Source of the DNA: an uncultured Eubacteriales bacterium
GTDB lineage: Bacteria > Acidobacteriota > Aminicenantia > Aminicenantales > Saccharicenantaceae
Assembly (NCBI GenBank): GCA_964551995.1
Contig: CAZKFD010000011.1
Location: 173,036 to 237,035, forward strand
Length of the DNA stretch: 64,000 bases
Direction of reading: 5' to 3'
Translations under genes and position numbers: made by a program
Notes under the pieces: generated by a model
Seen by the model: the letters and a program-made list of their open reading frames with translations, nothing else
What the model was told of the DNA's origin: nothing
Databases searched by the model: none
In this document: positions 1-64,000 of the stretch, one piece after another
Position numbering within the stretch: the stretch's first letter is position 1
How the letters are laid out: every line of letters begins with the position of its first letter

Positions 1-1359
1 GAAGCCGACGCGCGTAAACTCTCTCAGGGACCAGGGGAGGGGCCAGGTCTCGTCGGGCGGGGCCACGACCATGATCAGCGTGTCCGCGCGGTCCGACGAG
101 ACGCCGGCGACCCCCTGCACGGTCCGAACGAGCTTCATGAAGTCCGGGCTAGTCTGGGCGTAAACGTACGGATTCGTCGGGTTCGCGAAGTCGATGAAAT
201 TGGCCCGGACATCCTGATAGGTCAAGCCGAGGAGCCCGGCGGCGAAAAGGGTCAGCACGGCCGCCTTGGCGAGGGACGACTTGGCGGCGTTCAAGAGTCC
301 GGCCGCGCCGTGTCCGGCGAGAATGACTGCGCCCGCGTAAAACGGGACCGCGTTCCAGGGTGTTTTATAGGGGATTAGAGAATAGGCGGCGGCGGCGAGG
401 ACGGTAAAGAAAAAGATGAAGCGGACGAGGCGCGAGCGGCCCTCATGACCCGGCCCCGGGACGAAAACGAAAACGCTTCCCGCGGCGGCCAGGGCCAGGA
501 CGAACGCCTCGCTCCAGACAGGGCCATGTCGGAAGCGGGAAAAGGCCAGCATCCGGAGATAATACGGCCAGTGCTCTGCGTGGACGCCCGGGGCTCCGAC
601 GCGGGCGAGATACCCGCCGAAAGCGCGCACCGAATCGGCCAAGCCCCCCGGGTTGGTCAGGAAAGATGTGAAGAACAGCCAAGACGTGACGAAAGCCGAG
701 GCCAGGAAGAGCGCGATGTCGAAGAGGACCGCCTGCCCCTTCCGGGCCCCGGGAGATGTCGGCCTAGGGCCGGCGACCAGGTCGAGCACGGCGGCCGTAG
801 CGAGCGCGCCGAAGAGGATGACCGAAGTCTCCTTCGTGGCGAACATCATCCCCGCGGCAAATCCTGCGGCGGCGGCCCACGCCGGGGACCGCGTCCGGAG
901 GTACCTCCAGCCGGCGGCGACAAAACCGACGAGAAAAAAAGCGAGGATCGTCTCCTGGATGTAGAACCGGCTGTAATAGGTCAGAAGGGGCGAGACGGCC
1001 GCGAGAAACGCCGCCGAGACGATCGTCTCCCGCGCCAGGCTGCCCGCAAAGAAGAGGAGGAGAATGAGTGTCCCCGTCCCGAAGAGCGCGGGCACGAGCC
1101 TCAGCGTGGTCTCGTCCACCGCCGCCAGGGACCTTTCCCCGAGGAGCCTGGCCACGGGGAGGGTCAGGTAATACAGCGTCGGGCCGTGGTGGTCCTTCGG
1201 GTCGTAGCGGTATTCACCCCTCTCGAGGAGGGCGGCGAACTTGACCGCCTGGTTGGCCTCGTCATGGTGCATCGGCCGGACGTCCAGGCGGACGATCCGG
1301 AAAAAGAGCGCACACACGACCGCGCTCCAGAAGAGAGCCCGGAAGGCTTTGTTCGTCAT
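1..1359 (-). CDS. ArnT/PMT-like (GT39/GT83, TIGR03663-like) integral membrane glycosyltransferase; 3' end lies beyond window start
   Basis: The minus-strand translation starts MTNKAFRALFWSAVVCALFF..RLDVRPMHHDEANQAVKFAALLERGEYRYDPKDHHGPTLYYLTLP. Further downstream it reads ..YKTPWNAVPFYAGAVILAG... The ATG at 1357-1359 overlaps the upstream gene's TGA (ATGA). No stop falls inside the window, so the ORF track does not list it. Confidence 0.6.
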   Translation of the reverse strand, partial: MTNKAFRALFWSAVVCALFFRIVRLDVRPMHHDEANQAVKFAALLERGEYRYDPKDHHGPTLYYLTLPVARLLGERSLAAVDETTLRLVPALFGTGTLILLLFFAGSLARETIVSAAFLAAVSPLLTYYSRFYIQETILAFFLVGFVAAGWRYLRTRSPAWAAAAGFAAGMMFATKETSVILFGALATAAVLDLVAGPRPTSPGARKGQAVLFDIALFLASAFVTSWLFFTSFLTNPGGLADSVRAFGGYLARVGAPGVHAEHWPYYLRMLAFSRFRHGPVWSEAFVLALAAAGSVFVFVPGPGHEGRSRLVRFIFFFTVLAAAAYSLIPYKTPWNAVPFYAGAVILAGHGAAGLLNAAKSSLAKAAVLTLFAAGLLGLTYQDVRANFIDFANPTNPYVYAQTSPDFMKLVRTVQGVAGVSSDRADTLIMVVAPPDETWPLPWSLREFTRVGF

Positions 1360-2039
1360 TTGCCGGGGATGCCGTAGACTTCGACCTCCACATAATGGTT
1401 CATGTCGTTCGAGGTGTTGCCGCGGCTGTAGAGCCGGACATACCGCGCCCGGACGCCGCGGGCGTCAATGAGCTTCCCCTCGTAGGTTTCGATGTATTCC
1501 TTGTCCCGGCCGACGCCGAGGCCCGAGGTGTTGTCGGAGTCGTTGTTGAAGAGCGTCGTCACGCCCTGGACGAAGTCCTTGTCGTCGGACACCTGGACGA
1601 TGACGTCCCGGTACACCCGGGCCTGACTGTGATAATGCCAGACGACGATCGCGTAGAGGGTGTCCGGCTGACCGAGGTCAATCTGGACCCACTGAAGGCC
1701 AGGCCCCAGCTCCACGTAGTAGCCGTCTTCTCCGGATTTCTGGCCGTCAGTGACGAACGAGAGGTCGCCGATGACAGGTTCCATGTCGCTTGCAGTGACG
1801 GGCTTGCCGCGCGAGAGCAGGACCGTGCCGACGGGGACGAGGAACGGGCCGCGGGGACGGCCGGTGATCGGCTCCAAGTTGGGGGTCCGGATGTTCCTCG
1901 GAGTTCCGATGAACATCGGCTTGGGGAGCTCGATCTTCAGGACCTCCTTGCCTTTCTCCTGCCGGGCCGAGCCGGGAGACGGGAGAATGAGGGCCAGTCC
2001 GAGGACGGCGACGGAGGCCAGGATGAGCGTTCGTTTCAT
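1356..2039 (-). CDS. secreted discoidin (F5/8 type C, galactose-binding-like) domain protein
   Basis: This is the 241 aa ORF 1356..2081. The internal start MKRTLILASVAVLGLALILPSPGSA gives a signal peptide, and a GGAGGAG RBS precedes the ATG at 2039. The C-terminal YVRLYSRGNTSNDMNHYVEVEVYG is typical of a discoidin fold. Confidence 0.6.
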   Translation of the reverse strand: MKRTLILASVAVLGLALILPSPGSARQEKGKEVLKIELPKPMFIGTPRNIRTPNLEPITGRPRGPFLVPVGTVLLSRGKPVTASDMEPVIGDLSFVTDGQKSGEDGYYVELGPGLQWVQIDLGQPDTLYAIVVWHYHSQARVYRDVIVQVSDDKDFVQGVTTLFNNDSDNTSGLGVGRDKEYIETYEGKLIDARGVRARYVRLYSRGNTSNDMNHYVEVEVYGIPGK

Positions 2040-2061
2040 AACAGTCTCCTCCTCTGCGTGC

Positions 2062-3054
2062 CTAGGCGATCGAAACGGCATTGAATATTTTACACTTTTT
2101 TTCGGTGATAATCACGACGGCCCAGACCTCGGGGCGCTCCCGGCAATAGGCTTCAACCTCCCCGGTCGTCATCACCAGGAACGCCGTCGAAAGCGCGTCC
2201 GCGAGGGCGGCCGAAGGATGAAACGCCCAGGCCGCCAGGTGGCCGCCGGCCGGGGCGCCGTTCCGGGGATCGATGATATGGGCGCCCTTGACCTCGGTCC
2301 CGGAGCCGCTGAGGGCGCCGCCGCGGAGCCGGATTATCCGGGGCATGCCGCAGCATTTCCAGGTGGAGGCTGCCCCGACCGGCCAGCCCGATCCTCTGGG
2401 GCCGGGCCCCGGGCCGAAGCCCAGGGCCGTGCTCGTCCCGCTGTGGAGGAGGGCGTTCCCGATGCTCCAGTCCTCGAGGACTTCGCGGGCCTTGTCGAGG
2501 GCGTAGCCCTTTCCGATGCCGCCCAGGTCGAGGTCGAGGCGGGCCGGCTCCTTCGCGGCCCGGACGGCCGGCCGCGAGGCTTTGAAGCCGGAGCGCGTTC
2601 TTTCAACCCTGAGGAGGCCGGACACCGTCCGCGGTCCGGGCCTGCGGGAGCCGGACTTTCCCCGGCCGGGGAGGCCGCCTTTCTCGTCGGGGGACAGACC
2701 GGCCGCGGCCTTCGCGCCGCGGAGGCCCGCTTGCGGCGCGGACAAGCGCGCCCGGAAATTGATGTCGAAGGCCCCGTTTGTTTCAGCCTGCACCCGGGCG
2801 GCCAGCCTCAGGCATTCGTATGTTTCGAGGCCGATCCGCAGCGTCTCTCCAGGGGCCAGCCGGCTGATCCGGCTGATCTCGCTCGAGGGATCGAACCGGC
2901 TGAAGAGGCGCTCGATGCGGTCGATCTCATCGAAGACGGCTCGGGAGGCCTGGCGGGCGTATGTTTCGTTCCGATCTGCGACGAACAGCTCGAAGACTGT
3001 GGCCATCGTCTCGTGCGCGAAACGCCGAACGGGAGTGCGGGGAACCTCCGGCAT
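2062..3054 (-). CDS. apbE: FAD:protein FMN transferase ApbE family
   Basis: It carries the LDLGGIGKGYALD signature and an N-terminal ..MATVFELFV core. There is no obvious signal peptide. A low-complexity Gly/Pro/Arg insertion precedes the GKGY motif. Confidence 0.8.
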   Translation of the reverse strand: MPEVPRTPVRRFAHETMATVFELFVADRNETYARQASRAVFDEIDRIERLFSRFDPSSEISRISRLAPGETLRIGLETYECLRLAARVQAETNGAFDINFRARLSAPQAGLRGAKAAAGLSPDEKGGLPGRGKSGSRRPGPRTVSGLLRVERTRSGFKASRPAVRAAKEPARLDLDLGGIGKGYALDKAREVLEDWSIGNALLHSGTSTALGFGPGPGPRGSGWPVGAASTWKCCGMPRIIRLRGGALSGSGTEVKGAHIIDPRNGAPAGGHLAAWAFHPSAALADALSTAFLVMTTGEVEAYCRERPEVWAVVIITEKKCKIFNAVSIA

Positions 3055-3118
3055 GGCCGCATTCTATCAATAAAAAACAAGGAGGGACAGCCCCCGGGAA
3101 GCCTATCCGTCTTTTCGA

Positions 3119-6100
3119 TTACGGCGTCGAGGGCTTTTCGCCGAGCGGCAGCTCCTGGATGGAGTCCGGCGCGGCGTTGACCCGGGCGGCGACCTGGCCG
3201 ATGCCTCCGGCGTCCTTGCCGCTGACGAAGTGGACGTCGAGCAGGCCCTCGGCGCGGAAGCCGGTTCTCAGGTAGTTCATCTCGGCCAGGGACACGCTCC
3301 AGCCCTGGAGCCAGGCCTCGAGTTCGCGCCGCTGCTGGGCGGTGCCCTGGAAGCGGACGGCCAGCTTGATGGGGCTGCCCGTGCTGACGACGCCGGACTT
3401 CGGTTCGCCGAACACGTAGAGGGCCTTGACGCCCCAGCGCTCGGCGTCGCAATGGAGGGCGATTTGGGCGGCCATGTGAAGCCGCCAGTGGGCGTGCCCG
3501 CTGTCGTCCCGGTACTTCGCCGCCTGCTCCGGCTCGAGCGCGGCCCGCATCGAGGCCCCCGGCTCTGTAAACATGCCCACGGCCAGCTCCCTGTCGCCGT
3601 TCATCAAAATCCGCAGGACTTTGCCTCCCGTGGCCTCGGGGACGTCGATGACGCGGAGGGATTCGGCGAGGCCGGCGAATTCGGGGAGGAACTCGGCGAG
3701 CCGGTTCGGCGAGGACAGAAAAAAGCTCTCGTTGAATCTCACGCCGGCGTCGTCCGGGTAGAGAGGCAAGTAGCGGATGCCTGATTCGACGAGGTCCTGG
3801 AAAAAGTGCGTTCCGAAGGACACGTCGGGGACGTAGTTGCCCTTCTTGCGGGCGACTTCGATGAGCATCGCGGTATTGCTGATGTCCGAGTAGGTCACGC
3901 GGACGCCGAGCTTGATGTCGCCACGGCTTCCCCACCGCCCGGGGCCGATCAGAACGAACTGCCGGTTGGGCAGGATCTGGTTGAGCCTCCCGACGGCCAG
4001 CCCGACCGCGGCCAGCTCCGTCAGCCCCGGAATTTCGCCGTACTTTTCCGGGTCGACATAGACGATGTGGGTAATGTCGGCCACCTGGCCGTTCGAGACG
4101 TAGCGCCGGGCCGTGAAGAGGATCGTGTCGTCGGGTATGCCGGCCGGGATTTCCATCGGGAGGTCCTCGACCGCGTAGCTCTGGGGCCGGCACTGCAGGA
4201 GGTAGAAGTCCTTTCCGTCGGAGGCGAACTCGATATCGACAGGGACGCCGAGAGCCGTCTCCAGGGTCTTGAGGATGGCCTCGAGCTGGCCCATGAAGGG
4301 ACTGGCGGAGATGAGGCCGTCGAAAGTGACCACGGCGTCCACCTTCGCGAAATCCGTGGCCAGGCCCATGGGGCGCTGGAGGACCCCGTCATGGAAGAGC
4401 GAGATGACCTTGTTGAGGGCCGGGTATTCGGGTCCGGACTCCCTGAGCAGGTCCTTGATATCTTTGGTCTCGAAACAGTTGTTCTCCAGGTTGATGACGT
4501 CGATCTTCTTGGGCGAATAGCGGATGACCTCGTCGATCGAGACGTTCACGCGGAGGTTCGGACGCCCCGGCGCCACCATGATGGGGTAGTCGTCGCTGAC
4601 CCTGTCCACGGCCCGGGTGCCGAGCCCGGGGACGAGGCGGAGAAGGCCGTCCTCGCGCCGGATCCGCGGCGACCAGCGGAACTCGTTCCGGCTGAAGGCG
4701 ACCCCGGCGTAGGCCGGAAGGTAATAGTGCCCGACCTGCCGGCCGACGACCTCCTGGATCATGATCCCCATTTCCTCGTAATAATCGAGCAGCCCCCGTT
4801 CGGCCCTGTACTGGATGGGGTCGGGGCTGAAGATCGAGGCGTAGACCTCGGCCACGGCGTCAAGCAGGGCGTCGAGCCGCTCCTTCTTGCTGCCCTGATT
4901 GGCCAGGAAGAGGCTCTTGTATTTCCCGGCGAAGGCAGTCCCGAGCCGGTCCTCGAGGAGGCTCGAGCTGCGGACGATGAGCGGGACGTCCCCGAAATCG
5001 TCCAGAGCGAGCGACAGCCCTTTCACGATCTCCTGCGGGAAGGAGCAGGTCTTGAAGACGTGGACGATGTGCGGGTATTCCTGGCGGACCTCCTCGATAT
5101 CCTTGTATTTCTGCTCGATGACCTCGTCGAGGTCGTTGTGCTGGACGAAGGCCATGATGGCGTCGGAGGTAATGTACCACGTCTTCGGCGTCTTGACCTC
5201 GCCGACCTCCTGGAGGCGGCGCGCGGCCTGCTTGAGGATGCGGCTGGCGAGGAACAGCCCGGCGCTCTTGCCCCCGAGCTTCCCGTGGCTGCCCTCGGGG
5301 AAGATGATGCGTTCCATGAGGTCGAAGAAATCCTCGGGCTCGACGTACTTCTTGGCGATGTTGATGAACTCGAGCTGTTCGGTGAAGAAGCGCCGGATCA
5401 GGGCCACGCGGACGCTGTTGGACGTGGCCCGGGGCAGCTGGATCCCCTCGGGGATGAGCCGCCGGTAGCGCTGGATCGATTCCAGGACCTCGTTGAGCGG
5501 GGCGTACACGTCTTCCAGCGTCTTAACCGAGGCGCTCGAGCGGTCCTCGTTCATCCATTTCTGGATGCGGGACATGATCTCCTCGTCCGTCAGGTTGTCC
5601 GAGGCGATCTTGAAGGTTTCCTCGCTGAGCTTGACGAACCATTCCACGCTTCCCCGCTCCTGCGGAACATTCGATTCCCCGAATACACCCTCGGCCTCCT
5701 GCTCCTCTCCGATGCGCTGCAGGAGCGCCCGGGCCTCGCTCACGCCGCGCCATCCGAGGTAGTTCATCATCTTGCGCGAGACGCGGATGAACAGGTTCTG
5801 GTCGGAGTTGCGGAGCAGGTCCAGGGTGATGCGCCAAGCTGGCCTGTCGCGGCCCGGGCCGCGGCGCTCGTCGGCCATCTCGTCGAACATCCGGCGGAGC
5901 CTCTGATGAAGAATGAACTGGCCGATGCGGTCGGCGATCGTCTGGACGAGCTTGACCTCGCCCTTGAGGAAGGGGCCGCACTCGTTCTCCGGAGTCTGGC
6001 GTTTGTAGGATACGCAGAGCCGCCCGGCCGTGGCCTCCTGGACTCGGATGTCGGCGCAGTGGACGTGGGGGGAATCCTCGAAGCCGGGCGATTCGTAGAC

Positions 6101-6313
6101 GTCGTCGCCGCAGGTGATCCGGGCCTGGCAGCATTCGGGATATTGCCACCCGGGCGGGATGGCCTCGAGGATGAGGGGAAGGACTTCTTTGAGAGGCTGG
6201 TCGAAATGACTCAGGATCTCTTCGACCCTGTAGAGACAGTTGAGCTCCTTGGCCCGCTCGTGGAGGCTCGAGAAAAGCGTGTTGACAGCCGTCGGCGTCC
6301 GTTGGTTCGCCAT
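3119..6313 (-). CDS. large PEP/pyruvate-binding (PPDK/PEP synthase N-terminal ATP-grasp) domain protein
   Basis: The 1064 aa product has VRSSSLLEDRLGTAFAGKYKSLFL and GGKSAGLFLASRIL motifs from the pyruvate phosphate dikinase nucleotide-binding domain. Long N- and C-terminal extensions carry a Cys-rich segment. Confidence 0.7.
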   Translation of the reverse strand: MANQRTPTAVNTLFSSLHERAKELNCLYRVEEILSHFDQPLKEVLPLILEAIPPGWQYPECCQARITCGDDVYESPGFEDSPHVHCADIRVQEATAGRLCVSYKRQTPENECGPFLKGEVKLVQTIADRIGQFILHQRLRRMFDEMADERRGPGRDRPAWRITLDLLRNSDQNLFIRVSRKMMNYLGWRGVSEARALLQRIGEEQEAEGVFGESNVPQERGSVEWFVKLSEETFKIASDNLTDEEIMSRIQKWMNEDRSSASVKTLEDVYAPLNEVLESIQRYRRLIPEGIQLPRATSNSVRVALIRRFFTEQLEFINIAKKYVEPEDFFDLMERIIFPEGSHGKLGGKSAGLFLASRILKQAARRLQEVGEVKTPKTWYITSDAIMAFVQHNDLDEVIEQKYKDIEEVRQEYPHIVHVFKTCSFPQEIVKGLSLALDDFGDVPLIVRSSSLLEDRLGTAFAGKYKSLFLANQGSKKERLDALLDAVAEVYASIFSPDPIQYRAERGLLDYYEEMGIMIQEVVGRQVGHYYLPAYAGVAFSRNEFRWSPRIRREDGLLRLVPGLGTRAVDRVSDDYPIMVAPGRPNLRVNVSIDEVIRYSPKKIDVINLENNCFETKDIKDLLRESGPEYPALNKVISLFHDGVLQRPMGLATDFAKVDAVVTFDGLISASPFMGQLEAILKTLETALGVPVDIEFASDGKDFYLLQCRPQSYAVEDLPMEIPAGIPDDTILFTARRYVSNGQVADITHIVYVDPEKYGEIPGLTELAAVGLAVGRLNQILPNRQFVLIGPGRWGSRGDIKLGVRVTYSDISNTAMLIEVARKKGNYVPDVSFGTHFFQDLVESGIRYLPLYPDDAGVRFNESFFLSSPNRLAEFLPEFAGLAESLRVIDVPEATGGKVLRILMNGDRELAVGMFTEPGASMRAALEPEQAAKYRDDSGHAHWRLHMAAQIALHCDAERWGVKALYVFGEPKSGVVSTGSPIKLAVRFQGTAQQRRELEAWLQGWSVSLAEMNYLRTGFRAEGLLDVHFVSGKDAGGIGQVAARVNAAPDSIQELPLGEKPSTP

Positions 6314-6355
6314 CGCGCCGCGTCCCTCCTTCGCGGCCAGGCCCGCAAGACTATT

Positions 6356-7642
6356 TTAAACCCAGCCGCGATCTTTGCAAGCGTTGGCGACTCGGCTGAC
6401 CGCGATCACATAAGCCGCGTCCCGCATATAGAGCTTCCGGGTCCGGGCGAGCTCGCTCACGGCGAGGAAGGCCGCCGTCATCTTGTGGTCGAGCCGGCTG
6501 AGGACTTCCTCCTTTGGCCAGTAGAAGTTCTGGTTCGACTGAACCTGCTCGAAGTAGCTGCAGGTGACGCCGCCCGCGTTGGCTAGGAAGTCCGGGATAA
6601 CGAAGATGCCCCGGCTCTTGATCACGGCGTCGGCTTCCGGGGTCGTCGGACCGTTGGCGCCCTCGGCGATCACCCTGGCCCGCGGCCCGATCTTCTTCAC
6701 GGTCTCGGCGTTGATCTGGTTCTCGATGGCGGCCGGGATCAGGATATCGACGTCCTGCTCGATCCAGGCGTCGCCCGGCAGGCGCTCGTACCCGAGCTTC
6801 GTGACCTTGGCCTTATCGATGCCGCCGAACTCGTCGGTGATCGCCATGAGCTCCTCGAGGTTGACGCCGCTCTTTTTGACATACGTGTATGAGGTCTTGT
6901 CTTTCTGGTCCCAGCAGGCGACGCAGACGACCTTGCCGCCGAGCTGCGTGTAGAGCTGGATCGCGTACTGGGCGACGTTGCCGAAGCCCTGGACGGCGGC
7001 GACGGTCTTTTCGATCGGCAGCCCGAGCTCCTTGAGCGCCTCGCGGAGCGTGTGGACGAGGCCGTAACCCGTGGCCTCGGTGCGGCCGAGCGAGCCGCCC
7101 ATGCCGACGGGCTTGCCGGTGATGAAGCCGGGGTATTTCGCGCCCCGGATGGCCTCATATTCGTCGAGCATCCACAGCATGTGCTGCGGGTTGGTCATGA
7201 CGTCGGGGGCGGGCACGTCGCTCAGCGGGCCGACGTTCTTCGCGACCTGGCGCACCCAGCCCCGGCAGAGGCGCTCCTGTTCGTGTTCGCTGAGGTTGTG
7301 CGGGTCGCAAATGACGCCCCCCTTCCCGCCGCCGAGCGGGATGTCCACGACGGAACATTTCCAGGTCATCCACATGGACAGCGCCCGGACGGTGTCGATC
7401 GTCTCCTGGGGGTGGAAGCGGATGCCGCCCTTGCAGGGGCCCCGCGCGTCGTTGTGCTGGCAGCGGAAGCCGCGGAAGACGCGGACCGTACCGTCGTCCA
7501 GGCGAACGGGAATGGAGAAATGATACTCACGGAGGGGCTGACGGAGCAGGTCCCTCGTGGGCTGGTCAAGCTCGAGAAGGTCGGCGACGCCGTCGAACTG
7601 CTTCTGGGCCATCTCGAACGGATTGAACCCTTTGGTCGCCAT
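6356..7642 (-). CDS. gdhA: NAD(P)-specific glutamate dehydrogenase
   Basis: The 428 aa product has the KGGIRFHP and GGGKGG motifs and reads as GDH across its full length. Confidence 0.9.
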   Translation of the reverse strand: MATKGFNPFEMAQKQFDGVADLLELDQPTRDLLRQPLREYHFSIPVRLDDGTVRVFRGFRCQHNDARGPCKGGIRFHPQETIDTVRALSMWMTWKCSVVDIPLGGGKGGVICDPHNLSEHEQERLCRGWVRQVAKNVGPLSDVPAPDVMTNPQHMLWMLDEYEAIRGAKYPGFITGKPVGMGGSLGRTEATGYGLVHTLREALKELGLPIEKTVAAVQGFGNVAQYAIQLYTQLGGKVVCVACWDQKDKTSYTYVKKSGVNLEELMAITDEFGGIDKAKVTKLGYERLPGDAWIEQDVDILIPAAIENQINAETVKKIGPRARVIAEGANGPTTPEADAVIKSRGIFVIPDFLANAGGVTCSYFEQVQSNQNFYWPKEEVLSRLDHKMTAAFLAVSELARTRKLYMRDAAYVIAVSRVANACKDRGWV

Positions 7643-7716
7643 GAAGAAACTCCATTCTGTTATGAATGTATGATGACATTCTGAGAAGCAATAAAATCGC
7701 TCAAACGTGAGTAGAA

Positions 7717-7745
7717 ATTATAATCTCGGGGAGGTTAATATTCAA
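7717..7745 (-). promoter_or_regulatory. sigma70-type promoter for gdhA (TTGAAT-17-TATAAT on minus strand)
   Basis: On the minus strand the -10 box is at 7717-7722 and the -35 box at 7740-7745, with a 17 nt spacer. It sits in an AT-rich island about 75 nt upstream of the gdhA ATG. Confidence 0.55.
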
Positions 7746-7954
7746 GTCACAGGCAGGAGAGGGGACGTTCCAAAAGAGGCGGGCATGGCAATTCCCGACG
7801 CGCAGTTCATGGGGCCCTCCTCAGCGCCATGGATACCGCGGTGGCTGTCGTTTGACCCGCCATCTTTGAGCCTGGCAGCCTGGTTCTCGGGCAGAAACAC
7901 TACGGAATGGCCGAAATTGACATTAAAAAAATATTATATATCAATAAATATTTA

Positions 7955-7983
7955 TTGACAAACAGTAATTTTATGGTTATATT
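7955..7983 (+). promoter_or_regulatory. sigma70-type promoter (TTGACA-17-TATATT) for the DUF2975/HTH cassette
   Basis: TTGACA lies at 7955-7960 and TATATT at 7978-7983, with a 17 nt spacer and an AT-rich UP-like tract upstream. A GGAGG RBS at 8003-8007 precedes the ATG at 8013. Confidence 0.55.
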
Positions 7984-8012
7984 GATTATCGATAAATGAA
8001 TTGGAGGCCTCA

Positions 8013-8525
8013 ATGGAAAATCAGAACTTTCACATTCCTCTCTCTTCCATTCGGGTGTTCTATCTGTTTATCCAGGTCATTTGGGTTGTCAGTGTGATCG
8101 GCATCGGTATCTGGTCCGTCGTTCTGCCAATCGGCTTCTTCGGCACGCCGGACAAGAAGCCGCTCTTTGATCTGGTGACGTGGGCGACTTGCTTCCGTGG
8201 AATGTTCTCAGGCGCTATCTTCTTATGGGTTCTTTATCCTCTCCGGAGCCTTACGTGCACCGTCAATGGAGGAAGGCCTTTCGATATCACGAATCCTTCC
8301 AGGATCCGCAAAATCGCGTTCGGAGTATTCGCCTGGATACCGGTCGGAATTATCGGAGAATACCTGCTGAAGCCCGCTCGCGGACCGATAACATGGGTCG
8401 ATTTTGCTGGAGTCCTTTGGCAAAAGGCCGTGGTGTTTGGCTTTCTGGGGCTCGCCATTCTTATGTTCGCCGAAGTGTTTGATGTCGGAGTCAGGCTCAA
8501 GCAGGACCAGGACCTGACCGTCTGA
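8013..8525 (+). CDS. DUF2975-family 4-TM membrane protein
   Basis: ORF 8001..8525 is re-started at the ATG at 8013 (MENQNFHIPL..), 5 nt after GGAGG. The product is about 170 aa with four hydrophobic segments. It pairs with the downstream XRE regulator as in known DUF2975/YozG cassettes. Confidence 0.6.
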   Translation: MENQNFHIPLSSIRVFYLFIQVIWVVSVIGIGIWSVVLPIGFFGTPDKKPLFDLVTWATCFRGMFSGAIFLWVLYPLRSLTCTVNGGRPFDITNPSRIRKIAFGVFAWIPVGIIGEYLLKPARGPITWVDFAGVLWQKAVVFGFLGLAILMFAEVFDVGVRLKQDQDLTV

Positions 8526-8533
8526 GGTGGGCC

Positions 8534-8743
8534 ATGCCGATCATCGTCAATCTCGACCTCATGATGGCCAAGCGGAAGATGTCGCTGACCGAGCTCTCGG
8601 AGAAGGTGGGCATTACCATGGCCAACCTCTCGATCCTCAAGCAGGGCCACGCGCGAGCCATCCGCTTCTCGACGCTGGAGAGGATCTGCGGGGTCCTCGA
8701 CTGCCAGCCCGGCGATTTGCTGGAGTTCAAAAGAGAAGGGTAG
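8534..8743 (+). CDS. XRE-family (Cro/C1, YozG-like) helix-turn-helix transcriptional regulator
   Basis: The 69 aa product MPIIVNLDLMMAKRKMSLTELSEKVGITMANLSILKQGHARAIRFSTLERICGVLDCQPGDLLEF is a classic small HTH_26 regulator. Confidence 0.75.
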   Translation: MPIIVNLDLMMAKRKMSLTELSEKVGITMANLSILKQGHARAIRFSTLERICGVLDCQPGDLLEFKREG

Positions 8744-8830
8744 GCCGGTGCGAGGATCTCTCTCGCCGACGAAAGAGAAGAGGCCCTTTCGAAAAGGCGC
8801 CCATCCGTGATCAACCGGGAAGCCCGGCCC

Positions 8831-9730
8831 TCAGGACTTCCTGGTGAAGCGCATCACGCAATCCAGACACTCGGGATCCTCGTACTTGATCTCGAGCTTC
8901 CATCCCGCGGCCGCCGCCCGGTCCTGCCAGATCGTCTCGAAGATTCGGCGGTAGTCCTCGAAGGAGATCTGTCCCCTGAGATGCCCCGTCTGCTTATAAA
9001 GCGCAAAGAACTGCGGCTTGATCCGGACCACGGCTTCGCGGTCGGTTAGGCTTTCCAAGGTGACGGGATTGCCCCTCAGCCGGCCTTGTTCCCAGCAGGC
9101 GTACAGGATGAAGGCCCGCCCGGGGGGCACGAAGGGGACCCAGGTCTTGGCTGCCAGGTAGTATCCGGCGCCGTCCTTCAGCAGGCTGGGCAGGAAATCC
9201 TTCCCCTTTTCCTTGGACAAGACGTTGTCGAAATACACCATCTGCGACCAGTAATTCTCTTCGCGCTGCCAGGCCTTCGTCTCCTCTGGCAGGTCGGGGA
9301 ATTCGGAGGCGGGGAACTTGTCAACCTTGTCCAGCCGGATGAAGATATTCTCGACGTGGCGGTAATACCAGTGGCGGCCCTCCTTGAGCAGCGTGAAGCA
9401 AAAGATTCCCTTCGTCTGCTCTCCCGAGGTAAAGGTCACGATGTAGTGGACTTCGTTCCCGACCGGGAAAACCTCGGGATGAGCCCATTCTTTCCAGGTC
9501 CCGTGCGTGTCCTGGATCTGTTTGAAGATCCTGAGTTGCTCCAGGAGAACCTCCTTCGGAAGGCCCTCATAGGGGCGGATCCGGTCGAGGGTGATCTTCC
9601 CGTTTTTCACCGCCATGACAAATTCCTTCCAAATGGCCAGGTCATCCTGCCCTTGGGCGGAGAAGACGGCCGGCAGGGCCAGGAGGGCTAGAAAAGCGAT
9701 GGCCGCCGCCGGGCCTCTCATTTTGACCAT
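8831..9730 (-). CDS. secreted hypothetical protein
   Basis: The 299 aa product has signal peptide MVKMRGPAAAIAFLALLALPAVFSAQG and a GGAGGTG RBS. No family is recognised. Confidence 0.5.
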   Translation of the reverse strand: MVKMRGPAAAIAFLALLALPAVFSAQGQDDLAIWKEFVMAVKNGKITLDRIRPYEGLPKEVLLEQLRIFKQIQDTHGTWKEWAHPEVFPVGNEVHYIVTFTSGEQTKGIFCFTLLKEGRHWYYRHVENIFIRLDKVDKFPASEFPDLPEETKAWQREENYWSQMVYFDNVLSKEKGKDFLPSLLKDGAGYYLAAKTWVPFVPPGRAFILYACWEQGRLRGNPVTLESLTDREAVVRIKPQFFALYKQTGHLRGQISFEDYRRIFETIWQDRAAAAGWKLEIKYEDPECLDCVMRFTRKS

Positions 9731-9926
9731 GTGACACCTCCGCGCCGTTACCTGCAGAACCGGTGAGCGACAGTTGAACCGAGGCTGATTTTATCCGAAC
9801 GCCGTCGGCAAGACAATCTTCGTGGGAATATCGGAATCGTGTCTTTTCGGTTCGTGCATGGTTATCGGCGATCGCCCAAGCAAGGAAGCGCTCGGGATCC
9901 CTAGTGGCTTTTCTTCGGATGGGCCG

Positions 9927-10625
9927 TCAGTCTGCGGAGCGCGGTGCGAAGAGCTCGAGGTCGGCGAAGGCGATGGCCGCGACGAGCGTAACGAGCCCGC
10001 TCCACCGGTGCCATTCGAGGAGCACGATCTGCCCCTGGTAGTGGAACCAGGGGAGCATTGGCAGGAGGGCCGAAACGGCCGCCGATGCGCCCGCGATGAG
10101 GAAGATCCAGAAGAACACTTTGGCCCAATCCCTCGGCCCCCAGGGAATCCGGAAACGCCGTGCGCTTTCCATGTTGCCGGGAAGGGCGAGCGGACTCGGG
10201 TTGAACATGAAGCGCCGCGCCCTCAAGAAGGCCACGAGCGTCAGGCAGACGGCGAAGACGGCTCCGGCCACGACATGAAGAAGCAGGGGATAGCCGTAGA
10301 GCCCGCGCCGGATGAAGATGGCGAAGAAGAATCCGCTGGCCGTGAGATAGAGAAAACTCACGTAAAGGCTGGCCAACAACCATTTTTCAGCGGCCGGAAG
10401 CCGCCAGAGTCCAAATCCCTTGAGCCAGGCCGCCCACCCGCCGGGAGCGGGTTTGACCAGAGTTTCGGGGATTCTCCGGGCTAGCCATCGCCTGAAGTCC
10501 CGGAAGACCGCCGCGTAGAGAATGCTCCCTTCGGCTGAAGGATGACGGATGCGGTAACGGCGGAAAGCCAATGCAAGCCCCGTCGCCAGCAAGGTCAGGA
10601 CCGTGACGGCGGCGAACATGATCAT
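9927..10625 (-). CDS. 5-TM integral membrane protein, possible b-type cytochrome/anchor for the adjacent multiheme cytochrome
   Basis: The 232 aa product has five hydrophobic helices. His residues lie in or near helices (LLLHVV, WFHYQ, EWHRW). It overlaps the cytochrome c gene by 4 bp. Confidence 0.5.
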   Translation of the reverse strand: MIMFAAVTVLTLLATGLALAFRRYRIRHPSAEGSILYAAVFRDFRRWLARRIPETLVKPAPGGWAAWLKGFGLWRLPAAEKWLLASLYVSFLYLTASGFFFAIFIRRGLYGYPLLLHVVAGAVFAVCLTLVAFLRARRFMFNPSPLALPGNMESARRFRIPWGPRDWAKVFFWIFLIAGASAAVSALLPMLPWFHYQGQIVLLEWHRWSGLVTLVAAIAFADLELFAPRSAD

Positions 10626-12994
10626 GGCCTCTTTTCGATGAGCCCGGCCAGTCTCCCGGCGATGACGACGAGGAACGCCAAAAGCAGGAGGCCGACGGCG
10701 AGGATCGCCGCGCCCAAGACGATCTTGAAAAGGGGCCTCACGGCGAACGTCAGACCGAAGATCCTTTGGAACACGCCTCCGACGCCCATCAACGAGGTCG
10801 TAGACCGTGTTTCGAACTTGTCCGTCAGGAGCGGCCCTGTGCCTTTGATAGTCTTGAAGAAGAATTTTGAGTCCGCGGTGTGGCAGTCGGTGCAGCCGTT
10901 CCAGCCCAAGGATTGTTCGACGGGGCGCACGTTATGGGCCAGCGACCACATGATCGGAGCGGCGAACGCCGCGGTCCCGGACGTCAGCTTCCCCGCCTTG
11001 TTCAGGCGGAACGTCCGTCCTCCGGAAACGTACACGAAGTCGGCCGCATCACCCCGCTGCGGCTCCTTCGCCTGCGTTTCCACGGCCCGAAGCGCTGCGA
11101 GGACGAGCCCGACCTGCTCTTCCGTCAGGGTCTGCTCGGTTCCCGCCTTGGCCGTTACCGCCCGGAGGTCGAAGTCCGACGCCAGGGGTTCGATCCTGCG
11201 TTCCTTGAGCCAGCCCGCGCCCGGCTTCGCCTGGAGAGCGGCCGGAGCATCGCTCGGGTTGAGATATCCGTCCACGATCTGATACAGCGTCTTTCTGACG
11301 ATGATGGCCGGGCGCCCCGGCGCGCCTTTGACCGTTCCCAACGCCTGGAGGATGCTCTGGAGCCTGGGCGCGATCTCCGGGTCCTTGTCCGGCGAGGCCG
11401 GATCGAAATCGGGGACGAGCGGCGAGAGGCCGAAGCTCTTTTTGATGGCCCAAAAGGCGGGGGGCGCTGGCGTGCCGCCGGCCTTTGCCGCACCCGCGGC
11501 CGGAGAGGCGTCGAGCCCGCCGTCCACATTGACGTCAAAGACCCATCCCCCGGAGACAAGGACGGGGACCTCGGTCTCGCCGCAAGCCTGAGTCAGGGCG
11601 GAGAGGACCTGTGTGATCCTGTCCTCGCACTTGAGAAGGTCGCCGGCTGCGGCCTCGACGGCCTCGGGCTTGAGCGGGACGACCGACTTCCCCTCCTCCC
11701 GCGCCCAGAAGGCCGGCCAGGCCAGCCGTTGCGGCGTGATCCTCCCTCGGGCGTCCCTTGCATAGACCGGTTCGATGATGGCTGGCTCATCCGTCCACCA
11801 CCGGGCGACGCCGTAGATGCCGAGCCGGTTAGCACGCGACGTCCGGACGCGCATCCATTGCTTGGACGGCATCGGACCCGAGTGGCACACGGGGCACGAC
11901 AGCGTCTTGAAGTGGATGAGCGGGATTCCCGTGTGCTTTGGGACGGGGGCGCCCAGGCGGCCGGGCGTGACGAGCTTCCGGCCGCTCGAATCTTCGCCCA
12001 GATGGCAGCCGCGGCAGGTGAACGAGTCCGCCGCCCGGTTCCCGGTTTCCTCGGCTTCGCCCTCGTAGCCCCGGATCATGCCGTGCCCCAGGTCGTTCCT
12101 GTGGCATTCGGCGCACGCGATGCCCCTGGCCGTGTGGACGTCCGCCGCCGCCTCGGCCCGCGTGTCCGTCACCGGTGAGACCGAATGACAGACCAGGCAG
12201 TTCCTGTCGCCGGGGGGATAGGCGATGTCGAGGAAATAGCGGTGCTTGCTGTCGAAGTCGGACGCCTTGTAAGTGACGAACGGTGCCACGGCCCATTCGT
12301 GGTCATCGAGGTTGGGGCCGTCGTAGACGCTCCAGGTTTCATGGAGGCGCGAGGCCATCCCCCCGACCTCGCCGACGCCGGACGCAGCCGTCGCCGCCCA
12401 ACGGAAGTTCTGCCGGAGCATCTGCTTGGCCCACTCGCTGTTGTCCTGGCGGCCGGATCTGTTGTGACAGGCCAGGCAGTTGATCTCGGCCTTCCCGGAG
12501 ACGTTCCAGCGGGAGTCGGGGCCCGGCGCGACGTCCCCCTCGTCCGGCTCCGCCGGTCCTCCGCCCGGCATGTGCCGGCCGAAGAGCATAGTGAAATCCC
12601 AGGCGTCGAGCCCGACCGTCCTCGGATCCCAAGATCCCGGCCATTTCCGGTAGGAAACGGGCAGGATCGTTCCGGTTTTCGCGTCGAGCCAGATCCACGG
12701 CTCGCCGGGCCGTCCGTTTTTCTCCGAGCGCATGGCGTTCCAGTGCCAGCCGGCCTGGATCGTTTTATAGTCATGACACGGGCCGCAGGTGGTGCGAACG
12801 GAGAAGGGCATGGCATCCCGGTCGTCGGGGGTGATCAGCTGGTTTATGTCGTCGCGGAGCGGAATGAGGTGCGTCGGCGTCGTCCGATTCCCGTCCCAGG
12901 GCGCCGGCTTTTCGTCCTGGGCACCGGCCGCGCTCCAGAGGCCGATAACGAGCAAGCCCAGGGCCGCCGCGCCGAACCGTCCGGCGGCTCTCAT
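10622..12994 (-). CDS. heptaheme c-type cytochrome with signal peptide and C-terminal TM anchor
   Basis: Seven CxxCH motifs are present (CGPCH, CLACH, CLVCH, CAECH, CRGCH, CPVCH, CTDCH). An internal start MRAAGRFGAAALGLLVIGLWSAAGAQ at 12994 overlaps the upstream stop (ATGA). The C-terminal hydrophobic helix is LFKIVLGAAILAVGLLLLAFLVVIAG. Confidence 0.8.
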   Translation of the reverse strand: MRAAGRFGAAALGLLVIGLWSAAGAQDEKPAPWDGNRTTPTHLIPLRDDINQLITPDDRDAMPFSVRTTCGPCHDYKTIQAGWHWNAMRSEKNGRPGEPWIWLDAKTGTILPVSYRKWPGSWDPRTVGLDAWDFTMLFGRHMPGGGPAEPDEGDVAPGPDSRWNVSGKAEINCLACHNRSGRQDNSEWAKQMLRQNFRWAATAASGVGEVGGMASRLHETWSVYDGPNLDDHEWAVAPFVTYKASDFDSKHRYFLDIAYPPGDRNCLVCHSVSPVTDTRAEAAADVHTARGIACAECHRNDLGHGMIRGYEGEAEETGNRAADSFTCRGCHLGEDSSGRKLVTPGRLGAPVPKHTGIPLIHFKTLSCPVCHSGPMPSKQWMRVRTSRANRLGIYGVARWWTDEPAIIEPVYARDARGRITPQRLAWPAFWAREEGKSVVPLKPEAVEAAAGDLLKCEDRITQVLSALTQACGETEVPVLVSGGWVFDVNVDGGLDASPAAGAAKAGGTPAPPAFWAIKKSFGLSPLVPDFDPASPDKDPEIAPRLQSILQALGTVKGAPGRPAIIVRKTLYQIVDGYLNPSDAPAALQAKPGAGWLKERRIEPLASDFDLRAVTAKAGTEQTLTEEQVGLVLAALRAVETQAKEPQRGDAADFVYVSGGRTFRLNKAGKLTSGTAAFAAPIMWSLAHNVRPVEQSLGWNGCTDCHTADSKFFFKTIKGTGPLLTDKFETRSTTSLMGVGGVFQRIFGLTFAVRPLFKIVLGAAILAVGLLLLAFLVVIAGRLAGLIEKRP

Positions 12995-14364
12995 GCTTTG
13001 AACTGCTCCGGACGGAATTCCAGCAGTCTCCGGGCCTTGACGGCGTCGTTGGTGTTGAGGACGGCGACGCAGGATTCGAAGGCGAGATCGGCCGGGCAGC
13101 TCAACGGCGTGCCCAGCCGGACGGCGTCGAAGAAGTTCTCGAGGTGCGGCTGGTGCGCGGGCTTGGCCAACTCGACCGGCAGATTCCAACGCCCAGCCTC
13201 CTGGGTCATCCGGACGTCGACGAAGATGTTCTTTGAAGTGCTCTTCTGGATCGGGGCGGACTCGGATTCGAGGAGCCCGGCCTTGGCCAAAGAGTCCCAT
13301 TCCGGCGCCGTGGGCTCTCGCATCGCCCAGTTCCCCTTGGACGGGATTTCGGACAGGACGATCGATCCGTTGTCTCCCATGAACGTCTCGTAGAAACCGC
13401 CATGCTGGGTGGTCGTCTGGACCTGATAGAAGGCGCGGGAGATGCCCCCCGGCCTCTCAAATTCGTAGACGGCCATGACGTTGTCATACCACTGCCAATC
13501 TTTGTAATAGTCCATGCCGCCGCTGGCGACGACCGACCGGGGGTTCGCGCCAAAGACCCAGCTGAAGAGGTCGATTTGGTGCGAGCCGAGGTCGACCATG
13601 GGGCCGCCGCCGTATTTTTTGAACAGGCGCCAGTTCCGGAATTCGGTCATCGAGCCGTAGCCGTACTTGTTGAGCGTGGCCGCGTCGATCGTGTATTTCT
13701 CGGGCCATCCGAGGAGCTCGCTCTTGGCCCGGTTCCACTGGGAGTAGGCGGCGGTGACCAGGCCGAGAAGCCTGTGCTCCCGGATAAGGCGGTCGATGGC
13801 GTGGATGTAGCGGGGATTGGAGCGGCGCTGATGGCCGATCTGAAGGAGCTTGCCGGTTTCCCGGGCCGTGAGGACCATCGAGCGGGCCTTCTCCAGAGAA
13901 TTCGCCATCTCCTTTTCGCAGTAGACGTGGAGCCTGGCCCTGAGGCAGGCGTTGGCGTGATCGGCGTGCATCCAGTCGGGCGTCGCGATGACGACGGCCT
14001 GGAGGTCCTTCTCCTTGGCCAGGAGGTCGCGGAAGTCTTCGTAGACCCGGACGTCCTGCCCGTATTTTTTGAGGTAGTTGTGGGTGTAGGTCTGGCTGTA
14101 GCTCCAGATGTCGCAGATCGCGAGGATCCGGATGGCCGGAATGCGGAGGATGGATTCGATGAGGACCCGGCCCTGGGCGCCGCAGCCGATAACGGCAATG
14201 CGGAGCTCCTTGGGATTCTTCTCCGCGGCCGCCTTCACCCGGGGCGTTTGGGAGAGCGCTTTTCCGGCGAGCGCCAGGCTGAGGCCCGCCGCGGCCGAGG
14301 TCTTGAGGAAGTCCCGGCGCGACAGGCCGTCCTTCGCGTCCGGGCGTTTCGTCTTCGTGTGCAT
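12991..14364 (-). CDS. TAT-exported Gfo/Idh/MocA family oxidoreductase
   Basis: The twin-arginine signal is SRRDFLKTSAAAGLSLALAG. The Rossmann motif is IAVIGCGAQG. An AGGAG RBS precedes the start. Confidence 0.85.
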   Translation of the reverse strand: MHTKTKRPDAKDGLSRRDFLKTSAAAGLSLALAGKALSQTPRVKAAAEKNPKELRIAVIGCGAQGRVLIESILRIPAIRILAICDIWSYSQTYTHNYLKKYGQDVRVYEDFRDLLAKEKDLQAVVIATPDWMHADHANACLRARLHVYCEKEMANSLEKARSMVLTARETGKLLQIGHQRRSNPRYIHAIDRLIREHRLLGLVTAAYSQWNRAKSELLGWPEKYTIDAATLNKYGYGSMTEFRNWRLFKKYGGGPMVDLGSHQIDLFSWVFGANPRSVVASGGMDYYKDWQWYDNVMAVYEFERPGGISRAFYQVQTTTQHGGFYETFMGDNGSIVLSEIPSKGNWAMREPTAPEWDSLAKAGLLESESAPIQKSTSKNIFVDVRMTQEAGRWNLPVELAKPAHQPHLENFFDAVRLGTPLSCPADLAFESCVAVLNTNDAVKARRLLEFRPEQFKA

Positions 14365-14685
14365 AAAACGACTCCTGGCTCCGTCGAGTCCAGCCCATCA
14401 TACTACAAAACCGAGCGGCAAAAAAAGCCCGCGAGAGGCCGGAAAAAACCTGCCCGTCGCGCCTCCTGCCCTCATGTCCGCGGCCGGGGCGCGCCCTCAA
14501 TCATCTCAGGCGCAGGGACCGGTCACCTTTTCTATAAGCGGTGGACGCGGGTCCTCTGGGCCTGGCTTCGCCGGCTTCCGTTTTTCTCCGTGATAGGGTA
14601 TTATATAAAGAGCGCGGAAAGGGTCGGGCTGGCGGTTTTAAGAGAAGTTTGGCTGTTTTGAAAAGCATGTATTGTGAGGACGGCG

Positions 14686-16758
14686 ATGCGAACAAAATGG
14701 CTCTGTTGGCTCGGTTCGACCCTGATCATCCTATCGGCTTTGAGCTGCGGCGGTAGCAGTAGCAGCCCGACTCCGACCCCCACTCCCACCCCTCCGAGCG
14801 TGACGGTCAGCCCGGAGACGGCGACGCTGTCCCCGGGCGCGGCCCAGCAGTTCACGGCCACGATCGCGAACGCGACGGACCAGACGGTCAGCTGGGAAGT
14901 CAACAACGTCCAGGGCGGGAGCGCGACCTACGGACTGATCTCTGAAGGCGGCGTGTACATCGCCCCGACGAACATCTCGGGCTTGTCCAGCGTGACGGTG
15001 ACGGCCGTCTCCTTCGATGACCCCACGAAGACAGGGACCGCCACGGTGACCTTCCAATCGGGTTCGAGCGTCAAAGTGGTCATCGCCGCGAACGGAGCTC
15101 CCATCCCGGTCCTGACGTTCGGGTCGTACACCCTCTCCGCGACGGTCAGCGGGACTACCAATACGGCCCTCACCTGGCAGGTCAACGGCGTCACCGGAGG
15201 CGGCTCGACGACGGGCACGGTCACCCAGGCGGGGGTCTATTATGCGCCCCATTCGGTGCCGGTTTCCACGGCGGCGAACAACGACGGCCAGACGACCGAC
15301 GTGATTTTGACGGCGATTTCCCAGGCGGACACCACGGCCTCGGATTCGGTGATCGTCGTCCCGACCCCCCCGCAGACGTCGCGCTTCCCGCTGCCGGTCC
15401 CGCTCGGGACGTCCGGCGGAAATGCGCATGACTTGTCGACCTCCGGGAATTACACGTTCTGCTGCGGCGGGACCATCGGGTCGCTCGTGTCCCGGGGCGG
15501 TCAGCTGTACATCCTGAGCTGCAACCACGTCTTGGCCCGGAGCGACGCGGCCTCGATCGGCGACGCGATCATCCAGCCGGGGCTTATCGACAACAACTGC
15601 GCCGTTGCCGGCACGAACACGGTCGCGAACCTGTCGCAGTTCTTCAATCTGGAGACGGGCGCCCTGCCGAACGTGGATGCCGCGATCGCCGAAATCGTGT
15701 CCGGCGCCGTCGAGCCGCTGGGGACCATCCTCGAGCTGGGCGGCACGGCGAGCGGCAGCCAGCCGACCGACGGGACGCCCAATCCCGGACCGGGCGTGAC
15801 ACCCACGGTGGGACGCCCGGTTGCTAAGAGCGGGAGGTCGACGGGCCTGACCTGCTCTCAGATCACCTCCGTCAGCACGTCGATCAGCGTTGAATACCAG
15901 AAAGGATGCAATACGGGCTCGACCTACGACGTGGATTTCGACAATCAAGTCGACGTCAGCGGCGTGGGCTTCAGCGCCTTCGGCGACTCGGGCTCGCTCA
16001 TCGTCACCCAGGACACGTCGGACCCCGTCGGACTGCTCTTCGCCGGCTCCGATACGGACACGGTCGCCAATCCCCTGGACGACGTCCTCTCGCAACTCGC
16101 AGACCCGTCGACGGGGGAGAAGCCTGTTTTTGTCGGAGATTCGACGGTCGGAGCCCATGCCGTCGCCGCCTGCTCGATCCCCCAGCCCACGTCGTCCCTG
16201 GCCGTAATCCTGCAGGGGCAGGCGGCTTTGTCGAATCTCGCCCTGGAGGCCGCCACCGCGGCCCGCGACGCTCATGCCGAAGAGCTGATGACGGCGCACC
16301 CCGAGATCCAGGCTTTGGGCGTGGGCGCGAGCTGCGACAATCCCCGGGAGAGCGCCGTCCTTCTGTTCGTGCCGAAAGGGCCGTCCCATGCGGGTCTTCC
16401 ACCTCTCGTGGGCGGGATCCGCACGCGCATCGTCGAGGTCACCACGAACAGGATATCAGGCTCTCTCTCGGCCGAAGAGAGCTCCATCCTCATTCAGTCG
16501 GTGGCGCTGCCCCCGCTCGCCTACGCCATCTCCGAGGCCGAAGTGGAACGGGCGAAGGCGGTCCAATCGGCTCACCGGGATGCCCTGATGCGCCAGCACG
16601 GCGTCCAGGGCGTCGGCGTGACGTCGAGCCTGGATTCCCCAGGCGAGGCAGCGTTGATGATTTTCGTCATCCGCGGGGTCGCGCACGACCCGATCCCGCC
16701 GGTCATCGACGGCCTGCGGACCCGGATCCGCGAAACAAGCCGCTTCCGGGCCCGCTAG
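14686..16758 (+). CDS. secreted (lipoprotein-like) S1 family trypsin-like serine protease with PT linker and Ig-like domains
   Basis: The signal/lipobox-like LIILSALSCGG is followed by a (PT)n linker. CGGTIGS..LSCNHVLAR carries the catalytic His and GDSGSLIV the catalytic Ser. The ATG at 14686 follows a GAGGA RBS. Confidence 0.7.
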   Translation: MRTKWLCWLGSTLIILSALSCGGSSSSPTPTPTPTPPSVTVSPETATLSPGAAQQFTATIANATDQTVSWEVNNVQGGSATYGLISEGGVYIAPTNISGLSSVTVTAVSFDDPTKTGTATVTFQSGSSVKVVIAANGAPIPVLTFGSYTLSATVSGTTNTALTWQVNGVTGGGSTTGTVTQAGVYYAPHSVPVSTAANNDGQTTDVILTAISQADTTASDSVIVVPTPPQTSRFPLPVPLGTSGGNAHDLSTSGNYTFCCGGTIGSLVSRGGQLYILSCNHVLARSDAASIGDAIIQPGLIDNNCAVAGTNTVANLSQFFNLETGALPNVDAAIAEIVSGAVEPLGTILELGGTASGSQPTDGTPNPGPGVTPTVGRPVAKSGRSTGLTCSQITSVSTSISVEYQKGCNTGSTYDVDFDNQVDVSGVGFSAFGDSGSLIVTQDTSDPVGLLFAGSDTDTVANPLDDVLSQLADPSTGEKPVFVGDSTVGAHAVAACSIPQPTSSLAVILQGQAALSNLALEAATAARDAHAEELMTAHPEIQALGVGASCDNPRESAVLLFVPKGPSHAGLPPLVGGIRTRIVEVTTNRISGSLSAEESSILIQSVALPPLAYAISEAEVERAKAVQSAHRDALMRQHGVQGVGVTSSLDSPGEAALMIFVIRGVAHDPIPPVIDGLRTRIRETSRFRAR

Positions 16759-16793
16759 AGCCCTGGGGCCAAACGCGTCTGCCCGGCGCCCCG

Positions 16794-17783
16794 CTATTTC
16801 TTCATATCCTTGTCGAAAGCGACCAGGGAAGGCGAGAAGTTCATCCGGCGGACGAACTCGAGCGATTCCGCCGCGCCGAGCTCGCGGTCCATGGCGTTGT
16901 CCTCCCACTCGACCGAAAGCGGGCCTTCGTAGCCGATGGCGTTGAGCTCGCGGATGATGCCCTCGAAATCGACGTCGCCGTGCCCGAGAGACCGAAAGTT
17001 CCAGCCCCGGCGGACGTCGCCGAAGGCGAGGAAGGAGCCGAGGATCCCGGCCTTGCCGTCGAGCGTCACGGCCACGTCCTTCATGTGGACGTGGTAGACG
17101 CGGTCGGCGAACTCGCGGATAAAGAGAGGCGGCTCAAGGCCCTGCCAGACGAGGTGGCTGGGATCGAAGTTGAGGCCGAGGGTGAGCCTGCGGTTGAACG
17201 TCTCGAAGAGGCGGCAGGTCGTGTAGAGGTCGAAGGCGATCTCCGTCGGATGAACCTCGAGGGCGAATTTGACGCCTTGCTTGTCGAATTCGTCGAAGAT
17301 GGGCGTCCAGAGGTCGCGGATCTTTGCGTAGCCGGCCGCCACCATTTCCTCGGTCGTCGCCGGGAATGAGTACCAAGCCTTCCAGACGGGCGAGCCCATG
17401 AAGCCGTTGACGACGTAGCATCCCATGACTCGAGCCGCCCGGGCTACGGCCTTCATCTCCTCGACGGCCCACTTGCGGAGGGCGTCGGGCTTGCCGCGGA
17501 CCGCGGCCGGCGCGAAACCGTCGAGCCGGGGGTCGTATTCGTCGCCGACGCATTGGCCGGCGAGGTGGGCGCCGAACGCCCAGCACTTGAGACCGTACTT
17601 CTTAAGGACCCGCTTCTTCTCCCGGACATAGGCGGCGCTCGAGGCCGCTTTGCGGACGTCCATGTGATCGCCCCAGCAGGCGATCTCCAGGCCGTCGTAG
17701 CCCCAGCCGGAAGCCTTCTTGCAGATCTCCTCGAACGGCAGGTCGGCCCACTGGCCGGTGAACAGCGTGACAGGTCGTGCCAT
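16794..17783 (-). CDS. sugar phosphate isomerase/epimerase (xylose isomerase-like TIM barrel)
   Basis: The 329 aa product shows AP endonuclease 2 / xylose-isomerase-like fold features. A perfect AAGGAGG RBS precedes the start. Confidence 0.85.
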   Translation of the reverse strand: MARPVTLFTGQWADLPFEEICKKASGWGYDGLEIACWGDHMDVRKAASSAAYVREKKRVLKKYGLKCWAFGAHLAGQCVGDEYDPRLDGFAPAAVRGKPDALRKWAVEEMKAVARAARVMGCYVVNGFMGSPVWKAWYSFPATTEEMVAAGYAKIRDLWTPIFDEFDKQGVKFALEVHPTEIAFDLYTTCRLFETFNRRLTLGLNFDPSHLVWQGLEPPLFIREFADRVYHVHMKDVAVTLDGKAGILGSFLAFGDVRRGWNFRSLGHGDVDFEGIIRELNAIGYEGPLSVEWEDNAMDRELGAAESLEFVRRMNFSPSLVAFDKDMKK

Positions 17784-17798
17784 AATCGTTTCCTCCTT

Positions 17799-18974
17799 TT
17801 ATTCCATGCGGACCCAGGCGGCCCCTTCAGCTGAGCTTTCGACGCACTTCTCGATGAAGCAGACGCCGCGGACGCCGTCCTCGGCCCCTGGAAAATCGAG
17901 ATCATCGGCCGCAAGCGCTTCGCCCCGGAGCTTCTTGGCCAGGGCCGGAATAAAGGTCGAGTAGGTGTTGGCGAAGGCCTCGAAGTAGCCTTCGGGGTGC
18001 CCGGACGGGATGCGTGACAGGCTCTGGGCCCTGGGGGACATCGGGTCGCGGCCGCGCGACAGCATCGCCGTCGGCCGGTCCAGGCACGAGACGCGGGCGT
18101 TGTTCGGGAACTCTTGGAACCATTCGACCGCCCCCTCGACGCCGTAAATCCGGAGACGCAGGGCGTTGTCGTGGCCGATGGCAATTTGGGAGCTCCAGTA
18201 CACGCCCTTGGCCCCGCCCCGGTAGTTCACCATGATCGTGGCGTTGTCCTCGAGCGGCCGCCCGGCGCCGAAACGGTCGAGCCGGGCGCAGAGCGACTCA
18301 ATTCGCAGGCCGGTCATATAGCCTGCCATGAATTCGATGTGGCTGCCGATGTCGCCGACGCAGTTGGAGATGCCGGCGACCTTGGGGTTCGTCCGCGAGA
18401 GGGCCTGCTTCTGGCCCGTGTCCTCGAGTTTCGTTGCCAGCCATTCCTGGGGATACTCGGCGTTGATGAAGCGGATCGCGCCGATATCCCCTGAGGCGAT
18501 CATGTCCCGGATGTGCTTGACCATGGGGTAGCCTGCGTAGGCGTAGGTCACGCAGAACAACAGGCCCTTTTCCTTGGCGAGGCGGGCCAGGTGCGCCGCG
18601 TCCTCGGAGCTCGTCGCCAGCGGCTTTTCGCAGACGACGGGGAAGCCGTGCTCGAGGGCGGCCCGTGCGGCGGGGTAATGGGCGTTGTTTGTCGTGACGA
18701 CGACGATGAAGTTGGGCCGGTCGTCGCGCTTCGCCTCCGTGCGGATCATTTCCTCGAACGTGTGATAGAGGCGTTCTTTCGGGAGGTCCAACAGCCCTCC
18801 CGTGACCAGGGTGTTTTCATAAGATTGGGAGAAGCAGCCGCAGACGATGTCTGCCTTCCCGTCCATGGCGATGGCCTTGCGGTGGACGTCGCCGATGAAC
18901 GCCCCCTGGCCGCCTCCGATCATGCCGTAGCGAAGCTTCGGGGTCTTGGCTCCCGACGCCTGTCCTTCGATCAT
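17799..18974 (-). CDS. Gfo/Idh/MocA family oxidoreductase (cytoplasmic)
   Basis: The 391 aa product has the Rossmann motif YGMIGGGQGAFIG and the conserved EKP motif. It has no signal peptide. Confidence 0.85.
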   Translation of the reverse strand: MIEGQASGAKTPKLRYGMIGGGQGAFIGDVHRKAIAMDGKADIVCGCFSQSYENTLVTGGLLDLPKERLYHTFEEMIRTEAKRDDRPNFIVVVTTNNAHYPAARAALEHGFPVVCEKPLATSSEDAAHLARLAKEKGLLFCVTYAYAGYPMVKHIRDMIASGDIGAIRFINAEYPQEWLATKLEDTGQKQALSRTNPKVAGISNCVGDIGSHIEFMAGYMTGLRIESLCARLDRFGAGRPLEDNATIMVNYRGGAKGVYWSSQIAIGHDNALRLRIYGVEGAVEWFQEFPNNARVSCLDRPTAMLSRGRDPMSPRAQSLSRIPSGHPEGYFEAFANTYSTFIPALAKKLRGEALAADDLDFPGAEDGVRGVCFIEKCVESSAEGAAWVRME

Positions 18975-19126
18975 GGCTCACCTTCCTGCGGGATTTTTAC
19001 CACTATTGGCTCCGGCGATGCAAGCCTGTCCCCCAAGGACGGGACGGCCTTGGATAAGGAGCGGTCAAACCTGAGAGCGCTTGACGGGAATCTGCTGGTT
19101 TGACGCCTTCTTCGTTCTCCGGCGTC

Positions 19127-21183
19127 CTATCTTTTCGTGAGCGCCTGCCGGATCTGTTCCGTTGCCGTCTTGGCCTCGGCGGCGACGGACGGGTCCGACT
19201 CGAGCGACTCGGCCATCCGAAGGCCGGGCTCGCACGGGAAGCGCGGCAGCAGCCCCAGAACGAGCCTCCTTTCCTCGGGCCGTGTGCTCAGTGAGAGCGC
19301 CTGAGCGAGGTCGGCTACGGCGGCTTCGGGCTGCCTGTACGGTTCGAGTCCGACCATGCGGACAAAGGCCCGCAGGGAGAGGACTCTATATGTGAGATTG
19401 TCCGACTTGGCGGCGATGCCGAGGACGTCGTCGCGCGCCGAGACGTCGGGCCACTCGGCCAGGCCCCGCACCGCCGCGTCGACGATTTCCTTGTTCCGGT
19501 CGGCGAGGGCCCTCCGCATCGCCGGGAGGGCCGTGTCGTCTCCGATCTTGCCGAGAATACGGAGGAGGTCGGCCACGTGCCGCGGGTCCTTTTCGCTGGC
19601 GAGCAGGTTCTCGGCGGCTTCGCCGCGGGCAAGCGGTCTCGGGATTGTGAGGGCCAGTGAGGCCACGGCGTTTTGCATCTCTTCCCGAATGGTTTCGTCC
19701 TCGATCGTGAAGAGGAGCGCCAGAAGGCTCCTCAAATCTGCGGGCAAACAGACGTCTCCGAGAGCCCTGACGGCGCGGAGGCGGAGCGATGTCTCCGCCC
19801 CCGACCGGACGATCTCCATGAGCGCCGGCTTCGCGGCCGCGATCCGTCGTGCGTCGGCGGCCTGGATGAGCTCGGCCTTGATTCCGGCGTCGGGTTCCGT
19901 CCCCAGCAGCTCCAGGATCGCGGTATCGACGTCGGACCCTTTGAGCCGCGACAGGGCCACTCGGGCGAGGGCCTGCTCATCGCCCGTCGCCCGGGCGGCC
20001 CGGGACGCCAGCATCGCCACGGCCGTCGCGTTGCCGGCCTTGCCGATCGACCGCAATGCCTCCATCCGGACTTCCGGCGAGGAGCTGTCGGCGGCCTTCA
20101 CGAGCGAGGGGAGGACGATAACCGCCGGGTAGGACGCCAGGGCCGACGCGAGCTCGGCCTGCTGCGGTCCGGGGAGCTTGTCAAGGAACGGGAGCACGGC
20201 CGGGATCTCCGAGGCCTCGAAGACCTCCGGGATCAGTGAGACGGCCGGTGCATAAAGGATAGCGTCGCGCCCGGAGAGGGCGCTTATGATAAGCTTCACC
20301 TGGTCTGTCCTTCCGGCCGCCCGGACCCGCCCGCAGAAGGCGGCTTGGCGGTCGATGGCAGGCAGGGTCGTGGCGAACAGCTGCTCGTAAAGGCCTGCGG
20401 CTTCGTCCTTCTTCCCTTCCTTCAGCCGTTTCTCCGCGCACAGCAGGAGGGCCGAAGCGGCTTCGGCTTTGGGCTGGCCTTGGGCCGCGGCGAGTAAAGC
20501 CTCGAGGCCGCGGACGGCATCGGCCGTCCCGATCTTTCCCAGGGCCTCGACCGCACCGAGGGCGGTTTCAGGATCGCTTCCCTCGGCCAGGCGCCTCAGC
20601 GCCGGAACGGCCGCGGCGCACTCCCGGTCTCCGAGTGTCGAGACGATCCCCCGTCTGATGTCGTCCCTGGCTTTTCCTAGGGCCGACATCAGGGCCCGGT
20701 CGGCCTCGTCCCCGGGGATCTTTTCCAGGGCGTAGCGCGCCGGGTCCGTCGTTTCGGGATTGAGCAGCATCGCCTCGAGCACGGGGACCGACGCCGCGCT
20801 TCCGATGAGGCGCAGGGAGCGGCAGGCGGCTATCACGCCTCCGGGCGCGGGATGGGACCGCAGGAACGTTAGGAGCTTGGCCTCGCATTCCTTACGCGTC
20901 GCGGGGTTGTCCTTGTGCGCCAGGACATAGGCTCTCAGCCTCATGAGCGGGCCCACGCCCCGGTCGTAACGATACGCGGCGAGCTCCTTGAGGATCTGGT
21001 CCAGGGCATCATAGGTGAGGCCCATGGACTGTTTGACCTGCTTCGATTGCTGGGCCGAAGGCGCAGCCGGCGCGCCCGCGCCGCCCCCAGCCTGCGCGAG
21101 GAGGGGCAGACCCAGGAGGACGGCGATGGTGAAACAGGCGATTTTCCGCATCGGGCCATGATTCCTATGCCATGTTTTTCTCA
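19127..21183 (-). CDS. secreted HEAT/PBS-lyase repeat protein
   Basis: The internal start MRKTWHRNHGPMRKIACFTIAVLLGLPLLAQA follows a GGAGGA RBS 13 nt after the upstream stop. The product has many HEAT-like repeats and no CxxCH motif. Confidence 0.7.
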
Positions 21184-21195
21184 TCGGGGTCCTCC

Positions 21196-22542
21196 TCACT
21201 CGGGAAGCAGCCATGGCTTGCGGTACGCGTGGCTGAGAAGCCGTTCGGCCTCGGAGTCGTCGATGGTGGTTTCGGCTAGGGGATCCCAGCGGATCTTCCT
21301 CCCGACCTCCATGGCGATGACGCCGAGGTGGCCGACGCTGGCCGAGCGGTGGGCGGTCTCCGCCGGGGCGATGGTCAGGGCCCGGCTGCGGACGCAGTCG
21401 AGGAAGTTCTGCCAATGGTCCCGGCTTCTGTAAAGGCGGATGTCGCCGGGACCGACCGTCTCGCGCTTGAGGCTCTCCGGCTCCGTCTCGAACTGGCCGC
21501 GGTCAACCCAGATCCAGCCGTACTCGCCGATCCACTTCGTGCCGCTCCAGATCTCCTCGTATCCTCCGGCGATGATCATGGGCGTTCCGTCGGCATATTT
21601 GGCCTTCAGGTAATAGCGGGTCGGGCTGTTGTAGATGCCGCCCGTCGGAAACTCGCCCGTGCCTTCCATTTCCACCGGGCCGGTCGCGTCCCATCCCATG
21701 CCCCAGTGGGCGATGTCGACGTGATGGCCGACCCAGTCCATGAGCTGGCCGCCGCCGAAATCCATGTTCCAGCGCCAGTTCATGTGAACGCGGGCCTTGC
21801 AGTAGGGCCACCACGGCGCCGGGCCGATCCAGAAGTTATAGTCGAGGTTCGGCGGCGGGGGGACGAGCGCCTCCTGACCGAAGGTCCCGGCGAAATCGTA
21901 GTGGCCGGAGGGGAGCCCAACCTCGATCTTATTGATCTTCCCGATGCGGCCGTTGCGGACGAGCTCGGCGGCCTGGTGGAAATTCTCGACGGAGCGCTGC
22001 CAGGAGCCCGTCTGCCAGACACGGCCGTAGCGCTTCACAGCTTCGCACAGGGCGCGCCCCTCCCTCAGGTTGTGTGTCAGGGGCTTCTCGCCGTAGACGT
22101 CCAGTCCGGCACGCAGGGCGGAGATGGCCAGGATAGCGTGCCAATGGTCGGGAACTGCGAGCGACACGACGTCGAGGTCCTGGCGCTGGAAGAGCTCCCG
22201 GAAGTCGTGATAGGTCGCGCAGGCCGTGTTGCCGTACTTCTTGTTGACCGTGTCACGGGCCTCGGCCAGATGCTCGGCGTCGAGGTCGCAGACGGCGACC
22301 CACTGGACCTCGGGCTTTTCGAGGAAGCTCTGCATGTTGCCGGGGCCCATCATGCCGAAGCCGACGCCGGCCATGACGATGCGGTCGGAGGGAGCGACGG
22401 CGCCGCCCTTGCCGAGGGCCGCGGCCTTGACGATCGTCGGGAAGCCCAGGGCTCCCGCCGCCGCTGCCGCCGCGGCGCCGCCCCCGATCGCAGCGGTGCG
22501 GAGGAATTGCCTGCGGTTCATTTTGGCGCGCTTTTCACTCAT
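21196..22542 (-). CDS. TAT-exported Gfo/Idh/MocA family oxidoreductase
   Basis: The TAT signal is MNRRQFLRTAAIGGGAAAAAAAGALG. It has an NAD-binding fold. Confidence 0.85.
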   Translation of the reverse strand: MSEKRAKMNRRQFLRTAAIGGGAAAAAAAGALGFPTIVKAAALGKGGAVAPSDRIVMAGVGFGMMGPGNMQSFLEKPEVQWVAVCDLDAEHLAEARDTVNKKYGNTACATYHDFRELFQRQDLDVVSLAVPDHWHAILAISALRAGLDVYGEKPLTHNLREGRALCEAVKRYGRVWQTGSWQRSVENFHQAAELVRNGRIGKINKIEVGLPSGHYDFAGTFGQEALVPPPPNLDYNFWIGPAPWWPYCKARVHMNWRWNMDFGGGQLMDWVGHHVDIAHWGMGWDATGPVEMEGTGEFPTGGIYNSPTRYYLKAKYADGTPMIIAGGYEEIWSGTKWIGEYGWIWVDRGQFETEPESLKRETVGPGDIRLYRSRDHWQNFLDCVRSRALTIAPAETAHRSASVGHLGVIAMEVGRKIRWDPLAETTIDDSEAERLLSHAYRKPWLLPE

Positions 22543-22559
22543 CCTTCACTCCTCTCTTC

Positions 22560-23435
22560 TTATTGATGCATCTTCCCGCCGCCGCCGGCGTAGACGAGCT
22601 GACCAGTCAGCCAGCGGGCCTGCTCGGAAGCCAGAAAGACGACCACGTCGGCAATGTCCTCAGGCCGGCCGACCCGGCCCAGAGGGGTCCGGGCGCCGAT
22701 ATCCTTTTCCTCGCGGGGCGTGAGCCAGCCGGTCTGGACCGGACCTGGCGCGACGATGTTGACCGTGATGCCGTACCTGCCGAGCTCGGCGGCCGCCGAC
22801 CGGCTATAAGACTCGAGCGCGTGCTTGGCGGCGGCGTAGCTCACGGCGCCCGGGTGCGAATCGGCCGCGTCCGTCGAAATATTGACGACCCGCCCCGACT
22901 TCGCCCCCCGTGCGAGATAACGCCGGACATACTCGACCATCAGCAGGGCCGAGGCGCGCGCGATGACGGTGTAGTGGTCGTCCATGGTGGCCGCGTCCGC
23001 CAGCCGCATGCCGTAGCCCTCGCCCGCCACGAGCGCCGGGTCGAAGGTCTCGGGGACCCAGTGGGCGTGGTTGTTGACGAGGATATCCACCGGACCGAGC
23101 CGCTTCTCGCAGAGGTCGAAGAGGGCGGAGGTGCTGACGGGGTCGGTGAGGTCGGCTTCGAGACAAGCGGCGCGGCCTCCTCCGGCCTGGATCGCCCGGA
23201 CGATCGCTTCCGGCGGCTCTTGGCCGACGGCCTCGTAGAACGCGGGCCCTCCGGTTCCGTCGCGGCGCGCCCGATCCCGTTCGGCCTCGCTTACGGCCGA
23301 AGGGCGTCGGAACGAGCTGATGAACACGGCCGCGCCCTGGGCGGCGAAAGCCCGCGCCGCGGCCGCGCCGATCCCGAGCGGGTTGTTGGCTCCCGTGATG
23401 AGGGCGACCTTGCCGCCGAGTTTCGTGTCGATCAT
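22560..23435 (-). CDS. SDR family short-chain dehydrogenase/reductase
   Basis: The start MIDTKLGGKVALITGANNPLGIG carries the TGxxxGIG motif. YAAAKHAL is the YxxxK motif. A GAGGGAGAG RBS precedes it. Confidence 0.85.
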   Translation of the reverse strand: MIDTKLGGKVALITGANNPLGIGAAAARAFAAQGAAVFISSFRRPSAVSEAERDRARRDGTGGPAFYEAVGQEPPEAIVRAIQAGGGRAACLEADLTDPVSTSALFDLCEKRLGPVDILVNNHAHWVPETFDPALVAGEGYGMRLADAATMDDHYTVIARASALLMVEYVRRYLARGAKSGRVVNISTDAADSHPGAVSYAAAKHALESYSRSAAAELGRYGITVNIVAPGPVQTGWLTPREEKDIGARTPLGRVGRPEDIADVVVFLASEQARWLTGQLVYAGGGGKMHQ

Positions 23436-23451
23436 GCCGGTACTCTCTCCC

Positions 23452-24747
23452 TCAAATGAGCGGTGTTTTGCCGGGGACGGCCACCGGGTCGACGGCATGC
23501 GGGCCGAATTCGTACCTGACGGGCGAGAGGTCGAGTTTCGAGGCCTTCATGGCCCAGTCCCAGGATATCGCCTGTCCCGTATAGGCGCTCATCCGGCCCA
23601 TGATCGCGCAGAGCGTGCTCTCGGCCACCCGCCGCCCTTCGTTGAGCGGCTTTCCCGCGCGGATGGCGGCGATCAGGTCGGCGTGCTCCTGGACATAAGG
23701 GTTGACTTCGTCCCCCTCGAATTTCCAGGCGTTCGGCCCGAGGATCTCGCCGTAGCCAAAGGCCGAGCCTTTCGTCCCGACGATGCGCTCCTCGATTCGG
23801 TCGCTGCAGCCGGCGGTCTGGCGGCACATGCTCAGGACGCGGGCGCCGTTCGGGTACTCGAGCTCGACGGCGAAGTGGTCGAAGATGTTGCCGTATTCGG
23901 GCCCCGTCCGGACTTGGCGGCCGCCCATGCCCATGACCTTGACCGGCGTCGCCCGGAAGGCCCAGTTCATGACGTCGATGTTGTGGACGTGCTGCTCGAC
24001 GATGTGGTCTCCCGAGAGCCAGGTGAAGTAGATCCAGTTCCGGCATTGCCATTCCATGTCGCTCATCTGCGGCTCTCTCTTGACGACCCAAAGCTCCCCC
24101 TGGTTCCAGTAGCACTGCCCGCCGACGACCTCGCCGATGGCGCCGTCGTGGATGCGTTTCATGACTTCGAGGTAGCGCGCCTGGTGCCGCCTCTGAGTGC
24201 CGGCGACGACCGCCAGCCGCTTCTCCGTGGCCAGGACGGAGGAAGTGATGACCGAGCGGACGCCCACAGGATCGACGGCCACGGGCTTTTCCATGAAGAC
24301 GTGTTTCCCCGCCTCGATCGCGGCCCGAAAATGGATCGGCCGGAACCCAGGCGGGGCGGCCATGATGATGAGGTTCGCCTCGGGGAGCGCGCAGGCCTTC
24401 TTGTAGGCGTCAAAGCCCGGGAAGCACCTTTCCAGCCTGACCTTGACCTTGTCCGCGTGCTTTTCCCGGAGTTTGGCCAGGGAGCTTTGGATTCGTTCGG
24501 CGAACAGGTCAGCCATGGCCACGACCTCGACGCCCGGGGCGGCGTCCATGCAGTCGATGGCCGCCCCCGTGCCCCGCCCGCCGCAGCCGATGACGGCGAC
24601 GCGGATCGCCTCCGAACCGGCGGCGTAGAGCCCGAGGCCCGCGGGAATGGCCGCGGCGAGAGAGGCCGCGGCCGAGGTCTTGATGAAATCCCGACGCGTG
24701 ATGCCCGTGCCGTTGCCGCCGCCGGTGTTTCCGCTCGCTTTGACCAT
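23452..24747 (-). CDS. TAT-exported Gfo/Idh/MocA family oxidoreductase
   Basis: The start MVKASGNTGGGNGTGITRRDFIKTSAAASLAAA follows a GGGAGGG RBS. The Rossmann motif is VAVIGCGGRGTG. Confidence 0.85.
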   Translation of the reverse strand: MVKASGNTGGGNGTGITRRDFIKTSAAASLAAAIPAGLGLYAAGSEAIRVAVIGCGGRGTGAAIDCMDAAPGVEVVAMADLFAERIQSSLAKLREKHADKVKVRLERCFPGFDAYKKACALPEANLIIMAAPPGFRPIHFRAAIEAGKHVFMEKPVAVDPVGVRSVITSSVLATEKRLAVVAGTQRRHQARYLEVMKRIHDGAIGEVVGGQCYWNQGELWVVKREPQMSDMEWQCRNWIYFTWLSGDHIVEQHVHNIDVMNWAFRATPVKVMGMGGRQVRTGPEYGNIFDHFAVELEYPNGARVLSMCRQTAGCSDRIEERIVGTKGSAFGYGEILGPNAWKFEGDEVNPYVQEHADLIAAIRAGKPLNEGRRVAESTLCAIMGRMSAYTGQAISWDWAMKASKLDLSPVRYEFGPHAVDPVAVPGKTPLI

Positions 24748-24843
24748 GTCCTTCACTGTCGCCCTCCCGGAGAAAATCTCTGGCCGGGTTCGACCGGCGC
24801 AGGCTGGCAGCATGCAGCCGCCCGCCAGGCCGGCCCGGTCCTG

Positions 24844-25776
24844 TCAATAAGAACCGGCGGCGCGGTAGGCGTCGATCACGGCCTCCTCGCCCGCCTTGCC
24901 CTTGAGGCTTTTCCCGTGCTCCATGCACAGGACGCCCTGGTAGCCCTTCTCGTGAATGCACTTGAAGATGTTCTTGAAATCGAGCTCGCCCGTCCCCGGC
25001 TCCATCCGGCCCGGCGTGTCCCCGAGATGGAAGGCGGCAATCTCGTCCCAGCTGGCGTCGATGTTGGGGATGATGTTGCCTTCAGTGATCTGCTGGTGGT
25101 AGATGTCGTCGACGATCTTGCAGCACGGACTGCCCACGGCCCGGCAGATCTGGTAGGCCTGGGACATCTTCGTAAGGAAAAGCCCCGGGTGGTTCTTGGG
25201 ATTGAGGGGCTCGATGACGATGGCCAGCCCGGACGGCTCGACGACGCCCGCGCACCACTTGAGGTTCTCGATGACGTTGGCCGTCTGGTAGCCCCAGTCG
25301 AGGCTTTCGTCGTAGCGGCCGGGCACGACCAAGGTCCACTTCCCGTTGACGCGCTTGGCCGTCTCGACGGCTGCCCTGAGCTTCGCCGTCGCCGTATCGC
25401 GAACGGCCTTGTCCGCAGTTACGAATGTCTTGACGCGGAAATCCGCGTAAGCGACGAACGGACCGACAGTGAGGCCGAGACGCGCCGCCTCCCGGCCGAT
25501 GGCCTCCTGCTCCGGGACGGGCCGGTCCATGAAGCCGTTGTCGAACATGGCCTGGAACCCCCGGTCGGCCATAAACCTGAGCTGGTCGAGCGGGCCCTTT
25601 CCGGCGCTCTCTTCGAACATCCCGAACGGCGGGGCGAATTTGAGCTTGAACGGTTGCGCGCTCTTGCCGGCCCCCGCGGCCTGCCCCTTCAGCCCCGGGG
25701 CGGCGACGGACAGCACGGCTGCGCCCAGGGCGGCGTTCTTCAGGAATTCGCGGCGTGACGGCGGGATCTTTTTCAT
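24844..25776 (-). CDS. TAT-exported sugar phosphate isomerase/epimerase (xylose isomerase-like TIM barrel; hydroxypyruvate isomerase-like)
   Basis: The start is MKKIPPSRREFLKNAALGAAVLSVAAPG. A GGAGGAAGGAGG RBS precedes it. Confidence 0.8.
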   Translation of the reverse strand: MKKIPPSRREFLKNAALGAAVLSVAAPGLKGQAAGAGKSAQPFKLKFAPPFGMFEESAGKGPLDQLRFMADRGFQAMFDNGFMDRPVPEQEAIGREAARLGLTVGPFVAYADFRVKTFVTADKAVRDTATAKLRAAVETAKRVNGKWTLVVPGRYDESLDWGYQTANVIENLKWCAGVVEPSGLAIVIEPLNPKNHPGLFLTKMSQAYQICRAVGSPCCKIVDDIYHQQITEGNIIPNIDASWDEIAAFHLGDTPGRMEPGTGELDFKNIFKCIHEKGYQGVLCMEHGKSLKGKAGEEAVIDAYRAAGSY

Positions 25777-26152
25777 GCCGGACCTCCTTCCTCCATGCCA
25801 CGAATTCTAATAAATATCCCGGGGACATTCAATATGAGAGGCGGGAGGGGAGACGCTCATGGCGTTGGACGATGTCAACTGATTCCAATATAACCAGATG
25901 GCCGGCGTCAGAAACTTGGCGATGAAGTCGGGCCCCCGGTGCGGTCGGTCCGGGTCCCTTTCCGGGCGGAATCGTCTAGCTCACTCAGACTGGTCTCGAT
26001 AGCCGGCCCAGAAGCTCAAGGAGCTCGTCGGGTGCGCTCCCGAAAACGCGCCCTTCCGGGGATGATCGTTCATTGACTTGTCCGCGGGCGGCGTCATACA
26101 ATCCCCGGCGCGACGAACGGACGGGCACGGCTGGAGGAGCGACCGCAAGATC

Positions 26153-26660
26153 ATGGACATCATGGTGCGCGAGATGACCGCCGCCGACTGGCCCTCCGTG
26201 GCTGCCATTTACCGGGCCGGCATCGCCACGGGCCATGCGACTTTCGAAGCCGGGCCTCCAGCATCTTGGGAAGATTTCCGCGCCCGCAAGATCCAGGGGT
26301 GCAGCCTCGTCGGCTCGACAGGAAAAGCGGAGGTGGCGGGATGGGCTGCGCTCAGCCCCGTATCCGACCGCTGTGTCTACGGGGGCGTCGCCGAAGTGAG
26401 CCTCTACGTCGACTCGGATCCGGGCGGGAAGGACGTCAGGACGGCGCCCGGCGGATGGGGGGGGCGGGGAGGCGACGAGATATTTAGAAATGGACGGGCC
26501 AGCGTACACACGAAGACATCAGCGGGTCCCACACGAGGCGTGCCGAGATCTTCAGGCGCTCTCCGCTCGACGCCCGGGCCTGGGCATCGGCATGAGCGCA
26601 TCGTCATATCACGGAGGCAGACAGACAAGGAGGTTCCATGTCGAGATTATCGAGACCTGT
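26153..26660 (+). pseudogene. GNAT family N-acetyltransferase (PAT/MnaT-like) remnant, apparently frameshifted
   Basis: The N-terminal half MDIMVREMTAADWPSVAAIYRAGIATGHATFEAGPP..VAEVSLYVDSD matches phosphinothricin-acetyltransferase-like GNATs. After a G8 homopolymer (about 26452-26462) no frame keeps the expected motifs. The open frame instead runs on into low-complexity sequence. Confidence 0.4.
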
Positions 26661-28221
26661 CGTAGTCAAGCTGCTGACGGTCGTCGTTGTTCTGGCTCTC
26701 GCGCTCTTGGCCCGCACGCAGGGCCTTGAGGATCTCATACGCGTCGGCGCCGGCCGCTCGGCCGCCGTGACGTCGGCCGACCCCAACCCGCTGAGCAACG
26801 CCGACCGCATCAAGATTGTCGCACCCGGCGAAACCCGGGTCCTGGCCGACATCAAAGGCCCGGGAGTCATCCGCCATATCTGGCTGACGTTCAACGAGGC
26901 CCGGCCCAACTGGCTCGAGGCCGCCGGGTCGGCCCGCCCCGACGAGATCGTCCTCCGCATGTACTGGGACGACGCCCGCGAGCCGTCGGTCGAGGCGCCG
27001 ATCGGAGACTTCTTCGGGGCCGGCTTCGGCCTGCGCCGCGAGCTCAAATCCATACCTGTCGAGGTCGAGGGCGGCGACGCCTACAACTGCTTTTGGCTCA
27101 TGCCCTTCTTCAGGCGTGCCGTCATCACCATCACCAACGAGAGCCCGGCCAAGAACGTCCGAAGCTTCTACTACCACATCGATTACACGCGGGAGGCCGC
27201 GCTTCCCGAGAAGACGGCCTACTTCTGCGCCCAGTACAGGAACGAGTTCCCCGAAAAGACCGGACGAGATTACCTCATCCTGGACGCGGAGGGGGAAGGC
27301 CAGTACGTCGGCACCGTGATGTCGATCCGCTCGCGAAGCCCGTTCTGGTTCGGCGAAGGGGACCCAAAATTCTACGTCGATGGCGACGCCAAGCCGACCA
27401 TCCAGGGCACCGGCACCGAGGACTATTTCCTGATGGCCTGGGGGCTCGAGGAGAAGCAGTTCCCGTACTTCGGCTGCACCTACATGAGCTCCGGCTTCGA
27501 GGACCTGGGAACGGAGTACGGCCTGTACCGCTGGCACGTCATGGACCCCGTGCGCTTCACCAAGAGTCTCCGCTTCGAGATCGAGCACACGGGCTGGATG
27601 AGCGCCGACGAGACCGAGAGCGGCAAGGTCGAAGGCAACGTTGAACGCGAGGATGACATGGCCACCGTCGCCTTCTGGTACCAGGTCGGACAGCCGAAGC
27701 GGTTCACGACGCTGCCGCCGCTCGCCGCGCGCCTCCTGCCGAACCTCGACATCGTCATCGAGGGACAGGCGCTGATCGCCACGGCCAAGCACACTCCGGG
27801 GGTTCTCGAGCTCCAGAAGGGCTACGACTGGACGGGCGACGGCCAGCTTCTTTTCATGCCCGCCAGCGAGGGTCCGGAGATCGAAGTCGAGTTCAAGGTC
27901 GGAAAGGAAGAATACCGCGGCCTCGTCCTGCGCTTCACCTATGCCGACGACTACGGCATCTACCGCGTTGACCTTGACGGAAAGAACGTCCGCCAGCCGC
28001 CCGACGACATGACCGGCGAGAAGATCCAGGAGTACGATTTCTATTCGAAGGACCTCGAGGTCAAGGACCAGTATCTGGGAAGTTTCAAGCTAGCGCCCGG
28101 AACCCACACACTGCGGCTCGAGTGCCGAGGCAAGAATGTCCTCTCCCACGGGTACAATGTGGGCCTGGACTCGATCCGGCTGCGGGGGCGCTGGGCCAAG
28201 AAGCGCAAGCTGCTGGGCTAG
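26638..28221 (+). CDS. secreted DUF2961 / glycoside hydrolase family 172-like protein
   Basis: The product has a signal peptide and the GTGTEDYF and WFGEGDPKFYVDGD motifs. An AAGGAGG RBS lies 5 nt upstream. Confidence 0.75.
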   Translation: MSRLSRPVVVKLLTVVVVLALALLARTQGLEDLIRVGAGRSAAVTSADPNPLSNADRIKIVAPGETRVLADIKGPGVIRHIWLTFNEARPNWLEAAGSARPDEIVLRMYWDDAREPSVEAPIGDFFGAGFGLRRELKSIPVEVEGGDAYNCFWLMPFFRRAVITITNESPAKNVRSFYYHIDYTREAALPEKTAYFCAQYRNEFPEKTGRDYLILDAEGEGQYVGTVMSIRSRSPFWFGEGDPKFYVDGDAKPTIQGTGTEDYFLMAWGLEEKQFPYFGCTYMSSGFEDLGTEYGLYRWHVMDPVRFTKSLRFEIEHTGWMSADETESGKVEGNVEREDDMATVAFWYQVGQPKRFTTLPPLAARLLPNLDIVIEGQALIATAKHTPGVLELQKGYDWTGDGQLLFMPASEGPEIEVEFKVGKEEYRGLVLRFTYADDYGIYRVDLDGKNVRQPPDDMTGEKIQEYDFYSKDLEVKDQYLGSFKLAPGTHTLRLECRGKNVLSHGYNVGLDSIRLRGRWAKKRKLLG

Positions 28222-28302
28222 AGACTGCCGGGGCTCGGGTGTGGGGAACCGCCGACCTAAGAAGGGCCCGGCCTCGGCTTTTCAAGGGGGGCCCGTCCGC
28301 AG

Positions 28303-29976
28303 TCAGATCTTGGCGGCCACGGGCATGCGCCGGCCGCCGCCGAAGGCCTTCGACGTCACCTTGAGCCCCATCGCCGCCTGTTTCCGCTTGTATTCGTTCC
28401 TGTCGACCGCGGCCGCGACCCAGCGCGTCGTCTTCTCGTCGAAGCCGAGCCCCACGATCTCCTCCACCGAGCGGAACTCCTCGATATAGAGCCCCAGGAT
28501 CTCGTCGAGGACCGGATAGGGCGGCAGCGTGTCCTGGTCGGTCTGGTCGGGGCGCAGCTCGGCGGACGGCGCCTTGTCGATGATGGCGCGCGGAATGATA
28601 CCGGCCCCGGCCGACGCGCCCGCCCCTTTCGTCGCGCCCGCGTTGATGTGCGCCGCGAGCTCGTAGACCATCGTCTTCGGCACGTCGGACAGGACTGCCA
28701 GACCTCCGCTCATGTCGCCGTAGAGCGTGCAATAGCCGACGGCCATCTCGCTCTTGTTCCCAGTCGAAAGGACGAGGTGGCCGAACTTGTTGGAGAAGGC
28801 CATCAGGATCGTACCTCGGATCCGGGCCTGGATGTTCTCTTCCGTCACGTCCGCCTCTCGGCCCGCGAAGGGCTCTTTCAGCGTCTCGAGATAGGTCCTG
28901 TAGATCGACGTGATAGGGATCGTCAGGCACGTCACCCCGAGCCGGGCGGCCAGGTTCAGCGAGTCTTCGATGCTGCCCCTCGATGAGTAGGGCGACGGCA
29001 TGGTCACGGCGAGCACGTTTTCGGGCCCGGCCGCGGCCGCCGCCAGGCAGCATGTGACTGCCGAGTCGATCCCGCCGGACAAGCCGACCACGGCCTTGGC
29101 AAAGCCGCACTTCCTCATGTAATCCCTCAGCCCCAGGACGAGCGCCTCGTAGACGGATTCGATCCTGTCCGGCGGCACGAAAAGCCCCGGCGTCCCGGAG
29201 GCGGCGGTGTCGATCGTCCGGACGTGCTCCCGGAAGGCCGGCCCGATGGCCGTGGGCTCTCCGGCCCGGTCGAAGCACAGGCTGGAGCCGTCGAAAATGA
29301 GCTCGTCGTTGGCCCCGACCTGGTTGACGAAGACAAACGGCCGGCCGTGCCTCTGGGCATGGTTCCGGATCAGGCGGAAGCGGATCTCTGGCTTCCCGGC
29401 GTAGAATGGCGACGCCGATATGTTGATAAACAGGGTTGCCCCCCGCCCCGCTAGAACGTCGATCGGGTCGGTGCTGTAGAGCCGGCCGTTCGGCCACAGC
29501 TCCGGCTCGTTCCAGGCGTCCTCGCAGATGGAGACGGCCAGGGTTTCCCCCTTGAACGGCAGGGTCCCGATTCCCTCGGCCGGGGCGAAATAGCGCGTCT
29601 CGTCGAACACGTCGTAGGTCGGAAGCAGACTCTTGGGCTGTTCGAGAAGCACACGGCCGTCGTGGATGAGCAGGGCGGAATTGAAGAGGGGCTTCCCCAC
29701 GTCCCGCCGCGTCGGCATCGGCGCCCCGAAGAGGACGCCCGTGCGGGGAGTGGATTCCGAAGCCTTCCTCAGCTCCTCGACAGCCGAGACGACCCCCTCG
29801 ATGAAACAGGGCCTTTCGACCAGGTCCTTGGGGGGATACCCGACGAGGAACAGCTCCGGGAAGACGACGAGATCGGAGCCGCTCCGCGCCGCTCCGGCCA
29901 GGGTTTCGATGATCCTCGCCCTGTTGCCGCCGATGTCCCCGACGACCGGATTCAGCTGGGCGACCGTGACCTTCAT
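28303..29976 (-). CDS. nadE: glutamine-dependent NAD+ synthetase (CN-hydrolase + NAD synthetase domains)
   Basis: The 557 aa product has an N-terminal nitrilase-like domain. The PP-loop motif is GLSGGIDSAV. Confidence 0.9.
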   Translation of the reverse strand: MKVTVAQLNPVVGDIGGNRARIIETLAGAARSGSDLVVFPELFLVGYPPKDLVERPCFIEGVVSAVEELRKASESTPRTGVLFGAPMPTRRDVGKPLFNSALLIHDGRVLLEQPKSLLPTYDVFDETRYFAPAEGIGTLPFKGETLAVSICEDAWNEPELWPNGRLYSTDPIDVLAGRGATLFINISASPFYAGKPEIRFRLIRNHAQRHGRPFVFVNQVGANDELIFDGSSLCFDRAGEPTAIGPAFREHVRTIDTAASGTPGLFVPPDRIESVYEALVLGLRDYMRKCGFAKAVVGLSGGIDSAVTCCLAAAAAGPENVLAVTMPSPYSSRGSIEDSLNLAARLGVTCLTIPITSIYRTYLETLKEPFAGREADVTEENIQARIRGTILMAFSNKFGHLVLSTGNKSEMAVGYCTLYGDMSGGLAVLSDVPKTMVYELAAHINAGATKGAGASAGAGIIPRAIIDKAPSAELRPDQTDQDTLPPYPVLDEILGLYIEEFRSVEEIVGLGFDEKTTRWVAAAVDRNEYKRKQAAMGLKVTSKAFGGGRRMPVAAKI

Positions 29977-30141
29977 CTGCCGTCGATTATATCATAAAAC
30001 CGTCCCGAACCTGTTCTGCCCGGCCTGACGTAATGAACTGATATTCAATTAAATAGATAACCTCCCGCCGGCCGGCTGGTCGAAGTCCGCCGGAACGGCC
30101 CGCCGGCCGGGAGGGATGCCCCGTGTCGGGGGCCGGGGACC

Positions 30142-31878
30142 CTACTGGCCGACCGGCACGAGCACGACTCTCTCCAGGTTCATGGCATGGTCGTAGACGA
30201 TCGATTTGGCCTTGACCCGGAGAGTGTGGCTCCCGGCCTGAAGCGTGACTCGGCCCACGCCGAAGGCCTTGGGGAAATAATCGCTGGGCGAGGGCTCGGT
30301 CATCGCGGAGATCGTCTGGCCGTCGGCCTCGACCTCGTAGGCGGCCTTCCCGCCCGCGACGCTCGCGTAGGACACCTGCACGTCGTATGCCCCCGGCGCG
30401 GACGTCTGGAACGTCCACTCCGGATAATCACTGACGCTCTGCCAGTTGGTGAGCATCGTCGTCCGGTAGAAATAATCGAGGTAGGCGCGCTGGCCCATCT
30501 CAGCCTGGATGTCGGCGAGGCAGACGGGGAGGTCGATGCGCCCGCTTCCCGAAGCCGGCGCGATCACATAGGGATCGACGACCGGTGCGCCGGCGAGCTC
30601 GACGGCGATTACGGTCGCGTCGGGGTCGGGCGCGCGGCGCGGGAGGCGGATGACGACGTCCCTGCCCGCGCGGCGGACATCGAGAAGCGCCACCCTGTCC
30701 GTGAGCAGGTAGGCCCTTTTCACGTCCGTCCGGAGACCTGGCAGCGTGATCGATCCCTCCACGGGCCAGCCCATGACGTGGATGTAAAGGGTCCGGCCCT
30801 TGACCGTGCAGCGCCCGAAGAAGGGAAGGCGCTCGAAGACGCTGGCGGTTGTGCCGTAGATCGACTCGCCGTTCACCTTGAGCCAGGCTCCGATACGCTG
30901 CAGGCGGGCGACGAACTCCGCCGGGATCCGGCCGTCGGGCTGCGGGCCGATGTTCAGGAGCAGGTTTCCGCCCTTGCTCACGATCTCGATGAGCTGGCGG
31001 ATGAGCTGGCTCGCGCTGTGGAACTCCGTCTCGTAACGGTTGTAGCCCCATCCGTTCCAGTTCATCGTATAGCAGGCCTCCCAAAGGCGCGGCGTCCCGT
31101 CGGGGTTCCTGATGCCCGTTGCCGGGACGTAGTTCTCGGGCGTTCCGAAGTCGCCGCAGCCCGGGAGACGGTCGTTGATGAGGATGGACGGCTTCAGACC
31201 GCGCAGCATCTTCTCGATCTCGACGGCGCGCTGTTCCTTCGCCGTGTGCTCCCACTGGCCGTCGAACCAGAGGATGGCCGGGTCGTAGCGCGTCACGAGC
31301 TCCCGGACCTGGTTCATCGCGTAGTCCATATAGCGGTTGAAGTCGGCCCCGCGGGTCGGGCGGTCCTTCTCCCAGCCGCGGCGCGGCAGGTAGTCAGGGT
31401 GATGCCAATCCATGATGGAGTAATAAAAGCCGAGAGGGATGCCGGCCGTCTTGCAGGCCGCCGAGAGCATGGCCAGGATGTCCTTCCCGTACTTGGCGTG
31501 CGCGACGTCGTAGGTCGTGTAGGCGCTATCGAACATGCAGAAGCCGTCGTGGTGCTTAGAGGTGATGATGATGTAGCGGACGCCGGCCTCTTTGGCCAGG
31601 GCCGTCCACGCCGCCGGGTCGAAGTCGACGGGGTTGAAGTTGTCGGCATAATACCGGTATTCGGCAAGCGGGATCTCGAGGATCTGGCGGGCCCACTCTT
31701 CGCGCCCGATCATGGAGTAGACGCCCCAGTGGATGAAGAGGCCGAACTTCGCGTCCCGGAACCACTGCGTCCGGTCAGACTGGGCGGCGTCCTTTCCGGC
31801 CTTCGGCGGGCCTGACGCCGCCGCGGCCATGGTCGCCAGGAAGAATACGAGGACCACGAAGACGAGACGCTTGTTCAT
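30142..31878 (-). CDS. secreted alpha-L-fucosidase (GH29) with C-terminal beta-sandwich domain
   Basis: The product has a signal peptide and the FGLFIHWGVYS motif. A GAGGAGG RBS precedes it. Confidence 0.85.
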   Translation of the reverse strand: MNKRLVFVVLVFFLATMAAAASGPPKAGKDAAQSDRTQWFRDAKFGLFIHWGVYSMIGREEWARQILEIPLAEYRYYADNFNPVDFDPAAWTALAKEAGVRYIIITSKHHDGFCMFDSAYTTYDVAHAKYGKDILAMLSAACKTAGIPLGFYYSIMDWHHPDYLPRRGWEKDRPTRGADFNRYMDYAMNQVRELVTRYDPAILWFDGQWEHTAKEQRAVEIEKMLRGLKPSILINDRLPGCGDFGTPENYVPATGIRNPDGTPRLWEACYTMNWNGWGYNRYETEFHSASQLIRQLIEIVSKGGNLLLNIGPQPDGRIPAEFVARLQRIGAWLKVNGESIYGTTASVFERLPFFGRCTVKGRTLYIHVMGWPVEGSITLPGLRTDVKRAYLLTDRVALLDVRRAGRDVVIRLPRRAPDPDATVIAVELAGAPVVDPYVIAPASGSGRIDLPVCLADIQAEMGQRAYLDYFYRTTMLTNWQSVSDYPEWTFQTSAPGAYDVQVSYASVAGGKAAYEVEADGQTISAMTEPSPSDYFPKAFGVGRVTLQAGSHTLRVKAKSIVYDHAMNLERVVLVPVGQ

Positions 31879-32000
31879 TTTCTCAACCTCCTCGACGCCC
31901 GCTCCGGCGTCACGGACCTGAATCTACCAAATGGGGTCAAGGCAAGTCAATCGGCGGGGTAGGATGAGCCTGTCCTCCAGGTCCCGGCCTTCAGGACATG

Positions 32001-33797
32001 TCATTCCGGGCGCTTCAGCCAGCCTTTGAGGATCGCGGCCTGCAGGGGGGTCGGGCCAGGGTCCCGGGAGATGGAGTAGTCGTGTTTCATGTTCTTCCCG
32101 AGCGCGATCTCCGCGTCCCGCTCCGCCCCGCCCCTTGAGAGGCGCGCCTTGACGGTGTCCCCCGGCTTCTTGGCCGTCAGCAGAGCGCTGAGAACGTCGG
32201 CCGTGGCCCGGCGGCCGTCGAGTTCCAGGAGTTCGTCTCCCGGGCGCAGGCCGGCGGTCTCCGCCGGCGATCCGCTGCTCGCGCCGGTGACGATCAATTT
32301 CCCGTCGGCGGTCTGGGTGTCCAGGCCGAGATAAGCTCCCGGCGCCTCCTTCGCCGTGTCGACGACCCGCAACCCGGCGTAGCCGAAGTACTTGGCGTAA
32401 TCGACGTCCTTCGTCGTGGATGCGTATGCGAACATCTCGGCCATCGGCTGCCCGGCCGCCGCCTCGCACGCCTCGCGGAATTCCGCGTCCGTGAAGCCGC
32501 GCTTCAGACCCTGGGCATACTTCCGGTAGAGCTGCCGCATCACGTCGTCCAGGGACCTCCGGTTCCCGCTGTCATGGCGGATCTCGAGGTCGAGCATGGC
32601 CCCGAGCATCGCCCCGTTGTCGTAATACGAGATCTTCGTCTTCCCGCCGCCGAGGCCCTGGCTGCTCCACGTTTCGAGGCTGGATTCCGCCGCCGACTGG
32701 TAGCGGCGGCCGGGGCTGTTCTCGAAACGGGTCATGGCCTTTTCCATCCGTTCGAGATACTCGTCCCCCGTCATCAGGCCGGCCCTCACCATGATGATGT
32801 CCTCGTAATAGACCGTCAGGCCCTCGGACACCCAGAGCATATCGGTCAGGTTTTCCGTTTCATAGTCAAAGGGCCCCAGAGCGAGAGGCCGGATGCGCTT
32901 GACGTTGAAGTTGTGGAAGTATTCGTGGGAGATGTAGCTGAGCCAGCCCTGATACCCTTTTTCGTCGACGAGGCCCCGGCCGTTGAACGAACAGGCCGCC
33001 GAGTTCGCGTGCTCGATGCCGCCGTTTCCCTTGCCCATCAGCAGGAACGTGTAGTGAGTGTAGGGGATCGCCTCCATCAGGCCCGTGGCGGTTTCGACGA
33101 TCCGCTTCAGGTCGGCCAGCATCCGCCGGCGGTCCACCGTGTCCGGGACGTCCTCGATCACCACCGTGTGCGGAACGCCCCGGACCTCGAACCGGGCCGT
33201 CTCCTGATTGCCGAGCAGAAGCGGGCAGTCATAGAGGACGTCGAAATCCGGCGCGAAGAAGGTGCCGGGCCGGCCCCCGACCGGGTCGAGTCCGGTCGCG
33301 ACGCGGGTCCAGCCCTCGGGGAGACGGACGGTGACGGTCACCGGATGCCGGATCTCTCCCGCGGGGTAGACGAATATCCCCGGCGGCGCGAGGAACGCCC
33401 GTCCGGCGTCTGCGAAATTGGCCGCCACGAAAGGGATGTCCGCTAGGACGTCATAGTCCAGGACGACGACGGGCGATTGCGCGGCCGCGACGCGCCACGT
33501 GTTCCGGGTGACTTTCTCCCAGCCGAGGGCATGTCCGTCCCCGTCCGCGGCGCGGAAATTCGAGACGTTTTTTTCGTAATCCAGGATCCTGTAGTAACCG
33601 GGCATCCAGGCCGGCATCTCGAAATCCCGGACCACGCCCTTCAGTCCTTCCGCGCGGAAGCGGACATGGAGAATGTGTGCGTCCGGATGCGGGATTGAAA
33701 CCGTGAAGGCCAGCCGGGCTTCCGGTGGCCGGCCGAAGGCGGAGACCGGCGCGAAAAGGAGGACAAGGCCGAGGAGGGCGGCCAGATGCCGTCTCAC
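32001..33797 (-). CDS. secreted M61 glycyl aminopeptidase family metallopeptidase with C-terminal PDZ domain
   Basis: The HEYFH zinc motif is present. A probable GTG start at 33797 follows a GAGGAGG RBS and gives signal peptide (M)RRHLAALLGLVLLFAPVSAFG. An alternative ATG lies at 33866. Confidence 0.8.
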   Translation of the reverse strand: MRRHLAALLGLVLLFAPVSAFGRPPEARLAFTVSIPHPDAHILHVRFRAEGLKGVVRDFEMPAWMPGYYRILDYEKNVSNFRAADGDGHALGWEKVTRNTWRVAAAQSPVVVLDYDVLADIPFVAANFADAGRAFLAPPGIFVYPAGEIRHPVTVTVRLPEGWTRVATGLDPVGGRPGTFFAPDFDVLYDCPLLLGNQETARFEVRGVPHTVVIEDVPDTVDRRRMLADLKRIVETATGLMEAIPYTHYTFLLMGKGNGGIEHANSAACSFNGRGLVDEKGYQGWLSYISHEYFHNFNVKRIRPLALGPFDYETENLTDMLWVSEGLTVYYEDIIMVRAGLMTGDEYLERMEKAMTRFENSPGRRYQSAAESSLETWSSQGLGGGKTKISYYDNGAMLGAMLDLEIRHDSGNRRSLDDVMRQLYRKYAQGLKRGFTDAEFREACEAAAGQPMAEMFAYASTTKDVDYAKYFGYAGLRVVDTAKEAPGAYLGLDTQTADGKLIVTGASSGSPAETAGLRPGDELLELDGRRATADVLSALLTAKKPGDTVKARLSRGGAERDAEIALGKNMKHDYSISRDPGPTPLQAAILKGWLKRPE

Positions 33798-34057
33798 CGC
33801 TTCCTCCTCTTGAGGAGGGCCGTCAGGAGAAAGGCGCCGCCGATGAGGATCATCAGGATGCCCCACGCCAGGTTGACGTTGAAGCCGAGCGATCTCTCGT
33901 ACAACTCCCCTTTTGTCAGCAAGCCGTAGACCGTGAGGACGACGCCGTAGCCGCCGAGGAGCCAGCCGATCGGCAGCTTGAGGTCGAGAGCGTGCCCCTC
34001 GCCCATCCCCTTCTCGGGCTCCGTCTCCTGTCCCTTCATGCCCCGTTCGTCTCTCAT
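33794..34057 (-). CDS. small 2-TM membrane protein downstream of the SSS symporter
   Basis: The 87 aa product reads ..PIGWLLGGYGVVLTVYGLL..LAWGILMILIGGAFLLTALLKRRKR. AAGGAG lies 7 nt upstream. Confidence 0.4.
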   Translation of the reverse strand: MRDERGMKGQETEPEKGMGEGHALDLKLPIGWLLGGYGVVLTVYGLLTKGELYERSLGFNVNLAWGILMILIGGAFLLTALLKRRKR

Positions 34058-34085
34058 CGTTCGCTCCTTCCCGTCAGCGGCCCGA

Positions 34086-35705
34086 TCACCAGAAGATGAT
34101 GTTCAGGAGGACGGCGACGAGGATCGCCACGGCCCCCCAGACCGCGGGCCGGGCGAACCACCTCGCCGCCGCCTTCACGCGGGGGGTCAGGCCGAACACG
34201 AGGCCCCTGAGATCCTCGGGATTCCGCCTTGCCGTGAAGAGGCTGACCCCGATCGTCATCACGAAGTCCGCGAGCCAGGCCCACCAGGCCTGGTAGAAGT
34301 TCGCGGCCATGTCGCTTGCGTAATGCAGGACGCCGGCCTTGAAGGCGACGTAGTGGCCGGCGGCCGTCAGGATGCCGAAGAGAAGCCCGAAGAACCCGCC
34401 CCACGCCGTGGCCCCGGCCCAGAACATCCCGAGGAGGAAGGTGGCGAAGAGCGGCGCGTTGAAGAAGGAGAAGACGAGCTGCATGTAATCCATGAGGTTG
34501 GGAAACGACCGAACGATATAGGCCGTGCCGACGCTGATAAAGACGCCGAAGACGGTCGCGTACTTGCCCATGTTCAGATAGTGGGAATCGGGCTTGCCTC
34601 TCCGGATGTACGTCCCGTAGATGTCGTAGGTCCAGATCGTGTTGAAGGCCGTGACGTTGCCGGCCATCCCGGACATGAAGCTCGCCAGGAGGGCGGTGAT
34701 GGCCAGCCCGAGGACGCCGTTGGGCAGGTAGTGCTTCATCAGCAGGATGAGCGCGGAGTTGTATTCCGCCGTGCGGCCGACGGCCTGGCTGAACTCCGGC
34801 AGGACGATGAGAGCCACGAGGCCCGGGATGACGACGATGATCGGAACGAGCATCTTGGGAAACGAGGCGATGATCGGCGTCATGCGGGCCGAGTTGATGT
34901 TCTTCGAGGCCAGCGCCCTCTGGACGACCAGGAAGTCCGTCGTCCAGTAGCCGAACGACAGGACGAATCCCAGGCCGAAGACGACGCCGAACCAGTCGAC
35001 GCCGAGCGGGTTGTTGCTCGTGCCGAGGAACTTGATCGAATGGAGCAGCGGCTCCTTGAGCCTGGCCGCGAATCCCGCGACGCCCCCGACCTCCCGGAGG
35101 CCGAGGAAAACGATCGGCAGGAGGCCGAGCCAAATGAGGAAGAACTGGATGACCTCGTTGTAGATCGACGAGGACAGGCCTCCCCAGAAGACGTAGATGA
35201 GGACCACGGCGGCGGCGAAGAGGATGCTCCCGGTGAGCGACCAGCCGAGCATGAGCTTGAAGAGGAGGGCCATGGCGTAGAGGCTGATGCCGCTCATGAG
35301 GACCGTCATGACGGCGAAGGAGATCGCGTTCAGGCCGCGCGTGGCCTCGTTGTAGCGGAGCTTGAGGTATTCGGGGACTGTCCTCACCCGGCTCCCGTAG
35401 TAGAAGGGCATCATGAAGATCCCCAGGAAGACCATGGCCGGGATGGCCCCGACCCAGTAGAAATGGACCGTGGTGATGCCGTACTTGGCCGAGTTGGCCA
35501 CCATCCCGATGACCTCCAGGGCGCCCAGGTTGGCCGACAGGAAGGCGAGGCCCGTGATCCAGCCCGGGAGCGACCGGCCCGAAAGGAAGAAGTCCTCCCC
35601 GGTCTTCATGTACTTCTTGAGGGAGTAGCCAACGAGGATCATGACCAGGATGTAACCGGCGATGATGGCGTAATCGACGGCGTTGAGGACGATGATCGGA
35701 TGCAT
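34086..35705 (-). CDS. sodium:solute symporter family (SSS) transporter
   Basis: The 539 aa product has about 13 TM segments and typical SSF motifs. It is the correct frame inside a 1122 aa antisense artefact ORF. Confidence 0.85.
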
Positions 35706-35788
35706 CTCCTTCTCCTTTCCTCGAGGGAGCCGTCCGGAGACCGGCGCGGAGCGGGCGGCGACCGTCCCCGCCCCGTCCGCGGCAGAAC

Positions 35789-35817
35789 ATATAACACAGG
35801 AGAATTCGGGCTGTCAA
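35789..35817 (-). promoter_or_regulatory. candidate sigma70 promoter (TTGACA-17-TTATAT) for the SSS symporter
   Basis: On the minus strand, TTGACA is at 35812-35817 and TTATAT at 35789-35794, in the divergent intergenic region. Confidence 0.35.
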
Positions 35818-35937
35818 AAGGGCGCGTTGCCGACTCGCGGACGTTCGAGGAGGGGCCTTCGGCGCGGGGCCCGGGCCGGCGCCGTGCCGGTGAGAAAATC
35901 CTCGCCGCGGGACGTTCCCTTTCTTGAGGAGCCCCAA

Positions 35938-36975
35938 ATGGCTGGAGAGACGCCCGCGAAGACCCCCCCGGGGGCAGGGAACGACGACGGGTATCCCGCG
36001 GCCGCCGTCCGCCCCTTTTTGGGGTCGGCCCCGTCGGTCGAAAAAATCCGGGTCATGATTGAAAAGGTGCGGGATACCGACGCCCCGGTGTTCATCCTCG
36101 GCGAGAGCGGGACGGGAAAGGAGCTCGCCGCCCGGACGATCCACGAGACGGGCGCGCGCCGGGCCGGTCCGTTCGTCGCCGTCAACTGCGGGGCCATCCC
36201 CGAGAGCCTGCTCGAAAGCGAGCTCTTCGGCCACGCCCGGGGCGCGTTCACCGGGGCCTTCCGGGACAAGCCCGGCCTCGTCGAAGAAGCCGCCGGAGGG
36301 ACGTTCTTTCTCGACGAGGTCGGCGACCTGCCGTTCGGCCTCCAGGCCAAGCTCCTTCGGCTTCTCGAGGAGCGGACGATCCGCAGGGTCGGGGAGACGC
36401 GGGTCCGGACCGTCGATGTCCGCTTCATCAGCGCCACGAACAAGGACATCGATCATGAGGTCGCCCGCGGGAACTTCCGTGAGGACCTCTACTACCGGCT
36501 CAAGATCATCCCGATCGAGCTCCCGGCGCTCCGGGAGAGGCGGGAGGACATCGTCGTGCTCCTCAACTACTTCGTGGGCGAGTACGCGCGGCGCATGCGG
36601 CGACCGCGGCCCCATTTCTCGCCGCGGGCGCTCGAGCTCCTGACCGGCTATTCCTGGCCCGGCAACGTTCGCGAGCTCCAGAACGAGGTCCAGCGCTGCC
36701 TCGTCATCGCCGGGCTCAGCCCGATGATCCGGGAGGATTTCCTGTCCCCGAAAATCAACCCGGGAGGGGAGGAGTATACGCCGTCTTCCCATCTTCTGGC
36801 CGGGGCCCGGGCCGAGTTCGAAAAAAGGTTCCTCCGGGAGGCCCTGGCCCGTTGCAACTTCCACCGCAGCCGGACGGCCGCGGAGATCGGCCTTACGCGC
36901 CAGGGGCTGTTCAAGCTGCTCAAAAAGCACAATATCCGGCCGGGGAGCCCGGAGCCGGCAAAAGAAACGTCGTAG
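35938..36975 (+). CDS. sigma-54-dependent transcriptional activator (AAA+ EBP + Fis-type HTH) lacking a sensory/receiver domain
   Basis: The product has the GESGTGKE Walker A, ESELFGH and GAFTGA motifs and a C-terminal HTH. A GAGGAG RBS lies 6 nt before the ATG at 35938. Only about 35 aa precede the AAA+ domain. Confidence 0.8.
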
Positions 36976-37050
36976 AGGCGAAGAAGGACAGCTCCGAAGG
37001 GATAGCCCCCTGTGTTGAAGCGGCGGAGCGGTGTGTGCTACATTCGACGC

Positions 37051-37332
37051 ATGGCGGAGACGAAGGACAAGCCCGGGGTCTTTCAGGTGACCTGTCCGTG
37101 CTGCGGGGCCCTGCTCTGGGTGGACGGGGCGTCGCGGGCCGTCATGAGATCGGAGAAGGCCAAGAAGGCCAAGGGTTCGCTCGACGACCTCCTGGTCAAG
37201 GAGAAGGTCCGGACGGACCAGTTTGGCCGCAAGTTCGACGCGACCTTCGAGCTGCAGAAAGAGAAGCACGCCAAGGCCGACGAGCTGTTCAAGAACGCGC
37301 TCGAAAAAGCGGAAAAGGGCGAGGACGAGTAG
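37051..37332 (+). CDS. small hypothetical protein with N-terminal CPCC zinc-ribbon-like motif and charged coiled-coil tail
   Basis: MAETKDKPGVFQVTCPCCGALLWVDG.. No clear RBS is present. An alternative GTG start lies at 37012. Confidence 0.35.
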   Translation: MAETKDKPGVFQVTCPCCGALLWVDGASRAVMRSEKAKKAKGSLDDLLVKEKVRTDQFGRKFDATFELQKEKHAKADELFKNALEKAEKGEDE

Positions 37333-37440
37333 GATCCGCGGCGGCTCCCGGCCTTTGGACGCCGATCCTGAAAAGTGCCCAGTCCGAATCCGGCCGAGCT
37401 CTCCGGAGCTGGGTTCGGACATATCGCGAGGGAAGCGGGG

Positions 37441-37641
37441 CTAGCTCCCGGCCTGCGTCTCGTCCTCCCGCACGCGCGGCGCCATCGTCCATTTCATGAA
37501 GCCGAAGAGGATGAGCATCCCGACCGACAGATAGTTTATGAAAACCCAGGGGAGGCCCATGACCGCGGTGACGGAGGCGGCCGCCACGAGCAGGACCTGG
37601 GCCTTGATCTCGTAGATGCCGTATTTTTCCCAGAAGCGCAA
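37441..37641 (-). CDS. possible small hydrophobic protein (TTG start inside an inverted repeat) - doubtful
   Basis: The 66 aa ORF has a hydrophobic core. Its start overlaps the 12 bp inverted repeat at 37631-37667. Confidence 0.2.
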   Translation of the reverse strand: MRFWEKYGIYEIKAQVLLVAAASVTAVMGLPWVFINYLSVGMLILFGFMKWTMAPRVREDETQAGS

Positions 37642-37667
37642 CTCCGAGCCACTCCGTTGCGCTTCTG
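37631..37667. repeat. perfect 12-bp inverted repeat (CAGAAGCGCAAC-13nt-GTTGCGCTTCTG)
   Basis: The repeat was read directly from the sequence. It lies about 130 nt downstream of the iadA stop on the minus strand and has no U-tract. Confidence 0.5.
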
Positions 37668-37797
37668 ATGGTCGCTCTCAAGAATCCGCTCCCTGCCGGT
37701 CCCCTCCAAACGGGGTCTTTCGGGCGGCCCTGAGACCGCCCAAACCTTCACTCGAGTATTAAGAGTGACCGTTGCCACAGGAAGCTGTCCCTCTTGG

Positions 37798-38967
37798 TTA
37801 TTCTGAAAAAGTCCCGCGGACGAGGAGCCGGCCGCCGGCCATGAGCTTCCGGCCTCTGGCGAACACGCTCTCGAGGGCCAGATTGCGGTCGAAGAGGATC
37901 AGGTCCGCGTCGCCGCCCTCCACGACCCGTCCCTTGCCGGCGAGCCTGTAGAACTCCGCCGCGTTGGTCGAGAACAGGCGCAGGGCGGTCTCGAGCGGCA
38001 GGAGCTTCTTCCTGACGAGGTCCCGGAATTTCCGGAGCAGGTCTTTTTGGCTCGCGACCGTCAGGCGGACGAGCCGTCCGGCGCCGTCAAAGACAGGCAG
38101 GCTGCCGTTGCTGTCGGAGCTCACCATGACCCGCTCGAGGGGAAGGCCTCTCTCGAGGATCCGGGCGACGCACTCCTCGAGGCCGGCCTCGGGGTCGCCT
38201 GCAGCGGGATCGGGACCGGCCGTGATGTCGATGGACCCACCCGCCGCGAGCCAGGCCAGCCCGTCCTCGAACAGCTCTCGGTTCCTGTTGATGTGGGTCG
38301 GGACGATCTGGGCCGGCGGGATCTCGGTCTCCCGCAGGATCCGGAAGAGCGTCTCGAGCTTCCGCTTTCCGTCGCCGAGATGAACGTGCAGGACGCCCGC
38401 CTTCCCGCCGAGCATCCCTCCGACCCGGCATTCCGCGGCCAGCCGGGCGACCTCGTCGAGTGTCGGTTGCGACGAGCGGTGGTCAGAGAGCGCGATCTCG
38501 CCGGCCCCGATGATCTTGTCGATGAGGGCGAGGTCGCTGCGGACGCTCCCCGTCAGGGTTTTAACGGGGATCTCGTAGGATCCTGAGAAAACATAGGTCG
38601 TGATTCCTTCGACCTCCAGCGCCCGGGCTTTGGCCAGGAGCGAGGACATGTGGCGCGTGACGCCGTCCGTGCCCAGGCACCCGATGAGCGTCGTAACGCC
38701 GCTCGCGATGATATCCTCGACCCGGATCTCGGGGGCTCGTGTGGCCGGCCCTCCCTCGCCCCCGCCCCCCAGGATATGGACGTGCGGATCGACAAGGCCT
38801 GGGAAAACATACGCCCCTTCGGCGTCGAGGACATCGGGTCGGATCCCCTCCAGACGAAGGGACCCAGGCTCTGAGAGGGATTCGACGATGCCGCCCGCGA
38901 TCAGGACGTCTTTTTTCCCCCGGGGCTCCGGGCCGAAGACTTCGCCGTGGCGGATCAGGGTGAGCAT
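37798..38967 (-). CDS. iadA: isoaspartyl dipeptidase / beta-aspartyl peptidase (amidohydrolase superfamily)
   Basis: The 389 aa product has the metal-binding motif HVHILGGGGEGG and overall IadA-like sequence. Confidence 0.8.
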   Translation of the reverse strand: MLTLIRHGEVFGPEPRGKKDVLIAGGIVESLSEPGSLRLEGIRPDVLDAEGAYVFPGLVDPHVHILGGGGEGGPATRAPEIRVEDIIASGVTTLIGCLGTDGVTRHMSSLLAKARALEVEGITTYVFSGSYEIPVKTLTGSVRSDLALIDKIIGAGEIALSDHRSSQPTLDEVARLAAECRVGGMLGGKAGVLHVHLGDGKRKLETLFRILRETEIPPAQIVPTHINRNRELFEDGLAWLAAGGSIDITAGPDPAAGDPEAGLEECVARILERGLPLERVMVSSDSNGSLPVFDGAGRLVRLTVASQKDLLRKFRDLVRKKLLPLETALRLFSTNAAEFYRLAGKGRVVEGGDADLILFDRNLALESVFARGRKLMAGGRLLVRGTFSE

Positions 38968-39134
38968 GCCGTCCTCCTCCAGCTGAGGGGTCTCGGAGGG
39001 GGTGGGAACCCCCCTCTCAGGGAGGAGCGTAGATTAACATGCCTGGCGTGTCGGGGTCAAACCGCACGCGCCGGCACGATAGCCCGGCGGCTTTGAACTT
39101 CAAGGCGGGATTCTGTAAAATAAGGCCGCTCGCC

Positions 39135-39893
39135 ATGGAGACCTACGAGAAGGAGCTGGCGCGGATCGAAAAGGTCGTCCGCTTCCTCTCGCGCCTGCTG
39201 CTTTTCCCCAAAAAGCTCGAAGTCCGCGGTGCCGAGAACTTCGTCAGGGATGGCCCCACCATCATCACCGGCAACCACATCGGAAGTTACAAGGACGTGG
39301 CCGTCCTGTTCCTCGTCAGGCAAAGGATGATCTATTTCGTCGCCAACAAGATGATCTTCGACCGGGCCGATGCGAGCGACCTCGTCCTCAAGCACCTTCA
39401 CCGGCACATGGGCAAGATCGGCGGGTTCGTCCATATTCTCCTGAACCCCTTCTATTCTTTCATGGTCGAGTTCGTCTCCGGCCACATCGCCAAGGTCGGG
39501 ACGATCCCCGTCGACATGTACGGTAGACGCACCGACGCCATTCTCAAATGCCAGGAATATCTTCAGAAGGGCCGGGCCATCATCGCCCTGCAGGGCCGGG
39601 GACGGGTCGACCCCGGCGACCCGAATCCCTACATCAAGAGCTTCCGGAGGGGCGTGGCGATCATGGCGTATAATCTTCACAAGGATCAGGGCCTCTCCGT
39701 TCCAGTGACGCCCCTCTCGATTTTCGGGACTCACGGCCTGTGGGGCGTGCCGGGACGGATCCGTGTCAATGTCGGCGAACCGATGTACGTCAAGGAATAT
39801 TGGGGGGGGACGGAGCACGACGTCGTCGGGAGGTTCCGGGCGGCCCTGCAGCAATCCGTCTCCCGGCTTCTGCTCGAAAGCCTGAAGTGGTGA
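39135..39893 (+). CDS. lysophospholipid/1-acyl-glycerol-3-phosphate acyltransferase (PlsC-like) family protein
   Basis: METYEKELARIEKVV..ITGNHIGSYKD is an HX4-5D acyltransferase motif. The product is 252 aa from the internal ATG. Confidence 0.65.
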   Translation: METYEKELARIEKVVRFLSRLLLFPKKLEVRGAENFVRDGPTIITGNHIGSYKDVAVLFLVRQRMIYFVANKMIFDRADASDLVLKHLHRHMGKIGGFVHILLNPFYSFMVEFVSGHIAKVGTIPVDMYGRRTDAILKCQEYLQKGRAIIALQGRGRVDPGDPNPYIKSFRRGVAIMAYNLHKDQGLSVPVTPLSIFGTHGLWGVPGRIRVNVGEPMYVKEYWGGTEHDVVGRFRAALQQSVSRLLLESLKW

Positions 39894-39922
39894 GCATTCT
39901 CCCTCCTCGAAGGCGGTGAATC

Positions 39923-41605
39923 ATGTTCAAAGGACATCCCAGGGCCCTGTTCGTCATGTTCCTGGCCAACATGGGCGAGCGTTTCGGCTTCTATACGATG
40001 GTCAGCATCTTCGTCCTTTTCCTGCAGGCGAAATACGGCATGACGGCCGGAGCCTCGGGCTTCGTCTACAGCACGTTCATGTTCGGCGTGTACTTTTTCC
40101 CCCTCCTGGGCGGCTTCCTCGCGGACAGAGTTCTGGGCTACGGCCGGACGGTGAGCATCGGCTTCGTGACCATGTTCCTCGGGTATATCCTGCTGGCCCT
40201 GCGCTCGGCCATCGGGTCCGGGTTCGGCCTCGTCATCGCCGCCCTGGCCGTCATCGCCCTGGGAACGGGCCTATTCAAGGGGAACCTTCAGGCCCTTGTC
40301 GGCAACCTCTACGACGAGCCCCGGTACAGCTCGCTCCGCGACCGGGCCTTCAATATCTTCTACATGGGCATCAACATTGGGGCCATGTTCGCCCCGACCG
40401 CCTCCGAGAAGGTCAGCAACTGGATCCTCGGCGCATCGCACTATTCCTACGACGCGCGGATCCCGGCCCTGGCCCACGCGTTCCTCAAGGGGACGGCGGC
40501 CGACGCCAAGGATCTGCTGGCCGTCGCTCGGGCCCAGGATCCCGGCGTGACGCTGGCGACCCTGAAGGCCTTCTCCGAGAACTATCTCAACGCCCTCAGC
40601 AAATCCTATCATTACGGCTTCGGTGTCGCCTGCATCAGCCTGATCGTTTCCATGGCCGTTTTCTGGGCCTTCCGAAAATCCTACCGGCACGCCGACCTCA
40701 GCGAGACGCAGAAGGCCCGGTCGGAGGCCCACAGGGGGCAGATGGCCGAGCTCACGCCGCAGGAGACGAAACAGCGCCTCGCCGCCCTGGGCCTGGTCTT
40801 CTTCGTCGTCATCTTCTTCTGGATGGCCTTCCAGCAGAGCGCGGTGACCATGATGTTCTTCGCGAGGGATTACACGGTGCCGAGCGTCGGCCGGCTCACG
40901 AACCTCTGGTTCGACCTGGCCGGCCTCCTGCCCCTCTTCCTGTCCGTGGCCGGCCTGGTCTTCCTGTTGAAGAAGCGATCCGGGCCGGCGGCGCGCCTCC
41001 TCGGCGGGCTGGGCTTTGTGGTTTTCGGGGGTCTGGCGTATCTGAGGTTTTGCGGCTACCCCGCGGCCAACCCCTTCCAGCCCCAGCGCTTCCAGCACTT
41101 CAATCCCTTCTTCATCGTCGCCCTGACGCCGGTCATCATCTGGCTTTTCGCCTCCCTTCACCGCAGGGGAAAGGAGCCGTCCTCGCCGCGTAAGATCGGC
41201 TTCGGCATGATCCTGACGGCGGTGGCTTTTTCCGTCCTCGCCGTCGGGTCGCTCGGGCTGCCGAGCCCGCGGTCCCTCGGCGGCCTGGTGGCTCCGGCTG
41301 CGAGCCAGGTCTCGGTCTACTGGCTGATCTCGACCTACTTCCTGATTACGATCGCCGAGCTGTTCCTGAGCCCCATCGGCATCTCGTTCGTCTCCAAAGT
41401 CGCCCCGCCCAAGTACAAGGGCCTCATGCAGGGCGGCTGGTTCGCGTCGACGGCCGTCGGCATCCAGCTCGTCGGCGTCGGCGCCTACCTTTGGATGCGG
41501 ATCCCGCTCTGGACGCTCTGGATGATCCTCGTTGTCGCCTGCCTGCTTTCGGCCGGCTTCATGTTCGCCGTCATGAAGCGGCTCGAAAAGGCCGCCGGCG
41601 TTTGA
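39923..41605 (+). CDS. proton-dependent oligopeptide transporter (POT/PTR2, DtpT-like) of the MFS
   Basis: The 560 aa product has the GGFLADRVLGYGRTV PTR2 signature and about 14 TM segments. Confidence 0.85.
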   Translation: MFKGHPRALFVMFLANMGERFGFYTMVSIFVLFLQAKYGMTAGASGFVYSTFMFGVYFFPLLGGFLADRVLGYGRTVSIGFVTMFLGYILLALRSAIGSGFGLVIAALAVIALGTGLFKGNLQALVGNLYDEPRYSSLRDRAFNIFYMGINIGAMFAPTASEKVSNWILGASHYSYDARIPALAHAFLKGTAADAKDLLAVARAQDPGVTLATLKAFSENYLNALSKSYHYGFGVACISLIVSMAVFWAFRKSYRHADLSETQKARSEAHRGQMAELTPQETKQRLAALGLVFFVVIFFWMAFQQSAVTMMFFARDYTVPSVGRLTNLWFDLAGLLPLFLSVAGLVFLLKKRSGPAARLLGGLGFVVFGGLAYLRFCGYPAANPFQPQRFQHFNPFFIVALTPVIIWLFASLHRRGKEPSSPRKIGFGMILTAVAFSVLAVGSLGLPSPRSLGGLVAPAASQVSVYWLISTYFLITIAELFLSPIGISFVSKVAPPKYKGLMQGGWFASTAVGIQLVGVGAYLWMRIPLWTLWMILVVACLLSAGFMFAVMKRLEKAAGV

Positions 41606-42009
41606 CCCGGGCGGGCCGCGGAAACCTTCCGGCCCTGGAATCCGTATAACAGGACGTGAGTTCAAGCCTTGCTCGGGATTATCATCGGCGCGGCAACGAA
41701 GGACATCGCCGTCTGGCTTTCGGTGGGGGTCGGCTGCGTGCTGGCCGTCGAAGCCGGGATAGGCGCCGTGCTGGACAGTCGGAGAAAGTGATCCTGAGAT
41801 AAGCCGCCCCCAGGTCGCCTACGCCTCTGACTACGCTTTTGAAAAGAACGGCATCCGATTCCCCAGCGCCACAAGCACGGTCAAATCGTATCTTGGCGAT
41901 ATTCGCCTGGGGGATCTGACGCTCTCCAAGACGGGTGTCGTCTACAAAGACGGCAGGTTCTTCCAGGCGCAGACAGAAGTCAAGTCCCGATCGCTGGGAC
42001 CGTCAGACC

Positions 42010-43872
42010 TCAGGAGACGATAATGATGGCCTCGCCGGCGACGGCGTCGAACCGGCAGACTTCAAAGCACGAACGGCACTTGATGCACTTGCTTTGGTCA
42101 AGATTGTGAGGCTGGGACCTCGGCCCCGTAATGGCTCCCGTAGGGCACACCTTGACGCACATCCGGCAGCCCGTGCACCGCTCGGGGATGATGCGGAAGG
42201 TGATCAACTCGCGGCAAACGGCCGCCGGGCAGCGTTTGTCCACGACGTGGGCGATGAATTCGGAGCGGAAATACCGCAATGCGGTCAAGACCGGGAGGGG
42301 AGCCGTCTGTCCCAGGCCGCAGAGCGAGCTATTCCTCACGATATTCGCGAGCTTCTCCAGCCGGGTCAAGTCCTCTTCGCTGGCTTTCCCGGAAGCGATC
42401 TTGTCGAGGAGGCCGACCATGTGCCGCGTGCCGACCCGGCAAGCGACGCACTTGCCGCACGATTCGCCCTGGACGAACGACAGGAAGACGCGCGACGTGT
42501 CAACCAGGCAGGTGTCTTCGTCCATAACCAGAATCCCGCTCGAGCCCATGATTGTGCCCGCGGCGCGCAGGGAGTCGAAGTCGAGCGGCGTTTCGATCTT
42601 GCTGCCCGGCAGGAACCCTCCCGACGGCCCGCCCGTTTGAACGGCCTTGAGCGCTTTCTTTCCCGTAATGCCGCCGCCGATCTCATAGATCAGGCTCGAA
42701 AGCGCAGTCCCCATGGGCACTTCCACGATCCCGGAGTTGGCGATCTTCCCCGTCAAAGCGAAGACGGCTGTTCCCCGGCTCGTTTCCACGCCTGTGGAAG
42801 AGAATCCGTCTGCCCCGTCGGCGATGATCGAGGGGACACAGGCCAGAGTCTTGACGTTGTCGATGATGGTCGGTCTCCCCCAAAGCCCCTTTTCTGCGGG
42901 AAACGGTGGCCGGGGCTGGGGCATGCTCCTCGAGCCCTCGAGGGAGCCCAGGAGGGCGGTCTCCTCGCCGGAGACGAACGTCCCGCCGCCTTCGAAAATT
43001 TCGGCGTCGAAATCGAAGCTCGAATCGAGAAGACCTTTCCCGAGATATTTCTTTTCGAGGGCCTGCTCGAGGGCAATGCGGGTCCGCCGCGCGGCCAAGG
43101 AGTATTCTGCGCGGCAGTAAATATATCCCTGGCCAGCGCCCACAGCGTAGCCGAGGAGAGCGAGCCCTTCGATGACCGTGTGGGGGTCCGCTTCGAGCAG
43201 GCTGCGGTCCATGAAGGCGCCGGGGGAGCTCTCGTTGGCGTTGCAGATGACGTACTTCTCGTCCCCCGGCTGCCGGCGACAGACGTCCCACTTGTACCAA
43301 GTGGGGAATCCAGCCCCGCCTCTCCCGCGGAGGCCGGACCGCTTGACCTCATTGACGACTTCCTCCGGCGTCATCGATGAGACGGCCTTCCGCAGAGCCC
43401 GGTAGCCGCCCCGGGCCTCATAGTCCGCGATCCTCTCCGGATTGATCAGGCCGCAGTTGCGGAGGATGATCCTCTTCTGCTTCTTGTAAAAGACGATGTC
43501 CCCGTAGCGCGGGACGATCTCTTTCGTGACCGGGTGGCGATAGAACAGTCGCTCAACGGGCGCTCCTCCGAGGAGATGGGACTCGGCGATATCCTTGGCG
43601 TCCCCGGGCTTAACCCGGCAATAGAAGATCCCCTCAGGCTCGACGACGACGATCGGGCCGATCTGGCAGAATCCGTGACACCCGGTGAAACTGACTTCGA
43701 CCTTGTCCCGGAGGCCCAGCCTTCCGACCTCATCCTCCAGGGCGGCCCTGATCTCGGCTGAACTGGAGGACAGGCAGGCGGTACTCTCACAGACGAGGAC
43801 TTTCGTTTTATCCACGGCGGGCTTCTCCCTCGAAGCGCCTCCTTTCCCGGACTTCGGCCGGGCGGCGCTCAT
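42010..43872 (-). CDS. NuoF/HydB-like NADH-binding flavoprotein subunit (51 kDa) with N-terminal thioredoxin-like 2Fe-2S and C-terminal 2x[4Fe-4S] domains
   Basis: The internal start MSAARPKSG.. follows GGAGGAG and overlaps the NuoE-like stop (ATGA). GRGGAGFPT is the FMN site. The C-terminus has CxxCxxCxxxCP ferredoxin motifs. Confidence 0.85.
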   Translation of the reverse strand: MSAARPKSGKGGASREKPAVDKTKVLVCESTACLSSSSAEIRAALEDEVGRLGLRDKVEVSFTGCHGFCQIGPIVVVEPEGIFYCRVKPGDAKDIAESHLLGGAPVERLFYRHPVTKEIVPRYGDIVFYKKQKRIILRNCGLINPERIADYEARGGYRALRKAVSSMTPEEVVNEVKRSGLRGRGGAGFPTWYKWDVCRRQPGDEKYVICNANESSPGAFMDRSLLEADPHTVIEGLALLGYAVGAGQGYIYCRAEYSLAARRTRIALEQALEKKYLGKGLLDSSFDFDAEIFEGGGTFVSGEETALLGSLEGSRSMPQPRPPFPAEKGLWGRPTIIDNVKTLACVPSIIADGADGFSSTGVETSRGTAVFALTGKIANSGIVEVPMGTALSSLIYEIGGGITGKKALKAVQTGGPSGGFLPGSKIETPLDFDSLRAAGTIMGSSGILVMDEDTCLVDTSRVFLSFVQGESCGKCVACRVGTRHMVGLLDKIASGKASEEDLTRLEKLANIVRNSSLCGLGQTAPLPVLTALRYFRSEFIAHVVDKRCPAAVCRELITFRIIPERCTGCRMCVKVCPTGAITGPRSQPHNLDQSKCIKCRSCFEVCRFDAVAGEAIIIVS

Positions 43873-44339
43873 TGTTTCTCCTCCGAAGGATCGAGAGATT
43901 CGACGAGTTGCATAAACGTCACCCGATTCATCCGCCCATGAATCTCGTTGTTTACGACGACGACGGGGGACATGGCACAGCAGCCCAGGCAACCGATCCC
44001 CTCCAGGCTGAGCATTCCGTTCGGCGAAGTCTGGCCGTGGAGAAGGTTCCTTTCGAGCTTCATGGCTTCCATGAAGTTCTGAGCTCCGCCGACATGACAG
44101 GCGTTGCCTAGGCAGACCTGGATGTGGTATTTCCCGGGAGGTGCAAAACGGAACTGCGGGTAGAACGTGGCTACGCCGTAGATCTCATTCTCGGACATCC
44201 GAAGCTTCCGCGACAGAGATTCGATGGATTCTTGGGAAAGATACCTTTCGGCGTCATGGATCTTCTTGAGAAGAGGAAGCAGGCTCCTCCTCCTTTCGCG
44301 GATGTCCGTCCGGGTGAAATGGGAGGCTGCGCCCGACAT
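43869..44339 (-). CDS. NuoE/HydC-like thioredoxin-like [2Fe-2S] ferredoxin subunit
   Basis: The 156 aa product has Cys ligands in CLGNACHVGGA...CLGCCAMSPV. Confidence 0.85.
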   Translation of the reverse strand: MSGAASHFTRTDIRERRRSLLPLLKKIHDAERYLSQESIESLSRKLRMSENEIYGVATFYPQFRFAPPGKYHIQVCLGNACHVGGAQNFMEAMKLERNLLHGQTSPNGMLSLEGIGCLGCCAMSPVVVVNNEIHGRMNRVTFMQLVESLDPSEEKQ

Positions 44340-44340
44340 G

Positions 44341-45687
44341 TCATCCTCCTCTCGAGGACGATTTTTTCGATTCCGGGGGGACGGGCTCGGGGCGCCCCTT
44401 TCGATAATAGATGTCCCTCAGGCTTTCGATTCGGCCGGGAGAGAGAAACACGCAATCCGCGATCTTGGCTCTCGCATGGGCCACATCGCCCGCATGGCTC
44501 CGGCAGGTCGGCGCCCCGCAGAGCCCGCAGTTCAGCCCCGCGAGGGACCTCAGCAGCTCGGCTGTCCGATTTTTCCTGGCGACCCTCTCGCGCAGGTCAA
44601 CTTCTTTTCCCTCGATGTCTCGTGGTCTTAAGGGGGCCCTCAACGAGAAATCCTCGGAGGCGCGTCGCCGCCCGACCTCCCTGATGAACTGGCGAGACGG
44701 GCGAGGCAGGCTCGAAATCAACTGGAGATTCCGGCTGCGGGCGACGTAGAGGTTCTCGACCGTGAGATTGCCGCCGATGCACCCTCCCTGGCAGGCGTGG
44801 CACTCCAGGAAATCGATGTTGCGGATTTTTCCCTTCTCGATGTCGCCGAAGACCTTGATGATGTCGGAGAGGCCCTGGAGGGGAAGGTAATGCTCTTTGG
44901 AGAGGTTCGGGAATTCGCCTTCCGGTGCGCCCCAGTGGAACCATTCGCTGGAGCCCGTCGCATTCGCCGCGCATTCGTCTTTCTCGGGGTTCCGGCGCAG
45001 GATGGCCAGGAGATCGTTGTAGATCTGGGAAATGCCGACGGCTCCGTCCAGGTAGCTTCCGGCGCCTTCCGCCGGCTCAAGGATCGAGATCGTCTTCGCC
45101 TGGCACGGCGTGATATAGATAGCGGCAATGTCCTCCGGCTTCAGGCCCAGCTTCTGCGAATACCGGCGCTTCACCTCGCGTCCCGCGATCTCCCGCGGCG
45201 ATTCAATGCGGATCAGCTGGTCGACGAGGCTAGGATAAGCGACCTGGACGAGGCGCACGACGACCGGGCACGAGTTGGAGATCAGGGGAAACGGGCCGGG
45301 CCACTTTCTCACGTCATCGCGGATGGCCAAATTGACGAGCTCGAGATCCACCGCATATTCCCAGACGGCATCGAAGCCGAGACCCAAGAGGGCCTGGTTC
45401 ACGCGCCCCGGCCTCTCCATCAACGAGAATTGGGTGTAGAGAGCCGGGGAGGCCACGGCGACTTTGAACTTAAACCTGTCCAACTCCGCGAAGCTGATCG
45501 TAGTCGCCGAGATGGCGCCCGACGGACAGACCCCGAGGCAGGAACCGCAATCGATGCAGAGCTCAGAAATGACTGTCGCCTTGCCCTTTTTCACCCTGAT
45601 GGCCTGCGTCGGGCAGGTACGCATGCAGGCCATCCGGCCCTCGCATTTCTCGGCGTCGATCCGGAAACCGTGTTTCAGCTCATTCAT
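44341..45687 (-). CDS. putative sensory [FeFe]-hydrogenase-like protein (HydS-like; 2x[4Fe-4S] ferredoxin + H-cluster-like domain + C-terminal Cx2Cx4Cx16C)
   Basis: It starts with CEGRMACMRTCP and CIDCGSCLGVCP ferredoxin motifs. H-cluster-like motifs follow: L1 SNSCP (TSCCP with the first Cys replaced by Ser), L2 ITPCQAK and L3 ECHACQGGCIGG. The C-terminus NCGLCGAPTCRSHAGDVAHARAKIADC is an exact Cx2Cx4Cx16C motif. At 448 aa it is too short and too divergent to be a catalytic HydA. Confidence 0.75.
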   Translation of the reverse strand: MNELKHGFRIDAEKCEGRMACMRTCPTQAIRVKKGKATVISELCIDCGSCLGVCPSGAISATTISFAELDRFKFKVAVASPALYTQFSLMERPGRVNQALLGLGFDAVWEYAVDLELVNLAIRDDVRKWPGPFPLISNSCPVVVRLVQVAYPSLVDQLIRIESPREIAGREVKRRYSQKLGLKPEDIAAIYITPCQAKTISILEPAEGAGSYLDGAVGISQIYNDLLAILRRNPEKDECAANATGSSEWFHWGAPEGEFPNLSKEHYLPLQGLSDIIKVFGDIEKGKIRNIDFLECHACQGGCIGGNLTVENLYVARSRNLQLISSLPRPSRQFIREVGRRRASEDFSLRAPLRPRDIEGKEVDLRERVARKNRTAELLRSLAGLNCGLCGAPTCRSHAGDVAHARAKIADCVFLSPGRIESLRDIYYRKGRPEPVPPESKKSSSRGG

Positions 45688-46120
45688 GGGCGTTCAGCCT
45701 GATCCTGGCGATGACAGATGTGCCTTTCCCGACCTCCGTTTCGATCCGCAGCTCGTCGGAATTTTTTTTCATGTTCGGGAGTCCCATCCCGAAACCGAAT
45801 CCGAGTTCCCTCATCTCGTCCGTGGCCGTGGTATACCCTTCTTGGAAGGCCAGCTCGAGGTCCGGGATTCCCGGGCCTTCGTCCCGGACGATCAAGTCCA
45901 CGGCATCCTCCGTGAGAATGAACGTCAGCGTCCCTTTCCAGGCGTACATGACCACATTCATTTCCGCTTCGAAGGCCACGATCACGGCTCGGCGGATATC
46001 CGGCGCGCTGATGCCAAGGTCCAGGAGGACGGACTTGATCTCGCCGGAGATCTCCCCGCCCCGGTCGAAATTCCCTCCCTGGATCTCGTAGGATTCCCGC
46101 ATCAGCTCGGCGGCCATCAA
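45680..46120 (-). CDS. GHKL-type ATPase (anti-sigma factor/Ser-Thr kinase-like, HATPase_c)
   Basis: The 146 aa product has N-box EAEMNVVMYA, G1 DEGPGI and G2 GFGFGMGL. It overlaps the HydS-like start and the DRTGG gene. Confidence 0.75.
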   Translation of the reverse strand: MMAAELMRESYEIQGGNFDRGGEISGEIKSVLLDLGISAPDIRRAVIVAFEAEMNVVMYAWKGTLTFILTEDAVDLIVRDEGPGIPDLELAFQEGYTTATDEMRELGFGFGMGLPNMKKNSDELRIETEVGKGTSVIARIRLNAHE

Positions 46121-46461
46121 GAAACACCTTTGAGCCCCTTGCTCGCGAGAAGGGCGCAGATGTCGAACATAATCATCCGGGTTACGAGGACCGGGATCTT
46201 TTTGTTCCTGGCGTACTCGATCACCCTGTTATCGGGCCTCTTCCCGCGGCAGTAGAGGACGGCGCAGCATCCGGCGAAATCGGCCGTCCGGATGGATTGA
46301 ATGTTGGTCAGCCCGGTGACCATCAGTTCCTTGGATTTGGCGAAGGCCAGGATTTCGCTCATGCCGTCCGACGCCACGACCTGCTGGACATCGATGGAGA
46401 GGCTATCATCCCCAGCGAGGACTTCACATTGGAGAAGGTCTCTGATCTCGCGCAGCTTCAT
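46117..46461 (-). CDS. DRTGG domain protein
   Basis: The 114 aa product reads MKLREIRDLLQCEVLAGDD..ILAFAKSKELMVTGLTN..KIPVLVT, which resembles a DRTGG/CBS-associated domain. Confidence 0.65.
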   Translation of the reverse strand: MKLREIRDLLQCEVLAGDDSLSIDVQQVVASDGMSEILAFAKSKELMVTGLTNIQSIRTADFAGCCAVLYCRGKRPDNRVIEYARNKKIPVLVTRMIMFDICALLASKGLKGVS

Positions 46462-46462
46462 G

Positions 46463-47878
46463 TCACGTCTGTCCGGTCAGGTATTGATGGATGGAGGCCG
46501 CGGCGATCCTCCCGTCCCCCATGGCGCTGATCACCGTGGCTGCGCCCCTGACAACGTCGCCCCCCGCCCAGACGCGGGCCTTGGACGTCCGGGCTGTCGC
46601 GGGGTCGGTCACGATCCCGCCCTTGCGGTTGACCTCCAGGCCCGGTGTCGTCATGGGGAGGAGAGGGTTGGGGCTGTTGCCGATAGCGATGACGACGGCG
46701 TCCACCGGCATGCGGAAATTCGAGCCTTCGATGGGGATCGGCTTTCTCCTCCCCGAATCGTCCGGCTCCCCCAGAGTCATCTCCAGGCATTCCATCTCTT
46801 TGAGCCATCCGGTCTCGTCGCCGATCAAGCGGACCGGCAGGGTGAGGAGGTTGAAAATAACGCCCTCCTCCTCCGCGTTCTCGGCCTCTTCTGCCCGTGC
46901 CGGGAGCTCCGTCCGGCTCCGGCGGTAGACGAGATGAACCTCGTCGGCGCCGAGGCGGATGGCCGTCCGGGCGGAGTCCATGGCCACGTTCCCGCCGCCG
47001 ACGACAGCCACGCGGGACCGCCGTTTGACCGGCGTGCCGTATTCGGGGAACCGATAGCCTTTCATCAGGTTCACGCGGGTGAGGTACTCGTTGGCGGAGT
47101 AGACCCCGTTGAGGTTCTCGCCCGGAATGTCCATGAACCAGGGAAGACCCGCGCCGGCCCCGGCGAAGAGGGCGTCGTATTCCTCGAGGAGCCGGTCGAC
47201 CGTTTTGGTCGTGCCCACGATGAAATCCATCCTGATCCTGGCCCCCAGTCTCTGAACGTAATCCACTTCTCGCTGAACGATCGCCTTAGGAAGTCTGAAT
47301 TCAGGTATTCCGTAGACCAAGACCCCACCGCACTCGTGAAGGGCCTCGAAGATGGTCACATCGTGGCCCAGAATGAGGAGATCGTTGGCTACGGTGACGC
47401 CGGCCGGGCCCGCCCCGACGATGGCCACTTTTTTTCCCGTCTTAGAGGCCTTCTCCGGCATCTCGAGTTTTCCCGAGGCCGCCTCCCAATCGGCCAAGAA
47501 ACGCTCCAACCGGCCGATGGCCAAAGGATCCCCCTTCTTGCCGACGACGCACATCTTCTCGCACTGCTCTTCCTGGGGGCAGACGCGACCGCAGATGGCC
47601 GGCAACGCGTTGGTCTGCTTGATCTTGCGGATGCCTGCGGCGAATTCACGCCCGACGATGTGCCGGATGAAGCCCGGAATATCGATCCCCACGGGACACC
47701 CTTGCTGGCACAAAGGGTTCTTGCAGTCCAGGCACCTCGAGGCTTCCTCGACGGCCGTTTCGATGGGATATCCCAGAGCGACCTCGTCGAAGTTCTTGAT
47801 CCTTTCCAGGTGGTCCTGCTTCGGCATGGGCCGGCGCTTCACGTCCAATATCCTCTTGGCCGGCTTTTCTTCCGCCAT
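46463..47878 (-). CDS. NfnB/GltD/SudA-like NAD(P)H-binding FAD/FeS oxidoreductase (glutamate synthase small-subunit-like)
   Basis: The internal start MAEEKPAKRIL.. at 47878 lies 14 nt after the upstream stop. CLDCKNPLCQQGCPV and CGRVCPQEEQCEKMC are two [4Fe-4S] sites. VAIVGAGPAG is the FAD site and VAVVGGGNVAMD the NAD(P) site. Confidence 0.85.
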   Translation of the reverse strand: MAEEKPAKRILDVKRRPMPKQDHLERIKNFDEVALGYPIETAVEEASRCLDCKNPLCQQGCPVGIDIPGFIRHIVGREFAAGIRKIKQTNALPAICGRVCPQEEQCEKMCVVGKKGDPLAIGRLERFLADWEAASGKLEMPEKASKTGKKVAIVGAGPAGVTVANDLLILGHDVTIFEALHECGGVLVYGIPEFRLPKAIVQREVDYVQRLGARIRMDFIVGTTKTVDRLLEEYDALFAGAGAGLPWFMDIPGENLNGVYSANEYLTRVNLMKGYRFPEYGTPVKRRSRVAVVGGGNVAMDSARTAIRLGADEVHLVYRRSRTELPARAEEAENAEEEGVIFNLLTLPVRLIGDETGWLKEMECLEMTLGEPDDSGRRKPIPIEGSNFRMPVDAVVIAIGNSPNPLLPMTTPGLEVNRKGGIVTDPATARTSKARVWAGGDVVRGAATVISAMGDGRIAAASIHQYLTGQT

Positions 47879-47891
47879 GTCCGGCACCTTC

Positions 47892-48731
47892 TCAAAAATG
47901 AGTCGCGGCGCTGCTCCGGCGAAGCGGGTCGATCTCTTCGAGATTGTAGCTCTTGCGCCGCGCCAGAAATTCCGGCCAGTCGATCTCATGCCCGTCGAAA
48001 TCGGGACCGTCGACGCAGGCGAACTTCATTTTCCCGCTGACCGAAAGCCGGCAGACGCCGCACATCCCCGTCCCGTCGATCATGATGGGGTTCATACTGA
48101 CGGTCGTCTTCCAGCCCAACGGTTTGGTCAATTCCGAAGTCCGCATCAGGAGAAACGTGCATCCGTTGACGATGACCAGATTGGGCGTGATCCCAGCCTC
48201 CTCCATCATAGCGGGCATCCTGTCGATATGCCCCTTCCGGCCCTTGGTCCCATCCCGGGTGACGACGAAGACGCCGTCCGAGGTTTCGGCCAGCTTCTCT
48301 TCCCAATAGAGCAAATAGGCGGCGCGGGCTTCGAGGAAGGCGTAGACCCTGTTTCTGGCTTTCTTCAGGGCCCGGGCGATCGGATAGATTGAGCCGATGC
48401 CGTAGCATCCGCCCACGCACAGGACCGTGCCGAAGTTGTCGATGAGGGTCGGCTTGCCCAATGGGCCAGCATAGGTCGGAATGAACTCTCCCGGCTTCAG
48501 CCGGGCCAGCCTGGCGGTCGAGCCGCCGACCTGCATGAAGATGGAGGTCACTGTGCCGGCCTGCCGGTCCCAGTCTGCCACGGAGAGGGGGATCCGCTCG
48601 CCGAGCTCGTCCGGCCGGACGATGACGAATTGACCCGGCCGTATGGACTCCGCCACCTCCGGGGCACGAACAGTGAGCTCGTGCAGATTGGGAACAATCA
48701 TCCGGCGCTCGATCACGTCGTACATGCCCAT
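47892..48731 (-). CDS. NfnA/PyrK/SudB-like FAD + [2Fe-2S] ferredoxin-NAD(P) reductase subunit
   Basis: The 279 aa product has the C-terminal GMCGVCRL...FACVDGP 2Fe-2S motif of the PyrK/NfnA family. Confidence 0.8.
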   Translation of the reverse strand: MGMYDVIERRMIVPNLHELTVRAPEVAESIRPGQFVIVRPDELGERIPLSVADWDRQAGTVTSIFMQVGGSTARLARLKPGEFIPTYAGPLGKPTLIDNFGTVLCVGGCYGIGSIYPIARALKKARNRVYAFLEARAAYLLYWEEKLAETSDGVFVVTRDGTKGRKGHIDRMPAMMEEAGITPNLVIVNGCTFLLMRTSELTKPLGWKTTVSMNPIMIDGTGMCGVCRLSVSGKMKFACVDGPDFDGHEIDWPEFLARRKSYNLEEIDPLRRSSAATHF

Positions 48732-48756
48732 CCTCCCTCTTCCGTCCTGGACCGCC

Positions 48757-51264
48757 TCACGCCGTTATCCTAGTGACGGCGACCCGAACCGGATTCGCCT
48801 CGAGCCTGTAGAGCGGCAGAAGGTCGCGCCGCCCTCCCAGCCCGCCGAAAACGGCCGGTCGGCTGATGTAAATAACGCCAGCCGGACATCCCGGGTCCTC
48901 CACGGCGATGCCCGGGGCGCTGGCCTTGCTGTCGCGGGCGGAGATATGAATCCGGCTGCCGCTTTTCAAACCCAGCCCGGCCATGTCCTCCGGGTTTATG
49001 CGGAATCCCTCCTCGAGCGCGAGCTCCTCCAACCCCCCGACCTTTGAGGAAAGGTCGATCCCCCGGTGGCGGTAGCCGCCCGGCTGGAAAACCAGCAGGA
49101 ACGTGCCCTCGGAAGCCCGGCCGTTTTTCGCTTTTCCCGGCTCCCATGCGGACGGCGCCCTCATGCGCCTCTGCCTCCGGCTCACGCCGGCCGGGAAATC
49201 GGGGATGTCCTTCCTGATTTCTTTAAAGACGTCTCGCGGGCTTCTGTAACTCATAATATGGCAATCCATGGCATCGGCGAGGTCGGCGAAGATGCGCCAG
49301 TCCGGCCGCATGAAGCCGGTCAGCGCGCCTTCCGGGGGGGCCTCGACCTGGACGATCTCCTGGACCCGGCCCTCCATATTGACCAGCGTCCCTCCGGCTT
49401 CGGCGAACGAGGAGGCGGGGAGGAAGACATCGAACGCGAACGGCGGAAGATAAATATCCTGGACGATCAGAAAATCGCAGGCCGGCCTCTCGAGGAAGGG
49501 GATGTCGCCGGCCAGGTAGAGCACCTTTGGGCGCTTCCGGCCGCTTGCCAAGTCCTCGAGGCGGAAATCTCGCTCCCGATGCCCTCCCGCCGGAGCCTCT
49601 TCCGGAAGAAGGCCCAATTCGAGAACGCCCCGGGAGTTAGCCCCGAAATAGAGAGGGATGAAGTTTGACTCCGGTCGCGTCGCCAGCCGCCTCAATCCCT
49701 CGGCGAGGTCGCTTGTTTCCGCGTAGTGGAAGACCTGCGGACCCAGGATCACCGTCAGGCGCTCGCTAGCGGCCATCACGGCCAGGGCCTTTTCAAGAGA
49801 CGGGGCGTCGATGCCCGCTGCCCCGGCCAGCGCGGGCGGGGCTGGCGCTTTCCCCGCCAGGTACTTGGCGATGCCTTTGAGGACCGTTCCTTCGGTCCCG
49901 GGAGCCGGCCGAAGCCAATCGTCCGTATAACGGGCCAGGTTGCTGTCCCTCGGGTCGATGGTCACTAACCTGGCACCCGCGTCGATGGCCTGGCGGACCT
50001 TCGTTCCGACTACCGAGAAATCAAACCGGCTGTCGAGATCGACGGCCAGGATGGCGTCCGAGCCGGTGATGTCTTTGATAGAGATGGGCAGGGAGAAGAG
50101 GAAGGACCAGAGGCCCAGCCCTCCGCCGAGCTCGATTCGGGCCGTGGAGTCGATGCGGGGGGCGCCGAGGCAGTCCCGCGCGAATCTCCGGGCGGCGTAC
50201 AGAGCCTCATTGGTAAGATCCGGCGATACGATCAGGGCCGAGTCCCCGGGCTCGACGGCCCCGAGTGCCGCTGCGGCCTTTCCCAGCGCTTCCTGCCAGG
50301 TCACCTCTCGGGCGAAATCACCCTTCTTCATCAGCGGCTTCTTGGCGCGGTCGAAATGATGGGTCGTTTCGGGAAGGCAGAAGCGTCCCCTGACACACAG
50401 CTGCCCATCGTTGACTTCCGGATCGAGGCTGGCCTTGACGCCCGTCAGCCGGCCGTTCTTGTGGTTGAGCTCGACTTGGCAGCCGATGGCACAGATGGGG
50501 CACGTGGAGACCTGGAATCCGTCGGGCTTCCCTTCCCACTTGGAGACCTTGTCGGCGAGAGCGCCCGTCGGACAGACATCTACGCAGGCGCCGCAGAATT
50601 CGCAGCCCGCCTCGCGGTGGCTGCGGCCGAAGGCCGTGCCGATCTTTGTCAGAGAGCCCCGGCGGGTGAAGGCCAGCACCGAGCTCCCGCGGACCTCCGC
50701 GCACATCCGGACGCAGCGTCCGCAGAGAATGCAGAGGTTGTAATCCCGGTCATAGAAAGGATCATCGTGTTCGGGCTCGAAACCATGATAGAGGATGGGG
50801 TAATCGATCTCCGGGAGGCCGATCCTGTCGATGACGTCCTGGAGCTCGCATTGACCGTCGTTCGGGCAGAAACGGCAGCCCGTCGTCACGCCGCTCTTTC
50901 GGATCGTCCCCTGAAACTCTCGGCAGGCGGCGCTCTCTTCGCAGATGAGACAGCTCGAGGGATGCTCGCTGAGGATGAGCTTGAGCATCTCCCGTCGGAA
51001 CTCTTTGAGGGCCTCCGAGTCGGTCCGGACTCTCATCCCCTCCGCGGCGGCGGTGCTGCAGGACAAGGGATATCCCCGCATCCCTTTGACTTCGACCATG
51101 CACAGCCGGCATCCGCCGAAGGGAGAGAGGTCCTTATGGGAGCATAGGGAAGGGATATAAATCCCGTTCAGCTCGGCCGCTCGATGGATGGACACGCCTT
51201 CGGGAAAGGAAACCGTGCGGCCGTCCATCTCGAGGGCCAGCGTGCGCGACTCCTTGTGCGCCAT
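48757..51264 (-). CDS. NuoG-like FeS subunit with molybdopterin-oxidoreductase-type domain (no evident formate-dehydrogenase active-site Cys/Sec)
   Basis: CSHKDLSPFGGCRLC is a 2Fe-2S site. HPSSCLICEESAAC is a His-ligated 4Fe-4S site. CILCGRCVRMC..CEFCGACVDVCP are 2x4Fe-4S sites. TCPICAIGCQ is an MGD-type 4Fe-4S site. No RVCH/U-H motif follows. Confidence 0.8.
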   Translation of the reverse strand: MAHKESRTLALEMDGRTVSFPEGVSIHRAAELNGIYIPSLCSHKDLSPFGGCRLCMVEVKGMRGYPLSCSTAAAEGMRVRTDSEALKEFRREMLKLILSEHPSSCLICEESAACREFQGTIRKSGVTTGCRFCPNDGQCELQDVIDRIGLPEIDYPILYHGFEPEHDDPFYDRDYNLCILCGRCVRMCAEVRGSSVLAFTRRGSLTKIGTAFGRSHREAGCEFCGACVDVCPTGALADKVSKWEGKPDGFQVSTCPICAIGCQVELNHKNGRLTGVKASLDPEVNDGQLCVRGRFCLPETTHHFDRAKKPLMKKGDFAREVTWQEALGKAAAALGAVEPGDSALIVSPDLTNEALYAARRFARDCLGAPRIDSTARIELGGGLGLWSFLFSLPISIKDITGSDAILAVDLDSRFDFSVVGTKVRQAIDAGARLVTIDPRDSNLARYTDDWLRPAPGTEGTVLKGIAKYLAGKAPAPPALAGAAGIDAPSLEKALAVMAASERLTVILGPQVFHYAETSDLAEGLRRLATRPESNFIPLYFGANSRGVLELGLLPEEAPAGGHRERDFRLEDLASGRKRPKVLYLAGDIPFLERPACDFLIVQDIYLPPFAFDVFLPASSFAEAGGTLVNMEGRVQEIVQVEAPPEGALTGFMRPDWRIFADLADAMDCHIMSYRSPRDVFKEIRKDIPDFPAGVSRRQRRMRAPSAWEPGKAKNGRASEGTFLLVFQPGGYRHRGIDLSSKVGGLEELALEEGFRINPEDMAGLGLKSGSRIHISARDSKASAPGIAVEDPGCPAGVIYISRPAVFGGLGGRRDLLPLYRLEANPVRVAVTRITA

Positions 51265-51278
51265 GGCTCATTCCGAGA

Positions 51279-51605
51279 TCACCTGATGCCGAGCTCATAG
51301 AGCTTCTTGGCCAGGGTCCAGGTGTCGTCCTCGGATCCGAACAGGGCGATCTTGGCCCGGACGGCCAGGGCGACGACGTCCTCGGGGGGGGTTTTGCCGC
51401 GGGAGTAAAGGACGGCGGCGACGTCGACGAGGTTGGCGGCCGCGATCAGGTTCTTATGGGTCTGGAGGGTGATCAGCAGGTTGCCCCCCTTGATTCCGAT
51501 GATATCGCTGACCATGTCGGAGATATAGACCCCCTGGATCTCCTTGTCCGCATAGGGATTGAACGACCTGAGTCCGATTTTTGAGGCAAGTTCGGAAATC
51601 TTCAT
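51279..51605 (-). CDS. DRTGG domain protein (second copy)
   Basis: The 108 aa product reads MKISELASKIGLRSFNPYADKEIQGVYISDMVSDIIG..LLITLQTH.. Confidence 0.65.
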   Translation of the reverse strand: MKISELASKIGLRSFNPYADKEIQGVYISDMVSDIIGIKGGNLLITLQTHKNLIAAANLVDVAAVLYSRGKTPPEDVVALAVRAKIALFGSEDDTWTLAKKLYELGIR

Positions 51606-51622
51606 TTGGCCTTTTCCTTATT

Positions 51623-52162
51623 TCAATAGAGTTCGGTCAAGCCAACGTCGGCGAGGACGATCCCCTGGCAAAAATCCACGGAACGGCGCAACGTGCAGGG
51701 AACAACGATGATCTTCTTATTCGGGTCCACGAGGTCCGCGTTGAAGTATTCGTTCAGGGCCCAGATGCTTTCCTCCGAGACGCACGTTCCCCGCTCGTGC
51801 GAGGAGTCGGCGCAGAGAGCGACATAAACCCAGGTCTTCCACTCCGGATCCGCGGCGCCGCTCTTGAAGACCCCGCAGTCCGGATCGCATCGCCAGCAAA
51901 GCATCAAAGCCATGAGCTCCTTGAGGGGGACTTCCCTCGAGCACTTCTTGCACTTGAGGTCGAACTTGACAGCCTGGGAGCTCCCCAGGTAACTCCAGAT
52001 ATGGTCCCCTTGCTGATAGTGATCGACCGGCGGAACCGGCTCTTCGGAAAAGAATGAGATTCGGTGACGGCACTGGAAGCAGCCCTCGGTGACCAGATAG
52101 CCACTCCGGACGTTGACCATCTCCCATCTGTGTTGGCACAAGCCTCTTACCGTCGTGTTCAA
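51623..52162 (-). CDS. Cys-rich hypothetical protein (multiple CxxC/CxxxxC pairs; zinc-ribbon-like), first gene of the redox operon
   Basis: The 179 aa product has 12 Cys, including CFQC, CKKC and CWRCDPDC. The start is uncertain: the ORF-track start is a TTG at 52162, with an in-frame ATG at 52120. GC content is lower than in its neighbours. Confidence 0.4.
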   Translation of the reverse strand: MNTTVRGLCQHRWEMVNVRSGYLVTEGCFQCRHRISFFSEEPVPPVDHYQQGDHIWSYLGSSQAVKFDLKCKKCSREVPLKELMALMLCWRCDPDCGVFKSGAADPEWKTWVYVALCADSSHERGTCVSEESIWALNEYFNADLVDPNKKIIVVPCTLRRSVDFCQGIVLADVGLTELY

Positions 52163-52276
52163 GGCCCTGGACCGCCAAGAATTCTGCGCTCGATTCTTAT
52201 AGAACTATACAGACGCCCCGCTTTCTTGTCAAGAAAACGGATTACTCTCCGGGAGTCATTCAAGGCTGCGGCCGGG

Positions 52277-53194
52277 CTAACGCCGGGCGAATTGACCGAC
52301 GAGCTCGTCTGGGATGAAGAAGCAGCGGCTCTTCTCCACCTCGTGAACCAGATTCACCGCTTCGGCGTTGTAGGGAGTAGCCATCCCCACTTCCCGGCCC
52401 AGGCTGACGATCTCCCCGTTCAGATAATCGATTTCCGTGGGCCTGCCGCGTCTCAGGCTCTTTAGGGTGGAGCCGAGCGTCTTCAGGGAGCCGACAGACC
52501 GGCCTAGCATCCAGGCGGTCGCGGGCAAAGGCGAGCGGACGATGAAGGTCAGCGAGGCGAGGGGAACTCCCGGGAGCGGCGCGAGGCGAATGCCGGACCT
52601 CCGGACCGCCCGGTACCCTTCCTTGAGTGTCAGCGCGGCGATCCTCCTCATCCGGGGAGCGCGGAGGCACTCGCGGACACTGAGGCCTGTCATGGCCTCG
52701 AGCCCATTGGCGATATTGTTCATCAGCAGCTTAGTCCAGTGAGCGCCACAGATGTCGTTACTCGTCTCCGTTCGAACGGCTCGCCCGAGCAGAAACCTGA
52801 GTTCTTTGACGCGCGGCCCGTTTGGTCCGAAGGGCTCGCCGATGATGAGCCTCCAGCCCCTCGCGTATATGATCTCTCCGGGCTCCAGGAACTGGGCGTT
52901 GAGCAACACCACGCCGCTCACGATGTTTTCCTGGAGCAGCAGCGCGGCGACGATCTCGTCGCTCCGGACCCCGTTTTGCAGGGTGACGACCGCGGCGTCG
53001 CGGAGCGCGGCGGAGACCGGGCGGCAGGCGCTCTCAACATCCTGGGTCTTGACGGCCAGCAGCGTCACGTCCGGCCGAAAATCCAGGGTTTCGGCGGCCT
53101 TGACCTCGAGAGTCAGCCCGCCCAGGGCGCCCCCGATCCGCAGGCCCTTCGCCCGGATGGCTTTCGCGTGTGCCCGGCGCGCGATAAGCGTCAC
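52277..53194 (-). CDS. 2-dehydropantoate 2-reductase (PanE/ApbA) family protein, N-terminus disrupted by an apparent frameshift
   Basis: TLIARRAHAKAIRAKGLRI matches the PanE N-terminal region. The Rossmann start (M..RIAVLRAGA) lies in another frame at about 53240-53287. A 1 nt frameshift is implied and the first Gly of GxGxxG is replaced by Arg. Confidence 0.5.
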   Translation of the reverse strand: MTLIARRAHAKAIRAKGLRIGGALGGLTLEVKAAETLDFRPDVTLLAVKTQDVESACRPVSAALRDAAVVTLQNGVRSDEIVAALLLQENIVSGVVLLNAQFLEPGEIIYARGWRLIIGEPFGPNGPRVKELRFLLGRAVRTETSNDICGAHWTKLLMNNIANGLEAMTGLSVRECLRAPRMRRIAALTLKEGYRAVRRSGIRLAPLPGVPLASLTFIVRSPLPATAWMLGRSVGSLKTLGSTLKSLRRGRPTEIDYLNGEIVSLGREVGMATPYNAEAVNLVHEVEKSRCFFIPDELVGQFARR

Positions 53195-53482
53195 GTCTTC
53201 CCCGGCTCGCGCCAGGAGGCCGCCGACGAGGCTCCCGACGGCGCGCCGGCTCTGAGGACGGCGATTCTCGGGTTTGGGCTTAAAGCCATGAATCTCGCGT
53301 CATTTTGCCGAGGGTGATGAGGGCTCCGATCCGGCAGATTTCAATTTCTTCGCGTCGCCCTCAGCGGCGCTTGCCACGGTTCCTGCGCCCGGCATCTCGG
53401 GCATTACGCGCCGGCCTGCGCGCGGAGCTCCGGCGCGCCGGGGCAGCGCCAGTTTCGGCACAGAGCGAAGCGGCTGCCGGGT

Positions 53483-53845
53483 TTATTTTTCCACCTTGAC
53501 CATATCGACGCCGCACGTGCATTTGCCCGGGGTTTGGCTGATCGAATCGCAGGTGCAGCCCGGGCACGCGCAGGCATACTTGCCGATGGTCTTGAACGGC
53601 TGCTCCCGTTTCCCGATGACGAAGACCGCAGTCCTCTCGCCGACGGACTTAACCCTGGCTTTGACCATGGGACGGCCGCAGGTGCAGTTGCCCGCATGGC
53701 GAGAGATCATCTGACATGGACAGGACTCGCCGCAATTGAAGGCGTAAACCACGTCGCCGACCTTAAGATTGATTTTGCCAGTTACCGACGGCCCTGCGGC
53801 CAGGGCTGCGGCGACGGCCACGGCGGCGGCCAGGGTAATTCCCAT
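53483..53845 (-). CDS. small secreted Cys-rich protein with internal tandem repeat (putative metal-binding)
   Basis: The 120 aa product has signal peptide MGITLAAAVAVAAALAAG. Two roughly 32 aa repeats follow: YAFNCGESCPCQMISRHAGNCTCGRPMVK and YACACPGCTCDSISQTPGKCTCGVDMVK. Confidence 0.55.
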   Translation of the reverse strand: MGITLAAAVAVAAALAAGPSVTGKINLKVGDVVYAFNCGESCPCQMISRHAGNCTCGRPMVKARVKSVGERTAVFVIGKREQPFKTIGKYACACPGCTCDSISQTPGKCTCGVDMVKVEK

Positions 53846-53919
53846 CGCCCAGATCCGACCTTTCTTAATCTTATCTCCTCCGGGGGAACGTCCCGTTTTG
53901 CCAAACGGACTTGCCCATA

Positions 53920-53928
53920 ATTATACCA
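53920..53928 (-). promoter_or_regulatory. extended -10 element (TGgTATAAT) upstream of the small Cys-rich gene
   Basis: It sits on the minus strand about 75 nt upstream of the ATG at 53845. The weak -35 is TCTCCC. A leader hairpin GTCCGTTTggcaAAACGGGAC is also present. Confidence 0.3.
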
Positions 53929-54046
53929 CAAAGAAGAAAGCCGGGAGATTCTGCAGTGAACGCCTTCCCGCCGCCCCTTTCCTGGCTGGGGCTTTACGTA
54001 CCGGGAGGGGGGAACCGCCGGATTTGCGTCTCGGCCGACGCCCCGC

Positions 54047-54409
54047 TCAGCCGATCGAGGCTGGGATTCCCTCGTCCGGGTTGTACAGATGCCGGATCAG
54101 GGCGAACAGCGTGGCCGTGATTTGGTGCCGGAACTCGACGCCGAGCTCGCACGTCTTCCCGTCCTCTTTCATTTTGTGCCATTTGACCTCGGCCTCGAGG
54201 GTGATCGTCTGCTTCGACCGGGCCAGGTGAATCTGGAGCTTGATCACGGCTCCGTCCTTGTACAGCCGGTTCGTGGTGATTCTCGCCCCGCCCGTGGAGA
54301 TGTCGTATGTGCATGCGTTGAGGGACGGGCTCTTGTCGGCGTCCGACGCCGGCACGATCACCACCTGATTCTCTTCGACGAATCGGCTTTCCTTGCGTCT
54401 CTCAATCAT
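54047..54409 (-). CDS. PilZ domain (c-di-GMP binding) protein
   Basis: RRKESR is the RxxxR motif and DISTGGARI the DxSxGG motif. An internal start MIERRKESRF follows GAGGAG 6 nt upstream. The ORF track extends the ORF to 54556. Confidence 0.6.
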   Translation of the reverse strand: MIERRKESRFVEENQVVIVPASDADKSPSLNACTYDISTGGARITTNRLYKDGAVIKLQIHLARSKQTITLEAEVKWHKMKEDGKTCELGVEFRHQITATLFALIRHLYNPDEGIPASIG

Positions 54410-54783
54410 GATGGTCTCCTCAAGAGACATCGGCCTTTCGAGACTCATTATCGCCCGGACACCCGGGATGAGCGCAATCACCTCCGGGGGTGATTTTGGG
54501 TGATGAATTTTCACCCCCTTGCGTCCCCCGACACGGATCGGGCCCGCAACGTGCATAATGGGCGCGGGATGAAACTTCGGGATGATGCGGACATGACAGG
54601 ACGTGAGTCGAGCAGCGACGGCCGAGGCACCCGGGGCGGAATTGCGGCCGGGCCTTCAGTCAGCCTTCGTCGTGGAGCCCCGGCAGAAGGAAGTCGGAGG
54701 CTTCTTGGGGGGCACGCGAGAACCGATGGGCGCCGGCCGGGATCCTCGAATATCGGAAGTTTCAAGAGCAGCCTCGGGGCCAA

Positions 54784-55860
54784 TCAGAGAATGGCCTTCT
54801 TTTTCTCGAGGTAATAGAGGTAGTTCTCGTAGCTGACATCCGGCGGGACGCGGTGGTCGACGCAGGGCAGGTATCCGCCGCGCTCGACGAGCGGCCGGAG
54901 GTGCTCGAGCTCGCGGTCGACGGCCTCCCGGCCCGCGATCAGCGCCAGCTTGTTGACTCCGCCCAGGAGCAGCATATCCCGGCCGTGCTCCTCGCGCAGC
55001 CGCCACGGATCGGTGTGGGCGGCCTCGATCGGGAACATGCAGTTGATACCGCCGCGCAGCCAGCCGGGGACGAGGTCATAGATCCGGCCGTCGCAGTCAA
55101 GGACGTTGACGTCGATCCCGCGCTTTCTCAGGGCGTTTGTGATTCGCTTGTACCGCGGCACCATGAGCTCCTCGAAGAGCTTCGGCGAGAGGAGCGGACC
55201 GTGGTTGTAGCACATGTCCTCCCACCACCAAGCGACGTCGACGCCCCCGTCCGGGATGTGCCTCTCGATGAACTCGAGGTCCATCAGTGTGACGTGTTCC
55301 ATCATCTCCTCGACCCAGTCCCTGTCCGTCATCAGGGCGACCGACAGGTTCTCGAGTCCCATCCAATCGCGGAGCCAGCCGTAGAGCGAGCCGCAGTGGA
55401 AGAGGATGGGCATGCCCGCGGCGTGAGCCCGCTCGAGGGCGGCCGCGACGTCGCCCACGCGGCCCGGACGCCCCGGGTCGAGCCGTTCGTCGCGGAGCCT
55501 CTCCCAGTCGGCGCGCGTTTCCACGGCGAACCGGATGAACCTGGGCATGGAGGAGTCATAATCAAGCATCTCCGTCAGGGCTCCGTCCCGGGTCTGGACG
55601 AGGCGCCGCTCGCCCTTCGCTTCGAGCGTCTTCTCCTCGAAGGCCGGATAGAGGCCCCGCTGGATGGGGACTTCGGGCATGATCGAGAGGCCTTCGAGGC
55701 CCAAATGGCGCTCGACGTCCTCGTTCGTCCGGCAGTCCCCAGGCAGCCCCTGTCCGTGCCACACGGCGATCGTCTTGTCCCAATAGCCGAATTCCATGTT
55801 GGGGACACGATCGGGCTTCCCCCAGTGGAAAACCTCGTTGAACCTGTCTCTCGTGGTCAT
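54784..55860 (-). CDS. uroporphyrinogen decarboxylase (URO-D)-like family protein
   Basis: The 358 aa product shows a URO-D/MtaA-like fold, by recall of the family. The start MTTRDRFNEVFHWGKPDRVP is at 55860. Confidence 0.7.
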   Translation of the reverse strand: MTTRDRFNEVFHWGKPDRVPNMEFGYWDKTIAVWHGQGLPGDCRTNEDVERHLGLEGLSIMPEVPIQRGLYPAFEEKTLEAKGERRLVQTRDGALTEMLDYDSSMPRFIRFAVETRADWERLRDERLDPGRPGRVGDVAAALERAHAAGMPILFHCGSLYGWLRDWMGLENLSVALMTDRDWVEEMMEHVTLMDLEFIERHIPDGGVDVAWWWEDMCYNHGPLLSPKLFEELMVPRYKRITNALRKRGIDVNVLDCDGRIYDLVPGWLRGGINCMFPIEAAHTDPWRLREEHGRDMLLLGGVNKLALIAGREAVDRELEHLRPLVERGGYLPCVDHRVPPDVSYENYLYYLEKKKAIL

Positions 55861-56003
55861 GAAACCGCCCCTCATCTTAACAAAAACCGGCCGGCCCGGC
55901 CATATTTCCGACTAAACTCACGGCAAGGGAATGAACCGGTCTGCGTCGTTGAAAACCTGCGTGCCGCTGTACTAGAATGGGGGCGGCGTTGAAGGAGGGT
56001 CGG

Positions 56004-58991
56004 ATGGCCGCAAAGAAATCTCCTCTGGGAATTCTCCTGGTTCTGTCCCTGCTCCCCCTCGGCTTCGTGTCGTGCGCCCACCGTGGGCCATGCCCCGACA
56101 TCATGGTCGAGAAAGGCGCGTCCTGGCACGAGATGGCCGCGGCCAAGGAACTGCGCCGCTATTTCTATCTCCGCACGGGCTTCCTTCCGTCGATGGGGAA
56201 GGTTGGTGCTCTCTCACAGGTCCAGCGCAACACCGTTCTCGTTGTCGAGAAGGACGCGTCCCTGCTCGGCGGCCTGGGCGACAAAGACGTTTTTCAAAAG
56301 ATCGCCGGACTCGGCTCACAGGACTACCTGATCAAAACGGTCCCTCTCCCCGCCGGGAAGCTGGTCCTCGTCGCCGGCGGCAGCGGGCCGGCCGTCCTTT
56401 ACGGCGCCTATCGGCTGGCCGGGAAGCTGGGCGTCCAGTTCTCCCTCGAGGGCGACATCCTCCCGGACAAGAAGCTGTCCGGCCTGGACCTCGACTTCGA
56501 CGAGATCGGCCGGCCGCTCTTTCTCGTCCGCGGCCTCCAGCCCTTTCACGATTTTCCCGAAGGCCCGGACTGGTGGACGCTTGAGAATTACAAGACCGTC
56601 GTCGCCCAGCTCCCCAAGCTCCGCATGAATTTCCTCGGTTTCCACACCTACCCCGAGAATCCCGACAAGGAGAGGGGAGCGACCCCCAACGCCGAGCCCA
56701 CGGTCTGGATCGGGCAGTCCGGAGACTTCGCCGGAGACGGAACGGTCAATTTCAGCTACCCCGCGAGCTACCAGAACACGCGCCGCGGGAACTGGGGCTA
56801 TGAGGCCAAGAAAACGGGCGACTTCCATTTCGGGGCCAGCCTGCTCTTCGAGCGGGACGATTACGGGAACGACGTTATGGTAGGCTTCTGCCCCGAGCCG
56901 AAGACGCTCCGGGACTCGAACGAGGTCTTCGACCGCGCGGCCGCCGTTTTCCGCGACGCGTTCAGCTTGGCCCACAAGCTCGGCGTGAAGACCTGCGTGG
57001 GGACGGAAACGCCCCTGACTATCCCCGACCTCGTTCAGAAGCGGGTCCGGGACGCCGGGAGGAACCCTCTGGACCCGGCCGTCGTCAAGGACTTGTACAA
57101 AGGGATGTTCGCCAGGATCGCCCGGGCTTATCCCATCGACACGTACTGGTTCTGGACGTCGGAGGTTTGGACGTGGAGCGACGCCAAACCCGAGGCCGTC
57201 AAGGCCGTGAGCACGGACCTCGAGGCCGCCGTCGAGGCCTGGCGGGAGCTGCGGCCCCCGTTCGGCCTCGCGACCTGCGGCTGGGTGCTCGGGCCGCCCT
57301 CCGACCGGACGCTCTTCGACGACCTCCTGCCCAAGGACGTGACCATGAGCTGCATCAACCGGGATGTCGGCAAAGCCCCCGTGGACCCGGGCTTCGCGCG
57401 CATCTCGGGACGGTCGAAATGGGCCATTCCCTGGCTTGAAGACGATCCCTCCCTGACCTCTCCCCAGCTTTGGGTCGGGCGCATGCGGCGCGACGCCGCG
57501 GACGCCTTGCGCTACGGCTGCGACGGACTCATCGGCATCCACTGGCGGACGCGCCTCGTGTCGCCGAACATTTCGGCCCTGGCTCAGGCAGCCTGGGACC
57601 AGGCCTGGAATACGCTTCCGCGCAGCGTCGCCGAGGACGTCGGGCCGATCAGCGGCCAATATGTGTCGTTCCAGGAAGAGAAGGTCGCCGGCGCGGCACC
57701 GGGGGAGGAAGCCATTTATCAAACCATCCGCGACCGCGTCTTTGCCTATTATGTCCCGGTCCCGAACGGCCGCTACGCGGTGACGCTGAAGTTTGTCGAG
57801 GGCCAGGCCCGCGACAAGGGAGAGCGGGTCTTCGATGTCTTTCTCCAAGGGAAGAAAGTTATCGACGGCCTGGACATCTTCGCCCGGGTCGGGAGATTCA
57901 GGGCCCTCGACTTCACGTTCAGAAATGTCGAGGTCCTGAACGGCCGGCTGGCCGTCGATTTCGCCGACCGGATCTCTTACCCCGCGCTCGCCGGCCTCGT
58001 CATCGAAGGCAAGGATTTCAAGAAGAAAATCAACTGCGGCGGCCCCGCCTTCAAGGACTTCGAGGCGGACTGGCCGGAGACCGACCGGAATATGGCCTCG
58101 CTCGACTTCTACCGGGATTGGGCGGCGGGCGAGTTCGGCCCCGCGGCGGCCGACGGGATCGCCGCGGTCTTCGCCAGGATCGACGGCCGCCTTCCCGTCC
58201 CGGTGACCTGGATCGCCGGCCCTGGAAACGTCGTCCCAGACGGCCGCCCCTGGACTGAAGTGAAGGCCGGCTACGCGTTCGTTGACGAGTTGGAGGCCTT
58301 TGAGCCGAAGATCGAGGGCCGGGGCGAACGGGAGAGGTTCCGCTACTGGCTGTCGAATTTCGAATACATGCGGGAGGTTGCCCACCTCGACTGCCTCCTG
58401 GCGGAATTCAACCAGGCGATGGACAAAGTCAAGGCGGAGAAGGACCCCCAGGCGAAAGCCGACGTGGCCCGCGCGATTGCTCTCCCAGTCCGGATCGAAA
58501 TGGCCGCGTCCCTAAAAAAGATTTTCGACGACCTCCTGGAGGCCGTGAGCACGACCGGCGGGTTCGGGACAATTGCTAACTGGGAGCAGCACATCCTGCC
58601 CGGCGCCTGGGAGGCGTCCGGGGCCGAACTCCATAAGATTCTCGGCGATGAGGCTGCGAGCGCGGCGTTTCTCTCCAAGGTCTATCTCGGGGCGCCCCGG
58701 ATCATCGTCCCGGCCCCGCGGCCGAGCCTGGAAGAGGGCGAGAAGCTTAGCCTCAAAGTCATCATCCTCTCCAAGAGGCCGCCCGACTCGGCCCGCCTGC
58801 TCTGGCGCGCGCTCGGCAAAGGGCGGTTTGCCGCGGTGCCGCTCGAGAAGCTGAACCGGGGAGTCTACACGGTGACGGTCTCGCCCAACAACGCGGACAT
58901 CGAATATTATATCCAGGCCCGGGCGGACGGCCAGGACGTCATCTACCCGGCGACGGCCCCCGAGACCAATCAAACGGTGATCGTTTATTGA
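56004..58991 (+). CDS. secreted/lipoprotein glycoside-hydrolase-like protein with malectin carbohydrate-binding domain
   Basis: An AAGGAGGG RBS precedes the ATG at 56004. The signal peptide is MAAKKSPLGILLVLSLLPLGFVSCA. The malectin-like segment reads INCGGPAFKDF...RYAVTLKFVEG...DVFLQGKKVIDGLDIF. Confidence 0.7.
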   Translation: MAAKKSPLGILLVLSLLPLGFVSCAHRGPCPDIMVEKGASWHEMAAAKELRRYFYLRTGFLPSMGKVGALSQVQRNTVLVVEKDASLLGGLGDKDVFQKIAGLGSQDYLIKTVPLPAGKLVLVAGGSGPAVLYGAYRLAGKLGVQFSLEGDILPDKKLSGLDLDFDEIGRPLFLVRGLQPFHDFPEGPDWWTLENYKTVVAQLPKLRMNFLGFHTYPENPDKERGATPNAEPTVWIGQSGDFAGDGTVNFSYPASYQNTRRGNWGYEAKKTGDFHFGASLLFERDDYGNDVMVGFCPEPKTLRDSNEVFDRAAAVFRDAFSLAHKLGVKTCVGTETPLTIPDLVQKRVRDAGRNPLDPAVVKDLYKGMFARIARAYPIDTYWFWTSEVWTWSDAKPEAVKAVSTDLEAAVEAWRELRPPFGLATCGWVLGPPSDRTLFDDLLPKDVTMSCINRDVGKAPVDPGFARISGRSKWAIPWLEDDPSLTSPQLWVGRMRRDAADALRYGCDGLIGIHWRTRLVSPNISALAQAAWDQAWNTLPRSVAEDVGPISGQYVSFQEEKVAGAAPGEEAIYQTIRDRVFAYYVPVPNGRYAVTLKFVEGQARDKGERVFDVFLQGKKVIDGLDIFARVGRFRALDFTFRNVEVLNGRLAVDFADRISYPALAGLVIEGKDFKKKINCGGPAFKDFEADWPETDRNMASLDFYRDWAAGEFGPAAADGIAAVFARIDGRLPVPVTWIAGPGNVVPDGRPWTEVKAGYAFVDELEAFEPKIEGRGERERFRYWLSNFEYMREVAHLDCLLAEFNQAMDKVKAEKDPQAKADVARAIALPVRIEMAASLKKIFDDLLEAVSTTGGFGTIANWEQHILPGAWEASGAELHKILGDEAASAAFLSKVYLGAPRIIVPAPRPSLEEGEKLSLKVIILSKRPPDSARLLWRALGKGRFAAVPLEKLNRGVYTVTVSPNNADIEYYIQARADGQDVIYPATAPETNQTVIVY

Positions 58992-59126
58992 GGACGCCGT
59001 GGCCCTCGCCAGGCGGAGTCCGGTCCTTTCGCTTTCCGGCGCCTGCTCGGCTCTCCCGCGGCACTGGAAAATAATTCCATTTTTCAGTAATCTATAGGTA
59101 CCTTTCGGGCGAGAAGAGGCGCGGGA

Positions 59127-60200
59127 GTGGACGAAACCAAACCTTCTGTCGTGGTTTTGCCCCATCGCCTGCGCACCCGGGACATCCCGGCGGCTTTCGC
59201 GGAAATCCAGGGGCAGCTCAAGCGGGGGGCCGTAACCGTCGACTTCGGCGGAGTCGGGGAGTTCGATGCCTCCACGCTGGCTCTTTTGAGCTACCTCCGC
59301 CGGTGCGCCCCGGGTATCGCCGTGCGCAATGTCGGCGAGGGCCTGGAGAGCGCCTTCCGGGCCTTTCTCGGAGGCACGCCCCCGGCGGCCTGTGAAGTGC
59401 CGGTCCCGGGTTTCCCGACGCGGGTCCTGCATTCCCTCTCGGACAAGTTCATGGCGCATACGAGGAGCGTCGCCAAGTTCTTCGTCATGCTCTCCGACGC
59501 GATCTTCCACACCGCGTCCTACCTCAAGGATCGCCGCGGCGTTTACCCGGGGGAGACCTGGAACCAGCTGTTCTTCATGGGGTACAAGTCCTTTCCCATC
59601 ACGAGCCTTCTGATTTTCCTCGTCGGCGTCACCATCGCCCTGACCTCCGCCGCCCAGCTCAAGCTCTACGGGGCCGATATCTACCTGGCCGACCTCATCG
59701 GCTTCGGCATGCTCCGGGAGCTCGTGCCGCTCATGACGGGCATCATCCTCGCCGGGAAGGTTGGCGCCGCCGTCGCGGCCGAACTTTCGACGATGATGGT
59801 GCTTGAAGAGGTCGACGCCCTCAAGACGATGGGGGTCGTCCCGGAGAGATTCCTCATGGTCCCCCGGCTCCTGGCCATCACGCTGGCCGTGCCCCTGCTC
59901 GTCGCAATCGCCGACGCCATCGGCATCGGCGCGGGCGTCGTCGTCGGCCGGATGTCCCTCGGGATCCTTCCCTCCTCGTTCATCCGGGAAATGCGCACAG
60001 CGGTCGGGCCGGGGGACTTCCTCATCGGTCTTGGCAAGACCCTTGTCTTCGGCTGGGCCGTGATCGTGGCCAGCGGCTACAAGGGCCTGACCGTCGGCCG
60101 GAGCCCGGGGGAGGTCGGGCGCGCGACGACGGAGTCCGTTGTCCTTTCGGTTTCCTTGATTATCTTCATCGACTGCATTTTCGCTCTCATCATCTATTAG
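59127..60200 (+). CDS. MlaE-like ABC transporter permease with N-terminal STAS-like domain
   Basis: The 357 aa product has a C-terminal permease domain about 250 aa long that is typical of MlaE/YrbE. Confidence 0.8.
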   Translation: MDETKPSVVVLPHRLRTRDIPAAFAEIQGQLKRGAVTVDFGGVGEFDASTLALLSYLRRCAPGIAVRNVGEGLESAFRAFLGGTPPAACEVPVPGFPTRVLHSLSDKFMAHTRSVAKFFVMLSDAIFHTASYLKDRRGVYPGETWNQLFFMGYKSFPITSLLIFLVGVTIALTSAAQLKLYGADIYLADLIGFGMLRELVPLMTGIILAGKVGAAVAAELSTMMVLEEVDALKTMGVVPERFLMVPRLLAITLAVPLLVAIADAIGIGAGVVVGRMSLGILPSSFIREMRTAVGPGDFLIGLGKTLVFGWAVIVASGYKGLTVGRSPGEVGRATTESVVLSVSLIIFIDCIFALIIY

Positions 60201-60204
60201 CGCC

Positions 60205-60954
60205 ATGGAGATCATCAGCGTTCGCCATCTCGCCGTCGGCTACGGGAACGTCAAGATCCTCGAGGGCCTGGATTTCGGCGTCCCGGCGGGGCGGATCACG
60301 GCCGTGGTCGGAGCCAGCGGCTGCGGCAAGTCCACTCTGCTCAAAACCCTGGCCGGGCTTCTCCCGCCCCTGGCCGGCGAGATCGTCTTCGGAACCGACC
60401 GCGTCGATTATGCGTCCGAGGCCTCCCTCGGGGCCCTCTACGACCGCATCGGCGTGCTCTATCAGGACGGAGCGCTGCTCAACAACCTGACGCTTTTCGA
60501 GAACATCGCCCTGCCCATCCGCATGAAGCTCCCGGAGATGCCCGGGGAGGTGCTCCGGGAGCTTGTCCACGACCGCCTGTCGCAAGTGGACCTGCTCGGG
60601 AGCGCCGGCAAGTATCCTTCCGAGCTCTCCGGCGGGATGCGCAAGCGGGGCGCCCTGGCGAGGGCCCTCGTCCAGGACCCGGAGGTCGTCCTCTGCGACG
60701 AGCCTTCGGGAGGGCTCGATCCCATCACCTCCGGGCACCTCGACGGGCTTCTCCTCGACCTCAAGAAGGCGTTCGGAACGACGTTCGTCGTCGTCACCCA
60801 CGAGCTCCGGTCGATCCGGAGGATCGCCGATGAGGTTTTGGTCCTCCGCGACGGGCGTCTCCATTTCTCAGGGGACCTCGGGGAGATCATGGCCTCGGGA
60901 GACGAGTTCCTCCGGGCATTCTTTCTGAGGATGGCCGATCATGATGACGCATGA
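60205..60954 (+). CDS. MlaF-like ABC transporter ATP-binding protein
   Basis: GASGCGKST is the Walker A motif and LSGGMRKRGALARAL the ABC signature. Confidence 0.85.
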   Translation: MEIISVRHLAVGYGNVKILEGLDFGVPAGRITAVVGASGCGKSTLLKTLAGLLPPLAGEIVFGTDRVDYASEASLGALYDRIGVLYQDGALLNNLTLFENIALPIRMKLPEMPGEVLRELVHDRLSQVDLLGSAGKYPSELSGGMRKRGALARALVQDPEVVLCDEPSGGLDPITSGHLDGLLLDLKKAFGTTFVVVTHELRSIRRIADEVLVLRDGRLHFSGDLGEIMASGDEFLRAFFLRMADHDDA

Positions 60955-61888
60955 GCAAAAAACCCGGCTGGGGGTTTTTCTGGCGATCGCCACGGTCGTC
61001 TTCCTGGCCGTGCTGGGCTTCTTTCTCGTGCCGCAGCTCCGGGAAGCCGGTGATTCATACTACATCGATTTCCGGGGCACGTCGGTCAACGGCTTGCTCC
61101 TCGGTTCGGCCGTCCGGTACCAGGGGGTCGAGATCGGAAGGGTCACGGCCATCGAGGTCAATCTGAAAGCGACGAGCTCCGTTTTCGTCCACATCAAGAT
61201 CCAGAAAGGGTTCCCGATCAAGACGGACACCGTCGCGGTCCTGAACAACGCCGGCATCACGGGCCTCAAGTTCGTCGACCTCCAGGGCGGGTCGCCTGGA
61301 GCGGAGCTCGTCAAGCCCAACGGCGTGATCCAGATGGGCCGCGGCCTGGAACAGCGGGCCGGCGACATCGTCACCAATATCGACACTGCGGTCAACAGCA
61401 TCAATTCACTCCTGTCGCCGGAGAATCTCAAGCGGATCAACCGCGTCCTCGAAAAGGCCGAGAAGAGCTCCGAGATGATCTCCTCGGTCATCGAGGCCAA
61501 GCGGGCCAAGCTCGAGAGCTCCTTCGACAACGTCGAGAAGGCGACCAACGAGTTCGCTTCCGTGACGGAGAACCTCCGGAAGATCTCGGACAATGTCAGC
61601 GATATGAGCCAGAAGATCGTATCCCGCTCCTCGGCGGCCGTGGACAACATCGCCCAGCGCTTCTCGGACGCCGAGATGGGGCGGGCCATCAGGGATTTCC
61701 AGGCCTTCGCGGAGACGGCGTCGGAGAGCCTGAAAAAAATCGAGAAGAGCCTCCTGGCGCAGCAGGAGGAGCTCGGCCGGGCCCTCCGGAGCTTCGGGGC
61801 GACCCTCGACAACCTAGCACTCTTCACGCGCCAGATCTCCGAGGATCCGTCGGCCCTGATCCGGCTCCAAAAGGAAAAGAAGAAATGA
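60941..61888 (+). CDS. MlaD/Mce-family substrate-binding protein
   Basis: An N-terminal TM segment is followed by an MCE domain (VRYQGVEIGRVTAIEV). The C-terminal region is an extended coiled coil. Confidence 0.75.
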   Translation: MMTHEQKTRLGVFLAIATVVFLAVLGFFLVPQLREAGDSYYIDFRGTSVNGLLLGSAVRYQGVEIGRVTAIEVNLKATSSVFVHIKIQKGFPIKTDTVAVLNNAGITGLKFVDLQGGSPGAELVKPNGVIQMGRGLEQRAGDIVTNIDTAVNSINSLLSPENLKRINRVLEKAEKSSEMISSVIEAKRAKLESSFDNVEKATNEFASVTENLRKISDNVSDMSQKIVSRSSAAVDNIAQRFSDAEMGRAIRDFQAFAETASESLKKIEKSLLAQQEELGRALRSFGATLDNLALFTRQISEDPSALIRLQKEKKK

Positions 61889-62484
61889 AAAAAACAGCCC
61901 TGGCCGCCCTGGCCGTCTCCCTCATGAGCGGATGCCTGGCGATGTCGCCCGCCAAGAGGTATTTCCAGATCCGGAGCCTCGCCTCGCTCGAGCCTGCCTG
62001 TCCGAAGATCGAGCGGCGGCTCCTCGTCGAGCCGGCCGCGGTCGATTCCCCCTATCGCGACGTCCGTATCGTCTATCGCGTCTCGTCCTTCGAGTTCAGG
62101 TATTATCCCTACGAGTTCTGGGCGGAGAGGCCGGGGGACATGATCGGCGCCGCCATGGCCGATTTCCTGGTCCGGAAAAAAGCCTTTGCCGCTGTTGGCC
62201 TGGGGACGACGGGCGGGGAGCCCGAGCTGGTGCTCCGCTCCCGCGTGCAAGTCCTCGAGGAGATCGACGGCCCCGACGTCTGGCTGGCCCGGCTGGCGAT
62301 GAGCCTGGAGTTCGTGGACGCGATGACGGGGGCGACGGTCCTCGCGTGGTCATTCGACAGAAAAGGCCCGATGCCGGCGAAATCGGTGGGCGAGTTCCCC
62401 GTGGCCTGCTCCAGGATCCTCGAGGAAGAGCTCTGGAAGGCGGAATGGGAGCTTGCCCGGACTCTCGGGAAGAAGGGGAGTTAG
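61885..62484 (+). CDS. ABC-type transport auxiliary lipoprotein (DUF330/PqiC-like)
   Basis: The lipobox-like sequence is ALAVSLMSGC. It overlaps the MlaD stop (ATGA) and is 199 aa. Confidence 0.6.
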   Translation: MKKTALAALAVSLMSGCLAMSPAKRYFQIRSLASLEPACPKIERRLLVEPAAVDSPYRDVRIVYRVSSFEFRYYPYEFWAERPGDMIGAAMADFLVRKKAFAAVGLGTTGGEPELVLRSRVQVLEEIDGPDVWLARLAMSLEFVDAMTGATVLAWSFDRKGPMPAKSVGEFPVACSRILEEELWKAEWELARTLGKKGS

Positions 62485-62871
62485 ATGAAGAGCGTGCTCG
62501 CAGGCCGGCGGATCCGGCCGGGCGCTTATTCGCCGTGGCCTTTGAACAGGCCGCGGACGGCGTAGATCAAGGGCCCGAGGAAAGCATGGCGAGGGCGATC
62601 GCGAGCCAGAAGTCCTTTTTGGCCGCGACATTGATGATCCGTTCTTTTTTCCGGGCTCTCTCCTCTTCGGCCTTGAGCCTCGCGCATTCCTCCCGGGAAC
62701 GTGCGGTCTTGCGGGCGATTTCGATCTTCTCGTCCGGGACGAACCGGGCCCCGGGCCCGGCCCGAGGGCCTTTCTGAGGGATCCTGCGTCTGCAGCGCTT
62801 TCTTCGTCCGCAGGGATGGCTCCGGGCCCAAACAGATGTCCGGCGGTCCTGCTCGCCGGCCTGATAATAGT

Positions 62872-63798
62872 TTAGGGCAGGCCCCGGCGGCCGTCTACGG
62901 GATATTTCTCGGCCCGATGGCGGAAGTGAAAGGCGACGAAAAGGAGGGCCAGGACGGGGAAGATGATGAGGCTGGCCTCGGCGCCCATCGGCCCTCCGGT
63001 CAGCCATTGGGTCCCTCTCGTCGCGGCGTCGAGCAGGTGGTTCGGCATCGGCAGGCCGCCCTTGTTGCCGGTATTCGGAAAGCCGAAGACGAACAGGGAG
63101 CCGAAATTGAACGCCCAGTGCCAGCCGATGGCGAACCAGAGGTTTCCCGTGCGGCGAACCGTCAGGCAGAAAAAGAGGGCGATCAGAGCGACGCTCAGGC
63201 CGTCCACCAGGGTCTCGTTGGGTTTCTCTGCATAATGGAGGTAGAATCCGAAGATCGCGGACAGGACGGCCGCGGCCGGCCAGAAGCGAATCCCCGAGGC
63301 GAGGGTGAAGAGCTCATAGCCGCGGAAGACGATCTCCTCTAAGAGCGAGGCGGCGAGAAAAGCGGCCGCCCAGAGGAACGCGTAGAGGGCGATGCGGGCG
63401 CCGCCGAGCGCCAGGCCGCGCACGGCATAGCCGCCGGCCAGAGCCATCACGGCGACGGCGGTTGCGATCGTGGCCAGGCCCCACAGACCTCCCTCCCAGA
63501 AGAGCCGGCCGAAGGCCCCGCGGCGGACAAGGCCGTAATCCGCGAACCTGCGGTGCTCGATCCGGGCCATGAGAAAGACGCAGGCCGCCGACACCGCGAG
63601 CCAGACGGCCTCGATGAGGAGGAAGTTGACGGCCGTCCATTCCGGCTCCTTCCCTAGAACCGCTCCGAGCCCGAGCTTGGCCGCGGCGCCGACGAGAACG
63701 ACAGCCATGTTGAAGAGGAGGAGCCGCCAGCCGGCTCTCAACCCCCAAGGGCCGAAAAAGACTCTTCTGATGCGTCCCGTTTGAGGAGAATCCGTCAT
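62872..63798 (-). CDS. CPBP family intramembrane glutamic endopeptidase (CAAX protease/Abi)
   Basis: LEEIVFRGY (EExxxR), FYLHY (FxxxH) and WHWAFN (HxxxN) are the three CPBP motifs. Confidence 0.75.
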   Translation of the reverse strand: MTDSPQTGRIRRVFFGPWGLRAGWRLLLFNMAVVLVGAAAKLGLGAVLGKEPEWTAVNFLLIEAVWLAVSAACVFLMARIEHRRFADYGLVRRGAFGRLFWEGGLWGLATIATAVAVMALAGGYAVRGLALGGARIALYAFLWAAAFLAASLLEEIVFRGYELFTLASGIRFWPAAAVLSAIFGFYLHYAEKPNETLVDGLSVALIALFFCLTVRRTGNLWFAIGWHWAFNFGSLFVFGFPNTGNKGGLPMPNHLLDAATRGTQWLTGGPMGAEASLIIFPVLALLFVAFHFRHRAEKYPVDGRRGLP

Positions 63799-63810
63799 GA
63801 TTGTCGCCTT

Positions 63811-64000
63811 TCAGCTCCCGGCTTTCAGCCAGCGACGCTCGATCTCCTCGAGTGTGCGGCCCTTGGTCTCGGGCAGATAGAGGATCATGAAAACGAGGTC
63901 GAGGGCGCACATGGCGCCGTAGAGCCAGAACGCGGCCGAGGCGTTGAGTCTGTCGGAGATCACGGGGAATGTCAGGGTCACGGCGAAGTCCGCGAACCAG
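63811..64000 (-). CDS. MFS sugar porter family transporter, C-terminal fragment (5' end beyond window)
   Basis: The minus-strand translation is ..WFADFAVTLTFPVISDRLNASAAFWLYGAMCALDLVFMILYLPETKGRTLEEIERRWLKAGS*, with the PETKGRTLEEIE sugar-porter signature. It stops at 63811-63813. Confidence 0.6.
   Translation of the reverse strand, partial: WFADFAVTLTFPVISDRLNASAAFWLYGAMCALDLVFMILYLPETKGRTLEEIERRWLKAGS

Follow-up and report, generated by a model that had tools for sequence, protein, structure and literature searches.

When a sugar dehydrogenase of the Gfo/Idh/MocA family is exported by the Tat pathway, its cofactor is non-exchangeable in the periplasm, and the question arises what re-oxidises it in vivo. 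The Tat-exported Gfo enzymes of the BT2156-2159 and AL1-AL4 clusters have tightly bound NAD and an in vivo oxidant that is not known, and one of the papers on 3-keto-glycosides in Bacteroides and Alistipes proposed "cytochromes" for this role without evidence (PMC8121099; 10.1101/2024.03.25.586180). The 64,000-nt stretch of DNA analysed here, below called the window, contains three minus-strand genes in a row that encode a Tat-exported Gfo/Idh/MocA protein (14364-12991), a heptahaem cytochrome c (12994-10622), and a five-helix membrane protein (10625-9927). This trio, of which no description was found in the literature, is a concrete candidate for the missing oxidant. We lean, if only slightly, towards the view that the three proteins form one membrane-anchored periplasmic glycoside dehydrogenase complex, which passes electrons by way of the c haems and a haem b to quinone.

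Gene order and conservation

A Shine-Dalgarno-like AGGAG can be read at 14376-14372 on the minus strand, 8 nt before the ATG of the Gfo gene. The original prediction stated that two ATGA overlaps join the three genes, and both are present. In the first (12994-12991, minus strand, gcATGAgag) the TGA is the stop codon of the Gfo gene and the ATG starts the cytochrome gene; an NTGA overlap is found at this junction in 64 of 127 related loci. The second (10625-10622, minus strand, ccATGAtcatg) joins the stop of the cytochrome gene to the start of the gene for the membrane protein, and another possible ATG start follows 6 nt further on. Since the membrane protein in the public record begins two codons later, at this second ATG, giving 230 aa, the latter overlap depends on the choice of start, and the homologues mostly have a gap of a few nucleotides here. 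An Rfam scan of 8500-15000 found no regulatory RNA at E ≤ 0.1, while a scan for promoters and terminators gave nothing above the shuffle background except a promoter-like site before the downstream neighbour, which encodes 299 aa (8831-9730). This neighbour was considered as a further component and rejected; it has no family, and a tblastn match close to the cytochrome gene was obtained in two loci only (L005 and L006).

Among the Aminicenantes loci that extend far enough to either side, essentially all keep the order Gfo, cytochrome, membrane protein; the flanking genes vary. A set of distant metagenome loci encodes cytochromes that are about 38% identical to that of the window. In these the cytochrome gene is adjoined by a Gfo orthologue in 50 of 58 cases and by the gene for the membrane protein in 64 of 67, and all three genes occur together in 44 of 52. 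Of the three proteins, Gfo shows the highest conservation, with about 48-49% identity between the distant loci and the window. The distant loci are apparently from Planctomycetota, the source names for close homologues of one of their cytochromes being Planctomycetota or Sedimentisphaerales. Judged by sequence comparison the trio is apparently conserved in two bacterial phyla, the second one being Planctomycetota-like, and a lack of conservation as a unit, which would have refuted the original prediction, was not encountered.

Four loci (L098, L102, L120, and L164) encode the cytochrome and the membrane protein as a single fused ORF. In the fused homologues the C-terminal helix of the cytochrome replaces helix 1 of the membrane protein, and both conserved histidines of the latter, described below, are kept. 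The two genes are also found without an adjoining Gfo gene, in L083 and in about eight of the 58 metagenome loci, which indicates that the pair can serve other partners. According to the source names the carriers are apparently anaerobes from sediments and digesters. Aminicenantes are mostly regarded as fermenters, and no terminal reductase was found within the window.

The three proteins

The proposed catalytic subunit (12991-14364, minus strand, 457 aa) passes the test for the Gfo/Idh/MocA family, with an N-terminal NAD(P)-binding Rossmann domain and a C-terminal α/β domain, and all its Pfam scores are above the cutoffs (PF01408, 67.3 against 24; PF22725, 49 against 27; PF02894, 46.2 against 22.9). 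The GxGxxG motif (GCGAQG), the EK(P) lysine motif (VYCEKEM), and the D-x3-H catalytic pair (DLGSHQID) are kept in at least 95% of 113 orthologues, across which Asp85 (in DIW) and the longer GGPxxDLGSHQID are likewise conserved. A bound nicotinamide is inferred for the window protein from these intact NAD-binding and catalytic motifs. The closest solved relatives are DgpA, AFR, and GFOR, which match the N-terminal half only. With NF058561, the model for BT_2158 equivalogs, the score is 83 bits (cutoff 750) and the match is confined to residues 15-265; the window protein is thus not a member of that equivalog group.

The core of a twin-arginine signal, SRRDFLK and the following h-region, is found at residues 14-33 (14266-14325, minus strand). 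It scores above the curated cutoffs of both Pfam TAT_signal (PF10518, 25.2 bits against 22.7) and TIGR01409 (28.2 against 16.7), and RRxF[LIVMA] is kept in 108 of 112 orthologues. The predicted Tat export would have had to be abandoned if the RRxFLK region were not such a signal, but the region is both translated and conserved, and there is no earlier in-frame start.

The cytochrome (10622-12994, minus strand, 790 aa) passes the test for a multihaem c-type cytochrome. It has a predicted N-terminal helix resembling a Sec-type signal peptide and seven CxxCH motifs, at Cys70, Cys173, Cys266, Cys294, Cys327, Cys367, and Cys701, none of which varies in relatives, whether close or distant. Exactly seven further histidines are conserved, His42, His84, His287, His304, His354, His361, and His687, and this number fits haems that are used purely for electron transfer; on this basis all seven haems are probably of the bis-His type. 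A long predicted hydrophobic helix at residues 752-787, followed by a basic tail, forms the putative C-terminal membrane anchor (approximate boundaries, 10634-10741, minus strand), in agreement with the original description. Between the sixth and the seventh motif lies a β/α domain without haems (residues 405-685 approximately, 10940-11782, minus strand), the length of which varies among the relatives. The family is large, with 883 clusters at 50% identity (E ≤ 1e-3), and no solved relative was found by searches with sequence or fold. In Pfam only weak matches to Cytochrome_C7 and MtrC domains II-IV were obtained (PF22113, 27.6 against a cutoff of 30). The OmcA/MtrC decahaem type is not met (TIGR03507, 29.5 bits against 209.3), and the NapC/NirT/NrfH and NrfB types (PF03264, PF22678) have no match in the window cytochrome and scattered weak ones in its relatives. 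A catalytic multihaem enzyme of the NrfA, Otr, or HAO type was also considered and rejected, because each of the seven motifs is CxxCH and just as many conserved histidines are left over to act as distal ligands; the similarity to NrfA and Otr is at noise level.

The membrane protein (9927-10625, minus strand, 232 aa) was originally described as a His-rich protein with five transmembrane helices, without recognisable family and possibly a b-type subunit. Five long helices are seen in the AlphaFold2 model (pLDDT 85), whereas the label His-rich does not hold, as there are only four histidines in 232 residues. Two of these are conserved, His117 in 136 of 139 sequences and His206 in 137 of 139, together with Trp173 (137 of 139). 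The protein meets the fold test for the four-helix bundle of FdnI and HyaC, and its top Foldseek matches are FdnI of formate dehydrogenase-N (1kqf_C, probability 1.00, TM-scores 0.49/0.53) and HyaC of hydrogenase-1 (6g94_A, probability 0.99). The absence of a family is true of the window copy in so far as it reaches only 18.7 bits with PF01292 (Ni_hydr_CYTB), below the cutoff of 30.1, but the same model matches eight of 24 homologues (best E 6.9e-6), and an apparently planctomycete orthologue (L113) passes with 39.6. A profile of the protein matched no sequence in the PDB, and the hhalign comparison with E. coli FdnI was too weak (probability 1.5%) for placing the histidine ligands. Taken with the two near-invariant histidines and the in-frame fusions to the cytochrome, the fold and the homologue matches speak for the b-type subunit, and the protein is probably a divergent PF01292-type cytochrome b.

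The core and the topology are the same as in FdnI and HyaC, and the two histidines sit on core helices 2 and 4. The membrane protein differs from these subunits by an extra N-terminal helix, by having a c-type cytochrome as partner instead of an Fe-S subunit, and by having two conserved histidines rather than the four needed for two b haems. One haem b is therefore expected. It is probably the one that corresponds to the haem at the periplasmic side of FdnI; this rests on the positions that we take to be those of the FdnI haem ligands.

Proposed substrate and electron path

The original prediction placed the trio in periplasmic sugar or polyol oxidation feeding the respiratory chain. For the sugar part there is support from the surroundings of the distant loci, where a secreted TIM-barrel/DUF1080 (3-keto-disaccharide hydrolase) gene is found upstream on the same strand in 27 of 38 cases; the passage of electrons, its direction, and the use of quinone are only inferred. 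The distant clusters that were mapped also encode a second TAT-Gfo, a cytoplasmic Gfo without signal, and a permease, and the genes for the cytochrome and the membrane protein lie directly after that for the TAT-Gfo within the sugar cluster. No adjoining upstream DUF1080 gene is found in any of 57 Aminicenantes loci, which makes the substrate in the window organism less certain; TIM-barrel genes do occur in the window, 2.4 and 10.5 kb from the trio.

Several known systems resemble the trio in part. The glycoside 3-dehydrogenases BT2158 and AL3 of Bacteroidota are likewise TAT-exported Gfo/Idh/MocA proteins with non-exchangeable NAD, a property established for them and proposed here, and their clusters share a secreted xylose-isomerase-like TIM barrel, DUF1080, and a cytoplasmic Gfo with the distant loci. 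The Bacteroides and Alistipes clusters differ in that they have neither cytochrome nor membrane subunit, the oxidant being unknown or a keto-sugar. Zymomonas GFOR, also a TAT-exported member of the Gfo family, has tightly bound NADP and acts on periplasmic sugars, but the cofactor is recycled by a second sugar without any electron-transfer partner; its similarity to the window Gfo is limited (E 2e-13, residues 100-206). A similar layout is seen in lactose 3-dehydrogenase LacABC, which is also linked to DUF1080, in Agrobacterium glucoside 3-dehydrogenase, and in Gluconobacter fructose dehydrogenase. All three are periplasmic, membrane-bound, multi-subunit enzymes; their catalytic part depends on Tat, and a multihaem cytochrome c subunit delivers electrons to the respiratory chain. 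They use an FAD-dependent GMC flavoprotein for catalysis, are marked by a small Tat "hitch-hiker" subunit, and have a three-haem cytochrome, whereas the trio combines a nicotinamide-type Rossmann enzyme with a separate cytochrome b and an unrelated seven-haem cytochrome that is tail-anchored. The three proteins contain neither a GMC nor an FAD domain and do not belong to this enzyme type. In the Geobacter inner-membrane modules CbcL, CbcBA, and ImcH a multihaem c domain is joined, by coupling or by fusion, to a b-type membrane domain resembling HydC and FdnI. These modules take electrons from quinol for transfer to the outside of the cell and are not known to be linked to a dehydrogenase, and the searches made detected no sequence kinship to the trio.

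In the path that we propose the Gfo subunit would fold and be loaded with NAD(P) in the cytoplasm before Tat export. In the periplasm it would oxidise a hydroxyl group of a sugar or glycoside, most likely at C3 to give a 3-keto-glycoside, and the tail-anchored cytochrome would re-oxidise the bound, non-exchangeable NAD(P)H. The electrons might then pass to the single haem b, held by His117 and His206 near the periplasmic face of the FdnI-like subunit, and from there to the quinone pool. Energetically, electrons would run downhill from NAD(P)H by way of low-potential haems to menaquinone, and uphill in the opposite sense. The substrate, the hydride-to-haem step, the direction of flow, and quinone as acceptor are all inferred, as is the contact between Gfo and cytochrome, which rests on gene linkage alone since there is neither an assay nor a model of the complex. 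A quinone site remains unproven with one haem b instead of two. The hydride-to-haem step counts against the path: a haem takes up one electron at a time, and NAD(P)H donates single electrons poorly. The routes from NAD(P)H to cytochromes that we know of go through a flavin, of which the three proteins show no sign. That the Gfo-bound nicotinamide is re-oxidised by the dedicated heptahaem c/cytochrome b pair, either directly or through an unrecognised flavin that might be installed by ApbE, is put forward as a tentative idea on which our doubts somewhat outweigh our confidence.

Since the pair also occurs without an adjoining Gfo gene, it might instead have a general role as a hub for periplasmic electrons; it could, for instance, oxidise quinol on behalf of periplasmic or extracellular acceptors, like the Geobacter proteins. 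The Gfo protein would then merely be co-transcribed and recycle its NAD(P) by ping-pong with a keto-sugar, as in GFOR and BT2158, leaving the haems untouched. The size of the cytochrome family, its variable middle domain, and the missing flavin mediator would agree with this, and 3-keto-sugars do recycle enzymes of the BT2158/AL3 type in vitro. We nevertheless regard it as rather unlikely, because Gfo is better conserved than the cytochrome and adjoins it directly in most distant loci and, wherever the locus leaves room for it, in Aminicenantes, because half of the Gfo/cytochrome junctions have the 4-nt stop/start overlap, and because the pair in the mapped clusters follows the TAT-Gfo inside the sugar genes. 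The flow could also be reversed, so that the b subunit oxidises quinol, the electrons climb the haems, and Gfo acts as a periplasmic reductase of keto-sugars or similar compounds, an electron sink for fermentative anaerobes. Such a sink would suit carriers from sediments and digesters, enzymes of the Gfo family such as GFOR and AFR are reversible, and modules of tail-anchored multihaem proteins or cytochromes b, as in NrfH, CymA, and CbcL, are often quinol oxidases. However, electrons would face a steep energetic climb from menaquinol, at about -74 mV, to NAD(P)+, at about -320 mV, and the adjoining DUF1080 and TIM-barrel enzymes use 3-keto-glycosides, which are products of a prior oxidation; this direction seems very improbable to us.

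The preferred path, from Gfo through the haems to quinone, might also hold with a hidden mediator that turns the hydride into single electrons, either a small redox molecule or a flavin placed by ApbE at a non-canonical site of a cluster protein. A gene for an ApbE-family flavin transferase (2062-3054, minus strand; PF02424, 133 bits) is indeed found 7 kb downstream of the trio on the same strand. Homologues lie near the triad on the same strand in 50 loci from the genome and metagenome sets, and in one Aminicenantes clade directly after the membrane protein. The window ApbE has no obvious signal peptide and could, by inference, act on a Tat substrate before export. The gene is less firmly linked than the triad, however (24 of 56 and seven of 23 loci with 6 kb of downstream sequence), and its closest linkage is to two other genes, described below, with which it may form a separate module. 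The [ST]GA[ST] flavinylation motif was sought in Gfo, the cytochrome, the membrane protein, the F5/8C and GT-C proteins, and DUF1080, and occurs in at most 6% of each family, being conserved in none. A mediator of this kind is accordingly given little weight, though more than reversed flow.

If the proposed path is true, it represents an undescribed wiring of NAD-type periplasmic enzymes to membrane electron transport and would explain the redox balance of 3-keto-glycoside pathways. In anaerobes that are widespread in sediments and digesters, the oxidation of glycans in the periplasm would be tied to electron transport in the membrane, and abundant uncultured "fermentative" lineages, Aminicenantes and the Planctomycetota-like carriers, would have a respiratory outlet for it. 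Two large families now called hypothetical would be defined, the tail-anchored seven-haem cytochrome and the single-haem FdnI-like subunit, and together with Gfo they might provide a new scaffold for sugar dehydrogenases with direct electron transfer, such as are used in biosensors. The hundreds of natural variants and the fusions make the question of the oxidant directly testable.

Loosely linked genes

Two more candidate accessory genes are found beyond ApbE on the same strand. The first (1356-2081, minus strand) encodes a secreted F5/8-type-C-like protein of 241 aa with weak matches to PF00754 and PF22633. Its orthologues (E 1e-70 to 1e-130) are present in 55 triad loci from the genome and metagenome sets, on the same strand as the triad and downstream of it in all but one. 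The second (1-1360, minus strand) is cut by the window edge and encodes a GT-C membrane protein of the TIGR03663/PMT_2 type. An HMM made from the copies in the metagenome loci matches the window at 1-1464 on the minus strand (E 1.2e-145), and a representative of these proteins scores 197.6 with TIGR03663 against a cutoff of 126.

Three overlapping genes and their products

The stretch 14364-9927 is filled by three minus-strand ORFs, encoding a Gfo/Idh/MocA oxidoreductase (gene 1, 14364-12991, 457 aa), a cytochrome (gene 2, 12994-10622, 790 aa) and a membrane protein (gene 3, 10625-9927, 232 aa). The ATG of gene 1 is the earliest start codon available in its frame and has an AGGAG 8 nt upstream. 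The original prediction that two ATGA overlaps link the genes can be read directly at both junctions, where the TGA of gene 1 overlaps the ATG of gene 2 and the TGA of gene 2 that of gene 3. An alternative ATG lies two codons into gene 3, and the public protein copy starts there (230 aa). The G+C content of the region is 65%, matching that of the remaining window, and the many long antisense ORFs found in it are expected at this value.

Both domains of the gene 1 product exceed their Pfam cutoffs, and its twin-arginine signal, SRRDFLK, is above cutoff in both Pfam and TIGRFAM. The motif is present in 108 of 112 orthologues, and the possibility that this region is not a TAT signal, which would have refuted the prediction, was not realised. 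An alignment of 113 orthologues has kept GxGxxG, an acidic residue after strand 2 (DIW), VYCEKEM and GGPxxDLGSHQID, so that, judged from sequence, the nicotinamide-binding and catalytic machinery looks intact. The nearest solved relatives are the C-glycoside 3-oxidoreductase DgpA, anhydrofructose reductase and GFOR, in each case for the N-terminal half only. The protein is an equivalog of no NCBIfam enzyme; the best match is the BT_2158 glycoside 3-dehydrogenase, at 83 bits versus a cutoff of 750.

At its N-terminus the cytochrome carries a signal-like helix, and at its C-terminus a hydrophobic helix trailed by basic residues; with its seven CxxCH motifs it matches the anchored seven-haem protein that had been predicted. 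All seven motifs are invariant in an alignment of relatives that are only 36-44% identical, and exactly seven further histidines are conserved there (H42, H84, H287, H304, H354, H361, and H687). This pattern fits seven bis-His electron-transfer haems, and nothing in it suggests a catalytic haem. Residues from about 405 to 685 form a confidently predicted non-haem β/α domain for which no fold relative could be detected, and no PDB sequence resembles gene 2. Databases contain at least 1337 close relatives, none of them a named protein, and the few carrying an organism name are from Aminicenantes. An exhaustive profile search (E<=1e-3) places the family at 883 clusters at 50% identity; its members share the tail anchor, the seventh haem and an N-terminal domain with six haems, and vary in the middle domain.

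The model of the gene 3 product (pLDDT 85) displays five long helices, and in fold it comes closest to FdnI and HyaC, both cytochrome b subunits. The protein had been called His-rich and without a recognisable family. The first description does not hold, as there are only four histidines, two of them conserved (H117 in 136 and H206 in 137 of 139 homologues). The second is only partly right: the window copy falls under the Ni_hydr_CYTB Pfam cutoff (18.7 versus 30.1), but eight of 24 homologues match this family and no other, and an apparently planctomycete orthologue exceeds the cutoff with 39.6 bits. The fold, the family matches and the conserved histidines all support the b-type subunit that had been proposed as a possibility. 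Based on the positive-inside rule, the N-terminus would be outside and the C-terminus inside, and with this orientation the sequence and model would put both conserved histidines in the portions of helices 3 and 5 nearer the periplasm. The histidine count allows for one haem b, compared to two in FdnI.

Conservation of the trio

In a genome scan limited to a single genome for each species, 79 loci came up; almost all are from Aminicenantes MAGs, with two from Planctomycetota and one from Solibacteraceae. A Gfo orthologue (59-86% identity) is found directly upstream of the cytochrome in every locus with upstream room except L083, and the membrane protein (28-74% identity) directly downstream in every locus with downstream room except L082. 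The genes flanking the trio vary between genomes. A metagenome scan seeded with distant cytochrome relatives gave 80 loci, in which the cytochrome shares about 38% identity with the window copy. Their taxonomy is inferred only from homologues of the cytochrome of one locus (L142), the close ones carrying the source names Planctomycetota or Sedimentisphaerales. Among the distant loci, 50 of 58 have an unambiguous orthologue of the window Gfo next to the cytochrome (about 48% identity, E 1e-120 to 1e-168), 64 of 67 have the membrane protein there, and 44 of 52 contain the complete trio. ORF calls in the fetched loci were mechanical. The adjacency counts are slight underestimates, since frameshifted or masked loci recoverable by tblastn are missed. 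The trio is thus conserved as a unit, so that the second condition that would have refuted the prediction is not fulfilled either. The Gfo/cytochrome junction is an NTGA stop/start overlap in 64 of 127 loci.

Four loci encode in-frame fusions of the cytochrome to a four-helix membrane-protein core (L098 2212-4602, L102 5794-8451, L120 5935-8361, and L164 4590-7007). In these the cytochrome anchor helix stands for helix 1 of the membrane protein, and both histidines are retained. The fusions are strong evidence, at the level of sequence, that the two proteins function as one unit. Cytochrome relatives without an adjacent Gfo are found in L083 (6878-9821), L091, L103, L107, L108, L128, L134, and L155; a membrane-protein copy follows in most of them but went undetected in L091. 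The c/b pair may accordingly also serve other, unlinked partners.

Probable link to 3-keto-glycoside metabolism

The mapped distant clusters share one recurring layout, with single genes absent in some loci: a TAT-Gfo paralogue, a secreted xylose-isomerase-like TIM barrel fused or adjacent to DUF1080 (PF06439, '3-keto-disaccharide hydrolase', E 1e-72), the Gfo orthologue, the cytochrome, the membrane protein, a signal-less Gfo of 368 aa, and an NCS1 or MFS permease. DUF1080 lies upstream on the same strand in 27 of 38 distant loci, and upstream of the trio in none of 57 Aminicenantes loci. Without the cytochrome, membrane protein and permease, these clusters equal the enzyme set of Bacteroides BT2156-2159 and Alistipes AL1-AL4, where a Tat-exported Gfo with tightly bound NAD oxidizes glycosides at C3 in the periplasm (PMC8121099; 10.1101/2024.03.25.586180). 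Neither study identified the in vivo oxidant; one proposes a sugar that it does not identify, and 3-keto-glucose or 'specialized proteins, such as cytochromes' are put forward in the other (PMC8121099; 10.1101/2024.03.25.586180). The proteobacterial LacABC performs the same chemistry and has been described as cytochrome c-dependent and membrane-bound; it is also linked to DUF1080. The gene context of the distant loci points to 3-keto-glycoside metabolism as the putative role.

The window holds two further Gfo/TIM-barrel pairs. The first (16794-18974, minus strand), 2.4 kb upstream of the trio, consists of a signal-less cytoplasmic Gfo/Idh/MocA protein, weakly levoglucosan-dehydrogenase-like, and a xylose-isomerase-like TIM barrel, weakly IolE-like, and may form the cytoplasmic arm of a pathway for keto-sugars. 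The second comprises a TAT-signal Gfo/Idh/MocA protein (23452-24813, minus) and a xylose-isomerase-like TIM barrel whose TAT signal is weak (24844-25776, minus). This region looks like a separate periplasmic 3-keto-glycoside module without its own cytochrome. Nearby are an SDR (22560-23498), a DUF2961 gene (26638-28221) and an α-L-fucosidase (30142-31878).

Proposed electron route and neighbouring genes

In the most probable mechanism, the Gfo subunit would be exported folded with NAD(P) and oxidize a sugar or glycoside in the periplasm, probably at C3; the reduced cofactor of the subunit would then pass electrons through the seven c-haems and one b-haem to quinone. The analysis shows the gene and protein anatomy with its export signals and haem motifs, the cytochrome b fold, the conservation and fusions of the genes, and their pathway context. 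The contact of Gfo and cytochrome, the way in which electrons flow, quinone as their acceptor and the identity of the substrate are inferred. Given the order of redox potentials, transfer from NAD(P)H via haems to quinone is downhill and the reverse uphill; a flow in the opposite direction, towards a periplasmic reductase, would thus be thermodynamically unfavourable. The c/b pair could also be a general electron hub, with the Gfo recycling its cofactor with keto-sugars. Such a hub would agree with the pairs that lack an adjacent Gfo, but the Gfo linkage is tight, ancient and translationally coupled.

Electron transfer from the Gfo to quinone leaves a real chemical gap. NAD(P)H gives a hydride, whereas haems take electrons one at a time, and the usual mediator between the two is a flavin. 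A mediator that has so far stayed hidden, be it a flavin or a small molecule, would refine the main explanation. In many loci, from the genome and the metagenome set alike, the flavin transferase ApbE is encoded on the strand of the trio, and in one Aminicenantes clade it comes directly 3' of the membrane protein. Genes for a secreted F5/8C-like protein of high conservation and for a GT-C membrane protein of the TIGR03663/PMT_2 type likewise accompany the trio on the same strand, and the three-gene set is also present in the single Solibacteraceae locus. In the window these genes lie 7-9 kb downstream of the trio on the same strand (GT-C/TIGR03663-like, 'Agl23'/PMT_2-type, 1-~1360; F5/8-type-C-like, 1356-2081; ApbE, 2062-3054). 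Glutamate dehydrogenase and a 1064-aa PPDK_N-type protein (3119-7642, minus) come after the trio, an order shared with the distant Aminicenantes contig L003, which accounts for the 7 kb separating ApbE and the F5/8C gene from it. The Alistipes 3-keto-glycoside fosmid is likewise reported to carry GT2 and GT39 genes (10.1101/2024.03.25.586180). None of the conserved cluster proteins contains a conserved [S/T]GA[S/T] flavinylation motif (PMC8238504), and flavin mediation via ApbE therefore remains a lead, not a finding.

The trio would work like the flavoprotein-cytochrome c sugar dehydrogenases and the dehydrogenases anchored by FdnI-type cytochromes b. It belongs to neither group, because its catalytic subunit is of the nicotinamide-type Rossmann kind, its cytochrome family is uncharacterised and its b subunit lacks one haem site. 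All copies are annotated in databases as 'hypothetical protein' or generic 'cytochrome c3 family', and a literature search found no description of the trio. It turns the explicitly open question of the in vivo oxidant into an experiment.

Directly downstream of the trio, a 299-aa signal-peptide protein without family match (8831-9730, minus) is preceded by a promoter-like site (9816-9788); by tblastn it is near the cytochrome in only two Aminicenantes loci, L005 and L006. A 694-aa secreted protein encoded in divergent orientation (14674-16758, plus) contains Big_2/Ig-like repeats and matches Nal1_C (protease-like) weakly; it is not conserved beside the trio in L001 or L003, the only other genomes checked for it. 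The cluster at 42010-51264 (minus) encodes a NuoF-like FMN/Fe-S protein, [FeFe]-hydrogenase-like and NuoG/molybdopterin-type proteins, a pyridine-nucleotide-disulphide oxidoreductase, and small DRTGG and HATPase_c proteins. Its products look like a hydrogenase/formate-dehydrogenase complex linked to NAD(P)H, which would agree with an anaerobic way of life.

Follow-up and report, generated by a model that had tools for sequence, protein, structure and literature searches.

A ten-gene operon predicted to encode a five-subunit NfnAB-Bfu transhydrogenase together with a hydrogenase-like sensor module

The window, that is, the whole 64,000-nucleotide stretch of DNA that was analyzed, comes from an uncultured anaerobe and carries ten open reading frames (ORFs) on the minus strand between positions 42010 and 52162, all present where an earlier note on this DNA had placed them. 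Their spacing ranges from an 8-nt overlap to a gap of 31 nt. Domains were assigned by Pfam and NCBIfam profile searches, which returned the domains named in that note. From the promoter onward, the features are as follows.

52204..52232, minus strand: sigma-70-like promoter upstream of G1, TTGACA-17 nt-TATAGT, 11/12 matches, called from the consensus match alone
51623..52162, minus strand: G1, Cys-rich protein, 179 aa from TTG; no family match; assigned to the sensor module
51279..51605, minus strand: G2, small DRTGG-like protein, 108 aa; DRTGG 23.9 bits, below the 25.2 cut-off
48757..51264, minus strand: G3, BfuA, NuoG/Fdh-like Fe-S scaffold, 835 aa; domains given in the text
47892..48731, minus strand: G4, NfnA/NfnS-like FAD and [2Fe-2S] subunit of the "GGCYG" subfamily; DHODB_Fe-S_bind; PRK06222, 315 bits
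46463..47878, minus strand: G5, NfnB/NfnL, NADP(H)-binding FAD subunit with two [4Fe-4S]; Fer4_20, Pyr_redox_2; TIGR01316, 572 bits
46117..46461, minus strand: G6, DRTGG protein, 114 aa; PF07085, 30.4 bits
45680..46120, minus strand: G7, stand-alone GHKL ATPase, SpoIIAB/RsbW-like; HATPase_c, 41.8 bits
44341..45687, minus strand: G8, group D (M2e) HydS-like [FeFe]-hydrogenase, putative H2 sensor; Fe_hyd_lg_C, 90 bits
43869..44339, minus strand: G9, BfuC, NuoE/HydC-like [2Fe-2S] subunit; 2Fe-2S_thioredx PF01257, 136.8 bits
42010..43872, minus strand: G10, BfuB, NuoF/HydB-like FMN and NAD(H) subunit; Complex1_51K, NADH_4Fe-4S

Public assemblies that include this contig carry independent gene calls, which agree with ours except at G1, G4, and G7: the public G1 begins at Met15 (165 aa, 52120), and the public G4 and G7 are shorter by two residues and one residue, respectively. 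The starts used for G5 and G10 lie later than those of the longest listed ORFs, leaving the outer coordinates of the operon unaffected. A convergent POT transporter gene lies downstream and an ApbA-like reductase gene upstream; both flanks are unrelated, and the operon ends inside the window. The earlier note had seen no catalytic hydrogenase, and we likewise found no HydA, FdhF, or HydEFG among the roughly 30 other window ORFs scanned, which include most of the long ones. The H-cluster requires the HydEFG maturases. Dozens of metagenome-assembled genomes (MAGs) from several phyla share this gene set, so the operon is not a chance arrangement. Comparison with more than 55 related loci indicates that it splits into two modules, a five-gene catalytic core and a five-gene sensor module.

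BfuA is followed directly by NfnA and NfnB at all 43 loci with enough sequence, which span four operon arrangements and at least six phylum-level labels. Distant loci, whose G3 homologs are 30-35% identical, keep the order NuoE-NuoF-BfuA-NfnA-NfnB with overlapping stop and start codons. Among the 28 loci with room for every gene, all five sensor genes are present in 25 and none in 3; they are missing, for example, from L053 (Desulfocapsaceae) and L037 (Actinomycetota). Some loci retain the five-gene core but lack G8 (L053, L054, L037, L074, and L077), and at three Actinomycetota loci (L038, L041, and L042), G8-G7-G6-G2-G1 forms a divergent operon. The position of G8 varies, whereas the BfuA-NfnA-NfnB order is invariant. 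G2 always adjoins G1, and the order G6-G7-G8 is kept, also in Firmicutes HydABC operons. In the NiFe-Bfu operons of Chloroflexota, BfuA is followed, about 0.6 kb further downstream, by the gene for the NiFe large subunit, at roughly the place that NfnAB occupies after BfuA here.

The NuoF-like subunit proved to be a full-length Bfu-type BfuB. G10 aligns end to end with the NiFe-HydB of Acetomicrobium mobile (7t2r_B, 774 bits) and with the structurally characterized bifurcating BfuB 7q4v_B (726 bits). It carries the B2 Cys/His ligands (DTC...H...CPAAVC, compared with Suppl. Fig. 9 of PMC9304861), which are kept in all Bfu enzymes (PMC9304861). It also has B1, a 2Fe-2S domain at the N-terminus, and two 4Fe-4S motifs at the C-terminus, and the bifurcation signature, B1-B5 plus FMN, is complete. 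The NADH loop of G10 has the unusual sequence CNANESSPG.

G3 comprises Fer2_4, NADH-G_4Fe-4S_3, Fer4_Nqo3, Molybdop_Fe4S4, and Molybdopterin domains. The last is degenerate. PF00384 matches over its full length at 88 bits, and Molydop_binding reaches only 17 bits. G3 has no H-domain, and the Cys/Sec-His pair of formate dehydrogenases (ARVCHS in FdsA) is replaced by ARI-EL, a gap followed by Glu-Leu. Across 43 orthologs this position is E, S, Y, G, A, L, or R, in keeping with the earlier view that the large subunit has neither an H-cluster nor a formate dehydrogenase Cys/Sec. Conservation is lowest in the C-terminal domain (0.48-0.61, versus 0.68-0.80 for the Fe-S part). A clade-specific insert adds three invariant Cys (C114, C130, and C133) that are absent from NiFe-Bfu BfuA and HydA and present in the BfuA::NfnA fusions described below. 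Among Bfu structures, the top match to G3 is the site-less BfuA of A. mobile NiFe-HydABCSL (217 bits), while its best PDB sequence matches are FdsA-type formate dehydrogenases over residues 5-469. Databases and source annotations call it "formate dehydrogenase alpha subunit" or "molybdopterin-dependent oxidoreductase," but its sequence does not support the formate dehydrogenase label.

As proposed earlier, the NADP(H) module forms a polypeptide of its own and has an NfnA-like partner. G5 matches the NfnB of Thermotoga maritima (Tm) over its full length at 565 bits, compared with 261-340 bits for the GltD-like domain of Stn/NfnABC. It conserves the cluster Cys of both [4Fe-4S] clusters, the FAD motifs, EFRLPK (R201 of Pyrococcus furiosus [Pf]) with the Arg near FAD N5, and the VYRRS NADPH motif. 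G4 scores 252 bits against Pf NfnS and 209 bits against Tm NfnA and retains the motif of one Asp and three Cys for the [2Fe-2S] cluster. Its NAD loop is distinctive: the core GCYG is found in 44/44 orthologs and GGCYG(I/L)G in 41/44, whereas Pf and Tm NfnA read GGGVG(V/I)A, and GGCYG was not found in canonical NfnA. The closest relatives of G4 include natural BfuA::NfnA fusion proteins, known as library protein sequences without genomic context. Eleven of 150 representative G4 relatives are such single-chain fusions (636-1080 aa), and all 11 carry GGC[YFH]G; of 21 NfnB-NfnA fusions, 20 have the canonical GGGxG and 1 has another loop. Among these 150 representatives, the GGCYG subfamily is fused to BfuA and never to NfnB, and no cross-over between fusion type and loop occurs.

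The sensor genes were also correctly recognized in the earlier note. G8 matches H-domain models and, with PF04060 and two 4Fe-4S motifs, shows every M2e/group D sequence feature described in PMC8163306: the four H-cluster Cys are retained, Ser takes the place of the proton-relay Cys299, Cx2Cx4Cx16C occurs, and the protein lacks a PAS domain. That group D hydrogenases act as sensors is a hypothesis (PMC8163306). G7 scores 48 bits against TIGR01925 (spoIIAB), below the cut-off of that model, and its counterpart in Chloroflexi NiFe-Bfu operons is a CBS-domain fusion. G2 and G6 are 35% identical (E 8e-10). DRTGG and HATPase genes also occur with FeFe-Bfu and NiFe-Bfu operons, and the claim that the DRTGG/HATPase/HydS set accompanies true hydrogenases is borne out by four Clostridia loci, three Oscillospiraceae-type, in which it lies upstream of genuine HydCBA.

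We propose, with a probability of roughly 0.55, that the operon encodes a five-subunit, Type-3-like NfnAB-Bfu transhydrogenase and a sensor module that probably gates it in response to H2 or redox state. BfuC (G9) and BfuB (G10) would form the FMN/Fe-S bifurcating core that binds NAD(H) and ferredoxin, and BfuA (G3) would serve as a noncatalytic, NuoG/Fdh-like Fe-S wire. The NfnA-like G4 is predicted to dock on BfuA and link it to NfnB (G5), whose FAD would bind NADP(H); G4 itself has probably ceased to use NAD(H) and would act as an FAD/[2Fe-2S] relay. The net reaction would most likely be the one that Nfn and Stn catalyze, NADH + reduced ferredoxin + 2 NADP+ <-> NAD+ + oxidized ferredoxin + 2 NADPH. 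Under the classification of Schut et al. 2022, the enzyme would count as a Type-3-like Bfu whose "third-substrate module" is the whole NfnAB pair. The invariant BfuA-NfnA-NfnB order, the BfuA::NfnA fusions, and the subfamily signature of NfnA strengthen the "Stn-like" reading that the earlier note had offered, with the reaction itself deduced. The sensor module (G1, G2, G6, G7, and G8), in which G1 would be a Cys-rich metalloprotein, may report H2 or redox state and modulate the Bfu enzyme, as judged from HydABC and NiFe-Bfu operons. The operon has no gene for a DNA-binding protein, and control is therefore probably posttranslational. If the proposal is correct, two normally separate bifurcating machines, the NuoEFG-like Bfu and NfnAB, are joined in one NADH/ferredoxin/NADPH enzyme.

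A complete bifurcating NfnB joined to an equally complete bifurcating BfuBC is energetically redundant for a simple transhydrogenase, which argues against the proposal. The operon could instead encode two independent, co-transcribed enzymes: a stand-alone NfnAB (G4 and G5) and a HydABC-like bifurcating hydrogenase, with the H-cluster subunit G8 docked on the H-domain-less G3 like HytA in the Hyt complex of C. autoethanogenum. G4 and G5 are close enough to characterized NfnAB (209-565 bits, all ligands present) that they could work alone, and nfn genes are known beside multimeric hydrogenase genes without forming one enzyme with them (PMC6405883). Moreover, G8, G9, and G10 are contiguous in the window arrangement, with one 1-nt and one overlapping junction, G8 has all four H-cluster Cys, and the M2e enzyme TamHydS does interconvert H+ and H2 (PMC8163306). 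We nevertheless consider this reading unlikely. BfuA::NfnA fusions exist, with a loop that strictly separates them from the canonical type, and G8 changes position, joins regulatory genes in the divergent Actinomycetota operon, or disappears while the core and its BfuA-NfnA-NfnB order persist. In Firmicutes, the G8 homolog is found alongside a real HydA, and M2e activity is low (PMC8163306).

Another reading is a tandem double bifurcation, in which the NfnB FAD site would remain bifurcating and feed one branch via NfnA and BfuA into the BfuBC flavobicluster, with two ferredoxin sites and either very hard NADP+ reduction or unusually low potentials of the kind suggested for Bam-Bfu. Both signatures are fully conserved (EFRLPK and both [4Fe-4S] in G5; B1-B5 and FMN in G10), and the fusions indicate that BfuA makes contact with NfnA rather than with the NfnB [4Fe-4S] clusters, so that the NfnB ferredoxin branch would stay free. 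Two bifurcating modules in series have been proposed for Bam-Bfu (PMC9304861). This scheme is purely deductive, however, and seems quite improbable: with NADPH as the sole donor, simple energetics forbid ferredoxin reduction at both sites, and conserved clusters can be vestigial side branches, as with A4/A5 in Csac NfnA (PMC11829005). Far less credible is an NAD(P)-linked formate dehydrogenase or other molybdoenzyme, the reading implied by the public annotations of G3, its full-length PF00384 match, and its FdsA-type top PDB matches. The active-site pair is lost at a position that orthologs do not conserve, Molydop_binding stays at 17 bits, and the C-terminal domain varies most; G3 contains no in-frame TGA, and Mo-cofactor genes and FdhD-type genes are absent nearby. 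Csac NfnA and StnC have homologous domains that contain no pterin (PMC11829005, PMC10482914).

We found no characterized complex with the same composition as the proposed NfnAB-Bfu enzyme and, in a literature search of limited reach, no description of its combination with the sensor module, which the earlier note had likewise thought undescribed. Geobacter sulfurreducens SfrAB and Thermococcus litoralis NsoABC pair a NuoG/Fdh-like noncatalytic Fe-S protein with a GltD-like NADPH-binding protein; neither is known to us to have an NfnA-like subunit or a HydS module, and the likeness is by description only. TamHydS of Thermoanaerobacter mathranii (M2e), also set alongside by description, resembles G8 in its two N-terminal [4Fe-4S] motifs, four-Cys H-domain, loss of Cys299, C-terminal Cx2Cx4Cx16C, and lack of PAS, and each adjoins a histidine-kinase-like ATPase. 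In this comparison, the Met353/Met497 positions are Thr/His in G8 versus Ser/Leu. A trimeric bifurcating [FeFe]-hydrogenase is encoded downstream of TamHydS, whereas no catalytic hydrogenase is encoded in the operon or the scanned window ORFs here.

A. mobile NiFe-HydABCSL (Type 3 Bfu; 7t2r/7t30) gives the highest full-length score for G10 and, among Bfu types, the highest for G3, and it likewise combines a BfuA lacking a catalytic site with a substrate module made of extra subunits. Those subunits are the small and large NiFe-hydrogenase subunits in A. mobile but NfnA and NfnB here, and the predicted third substrate is accordingly NADP(H) rather than H2. The Fdh-like C-terminal domain is longer in G3 than in the A. 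mobile BfuA. As a further likeness, the A. mobile operon contains a "HisK" gene whose product does not belong to the enzyme (PMC8880783). To NfnAB/NfnSL (T. maritima 4ylf and P. furiosus 5jca), G4 and G5 are full-length homologs with every cofactor ligand and the FAD and NADPH motifs. They differ in that the G4 loop is GGCYG instead of GGGVG(V/I)A and that the pair lies between BfuA and other Bfu-associated genes at every locus; Nfn has no HydBC homolog (PMC10482914).

StnABC/NfnABC (Type 1 Nfn-Bfu; Sporomusa ovata 8oh5, Caldicellulosiruptor saccharolyticus 9bov, and Thermococcus sibiricus 9n5u) shares the HydBC-like BfuBC core, the NuoG/FdhF-like pterin-free scaffold, the NfnB/GltD-like FAD-NADP(H) module, and the predicted net reaction. 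G10 matches its B subunits at 668-698 bits, G3 residues 133-440 align with the NuoG-like part of 9bov_A and 8oh5_C, and G5 aligns with its GltD-like domain, although G5 is much nearer to true NfnB. In StnABC/NfnABC that domain is fused into BfuA, whereas the NADP(H) module here is a separate polypeptide accompanied by an NfnA-like subunit, of which Stn has no homolog (PMC10482914). The fusions suggest that electrons would enter BfuA via NfnA and not via an NfnB-type [4Fe-4S] pair, and the three-Cys insert in G3 and the HydS/HATPase/DRTGG module are further additions. NfnAB-Bfu is best read as an unfused relative of Stn/NfnABC that has retained NfnA.

In this operon, as in a wider five-gene family of related loci, a complete NfnAB adjoins a complete BfuABC. 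The operon consists of ten ORFs, G1 to G10; at one extreme, neighbors overlap by 8 nt, and at the other, they are 31 nt apart. Every domain named in the earlier note was borne out by Pfam and NCBIfam. The gene calls publicly available for this contig (ENA k141_3465494, 385 kb; JGI and Logan copies) yield an essentially identical gene set. Judged by its closest relatives, the window belongs to an uncultured Aminicenantes bacterium.

Features of the operon (window coordinates)
52232-52204, directly upstream of G1: candidate sigma-70 promoter, near-consensus TTGACA-17-TATAGT
42010-52162, minus strand: the ten ORFs, G1 to G10
G1: Cys-rich protein, no family in Pfam or NCBIfam
G2 and G6: small DRTGG proteins; G2 is under the Pfam cut-off, yet 35% identical to G6
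G3, 48757-51264: 835-aa NuoG-like protein (BfuA) with Fer2_4, a His-type 4Fe-4S motif, Fer4_Nqo3, Molybdop_Fe4S4, and Molybdopterin
G4: NfnA/PyrK-like protein
G5: NfnB/GltD-like protein
G7: GHKL ATPase
G8: protein with Fe_hyd_lg_C, ferredoxin motifs, and PF04060
G9: NuoE-like protein (BfuC), PF01257 at 136.8 bits; 4-nt overlap with the start of G10
G10, 42010-43872: NuoF-like protein (BfuB) carrying a 2Fe-2S domain at the N terminus and two 4Fe-4S motifs at the C terminus

The operon is flanked by an ApbA-type reductase gene upstream and a convergent POT transporter gene downstream. None of the 10 flanking and 20 more distant window ORFs scanned encodes HydA, FdhF, or HydEFG, and the earlier statement that a catalytic hydrogenase is missing held up, as these ~30 other ORFs include no hydrogenase or formate dehydrogenase. 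The Rex operator TGTGAA-N6-TTCACA, with up to two mismatches allowed, has no match anywhere in the window. An Rfam scan of the window was likewise empty. Elsewhere in the window, an 892-aa ORF unrelated to the operon (10622-13300, minus strand) weakly matches Cytochrome_C7 of the multiheme type, and the two ORFs that follow it (9927-10625 and 8831-9730) match no family. A sigma-54 activator (35683-36975, plus strand; AAA+, HTH_8), whose N-terminal ~110 aa match no family, lies ~5 kb beyond the operon 3' end with no evident tie to it. In one public assembly with the same operon (L070, positions 1-1760), G1, G2, and the genes upstream of them have given way to transposase/integrase genes (rve, HTH_Tnp_1), which directly precede G3; either an insertion or a variant of the assembly could have cut off the operon 5' end.

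Using G3 as the query and one genome per species, we collected 68 related loci, all from uncultured organisms, and compared all ten proteins against them by tblastn. Four arrangements emerged. Arrangement A, with G1 through G10 in numerical order, is shared by the window and about ten Aminicenantes, and arrangement B (G1-G2-G9-G10-G3-G4-G5-G6-G7-G8) is held by most Aminicenantes, Phycisphaerae/Planctomycetota, WOR-3, and Anaerolineae. Arrangement C, from Actinomycetota (L038, L041, and L042), consists of the divergent operons G8-G7-G6-G2-G1 and G9-G10-G3-G4-G5, and arrangement D, from Desulfocapsaceae (L053 and L054) and Actinomycetota (L037 and L043), has G9-G10-G3-G4-G5 only. By ORF count, G4 and G5 lie directly 3' of G3 in all 43 loci with room for them, and NuoE/F are present in 27/28 loci; G1, G2, G6, G7, and G8 are all present in 25 of 28 loci and all absent from the other 3. 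Three distant metagenomic loci (L073, L074, and L077), whose G3 is 30 to 35% identical, keep the order NuoE-NuoF-BfuA-NfnA-NfnB; stop codons overlap start codons at the junctions, and the flanking genes are unrelated. We therefore take BfuC-BfuB-BfuA-NfnA-NfnB as the catalytic unit and G1, G2, G6, G7, and G8 as a detachable accessory module.

Some of these loci have additional genes nearby. The five-gene core without the sensor module in a Desulfocapsaceae metagenome-assembled genome (MAG) (L053, 15206-21075) is followed ~300 nt downstream, on the same strand, by genes of an Ech/Mbh-like group 4 [NiFe]-hydrogenase-type module: NuoH-like, antiporter-like, a fused NuoC/D-NiFe large subunit, and a NuoB-like small subunit. 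Two Actinomycetota MAGs (L037, 5775-7187; L038, 2431-3921) encode a 470- to 496-aa membrane protein with Ferric_reduct (PF01794) beside the cluster, divergent from the core in L037 and downstream of G8 within the sensor operon in L038, which could be a membrane electron partner.

The BfuBC pair has the features of a bifurcating core. G10 aligns end to end with the BfuB subunits of solved Bfu enzymes (774 bits to 7t2r_B, 726 to 7q4v_B, 698 to 9bov_B, and 668 to 8oh5_B), in contrast to only about 310 to 370 bits, over the central domains, with nonbifurcating NuoF. It has the FMN/NADH domains, the B1 [4Fe-4S] cluster, the B2 ligands (three Cys and one His), the N-terminal [2Fe-2S] domain, and the two C-terminal [4Fe-4S] clusters. 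The B2 ligands, which are conserved across all Bfu sequences and absent from nonbifurcating homologs (PMC9304861), lie in DTC ... AHVVDKRCPAAVC, in agreement with Suppl. Fig. 9 of that study. G9 has the thioredoxin-like [2Fe-2S] domain of BfuC, and its gene sits beside BfuB. Capture of the window BfuCB pair, with its 3' position, from a HydABC operon (a nonorthologous displacement) was considered and rejected: in a neighbor-joining tree of BfuB, all cluster-associated sequences form one clade that has two subclades and is distinct from Firmicutes HydB and from Chloroflexi NiFe-Bfu BfuB. G10 and seven close relatives share an unusual NADH loop, CNANES[SA]PGAFMDRS, and an unusual FMN loop, GGGTFVSGEETALL (residues about 207-224 and 295-308), where the near-universal Bfu counterparts are CNADEGDPGAFM(N/D)RS and GAGAFVCGEETAL; the remaining cluster-associated BfuB retain the canonical loops, and an altered nucleotide preference is possible. 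Two Phycisphaerae MAGs (L031, 970-4149, and L046) have BfuB fused at its C terminus to a second GltD/NfnB-like domain (1059 aa; Complex1_51K, NADH_4Fe-4S, Fer4_20, and Pyr_redox_2), besides separate NfnA and NfnB genes downstream of BfuA.

The best solved relatives of G3 are FdsA-type formate dehydrogenases and the BfuA of A. mobile NiFe-HydABCSL, which lacks a catalytic site. We looked in G3 for the hallmarks of FdhF/FdsA, namely, an active-site His preceded by Sec or Cys, a conserved Arg, and a bis-MGD-binding domain that is complete, and rejected its assignment as a formate dehydrogenase or molybdoenzyme: the active-site pair is missing and variable, and the dinucleotide-binding domain is weak (Molydop_binding at 17 bits against a cut-off of 26.8). 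The active-site ARV-C-H-S of formate dehydrogenases is aligned opposite ARI-(gap)-E-L, and the corresponding position in 43 G3 orthologs is E, S, Y, G, A, L, or R. The Mo-domain is also the least conserved part of the protein (0.48 to 0.61, compared with 0.68 to 0.80 for the Fe-S part). Because the formate dehydrogenase site is missing or variable and the Mo-domain is least conserved, we read G3, from its sequence, as an electron wire like Csac NfnA and StnC, the Fdh-like domains of which are pterin free (PMC11829005, PMC10482914). Nor does G3 fall into two other known classes: it has no Pfam match to Fe_hyd_lg_C, the H-cluster domain expected in the BfuA/HydA of HydABC (347 bits in HydA of L063), and none to Pyr_redox_2 or Fer4_20, which would mark the NADP(H) domain inside BfuA of Type 1 Nfn-Bfu. 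With neither an H-domain nor a formate dehydrogenase site in G3, and G4 and G5 3' of it in 43/43 loci, the operon agrees with Type 3 Bfu (for example, NiFe-HydABCSL), in which BfuA retains its Fe-S chain but no catalytic site and extra subunits, encoded alongside BfuABC, deal with the third substrate.

A clade-specific insert of ~25 residues also lies inside the His-ligated 4Fe-4S motif of G3 and brings three more invariant cysteines (C114, C130, and C133); NiFe-Bfu BfuA and HydA have no such insert. CxxCx5C is duplicated within the His-ligated site at residues 101-142 (H101-C105-C108-C114 ... C130-C133-C139), and every one of these positions is invariant in 43 orthologs from several phyla and shared with the BfuA::NfnA fusions described below. 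The duplication may create an extra metal or Fe-S site.

G5 matches Tm NfnB over its full length at 565 bits and the fused GltD-like domain of Stn/NfnABC at only 261 to 340 bits. Its orthologs conserve the cluster cysteines, EFRLPK, and the VYRRS NADPH motif, and alignments with 4ylf and 5jca place in it the FAD site, the NADPH motif, two [4Fe-4S] clusters, and the Arg near FAD N5 expected of NfnB. G4 scores 252 bits to Pf NfnS and 209 bits to Tm NfnA and has the NfnA features of FAD and a [2Fe-2S] cluster ligated by Asp and three Cys. By themselves, G4 and G5 would thus resemble an ordinary NfnAB, but three observations argue otherwise. The core of the nucleotide loop in G4 is GCYG in 44/44 cluster-associated orthologs (GGCYG(I/L)G in 41 of the 44), where reference NfnA from Pf and Tm has GGGVG(V/I)A, the canonical Gly-rich loop by which NfnA of the autonomous NfnAB heterodimer binds NAD(H). 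With G4 as the query, a full HMMER scan across 1.84 billion representatives revealed, among the nearest relatives of G4, single polypeptides of 636, about 840, and about 1020 to 1080 aa in which a BfuA-like part at the N terminus is joined to an NfnA-like part at the C terminus (Pfam, BLAST), and these fusions carry the extra three-Cys insert of G3. Among the best 150 G4 relatives, the loop type tracks the fusion partner: 28 have GGC[YFH]G, with 11 fusions to BfuA-like sequence among them and no fusion to NfnB, and 83 have GGGxG, with 20 fusions to NfnB and no fusion to BfuA.

The fusion of two proteins in some lineages is a classic sign that they interact where they are separate. The BfuA::NfnA fusions accordingly place NfnA at the BfuA interface and are, at the level of sequence, independent evidence for physical contact of NfnAB with BfuABC. 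A metagenome scan seeded with the fusion alignment confirmed no fused ORF at the DNA level among 11 loci; it returned mostly ordinary NfnA loci because its patterns derived from the NfnA half. In these 11 loci, BfuA and NfnA are separate ORFs wherever ORF structure was checked (L073, L074, and L086). In Chloroflexota NiFe-Bfu operons (L059), the NiFe large-subunit gene lies ~0.6 kb downstream of BfuA, approximately the position that NfnA/NfnB take after BfuA in the window.

The remaining genes point to a putative sensor module. The earlier suggestion that G8 is HydS-like was upheld by its match to the hydrogenase H-domain model Fe_hyd_lg_C. G8 keeps the four H-cluster cysteines (xCP, PC, C..GC), has Ser where the proton-relay Cys299 would be, ends in exactly Cx2Cx4Cx16C, and has no PAS domain; all of these motifs hold across orthologs. 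Together with two [4Fe-4S] motifs, they agree with the published definition of M2e/group D [FeFe]-hydrogenases, represented by TamHydS (PMC8163306), making G8 a putative group D (M2e)-type sensor. No HydS of group C or D is available in the PDB for comparison with G8, whose best matches there are catalytic hydrogenases at no more than 68 bits. The G6-G7-G8 trio (36 to 47% identity) also precedes NuoE-NuoF-HydA in four Clostridia loci with genuine HydA (347 bits to Fe_hyd_lg_C). NiFe-Bfu-type operons of Anaerolineales/Chloroflexota (L059, 4027-13909; L058; and L062) encode NuoE, NuoF, BfuA with a Mo-remnant, and the NiFe large subunit, with DRTGG, CBS-CBS-HATPase, DRTGG, and PHP-domain genes upstream and no HydS. 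This gene set suggests a kinase/phosphatase-type accessory common to Bfu operons. The A. mobile NiFe-Bfu operon likewise includes a "HisK" gene whose product does not belong to the enzyme (PMC8880783). Because they recur in these three operon types, the DRTGG/GHKL genes look like a general Bfu-operon accessory for any third substrate, and HydS looks like an optional input. G7 is similar to SpoIIAB/RsbW-type Ser kinases (NCBIfam). G1 is specific to this cluster type and has about 300 homologs with 11 invariant Cys; its function is not indicated by any Pfam or NCBIfam family or structural neighbor, and its homologs are listed nameless or as "hypothetical protein." The operon encodes no DNA-binding protein, and we therefore infer that sensor control of the Bfu enzyme is probably posttranslational.

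In the mechanism that we propose, NADP(H) would react at the FAD of NfnB (G5), and electrons would then cross the NfnA-like [2Fe-2S]/FAD subunit (G4) into the Fe-S chain of BfuA (G3), possibly through the extra Cys site. The BfuBC core would split them between NAD+ (at FMN) and ferredoxin, or combine them when run in reverse, so that the net reaction of the complex would be that of Nfn/Stn. The two [4Fe-4S] clusters of NfnB could be a vestigial branch, by analogy with A4/A5 in Csac NfnA. The main rival to this single complex is an independent NfnAB encoded beside a split hydrogenase that uses G8. We disfavor it on account of the BfuA::NfnA fusions, the placement of G8 in a separate operon in Actinomycetota, and the loci that hold the core without G8.

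A bolder version of the proposed complex depends on whether the NfnB FAD itself bifurcates and the NfnB clusters act as a second ferredoxin site. Two bifurcating centers, the NfnB FAD and the BfuBC FMN/Fe-S "flavobicluster," would then operate in series via NfnA/BfuA and be switched by an H2-sensing [FeFe]-hydrogenase module. We consider this unlikely, at roughly one chance in eight; if true, it would be the first natural hybrid of FAD-type and Bfu-type bifurcation mechanisms and a living intermediate between NfnAB and Stn/NfnABC.

The operon bears on annotation as well as on mechanism. BfuA is publicly labeled "formate dehydrogenase alpha subunit" or "molybdopterin-dependent oxidoreductase" in MAGs of Aminicenantes, Phycisphaerae, Actinomycetota, and others, and the formate dehydrogenase alpha annotation of G3 is contradicted by its sequence. 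Metabolic reconstructions that infer formate metabolism from BfuA, or H2 evolution from G8, are probably wrong. The group D HydS/HATPase/DRTGG module occurs here with no catalytic hydrogenase in the operon or the window ORFs scanned, which argues that the module acts on the Bfu core or on the balance of NAD(P)H and ferredoxin, not on hydrogenase itself, and the function of a "sensory" [FeFe]-hydrogenase becomes testable in a new context.

All of the component families are known; what is new is their combination, together with the NfnA subfamily and the setting of the sensor. Neither an enzyme of BfuABC plus NfnAB nor such a sensor association is described in the Bfu catalogue (PMC9304861, including Suppl. 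Table 1), the Stn and NfnABC structure papers, the Nfn review, or the Hydrogenedentota Bfu paper. Searches combining Aminicenantes with Nfn or hydrogenase gave nothing specific, and the literature covered contains no group D HydS module on a nonhydrogenase, though the wider literature may describe either the enzyme or the association. The NfnAB-BfuABC family would represent a new type of Bfu enzyme or else an intermediate in evolution toward Stn, and its operon is a compact system for studying how two bifurcating modules combine. The literature treats the FAD-based Nfn and the FMN/Fe-S-based Stn/Bfu transhydrogenases as two separate solutions: Stn has no NfnA homolog, Nfn has no HydBC homolog, and most species have one or the other (PMC10482914). 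The Bfu catalogue lists Nfn-Bfu as Type 1 ABC only, with NADP(H) bound by a BfuA domain (PMC9304861). Type 1 Nfn-Bfu (StnABC/NfnABC) is thus defined by an NADP(H) domain inside BfuA, three subunits, and no NfnA homolog (PMC9304861, PMC10482914), whereas the window encodes a separate NfnB, G5, together with an NfnA-like partner, G4.

Follow-up and report, generated by a model that had tools for sequence, protein, structure and literature searches.

The hydS gene of the 64-kb window (the whole stretch of DNA analysed here) encodes a protein which, as judged by pairwise and profile similarity only, is an ordinary member of the described PAS-less group D (M2e) [FeFe]-hydrogenases. It stands in a widely conserved cassette made up of a DRTGG protein, a SpoIIAB-like ATPase, HydS and a further DRTGG protein, and in the window this cassette lies inside a 10-gene operon together with NuoE/NuoF, NuoG-like and NfnAB-like subunits (Table 1). 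Our preferred reading, to which we give a probability of roughly 60%, is that HydS works as a group D H2 or redox sensor with the other cassette proteins as its output partners, and that it regulates the NuoE/NuoF-based complex.

Table 1. Features of the hydS operon, with positions in the window
Feature	Position	Strand	Evidence
NuoF/HydB-like FMN/NADH-binding subunit	42010..43872	-	Pfam Complex1_51K + NADH_4Fe-4S + Fer4
NuoE/HydC-like [2Fe-2S] subunit, 156 aa	43869..44339	-	Pfam
Group D (M2e-type) putative sensory [FeFe]-hydrogenase gene, hydS	44341..45687	-	ORF, Pfam, TamHydS alignment, fold
C-terminal [4Fe-4S]-type motif Cx2Cx4Cx16C (C387, C390, C395, C412)	44446..44544	-	PF04060, motif spacing
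H-domain (aa 76-306)	44770..45462	-	Pfam Fe_hyd_lg_C, PDB alignment, motif scan
F-domain, ferredoxin-like (aa 9-60)	45508..45663	-	Pfam Fer4 dicluster, motif scan
SpoIIAB/RsbW-like GHKL ATPase (serine-kinase/anti-sigma type), 146 aa	45680..46120	-	Pfam HATPase_c
DRTGG-domain protein 1, 114 aa	46117..46461	-	Pfam DRTGG, conserved synteny; 4-nt overlap with ATPase start
NfnB/GltD-like NADPH-dependent FeS flavoprotein	46463..47989	-	NCBIfam TIGR01316, 572 bits (cutoff 472); Pfam Fer4_20 + Pyr_redox_2
NfnA/SudB-like FAD/NAD-binding FeS subunit, 279 aa	47892..48731	-	NCBIfam NF004862, 315 bits (cutoff 220); Pfam DHODB_Fe-S_bind
NuoG/BfuA-like FeS subunit, 835 aa, degenerate molybdopterin domain	48757..51264	-	Pfam; NCBIfam NuoG, 279 bits, below cutoff
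DRTGG-domain protein 2, 108 aa	51279..51605	-	Pfam DRTGG below curated cutoff; orthologue positions in 81 loci
U179, Cys-rich 179-aa protein, first operon gene	51623..52162	-	no Pfam or NCBIfam match
Candidate sigma-70-like promoter TTGACA-17-TATAGT, upstream of U179	52204..52232	-	consensus match only, 11/12

Domain architecture of HydS

The 448-aa open reading frame, proposed earlier in a sequence-only reading of this DNA, is confirmed with an ATG start on the minus strand. Pfam places in it, in this order, a Fer4 dicluster (residues 9-60), Fe_hyd_lg_C (76-306, E 1.7e-25) and the PF04060 'FeS' domain (382-414, E 6.5e-9). In terms of these domains HydS is a ferredoxin-like F-domain, predicted to hold two clusters, followed by a compact H-domain and a C-terminal cluster domain, without PAS. 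The tail cysteines C387-x2-C390-x4-C395-x16-C412 give the exact Cx2Cx4Cx16C spacing and are kept in 126-127 of the 129 family representatives. No PAS domain was found in HydS by the Pfam scan at E <= 0.01, the same search having detected PAS in a PAS-bearing relative used as control, and the protein stops 36 residues past C412. The exact tail motif and the missing PAS domain had both been described from the sequence, and both hold; the accompanying statement that known HydS proteins carry PAS is not supported, as TamHydS, cited in that very reading, is the PAS-less model of group D. The AlphaFold2 model of HydS (pLDDT 79.5, pTM 0.80) had [FeFe]-hydrogenases only as its top 50 PDB fold matches (E about 1e-16, TM 0.51-0.59).

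Two ferredoxin motifs had also been claimed for the N-terminus. The second is complete (C44xxC47xxC50xxxC54P), but the first reads C15xxR18xxC21xxxC25P, with Arg in place of the second cysteine and three cysteines left. Position 18 is Cys in 109 and Arg in 3 of the 129 family representatives, whereas within the close clade Arg is found in 90/120 and Cys in 25/120. Going by this distribution, R18 is a clade-specific loss of one ferredoxin cysteine.

The domain order also bears on the identity of the protein as a mis-annotated RnfB-type subunit or a truncated group C (PAS) HydS. 'RnfB' is the JGI label of the identical protein P0001 and of many relatives, HydS and RnfB have PF04060 and Fer4 domains in common, and the N- and C-terminal cluster motifs of HydS are found in group C just as in group D (PMC8163306). 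However, the RnfB models cover only the ferredoxin part of about 50 residues and score below their cutoffs (TIGR01944, 45 bits vs 68.7, residues 10-64). The RnfB order, PF04060 and then ferredoxin with no H-domain, is reversed in HydS with a 230-residue H-domain in between. Truncation is contradicted because the gene ends in a normal stop, the NuoE start follows 1 nt later and full-length orthologues of the same length number in the hundreds; moreover, HydS is far nearer to TamHydS than to the PAS-bearing protein. Domain order and full-length conservation refute this identity, which we hold to be extremely improbable.

Active site motifs of the H-domain

The L1 and L2 motifs of HydS read SNSCP (residues 137-141; S137-N-S139-C140-P) and ITPCQAK (residues 192-198; I192-T193-P-C195-Q-A-K198), and L3 reads ECHACQGGCIGG (residues 295-306, beginning with E295 and including H297, C299 and C303). 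A phmmer search against PDB shows as their counterparts TSCCP, MPCxxK and ExMxCxxGCxxG (7qv7_D, 8a6t_A and 1hfe_L, all of them [FeFe]-hydrogenases of known structure; E 5e-18 to 6e-16), aligned in register, and the motifs of HydS are therefore homologous H-cluster motifs and not chance look-alikes. The register and the Fe_hyd_lg_C match bear out the earlier claim of an H-domain-like core with conserved L2 and L3, and they contradict the possibility raised along with it that the L1-L3 segments correspond to something other than H-cluster motifs. The ligands C140, C195, C299 and C303 (HydS numbering) align to the H-cluster ligands of the solved enzymes; none of 129 diverse representatives of the family lacks C140 or C195, and 127/129 have C299 and C303. 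The Lys358 equivalent K198 is kept together with the pocket residues P141 and E295, and these three residues, the four cysteines and the G-rich L3 are retained across hundreds of species. In these alignments HydS is a true H-domain homologue with four cluster-ligating cysteines, and its H-domain is predicted to be able to hold an H-cluster.

The replacement of the proton-transfer cysteine of L1 by Ser was read correctly from the sequence (S139), yet it is not the special change that it was taken for. At this position (Cys299, CpI numbering) the 129 representatives have Ala in 40, Ser in 27, Phe in 17 and Thr in 14 cases and Cys in none, which makes the residue of HydS the second commonest of the family. 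The absent PAS and the absent proton-relay cysteine are defining features of group D. T193 agrees with the Ser or Thr which replaces Met353 in group D, and H297 occupies the M497 position. The R18, conserved Ser139 and His297 residues are natural variants relevant to the ongoing mutational work on the group D active site.

The retained pocket has to be weighed against a reading in which HydS is an H-cluster-free, [4Fe-4S]-only redox sensor, like eukaryotic Nar1/NARFL, with its cysteines kept and reporting the ferredoxin or NAD(P)H state rather than H2 to the ATPase and DRTGG proteins. This would agree with the divergence of second-sphere residues in the HydS clade, with the loss of one F-domain ligand and with an operon partner which is not a hydrogenase. 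It would also agree with the maturase search, as no hydE, hydF or hydG was found among the 40 ORFs of the window profiled with Pfam or, at the related loci L001, L082 and L083, in the flanks inspected. However, genes for H-cluster maturases are usually unlinked, and hence their absence from 64 kb says little. The conservation of the ligands and pocket residues speaks against a site without the cluster, and the group 4 [NiFe] hydrogenase encoded immediately downstream at L001 places the module in an H2-metabolising context. Further, the homologue TamHydS assembles the H-cluster (PMC6984386, PMC8163306). We infer that the site is occupied in HydS too, and consider the cluster-free sensor decidedly unlikely.

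Comparison with known [FeFe]-hydrogenases

Group D (M2e) is defined by an F-domain, an H-domain and Cx2Cx4Cx16C with PAS absent, its model being TamHydS from Thermoanaerobacter mathranii (PMC8163306, PMC10407848, PMC13104023). The reference sequence of TamHydS (WP_013150113) was taken from the SI of PMC6984386; its text copy holds 434 vs 435 aa, two positions were corrected by the published residue numbers and one residue between 290 and 378 is uncertain. An alignment with TamHydS had been suggested along with the sequence-only reading, and in it the two proteins are collinear over 424 aa (36% identity, E 5e-80, 242 bits). The corresponding values are 26% identity and 108 bits for the PAS-bearing M2f-type protein from L069, which served as the group C stand-in in place of TmHydS, and 17-21% identity (E about 1e-16 to 1e-18) for the group A structures. 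The HydS clade as such shares 31-37% identity with the TamHydS-type enzymes. The NCBIfam models of group A and B1 gave 90-102 bits on HydS vs cutoffs of 406-450, and NCBIfam holds no group D-specific model.

HydS (448 aa) and TamHydS (435 aa) both consist of F-domain, H-domain and Cx2Cx4Cx16C without PAS, and neither has Cys at the C299 position, which is Ala137 in TamHydS and Ser139 in HydS. Both carry a hydroxyl at the M353 position (Ser in TamHydS, T193 in HydS). E252 and E289, the proximal residues of the putative group D proton path in TamHydS, are E258 and E295 in HydS, D393 and D403 are D401 and D411, and a small histidine-kinase-like ATPase flanks both genes. On the other hand, the M497 position is His297 in HydS and Leu in TamHydS, and the outer proton path is altered (S249 to P255 and D265 to Q271), these two positions being generally deviant in the non-Bacillota clades. 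Near the accessory clusters E392, K58, R42 and D378 of TamHydS are replaced by G400, I59, L43 and N386, and C17, the second cysteine of the first ferredoxin motif, by R18. S249, D265, E392, K58, R42 and C17 of TamHydS belong to the residues described as group D-conserved, and the HydS clade deviates from them. The operon partner differs as well, being HydABC there and a NuoG-like/NfnAB-like complex here, and the operon of the window is without the AraC regulator, PHP protein and second ATPase.

In case of TmHydS and group C (M2f), the ferredoxin-like N-terminus predicted to hold two clusters, the H-domain without group A proton pathway, the Cx2Cx4Cx16C motif and the presumed regulatory role are shared with HydS, whereas the PAS domain which follows the Cx2Cx4Cx16C motif there is missing in HydS. 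The group A enzymes (CpI, DdHydAB and HydA of HydABC) share the H-cluster ligands, the L1-L3 register, Lys358 and the fold. HydS differs from these enzymes in its smaller H-domain, in the extra C-terminal cluster domain and in having S139, T193 and H297 in place of Cys299, Met353 and Met497; by analogy with TamHydS its turnover would be expected to be orders of magnitude lower.

The probable ATPase and DRTGG partners

The ATPase gene and the hydS start share 8 nt (ATGAATGA), and the overlap with a GHKL ATPase gene noticed earlier is real. The best PDB match of the ATPase is anti-sigma F (1th8, E 9.6e-10), and its N-box (E51/N55), G1 box (D80xGxG84) and G2 box (G107xGxGxG113) are 100% conserved in 69 orthologues. 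It resembles SpoIIAB/RsbW in size, in best sequence matches and in the intact N, G1 and G2 boxes. It differs from them in its constant partners, which are DRTGG proteins and a hydrogenase-like protein, and it scores 48 bits on the SpoIIAB/RsbW NCBIfam equivalog vs a cutoff of 135. Pfam and NCBIfam detected no STAS protein, sigma factor or DNA-binding regulator encoded in the hydS operon.

A genome scan with a 9-sequence alignment gave the cassette loci, which are spread over Bacillota, Acidobacteriota, Planctomycetota, Aminicenantes, Bacteroidota and further taxa. The ATPase gene lies no more than 1.5 kb away from hydS in 78/81 of these loci, and a DRTGG gene in 79/81. The gene for DRTGG protein 2 directly follows hydS in most other lineages and is displaced to the operon head here, and a PHP phosphoesterase with a second ATPase, absent here, accompanies the cassette in 58/82 loci. 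Natural fusions of three kinds were found: HATPase_c-HydS (P0151), DRTGG at the N- or C-terminus of HydS (seven representatives) and DRTGG-HATPase (six loci). Both DRTGG proteins have an invariant Ser, S35 in DRTGG protein 1 and S33 in DRTGG protein 2.

The functional link between HydS and the ATPase is supported by the synteny and by the fusion P0151. To this extent the earlier idea of a sensor signalling through a kinase-like ATPase stands; it is not new, since this route had been brought up before for TamHydS and its neighbouring histidine-kinase-like ATPase (PMC8163306). HydS itself adds little, being one among thousands of database members with a model enzyme studied since 2019. How a PAS-less HydS transmits its signal is a question posed by the TamHydS authors, and the near-universal synteny and three kinds of fusion name concrete candidate partners for this signalling. 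Apart from Land et al. 2020, a literature search on a DRTGG-hydrogenase link, a HydS-ATPase link and HydEFG in Aminicenantes had no result.

The operon and its redox enzyme

The same 10-gene set occurs at L001 to L006, L082 and L083, and the NuoG-like/NfnAB-like arrangement at no fewer than 12 loci in several phyla. The catalytic partner of the NuoEF complex beside the cassette is another one elsewhere, being HydA, an HdrA-like protein or a split Fdh-like protein in other lineages, and in most loci (about 27) a bona fide HydA is encoded next to the cassette. No HydA is encoded in the hydS operon of the window. From the annotation of its subunits, this operon is one for an electron-bifurcating-type redox enzyme without a hydrogenase subunit of its own.

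The 835-aa NuoG-like protein has FdsA (6tg9) as its best PDB match. A reading of it as a formate dehydrogenase fails on the lack of the catalytic Cys-His, 'VCHSP' being aligned to 'I-ELGG'. The ATG of the NuoE-like gene lies 1 nt past the hydS stop, with its GAGGAGG ribosome-binding site within the hydS 3' end. The NuoF-like gene likely starts at the ATG at 43872, in an ATGA overlap with nuoE (its maximal ORF runs to 43992), and its orthologue in L082 shows a 4-nt overlap. The NfnB-like ORF extends to 47989, the true start being probably near 47878. U179 is conserved only at loci with the NuoG-like/NfnAB partner, and its C28, C31, C71, C74, C96 and C165 are invariant. Sites of the promoter consensus given in Table 1 were found twice in the region vs 1.5 expected.

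Proposed role of HydS

TamHydS can catalyse the reaction in both directions (PMC8163306); it is 4-5 orders of magnitude less active than group A enzymes and has no group A proton pathway (PMC10407848). H2 leaves the redox state of its C-terminal cluster unchanged (PMC13104023). The sensory role of group D is only putative, and the group has been called 'functionally undefined' (PMC11216029). By analogy with TamHydS, HydS would bind H2 and turn it over slowly, and is most likely an H2 or redox sensor rather than a bulk catalyst; the group A proton pathway is missing, and Cys299 is replaced by Ser. The SpoIIAB-like GHKL ATPase/serine kinase and the two DRTGG proteins would most likely be its output partners, and we infer that these proteins form a physical complex with HydS. 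The genes are closely coupled here at the level of translation, with overlaps of 8 and 4 nt within the cassette and a gap of 1 nt to nuoE. The module presumably adjusts the activity or the expression of the NuoE/NuoF-based flavin electron-bifurcating-type complex of the same operon, which in the window would be a NuoG-like + NfnAB-like enzyme and not a hydrogenase.

The same coupling could also mean that HydS is a working hydrogenase module docked on the NuoEF/NuoG-like/NfnAB-like complex, so that H2 oxidation or evolution is coupled to NAD(P)(H) and ferredoxin, while the ATPase and DRTGG proteins would regulate the enzyme or help in its assembly. No other ORF of the window has an H-domain, and the BfuA position is taken by a NuoG-like protein without H-domain and without the catalytic residues of formate dehydrogenase. 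The location of hydS, packed almost without gaps between nuoE and the nfnB-like gene, the recurrence of the arrangement in several phyla, the differing catalytic partners of the NuoEF complexes, which fit a module plugging into NuoEF cores, and the competence of TamHydS in both directions all agree with it. However, in the loci with a bona fide HydA alongside, i.e. in most of them, the group D protein is not needed as a catalyst. The low activity and missing proton pathway of TamHydS weigh against catalysis, and the invariant company of SpoIIAB-like ATPase and DRTGG proteins, fusions included, is typical of regulatory modules. We consider such a catalytic module rather unlikely.

As an extension of the sensor reading we tentatively suggest, while holding it for less probable than the sensor role itself, that the cassette may be a general H2-responsive control or H2-input module for NuoE/NuoF (Bfu-type) bifurcating complexes with any catalytic subunit. 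In the window, H2 might in this way control an Nfn-like NAD(P)H/ferredoxin transhydrogenase-type enzyme or be coupled to it, with the ATPase and DRTGG proteins as signal-output partners of the PAS-less HydS. As the cassette is also found beside non-hydrogenase NuoEF-type complexes, its role, if H2 sensing is true, would widen from hydrogenase regulation to the regulation of redox balancing.

In regulatory [NiFe]-hydrogenases HoxBC/HupUV, a low-activity H2 sensor controls the kinase HoxJ/HupT, a PAS histidine kinase with a response regulator. The analogy of a low-activity hydrogenase which senses H2 and controls a partner kinase was also drawn in PMC8163306. These systems are alike in working but unrelated to HydS, differing from it in metal site and fold. 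In contrast to HoxJ/HupT, the partner of HydS is a 146-aa SpoIIAB-like GHKL protein without dimerisation/His domain, together with the DRTGG proteins.

Identity of the target protein

Translation of the window confirmed the 448-residue open reading frame with an ATG start on the minus strand, and the motif search of this HydS homologue located L1, L2, L3 and the C-terminal Cx2Cx4Cx16C motif where the sequence-only reading had placed them. A Pfam scan of the full protein found no PAS domain, as had been claimed. In the phmmer search of all PDB chains the top matches were [FeFe]-hydrogenases (HDCR HydA2, T. kivui HydA1, D. desulfuricans and CpI; E 5e-18 to 1e-14), and SNSCP was aligned in register with TSCCP, ITPCQAK with MPCxxK and ECHACQGGCIGG with E-x-M-x-C-x-x-G-C-x-x-G. 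Since all three segments align with solved [FeFe]-hydrogenases, the objection that they are not H-cluster motifs falls away and they are genuine counterparts. The AlphaFold2 model built from 71 homologues (pLDDT 79.5, pTM 0.80) had [FeFe]-hydrogenases as all of its 50 best PDB fold matches (E ~1e-16, query-normalised TM 0.51-0.59). It is quite improbable that HydS is an H-cluster-free FeS sensor, a reading favoured by the finding that HydE, HydF and HydG were not located by Pfam among 40 ORFs of the window.

Group D hydrogenases form the structural subclass M2e, which includes the H-domain and the C-terminal Cx2Cx4Cx16C motif and is devoid of a PAS domain; Cys299 (CpI numbering) is not conserved and is 'mostly' Ala, and Ser or Thr is found instead of Met353. 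TamHydS from Thermoanaerobacter mathranii, the sole characterised member and a proposed sensor, has low activity and a rather high affinity for H2 (PMC8163306, PMC10407848, PMC13104023). The features stressed in the sequence-only reading (a short protein without PAS, a Cys-to-Ser change, a partner ATPase) have already been published for group D, and the target is a further member of a known group. Architecture, motif and similarity tests place it in group D with high confidence. Judged by sequence, TamHydS is the closest known system, with an end-to-end alignment of 36% identity over 424 residues (E 5e-80), as against 26% (108 bits) for a PAS-bearing M2f-type protein of locus L069 and 17-21% for group A enzymes. 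The TamHydS sequence was taken from the supplement of PMC6984386, and its few OCR slips were checked against published residue numbers.

In the pairwise mapping, A137 of TamHydS corresponds to S139 of the target, the Ser at the M353 position to T193, the Lys358 equivalent to K198, E252 to E258, E289 to E295, the Leu at the M497 position to H297, K126 to K128, E122 to D124, C379 and C404 to C387 and C412, D393 to D401 and D403 to D411. The residues not kept are C17 (R18 in the target), R42 (L43), K58 (I59), S249 (P255), D265 (Q271), D378 (N386) and E392 (G400).

Features of the HydS operon and of the target protein (genes assigned from ORF calls, Pfam and NCBIfam)
Feature	Position	Strand	Remark
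Candidate promoter TTGACA-17-TATAGT	52232-52204	-	sigma-70-like, good match
U179, Cys-rich 179-aa protein without family	51623-52162	-	gene 1
DRTGG protein 2	51279-51605	-	gene 2
835-aa NuoG-like protein	48757-51264	-	gene 3
NfnA/SudB-like subunit	47892-48731	-	gene 4
NfnB/GltD-like subunit	46463-47989	-	gene 5
DRTGG protein 1	46117-46461	-	gene 6
146-aa GHKL ATPase	45680-46120	-	gene 7
HydS	44341-45687	-	gene 8
NuoE-like subunit	43869-44339	-	gene 9
NuoF-like subunit	42010-43872	-	gene 10
4Fe-4S dicluster domain	target residues 9-60		Pfam
Fe_hyd_lg_C	target residues 76-306		Pfam, E 1.7e-25
L1 SNSCP	target residues 137-141		
L2 ITPCQAK	target residues 192-198		
L3 ECHACQGGCIGG	target residues 295-306		
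PF04060 'putative Fe-S cluster' domain	target residues 382-414		Pfam, E 6.5e-9
C-terminal motif	C387-x2-C390-x4-C395-x16-C412		

Family spread and clade-specific residues

The word-indexed protein search gave 2023 relatives with E <= 1e-10; the best 120 of these share 66-100% identity with the target, and their named sources are Candidatus Aminicenantes and related uncultured phyla. An exhaustive search of 50%-identity representatives yielded 271 clusters at E <= 1e-30, and scanning one genome per species with a single pattern brought up a relative in at least 591 species. In the family alignment of 129 diverse representatives, the Cys299 column holds A (40), S (27), F (17), T (14), Y (6) and H (5) and never Cys, and Ser occupies it in 116 of 120 sequences of the target's own clade. 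On this alignment the Cys-to-Ser change is therefore no anomaly; it is one of the normal states of the family and is constant at the level of the clade.

By the same counts R18 (codon 45634-45636, -) is the rarer feature, position 18 being Cys in 109 and Arg in 3 of the 129 representatives, and Arg in 90 and Cys in 25 of the 120 close sequences. The first of the two ferredoxin motifs claimed earlier, C15-x2-R18-x2-C21-x3-C25-P, accordingly has three Cys and not four. We take position 18 to be equivalent to CpI Cys150, which ligates the distal cluster FS4B; with Arg at this position, the surface-exposed N-terminal cluster of the clade probably has a three-Cys site, which would be of [3Fe-4S] type or be completed by a ligand other than Cys. 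By its sequence the target is equipped, as a group D enzyme, to hold three accessory clusters besides the H-cluster, and one of the three has a three-Cys site.

Two sub-types were seen among 81 locus HydS sequences. The Bacillota (TamHydS-type) sub-type carries C18, A139, S255, E258, D271, E400, R43 and K59 (target numbering). The other, from Aminicenantes, Planctomycetota, Eisenbacteria, Acidobacteriota, Calditrichota, Ignavibacteria and Bacteroidota, varies at exactly these positions and shares 29-38% identity with TamHydS, so that the published 'group D conserved' residues, in this comparison, mostly fit the Bacillota branch. The target falls in the divergent non-Bacillota branch, and its subclade retains the proximal Glu (E258). 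Residue 384 (44536-44538, -) is Gly in the window (LAGLNCG) and Val (LAVLNCG) in P0001, the database twin that is reported to be 100% identical despite this mismatch. A 4122-aa database representative, P0139, has 13 separate stretches matching the target and could be either a very large repeat protein or the product of misassembly.

Operon organisation

The ten genes follow one another in the same orientation (minus strand) downstream of the candidate promoter. Among their junctions are 4- and 8-nt overlaps and, between HydS and NuoE, a gap of 1 nt with GAGGAGG lying inside the 3' end of HydS. The predicted overlap of HydS with the GHKL ATPase gene was verified (8 nt, ATGAATGA). HydS is co-transcribed and translationally coupled with the SpoIIAB-like ATPase and the DRTGG proteins, and the operon encodes a NuoEF-based redox complex. 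NfnA-like and NfnB-like proteins passed the NCBIfam cutoffs. The 835-aa protein is under the NuoG and Fdh cutoffs and resembles the alpha subunit of an NAD-dependent formate dehydrogenase, with FdsA as best PDB match; a formate dehydrogenase was rejected, the catalytic Cys-His ('VCHSP', 6tg9) being aligned to 'I-ELGG'. By sequence the protein is an electron-transfer subunit of the NuoG/BfuA-like kind, and its molybdopterin domain is degenerate.

No ORF in the 64-kb window other than the target has an H-domain. Because no other hydrogenase subunit is present, HydS might itself serve the NuoEF/NfnAB complex of this branch as the module that activates H2; we regard this main rival to a sensory role as unlikely.

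U179 has no Pfam or NCBIfam match. Its invariant residues are H11, W13, C28, C31, C71, C74, C96 and C165 (two CxxC pairs), and among the loci compared it is conserved only where the HydS cassette accompanies a NuoG-like/NfnAB-like partner. The window also encodes an 892-aa multihaem cytochrome (MtrC/c7-like; 10622-13300, -) and a sigma-54 enhancer-binding protein (35683-36975, +), and no link of either to the HydS operon was found.

Conserved cassette and proposed function

ORFs were called in 81 loci and labelled by phmmer with the window proteins as queries. The recurring gene order is DRTGG1, GHKL ATPase, HydS and DRTGG2. Of the 81 loci, 78 have the ATPase and 79 a DRTGG gene no more than 1.5 kb from HydS; at up to 10 kb, NuoE is present in 52 loci and NuoF in 55. 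Natural fusions of HydS were found with HATPase_c (P0151), with an N-terminal DRTGG domain (P0130, P0206) and with a C-terminal one (P0133, P0160, P0198, P0200, P0244); long family members contain no PAS. In six loci (L011, L012, L015, L021, L028, L051) DRTGG1 and the ATPase are fused in ORFs of 232-270 aa immediately upstream of HydS. The closest counterparts of the ATPase are SpoIIAB and RsbW (PDB 1th8, E 9.6e-10), and across 69 orthologues no variation was seen in the N, G1 and G2 boxes. The SpoIIAB-like ATPase and DRTGG proteins are thus constant, sometimes fused, companions of HydS.

In TamHydS, H2 induces secondary-structure changes and reduced states are stabilised (PMC13104023, PMC8163306). 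In the target, H2 would bind and be turned over slowly at the H-cluster, and HydS would thereby change its redox state or its conformation. The ATPase and DRTGG proteins bound to it would read this change and in turn adjust the NuoEF complex itself or its expression, perhaps through phosphorylation. We give this whole scheme a probability of roughly 0.6. The probable mode of action resembles that of the regulatory [NiFe]-hydrogenase and its kinase, although these are unrelated to HydS. What the study adds, if modestly, is a comparison of loci that supports the four-protein cassette and its fusions. It also shows the cassette beside NuoEF complexes that are not hydrogenases, and brings out R18, S139 and H297 as variants specific to the clade.

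Cassette partners in other lineages

A PHP-domain protein (~240 aa) follows the cassette in 58 of 82 loci, the 58 being from Bacillota and Acidobacteriota and all within L010-L081, and a second HATPase_c protein (~185 aa) lies downstream of NuoE in the same loci (for example L026, 2519-3232 and 4413-5006). L014 encodes them as a single fused protein (510 aa). Neither occurs in the window or its clade, where U179 is found instead and appears to replace them.

The catalytic partner of NuoE/NuoF differs between lineages, being HydA in Bacillota loci, an HdrA-like flavoprotein instead of HydA in Acidobacteriota loci, a split Fdh-like protein in two loci, and NuoG-like plus NfnAB-like proteins in the target's branch (L001-L006, L011, L015, L021, L056, L082, L083 and the window). 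HdrA-like ORFs of 583-594 aa with the motif CSRVCCMY lie downstream of NuoF in L010, L013, L014, L017, L018 and L027. The group A-type HydA beside the cassette in Bacillota loci L019, L022, L051, L055, L069 and L073 has canonical L2 and L3, and its L1 position reads ITSCSPGW or FTSCSPGW, not TSCCP, though the motif register may be shifted. In L001 (4.28-Mb contig), whose HydS is 69% identical to the target, a complete Mbh/Mrp-type group 4 membrane-bound [NiFe] hydrogenase cluster with HycI (11431-21290) directly follows HydS.
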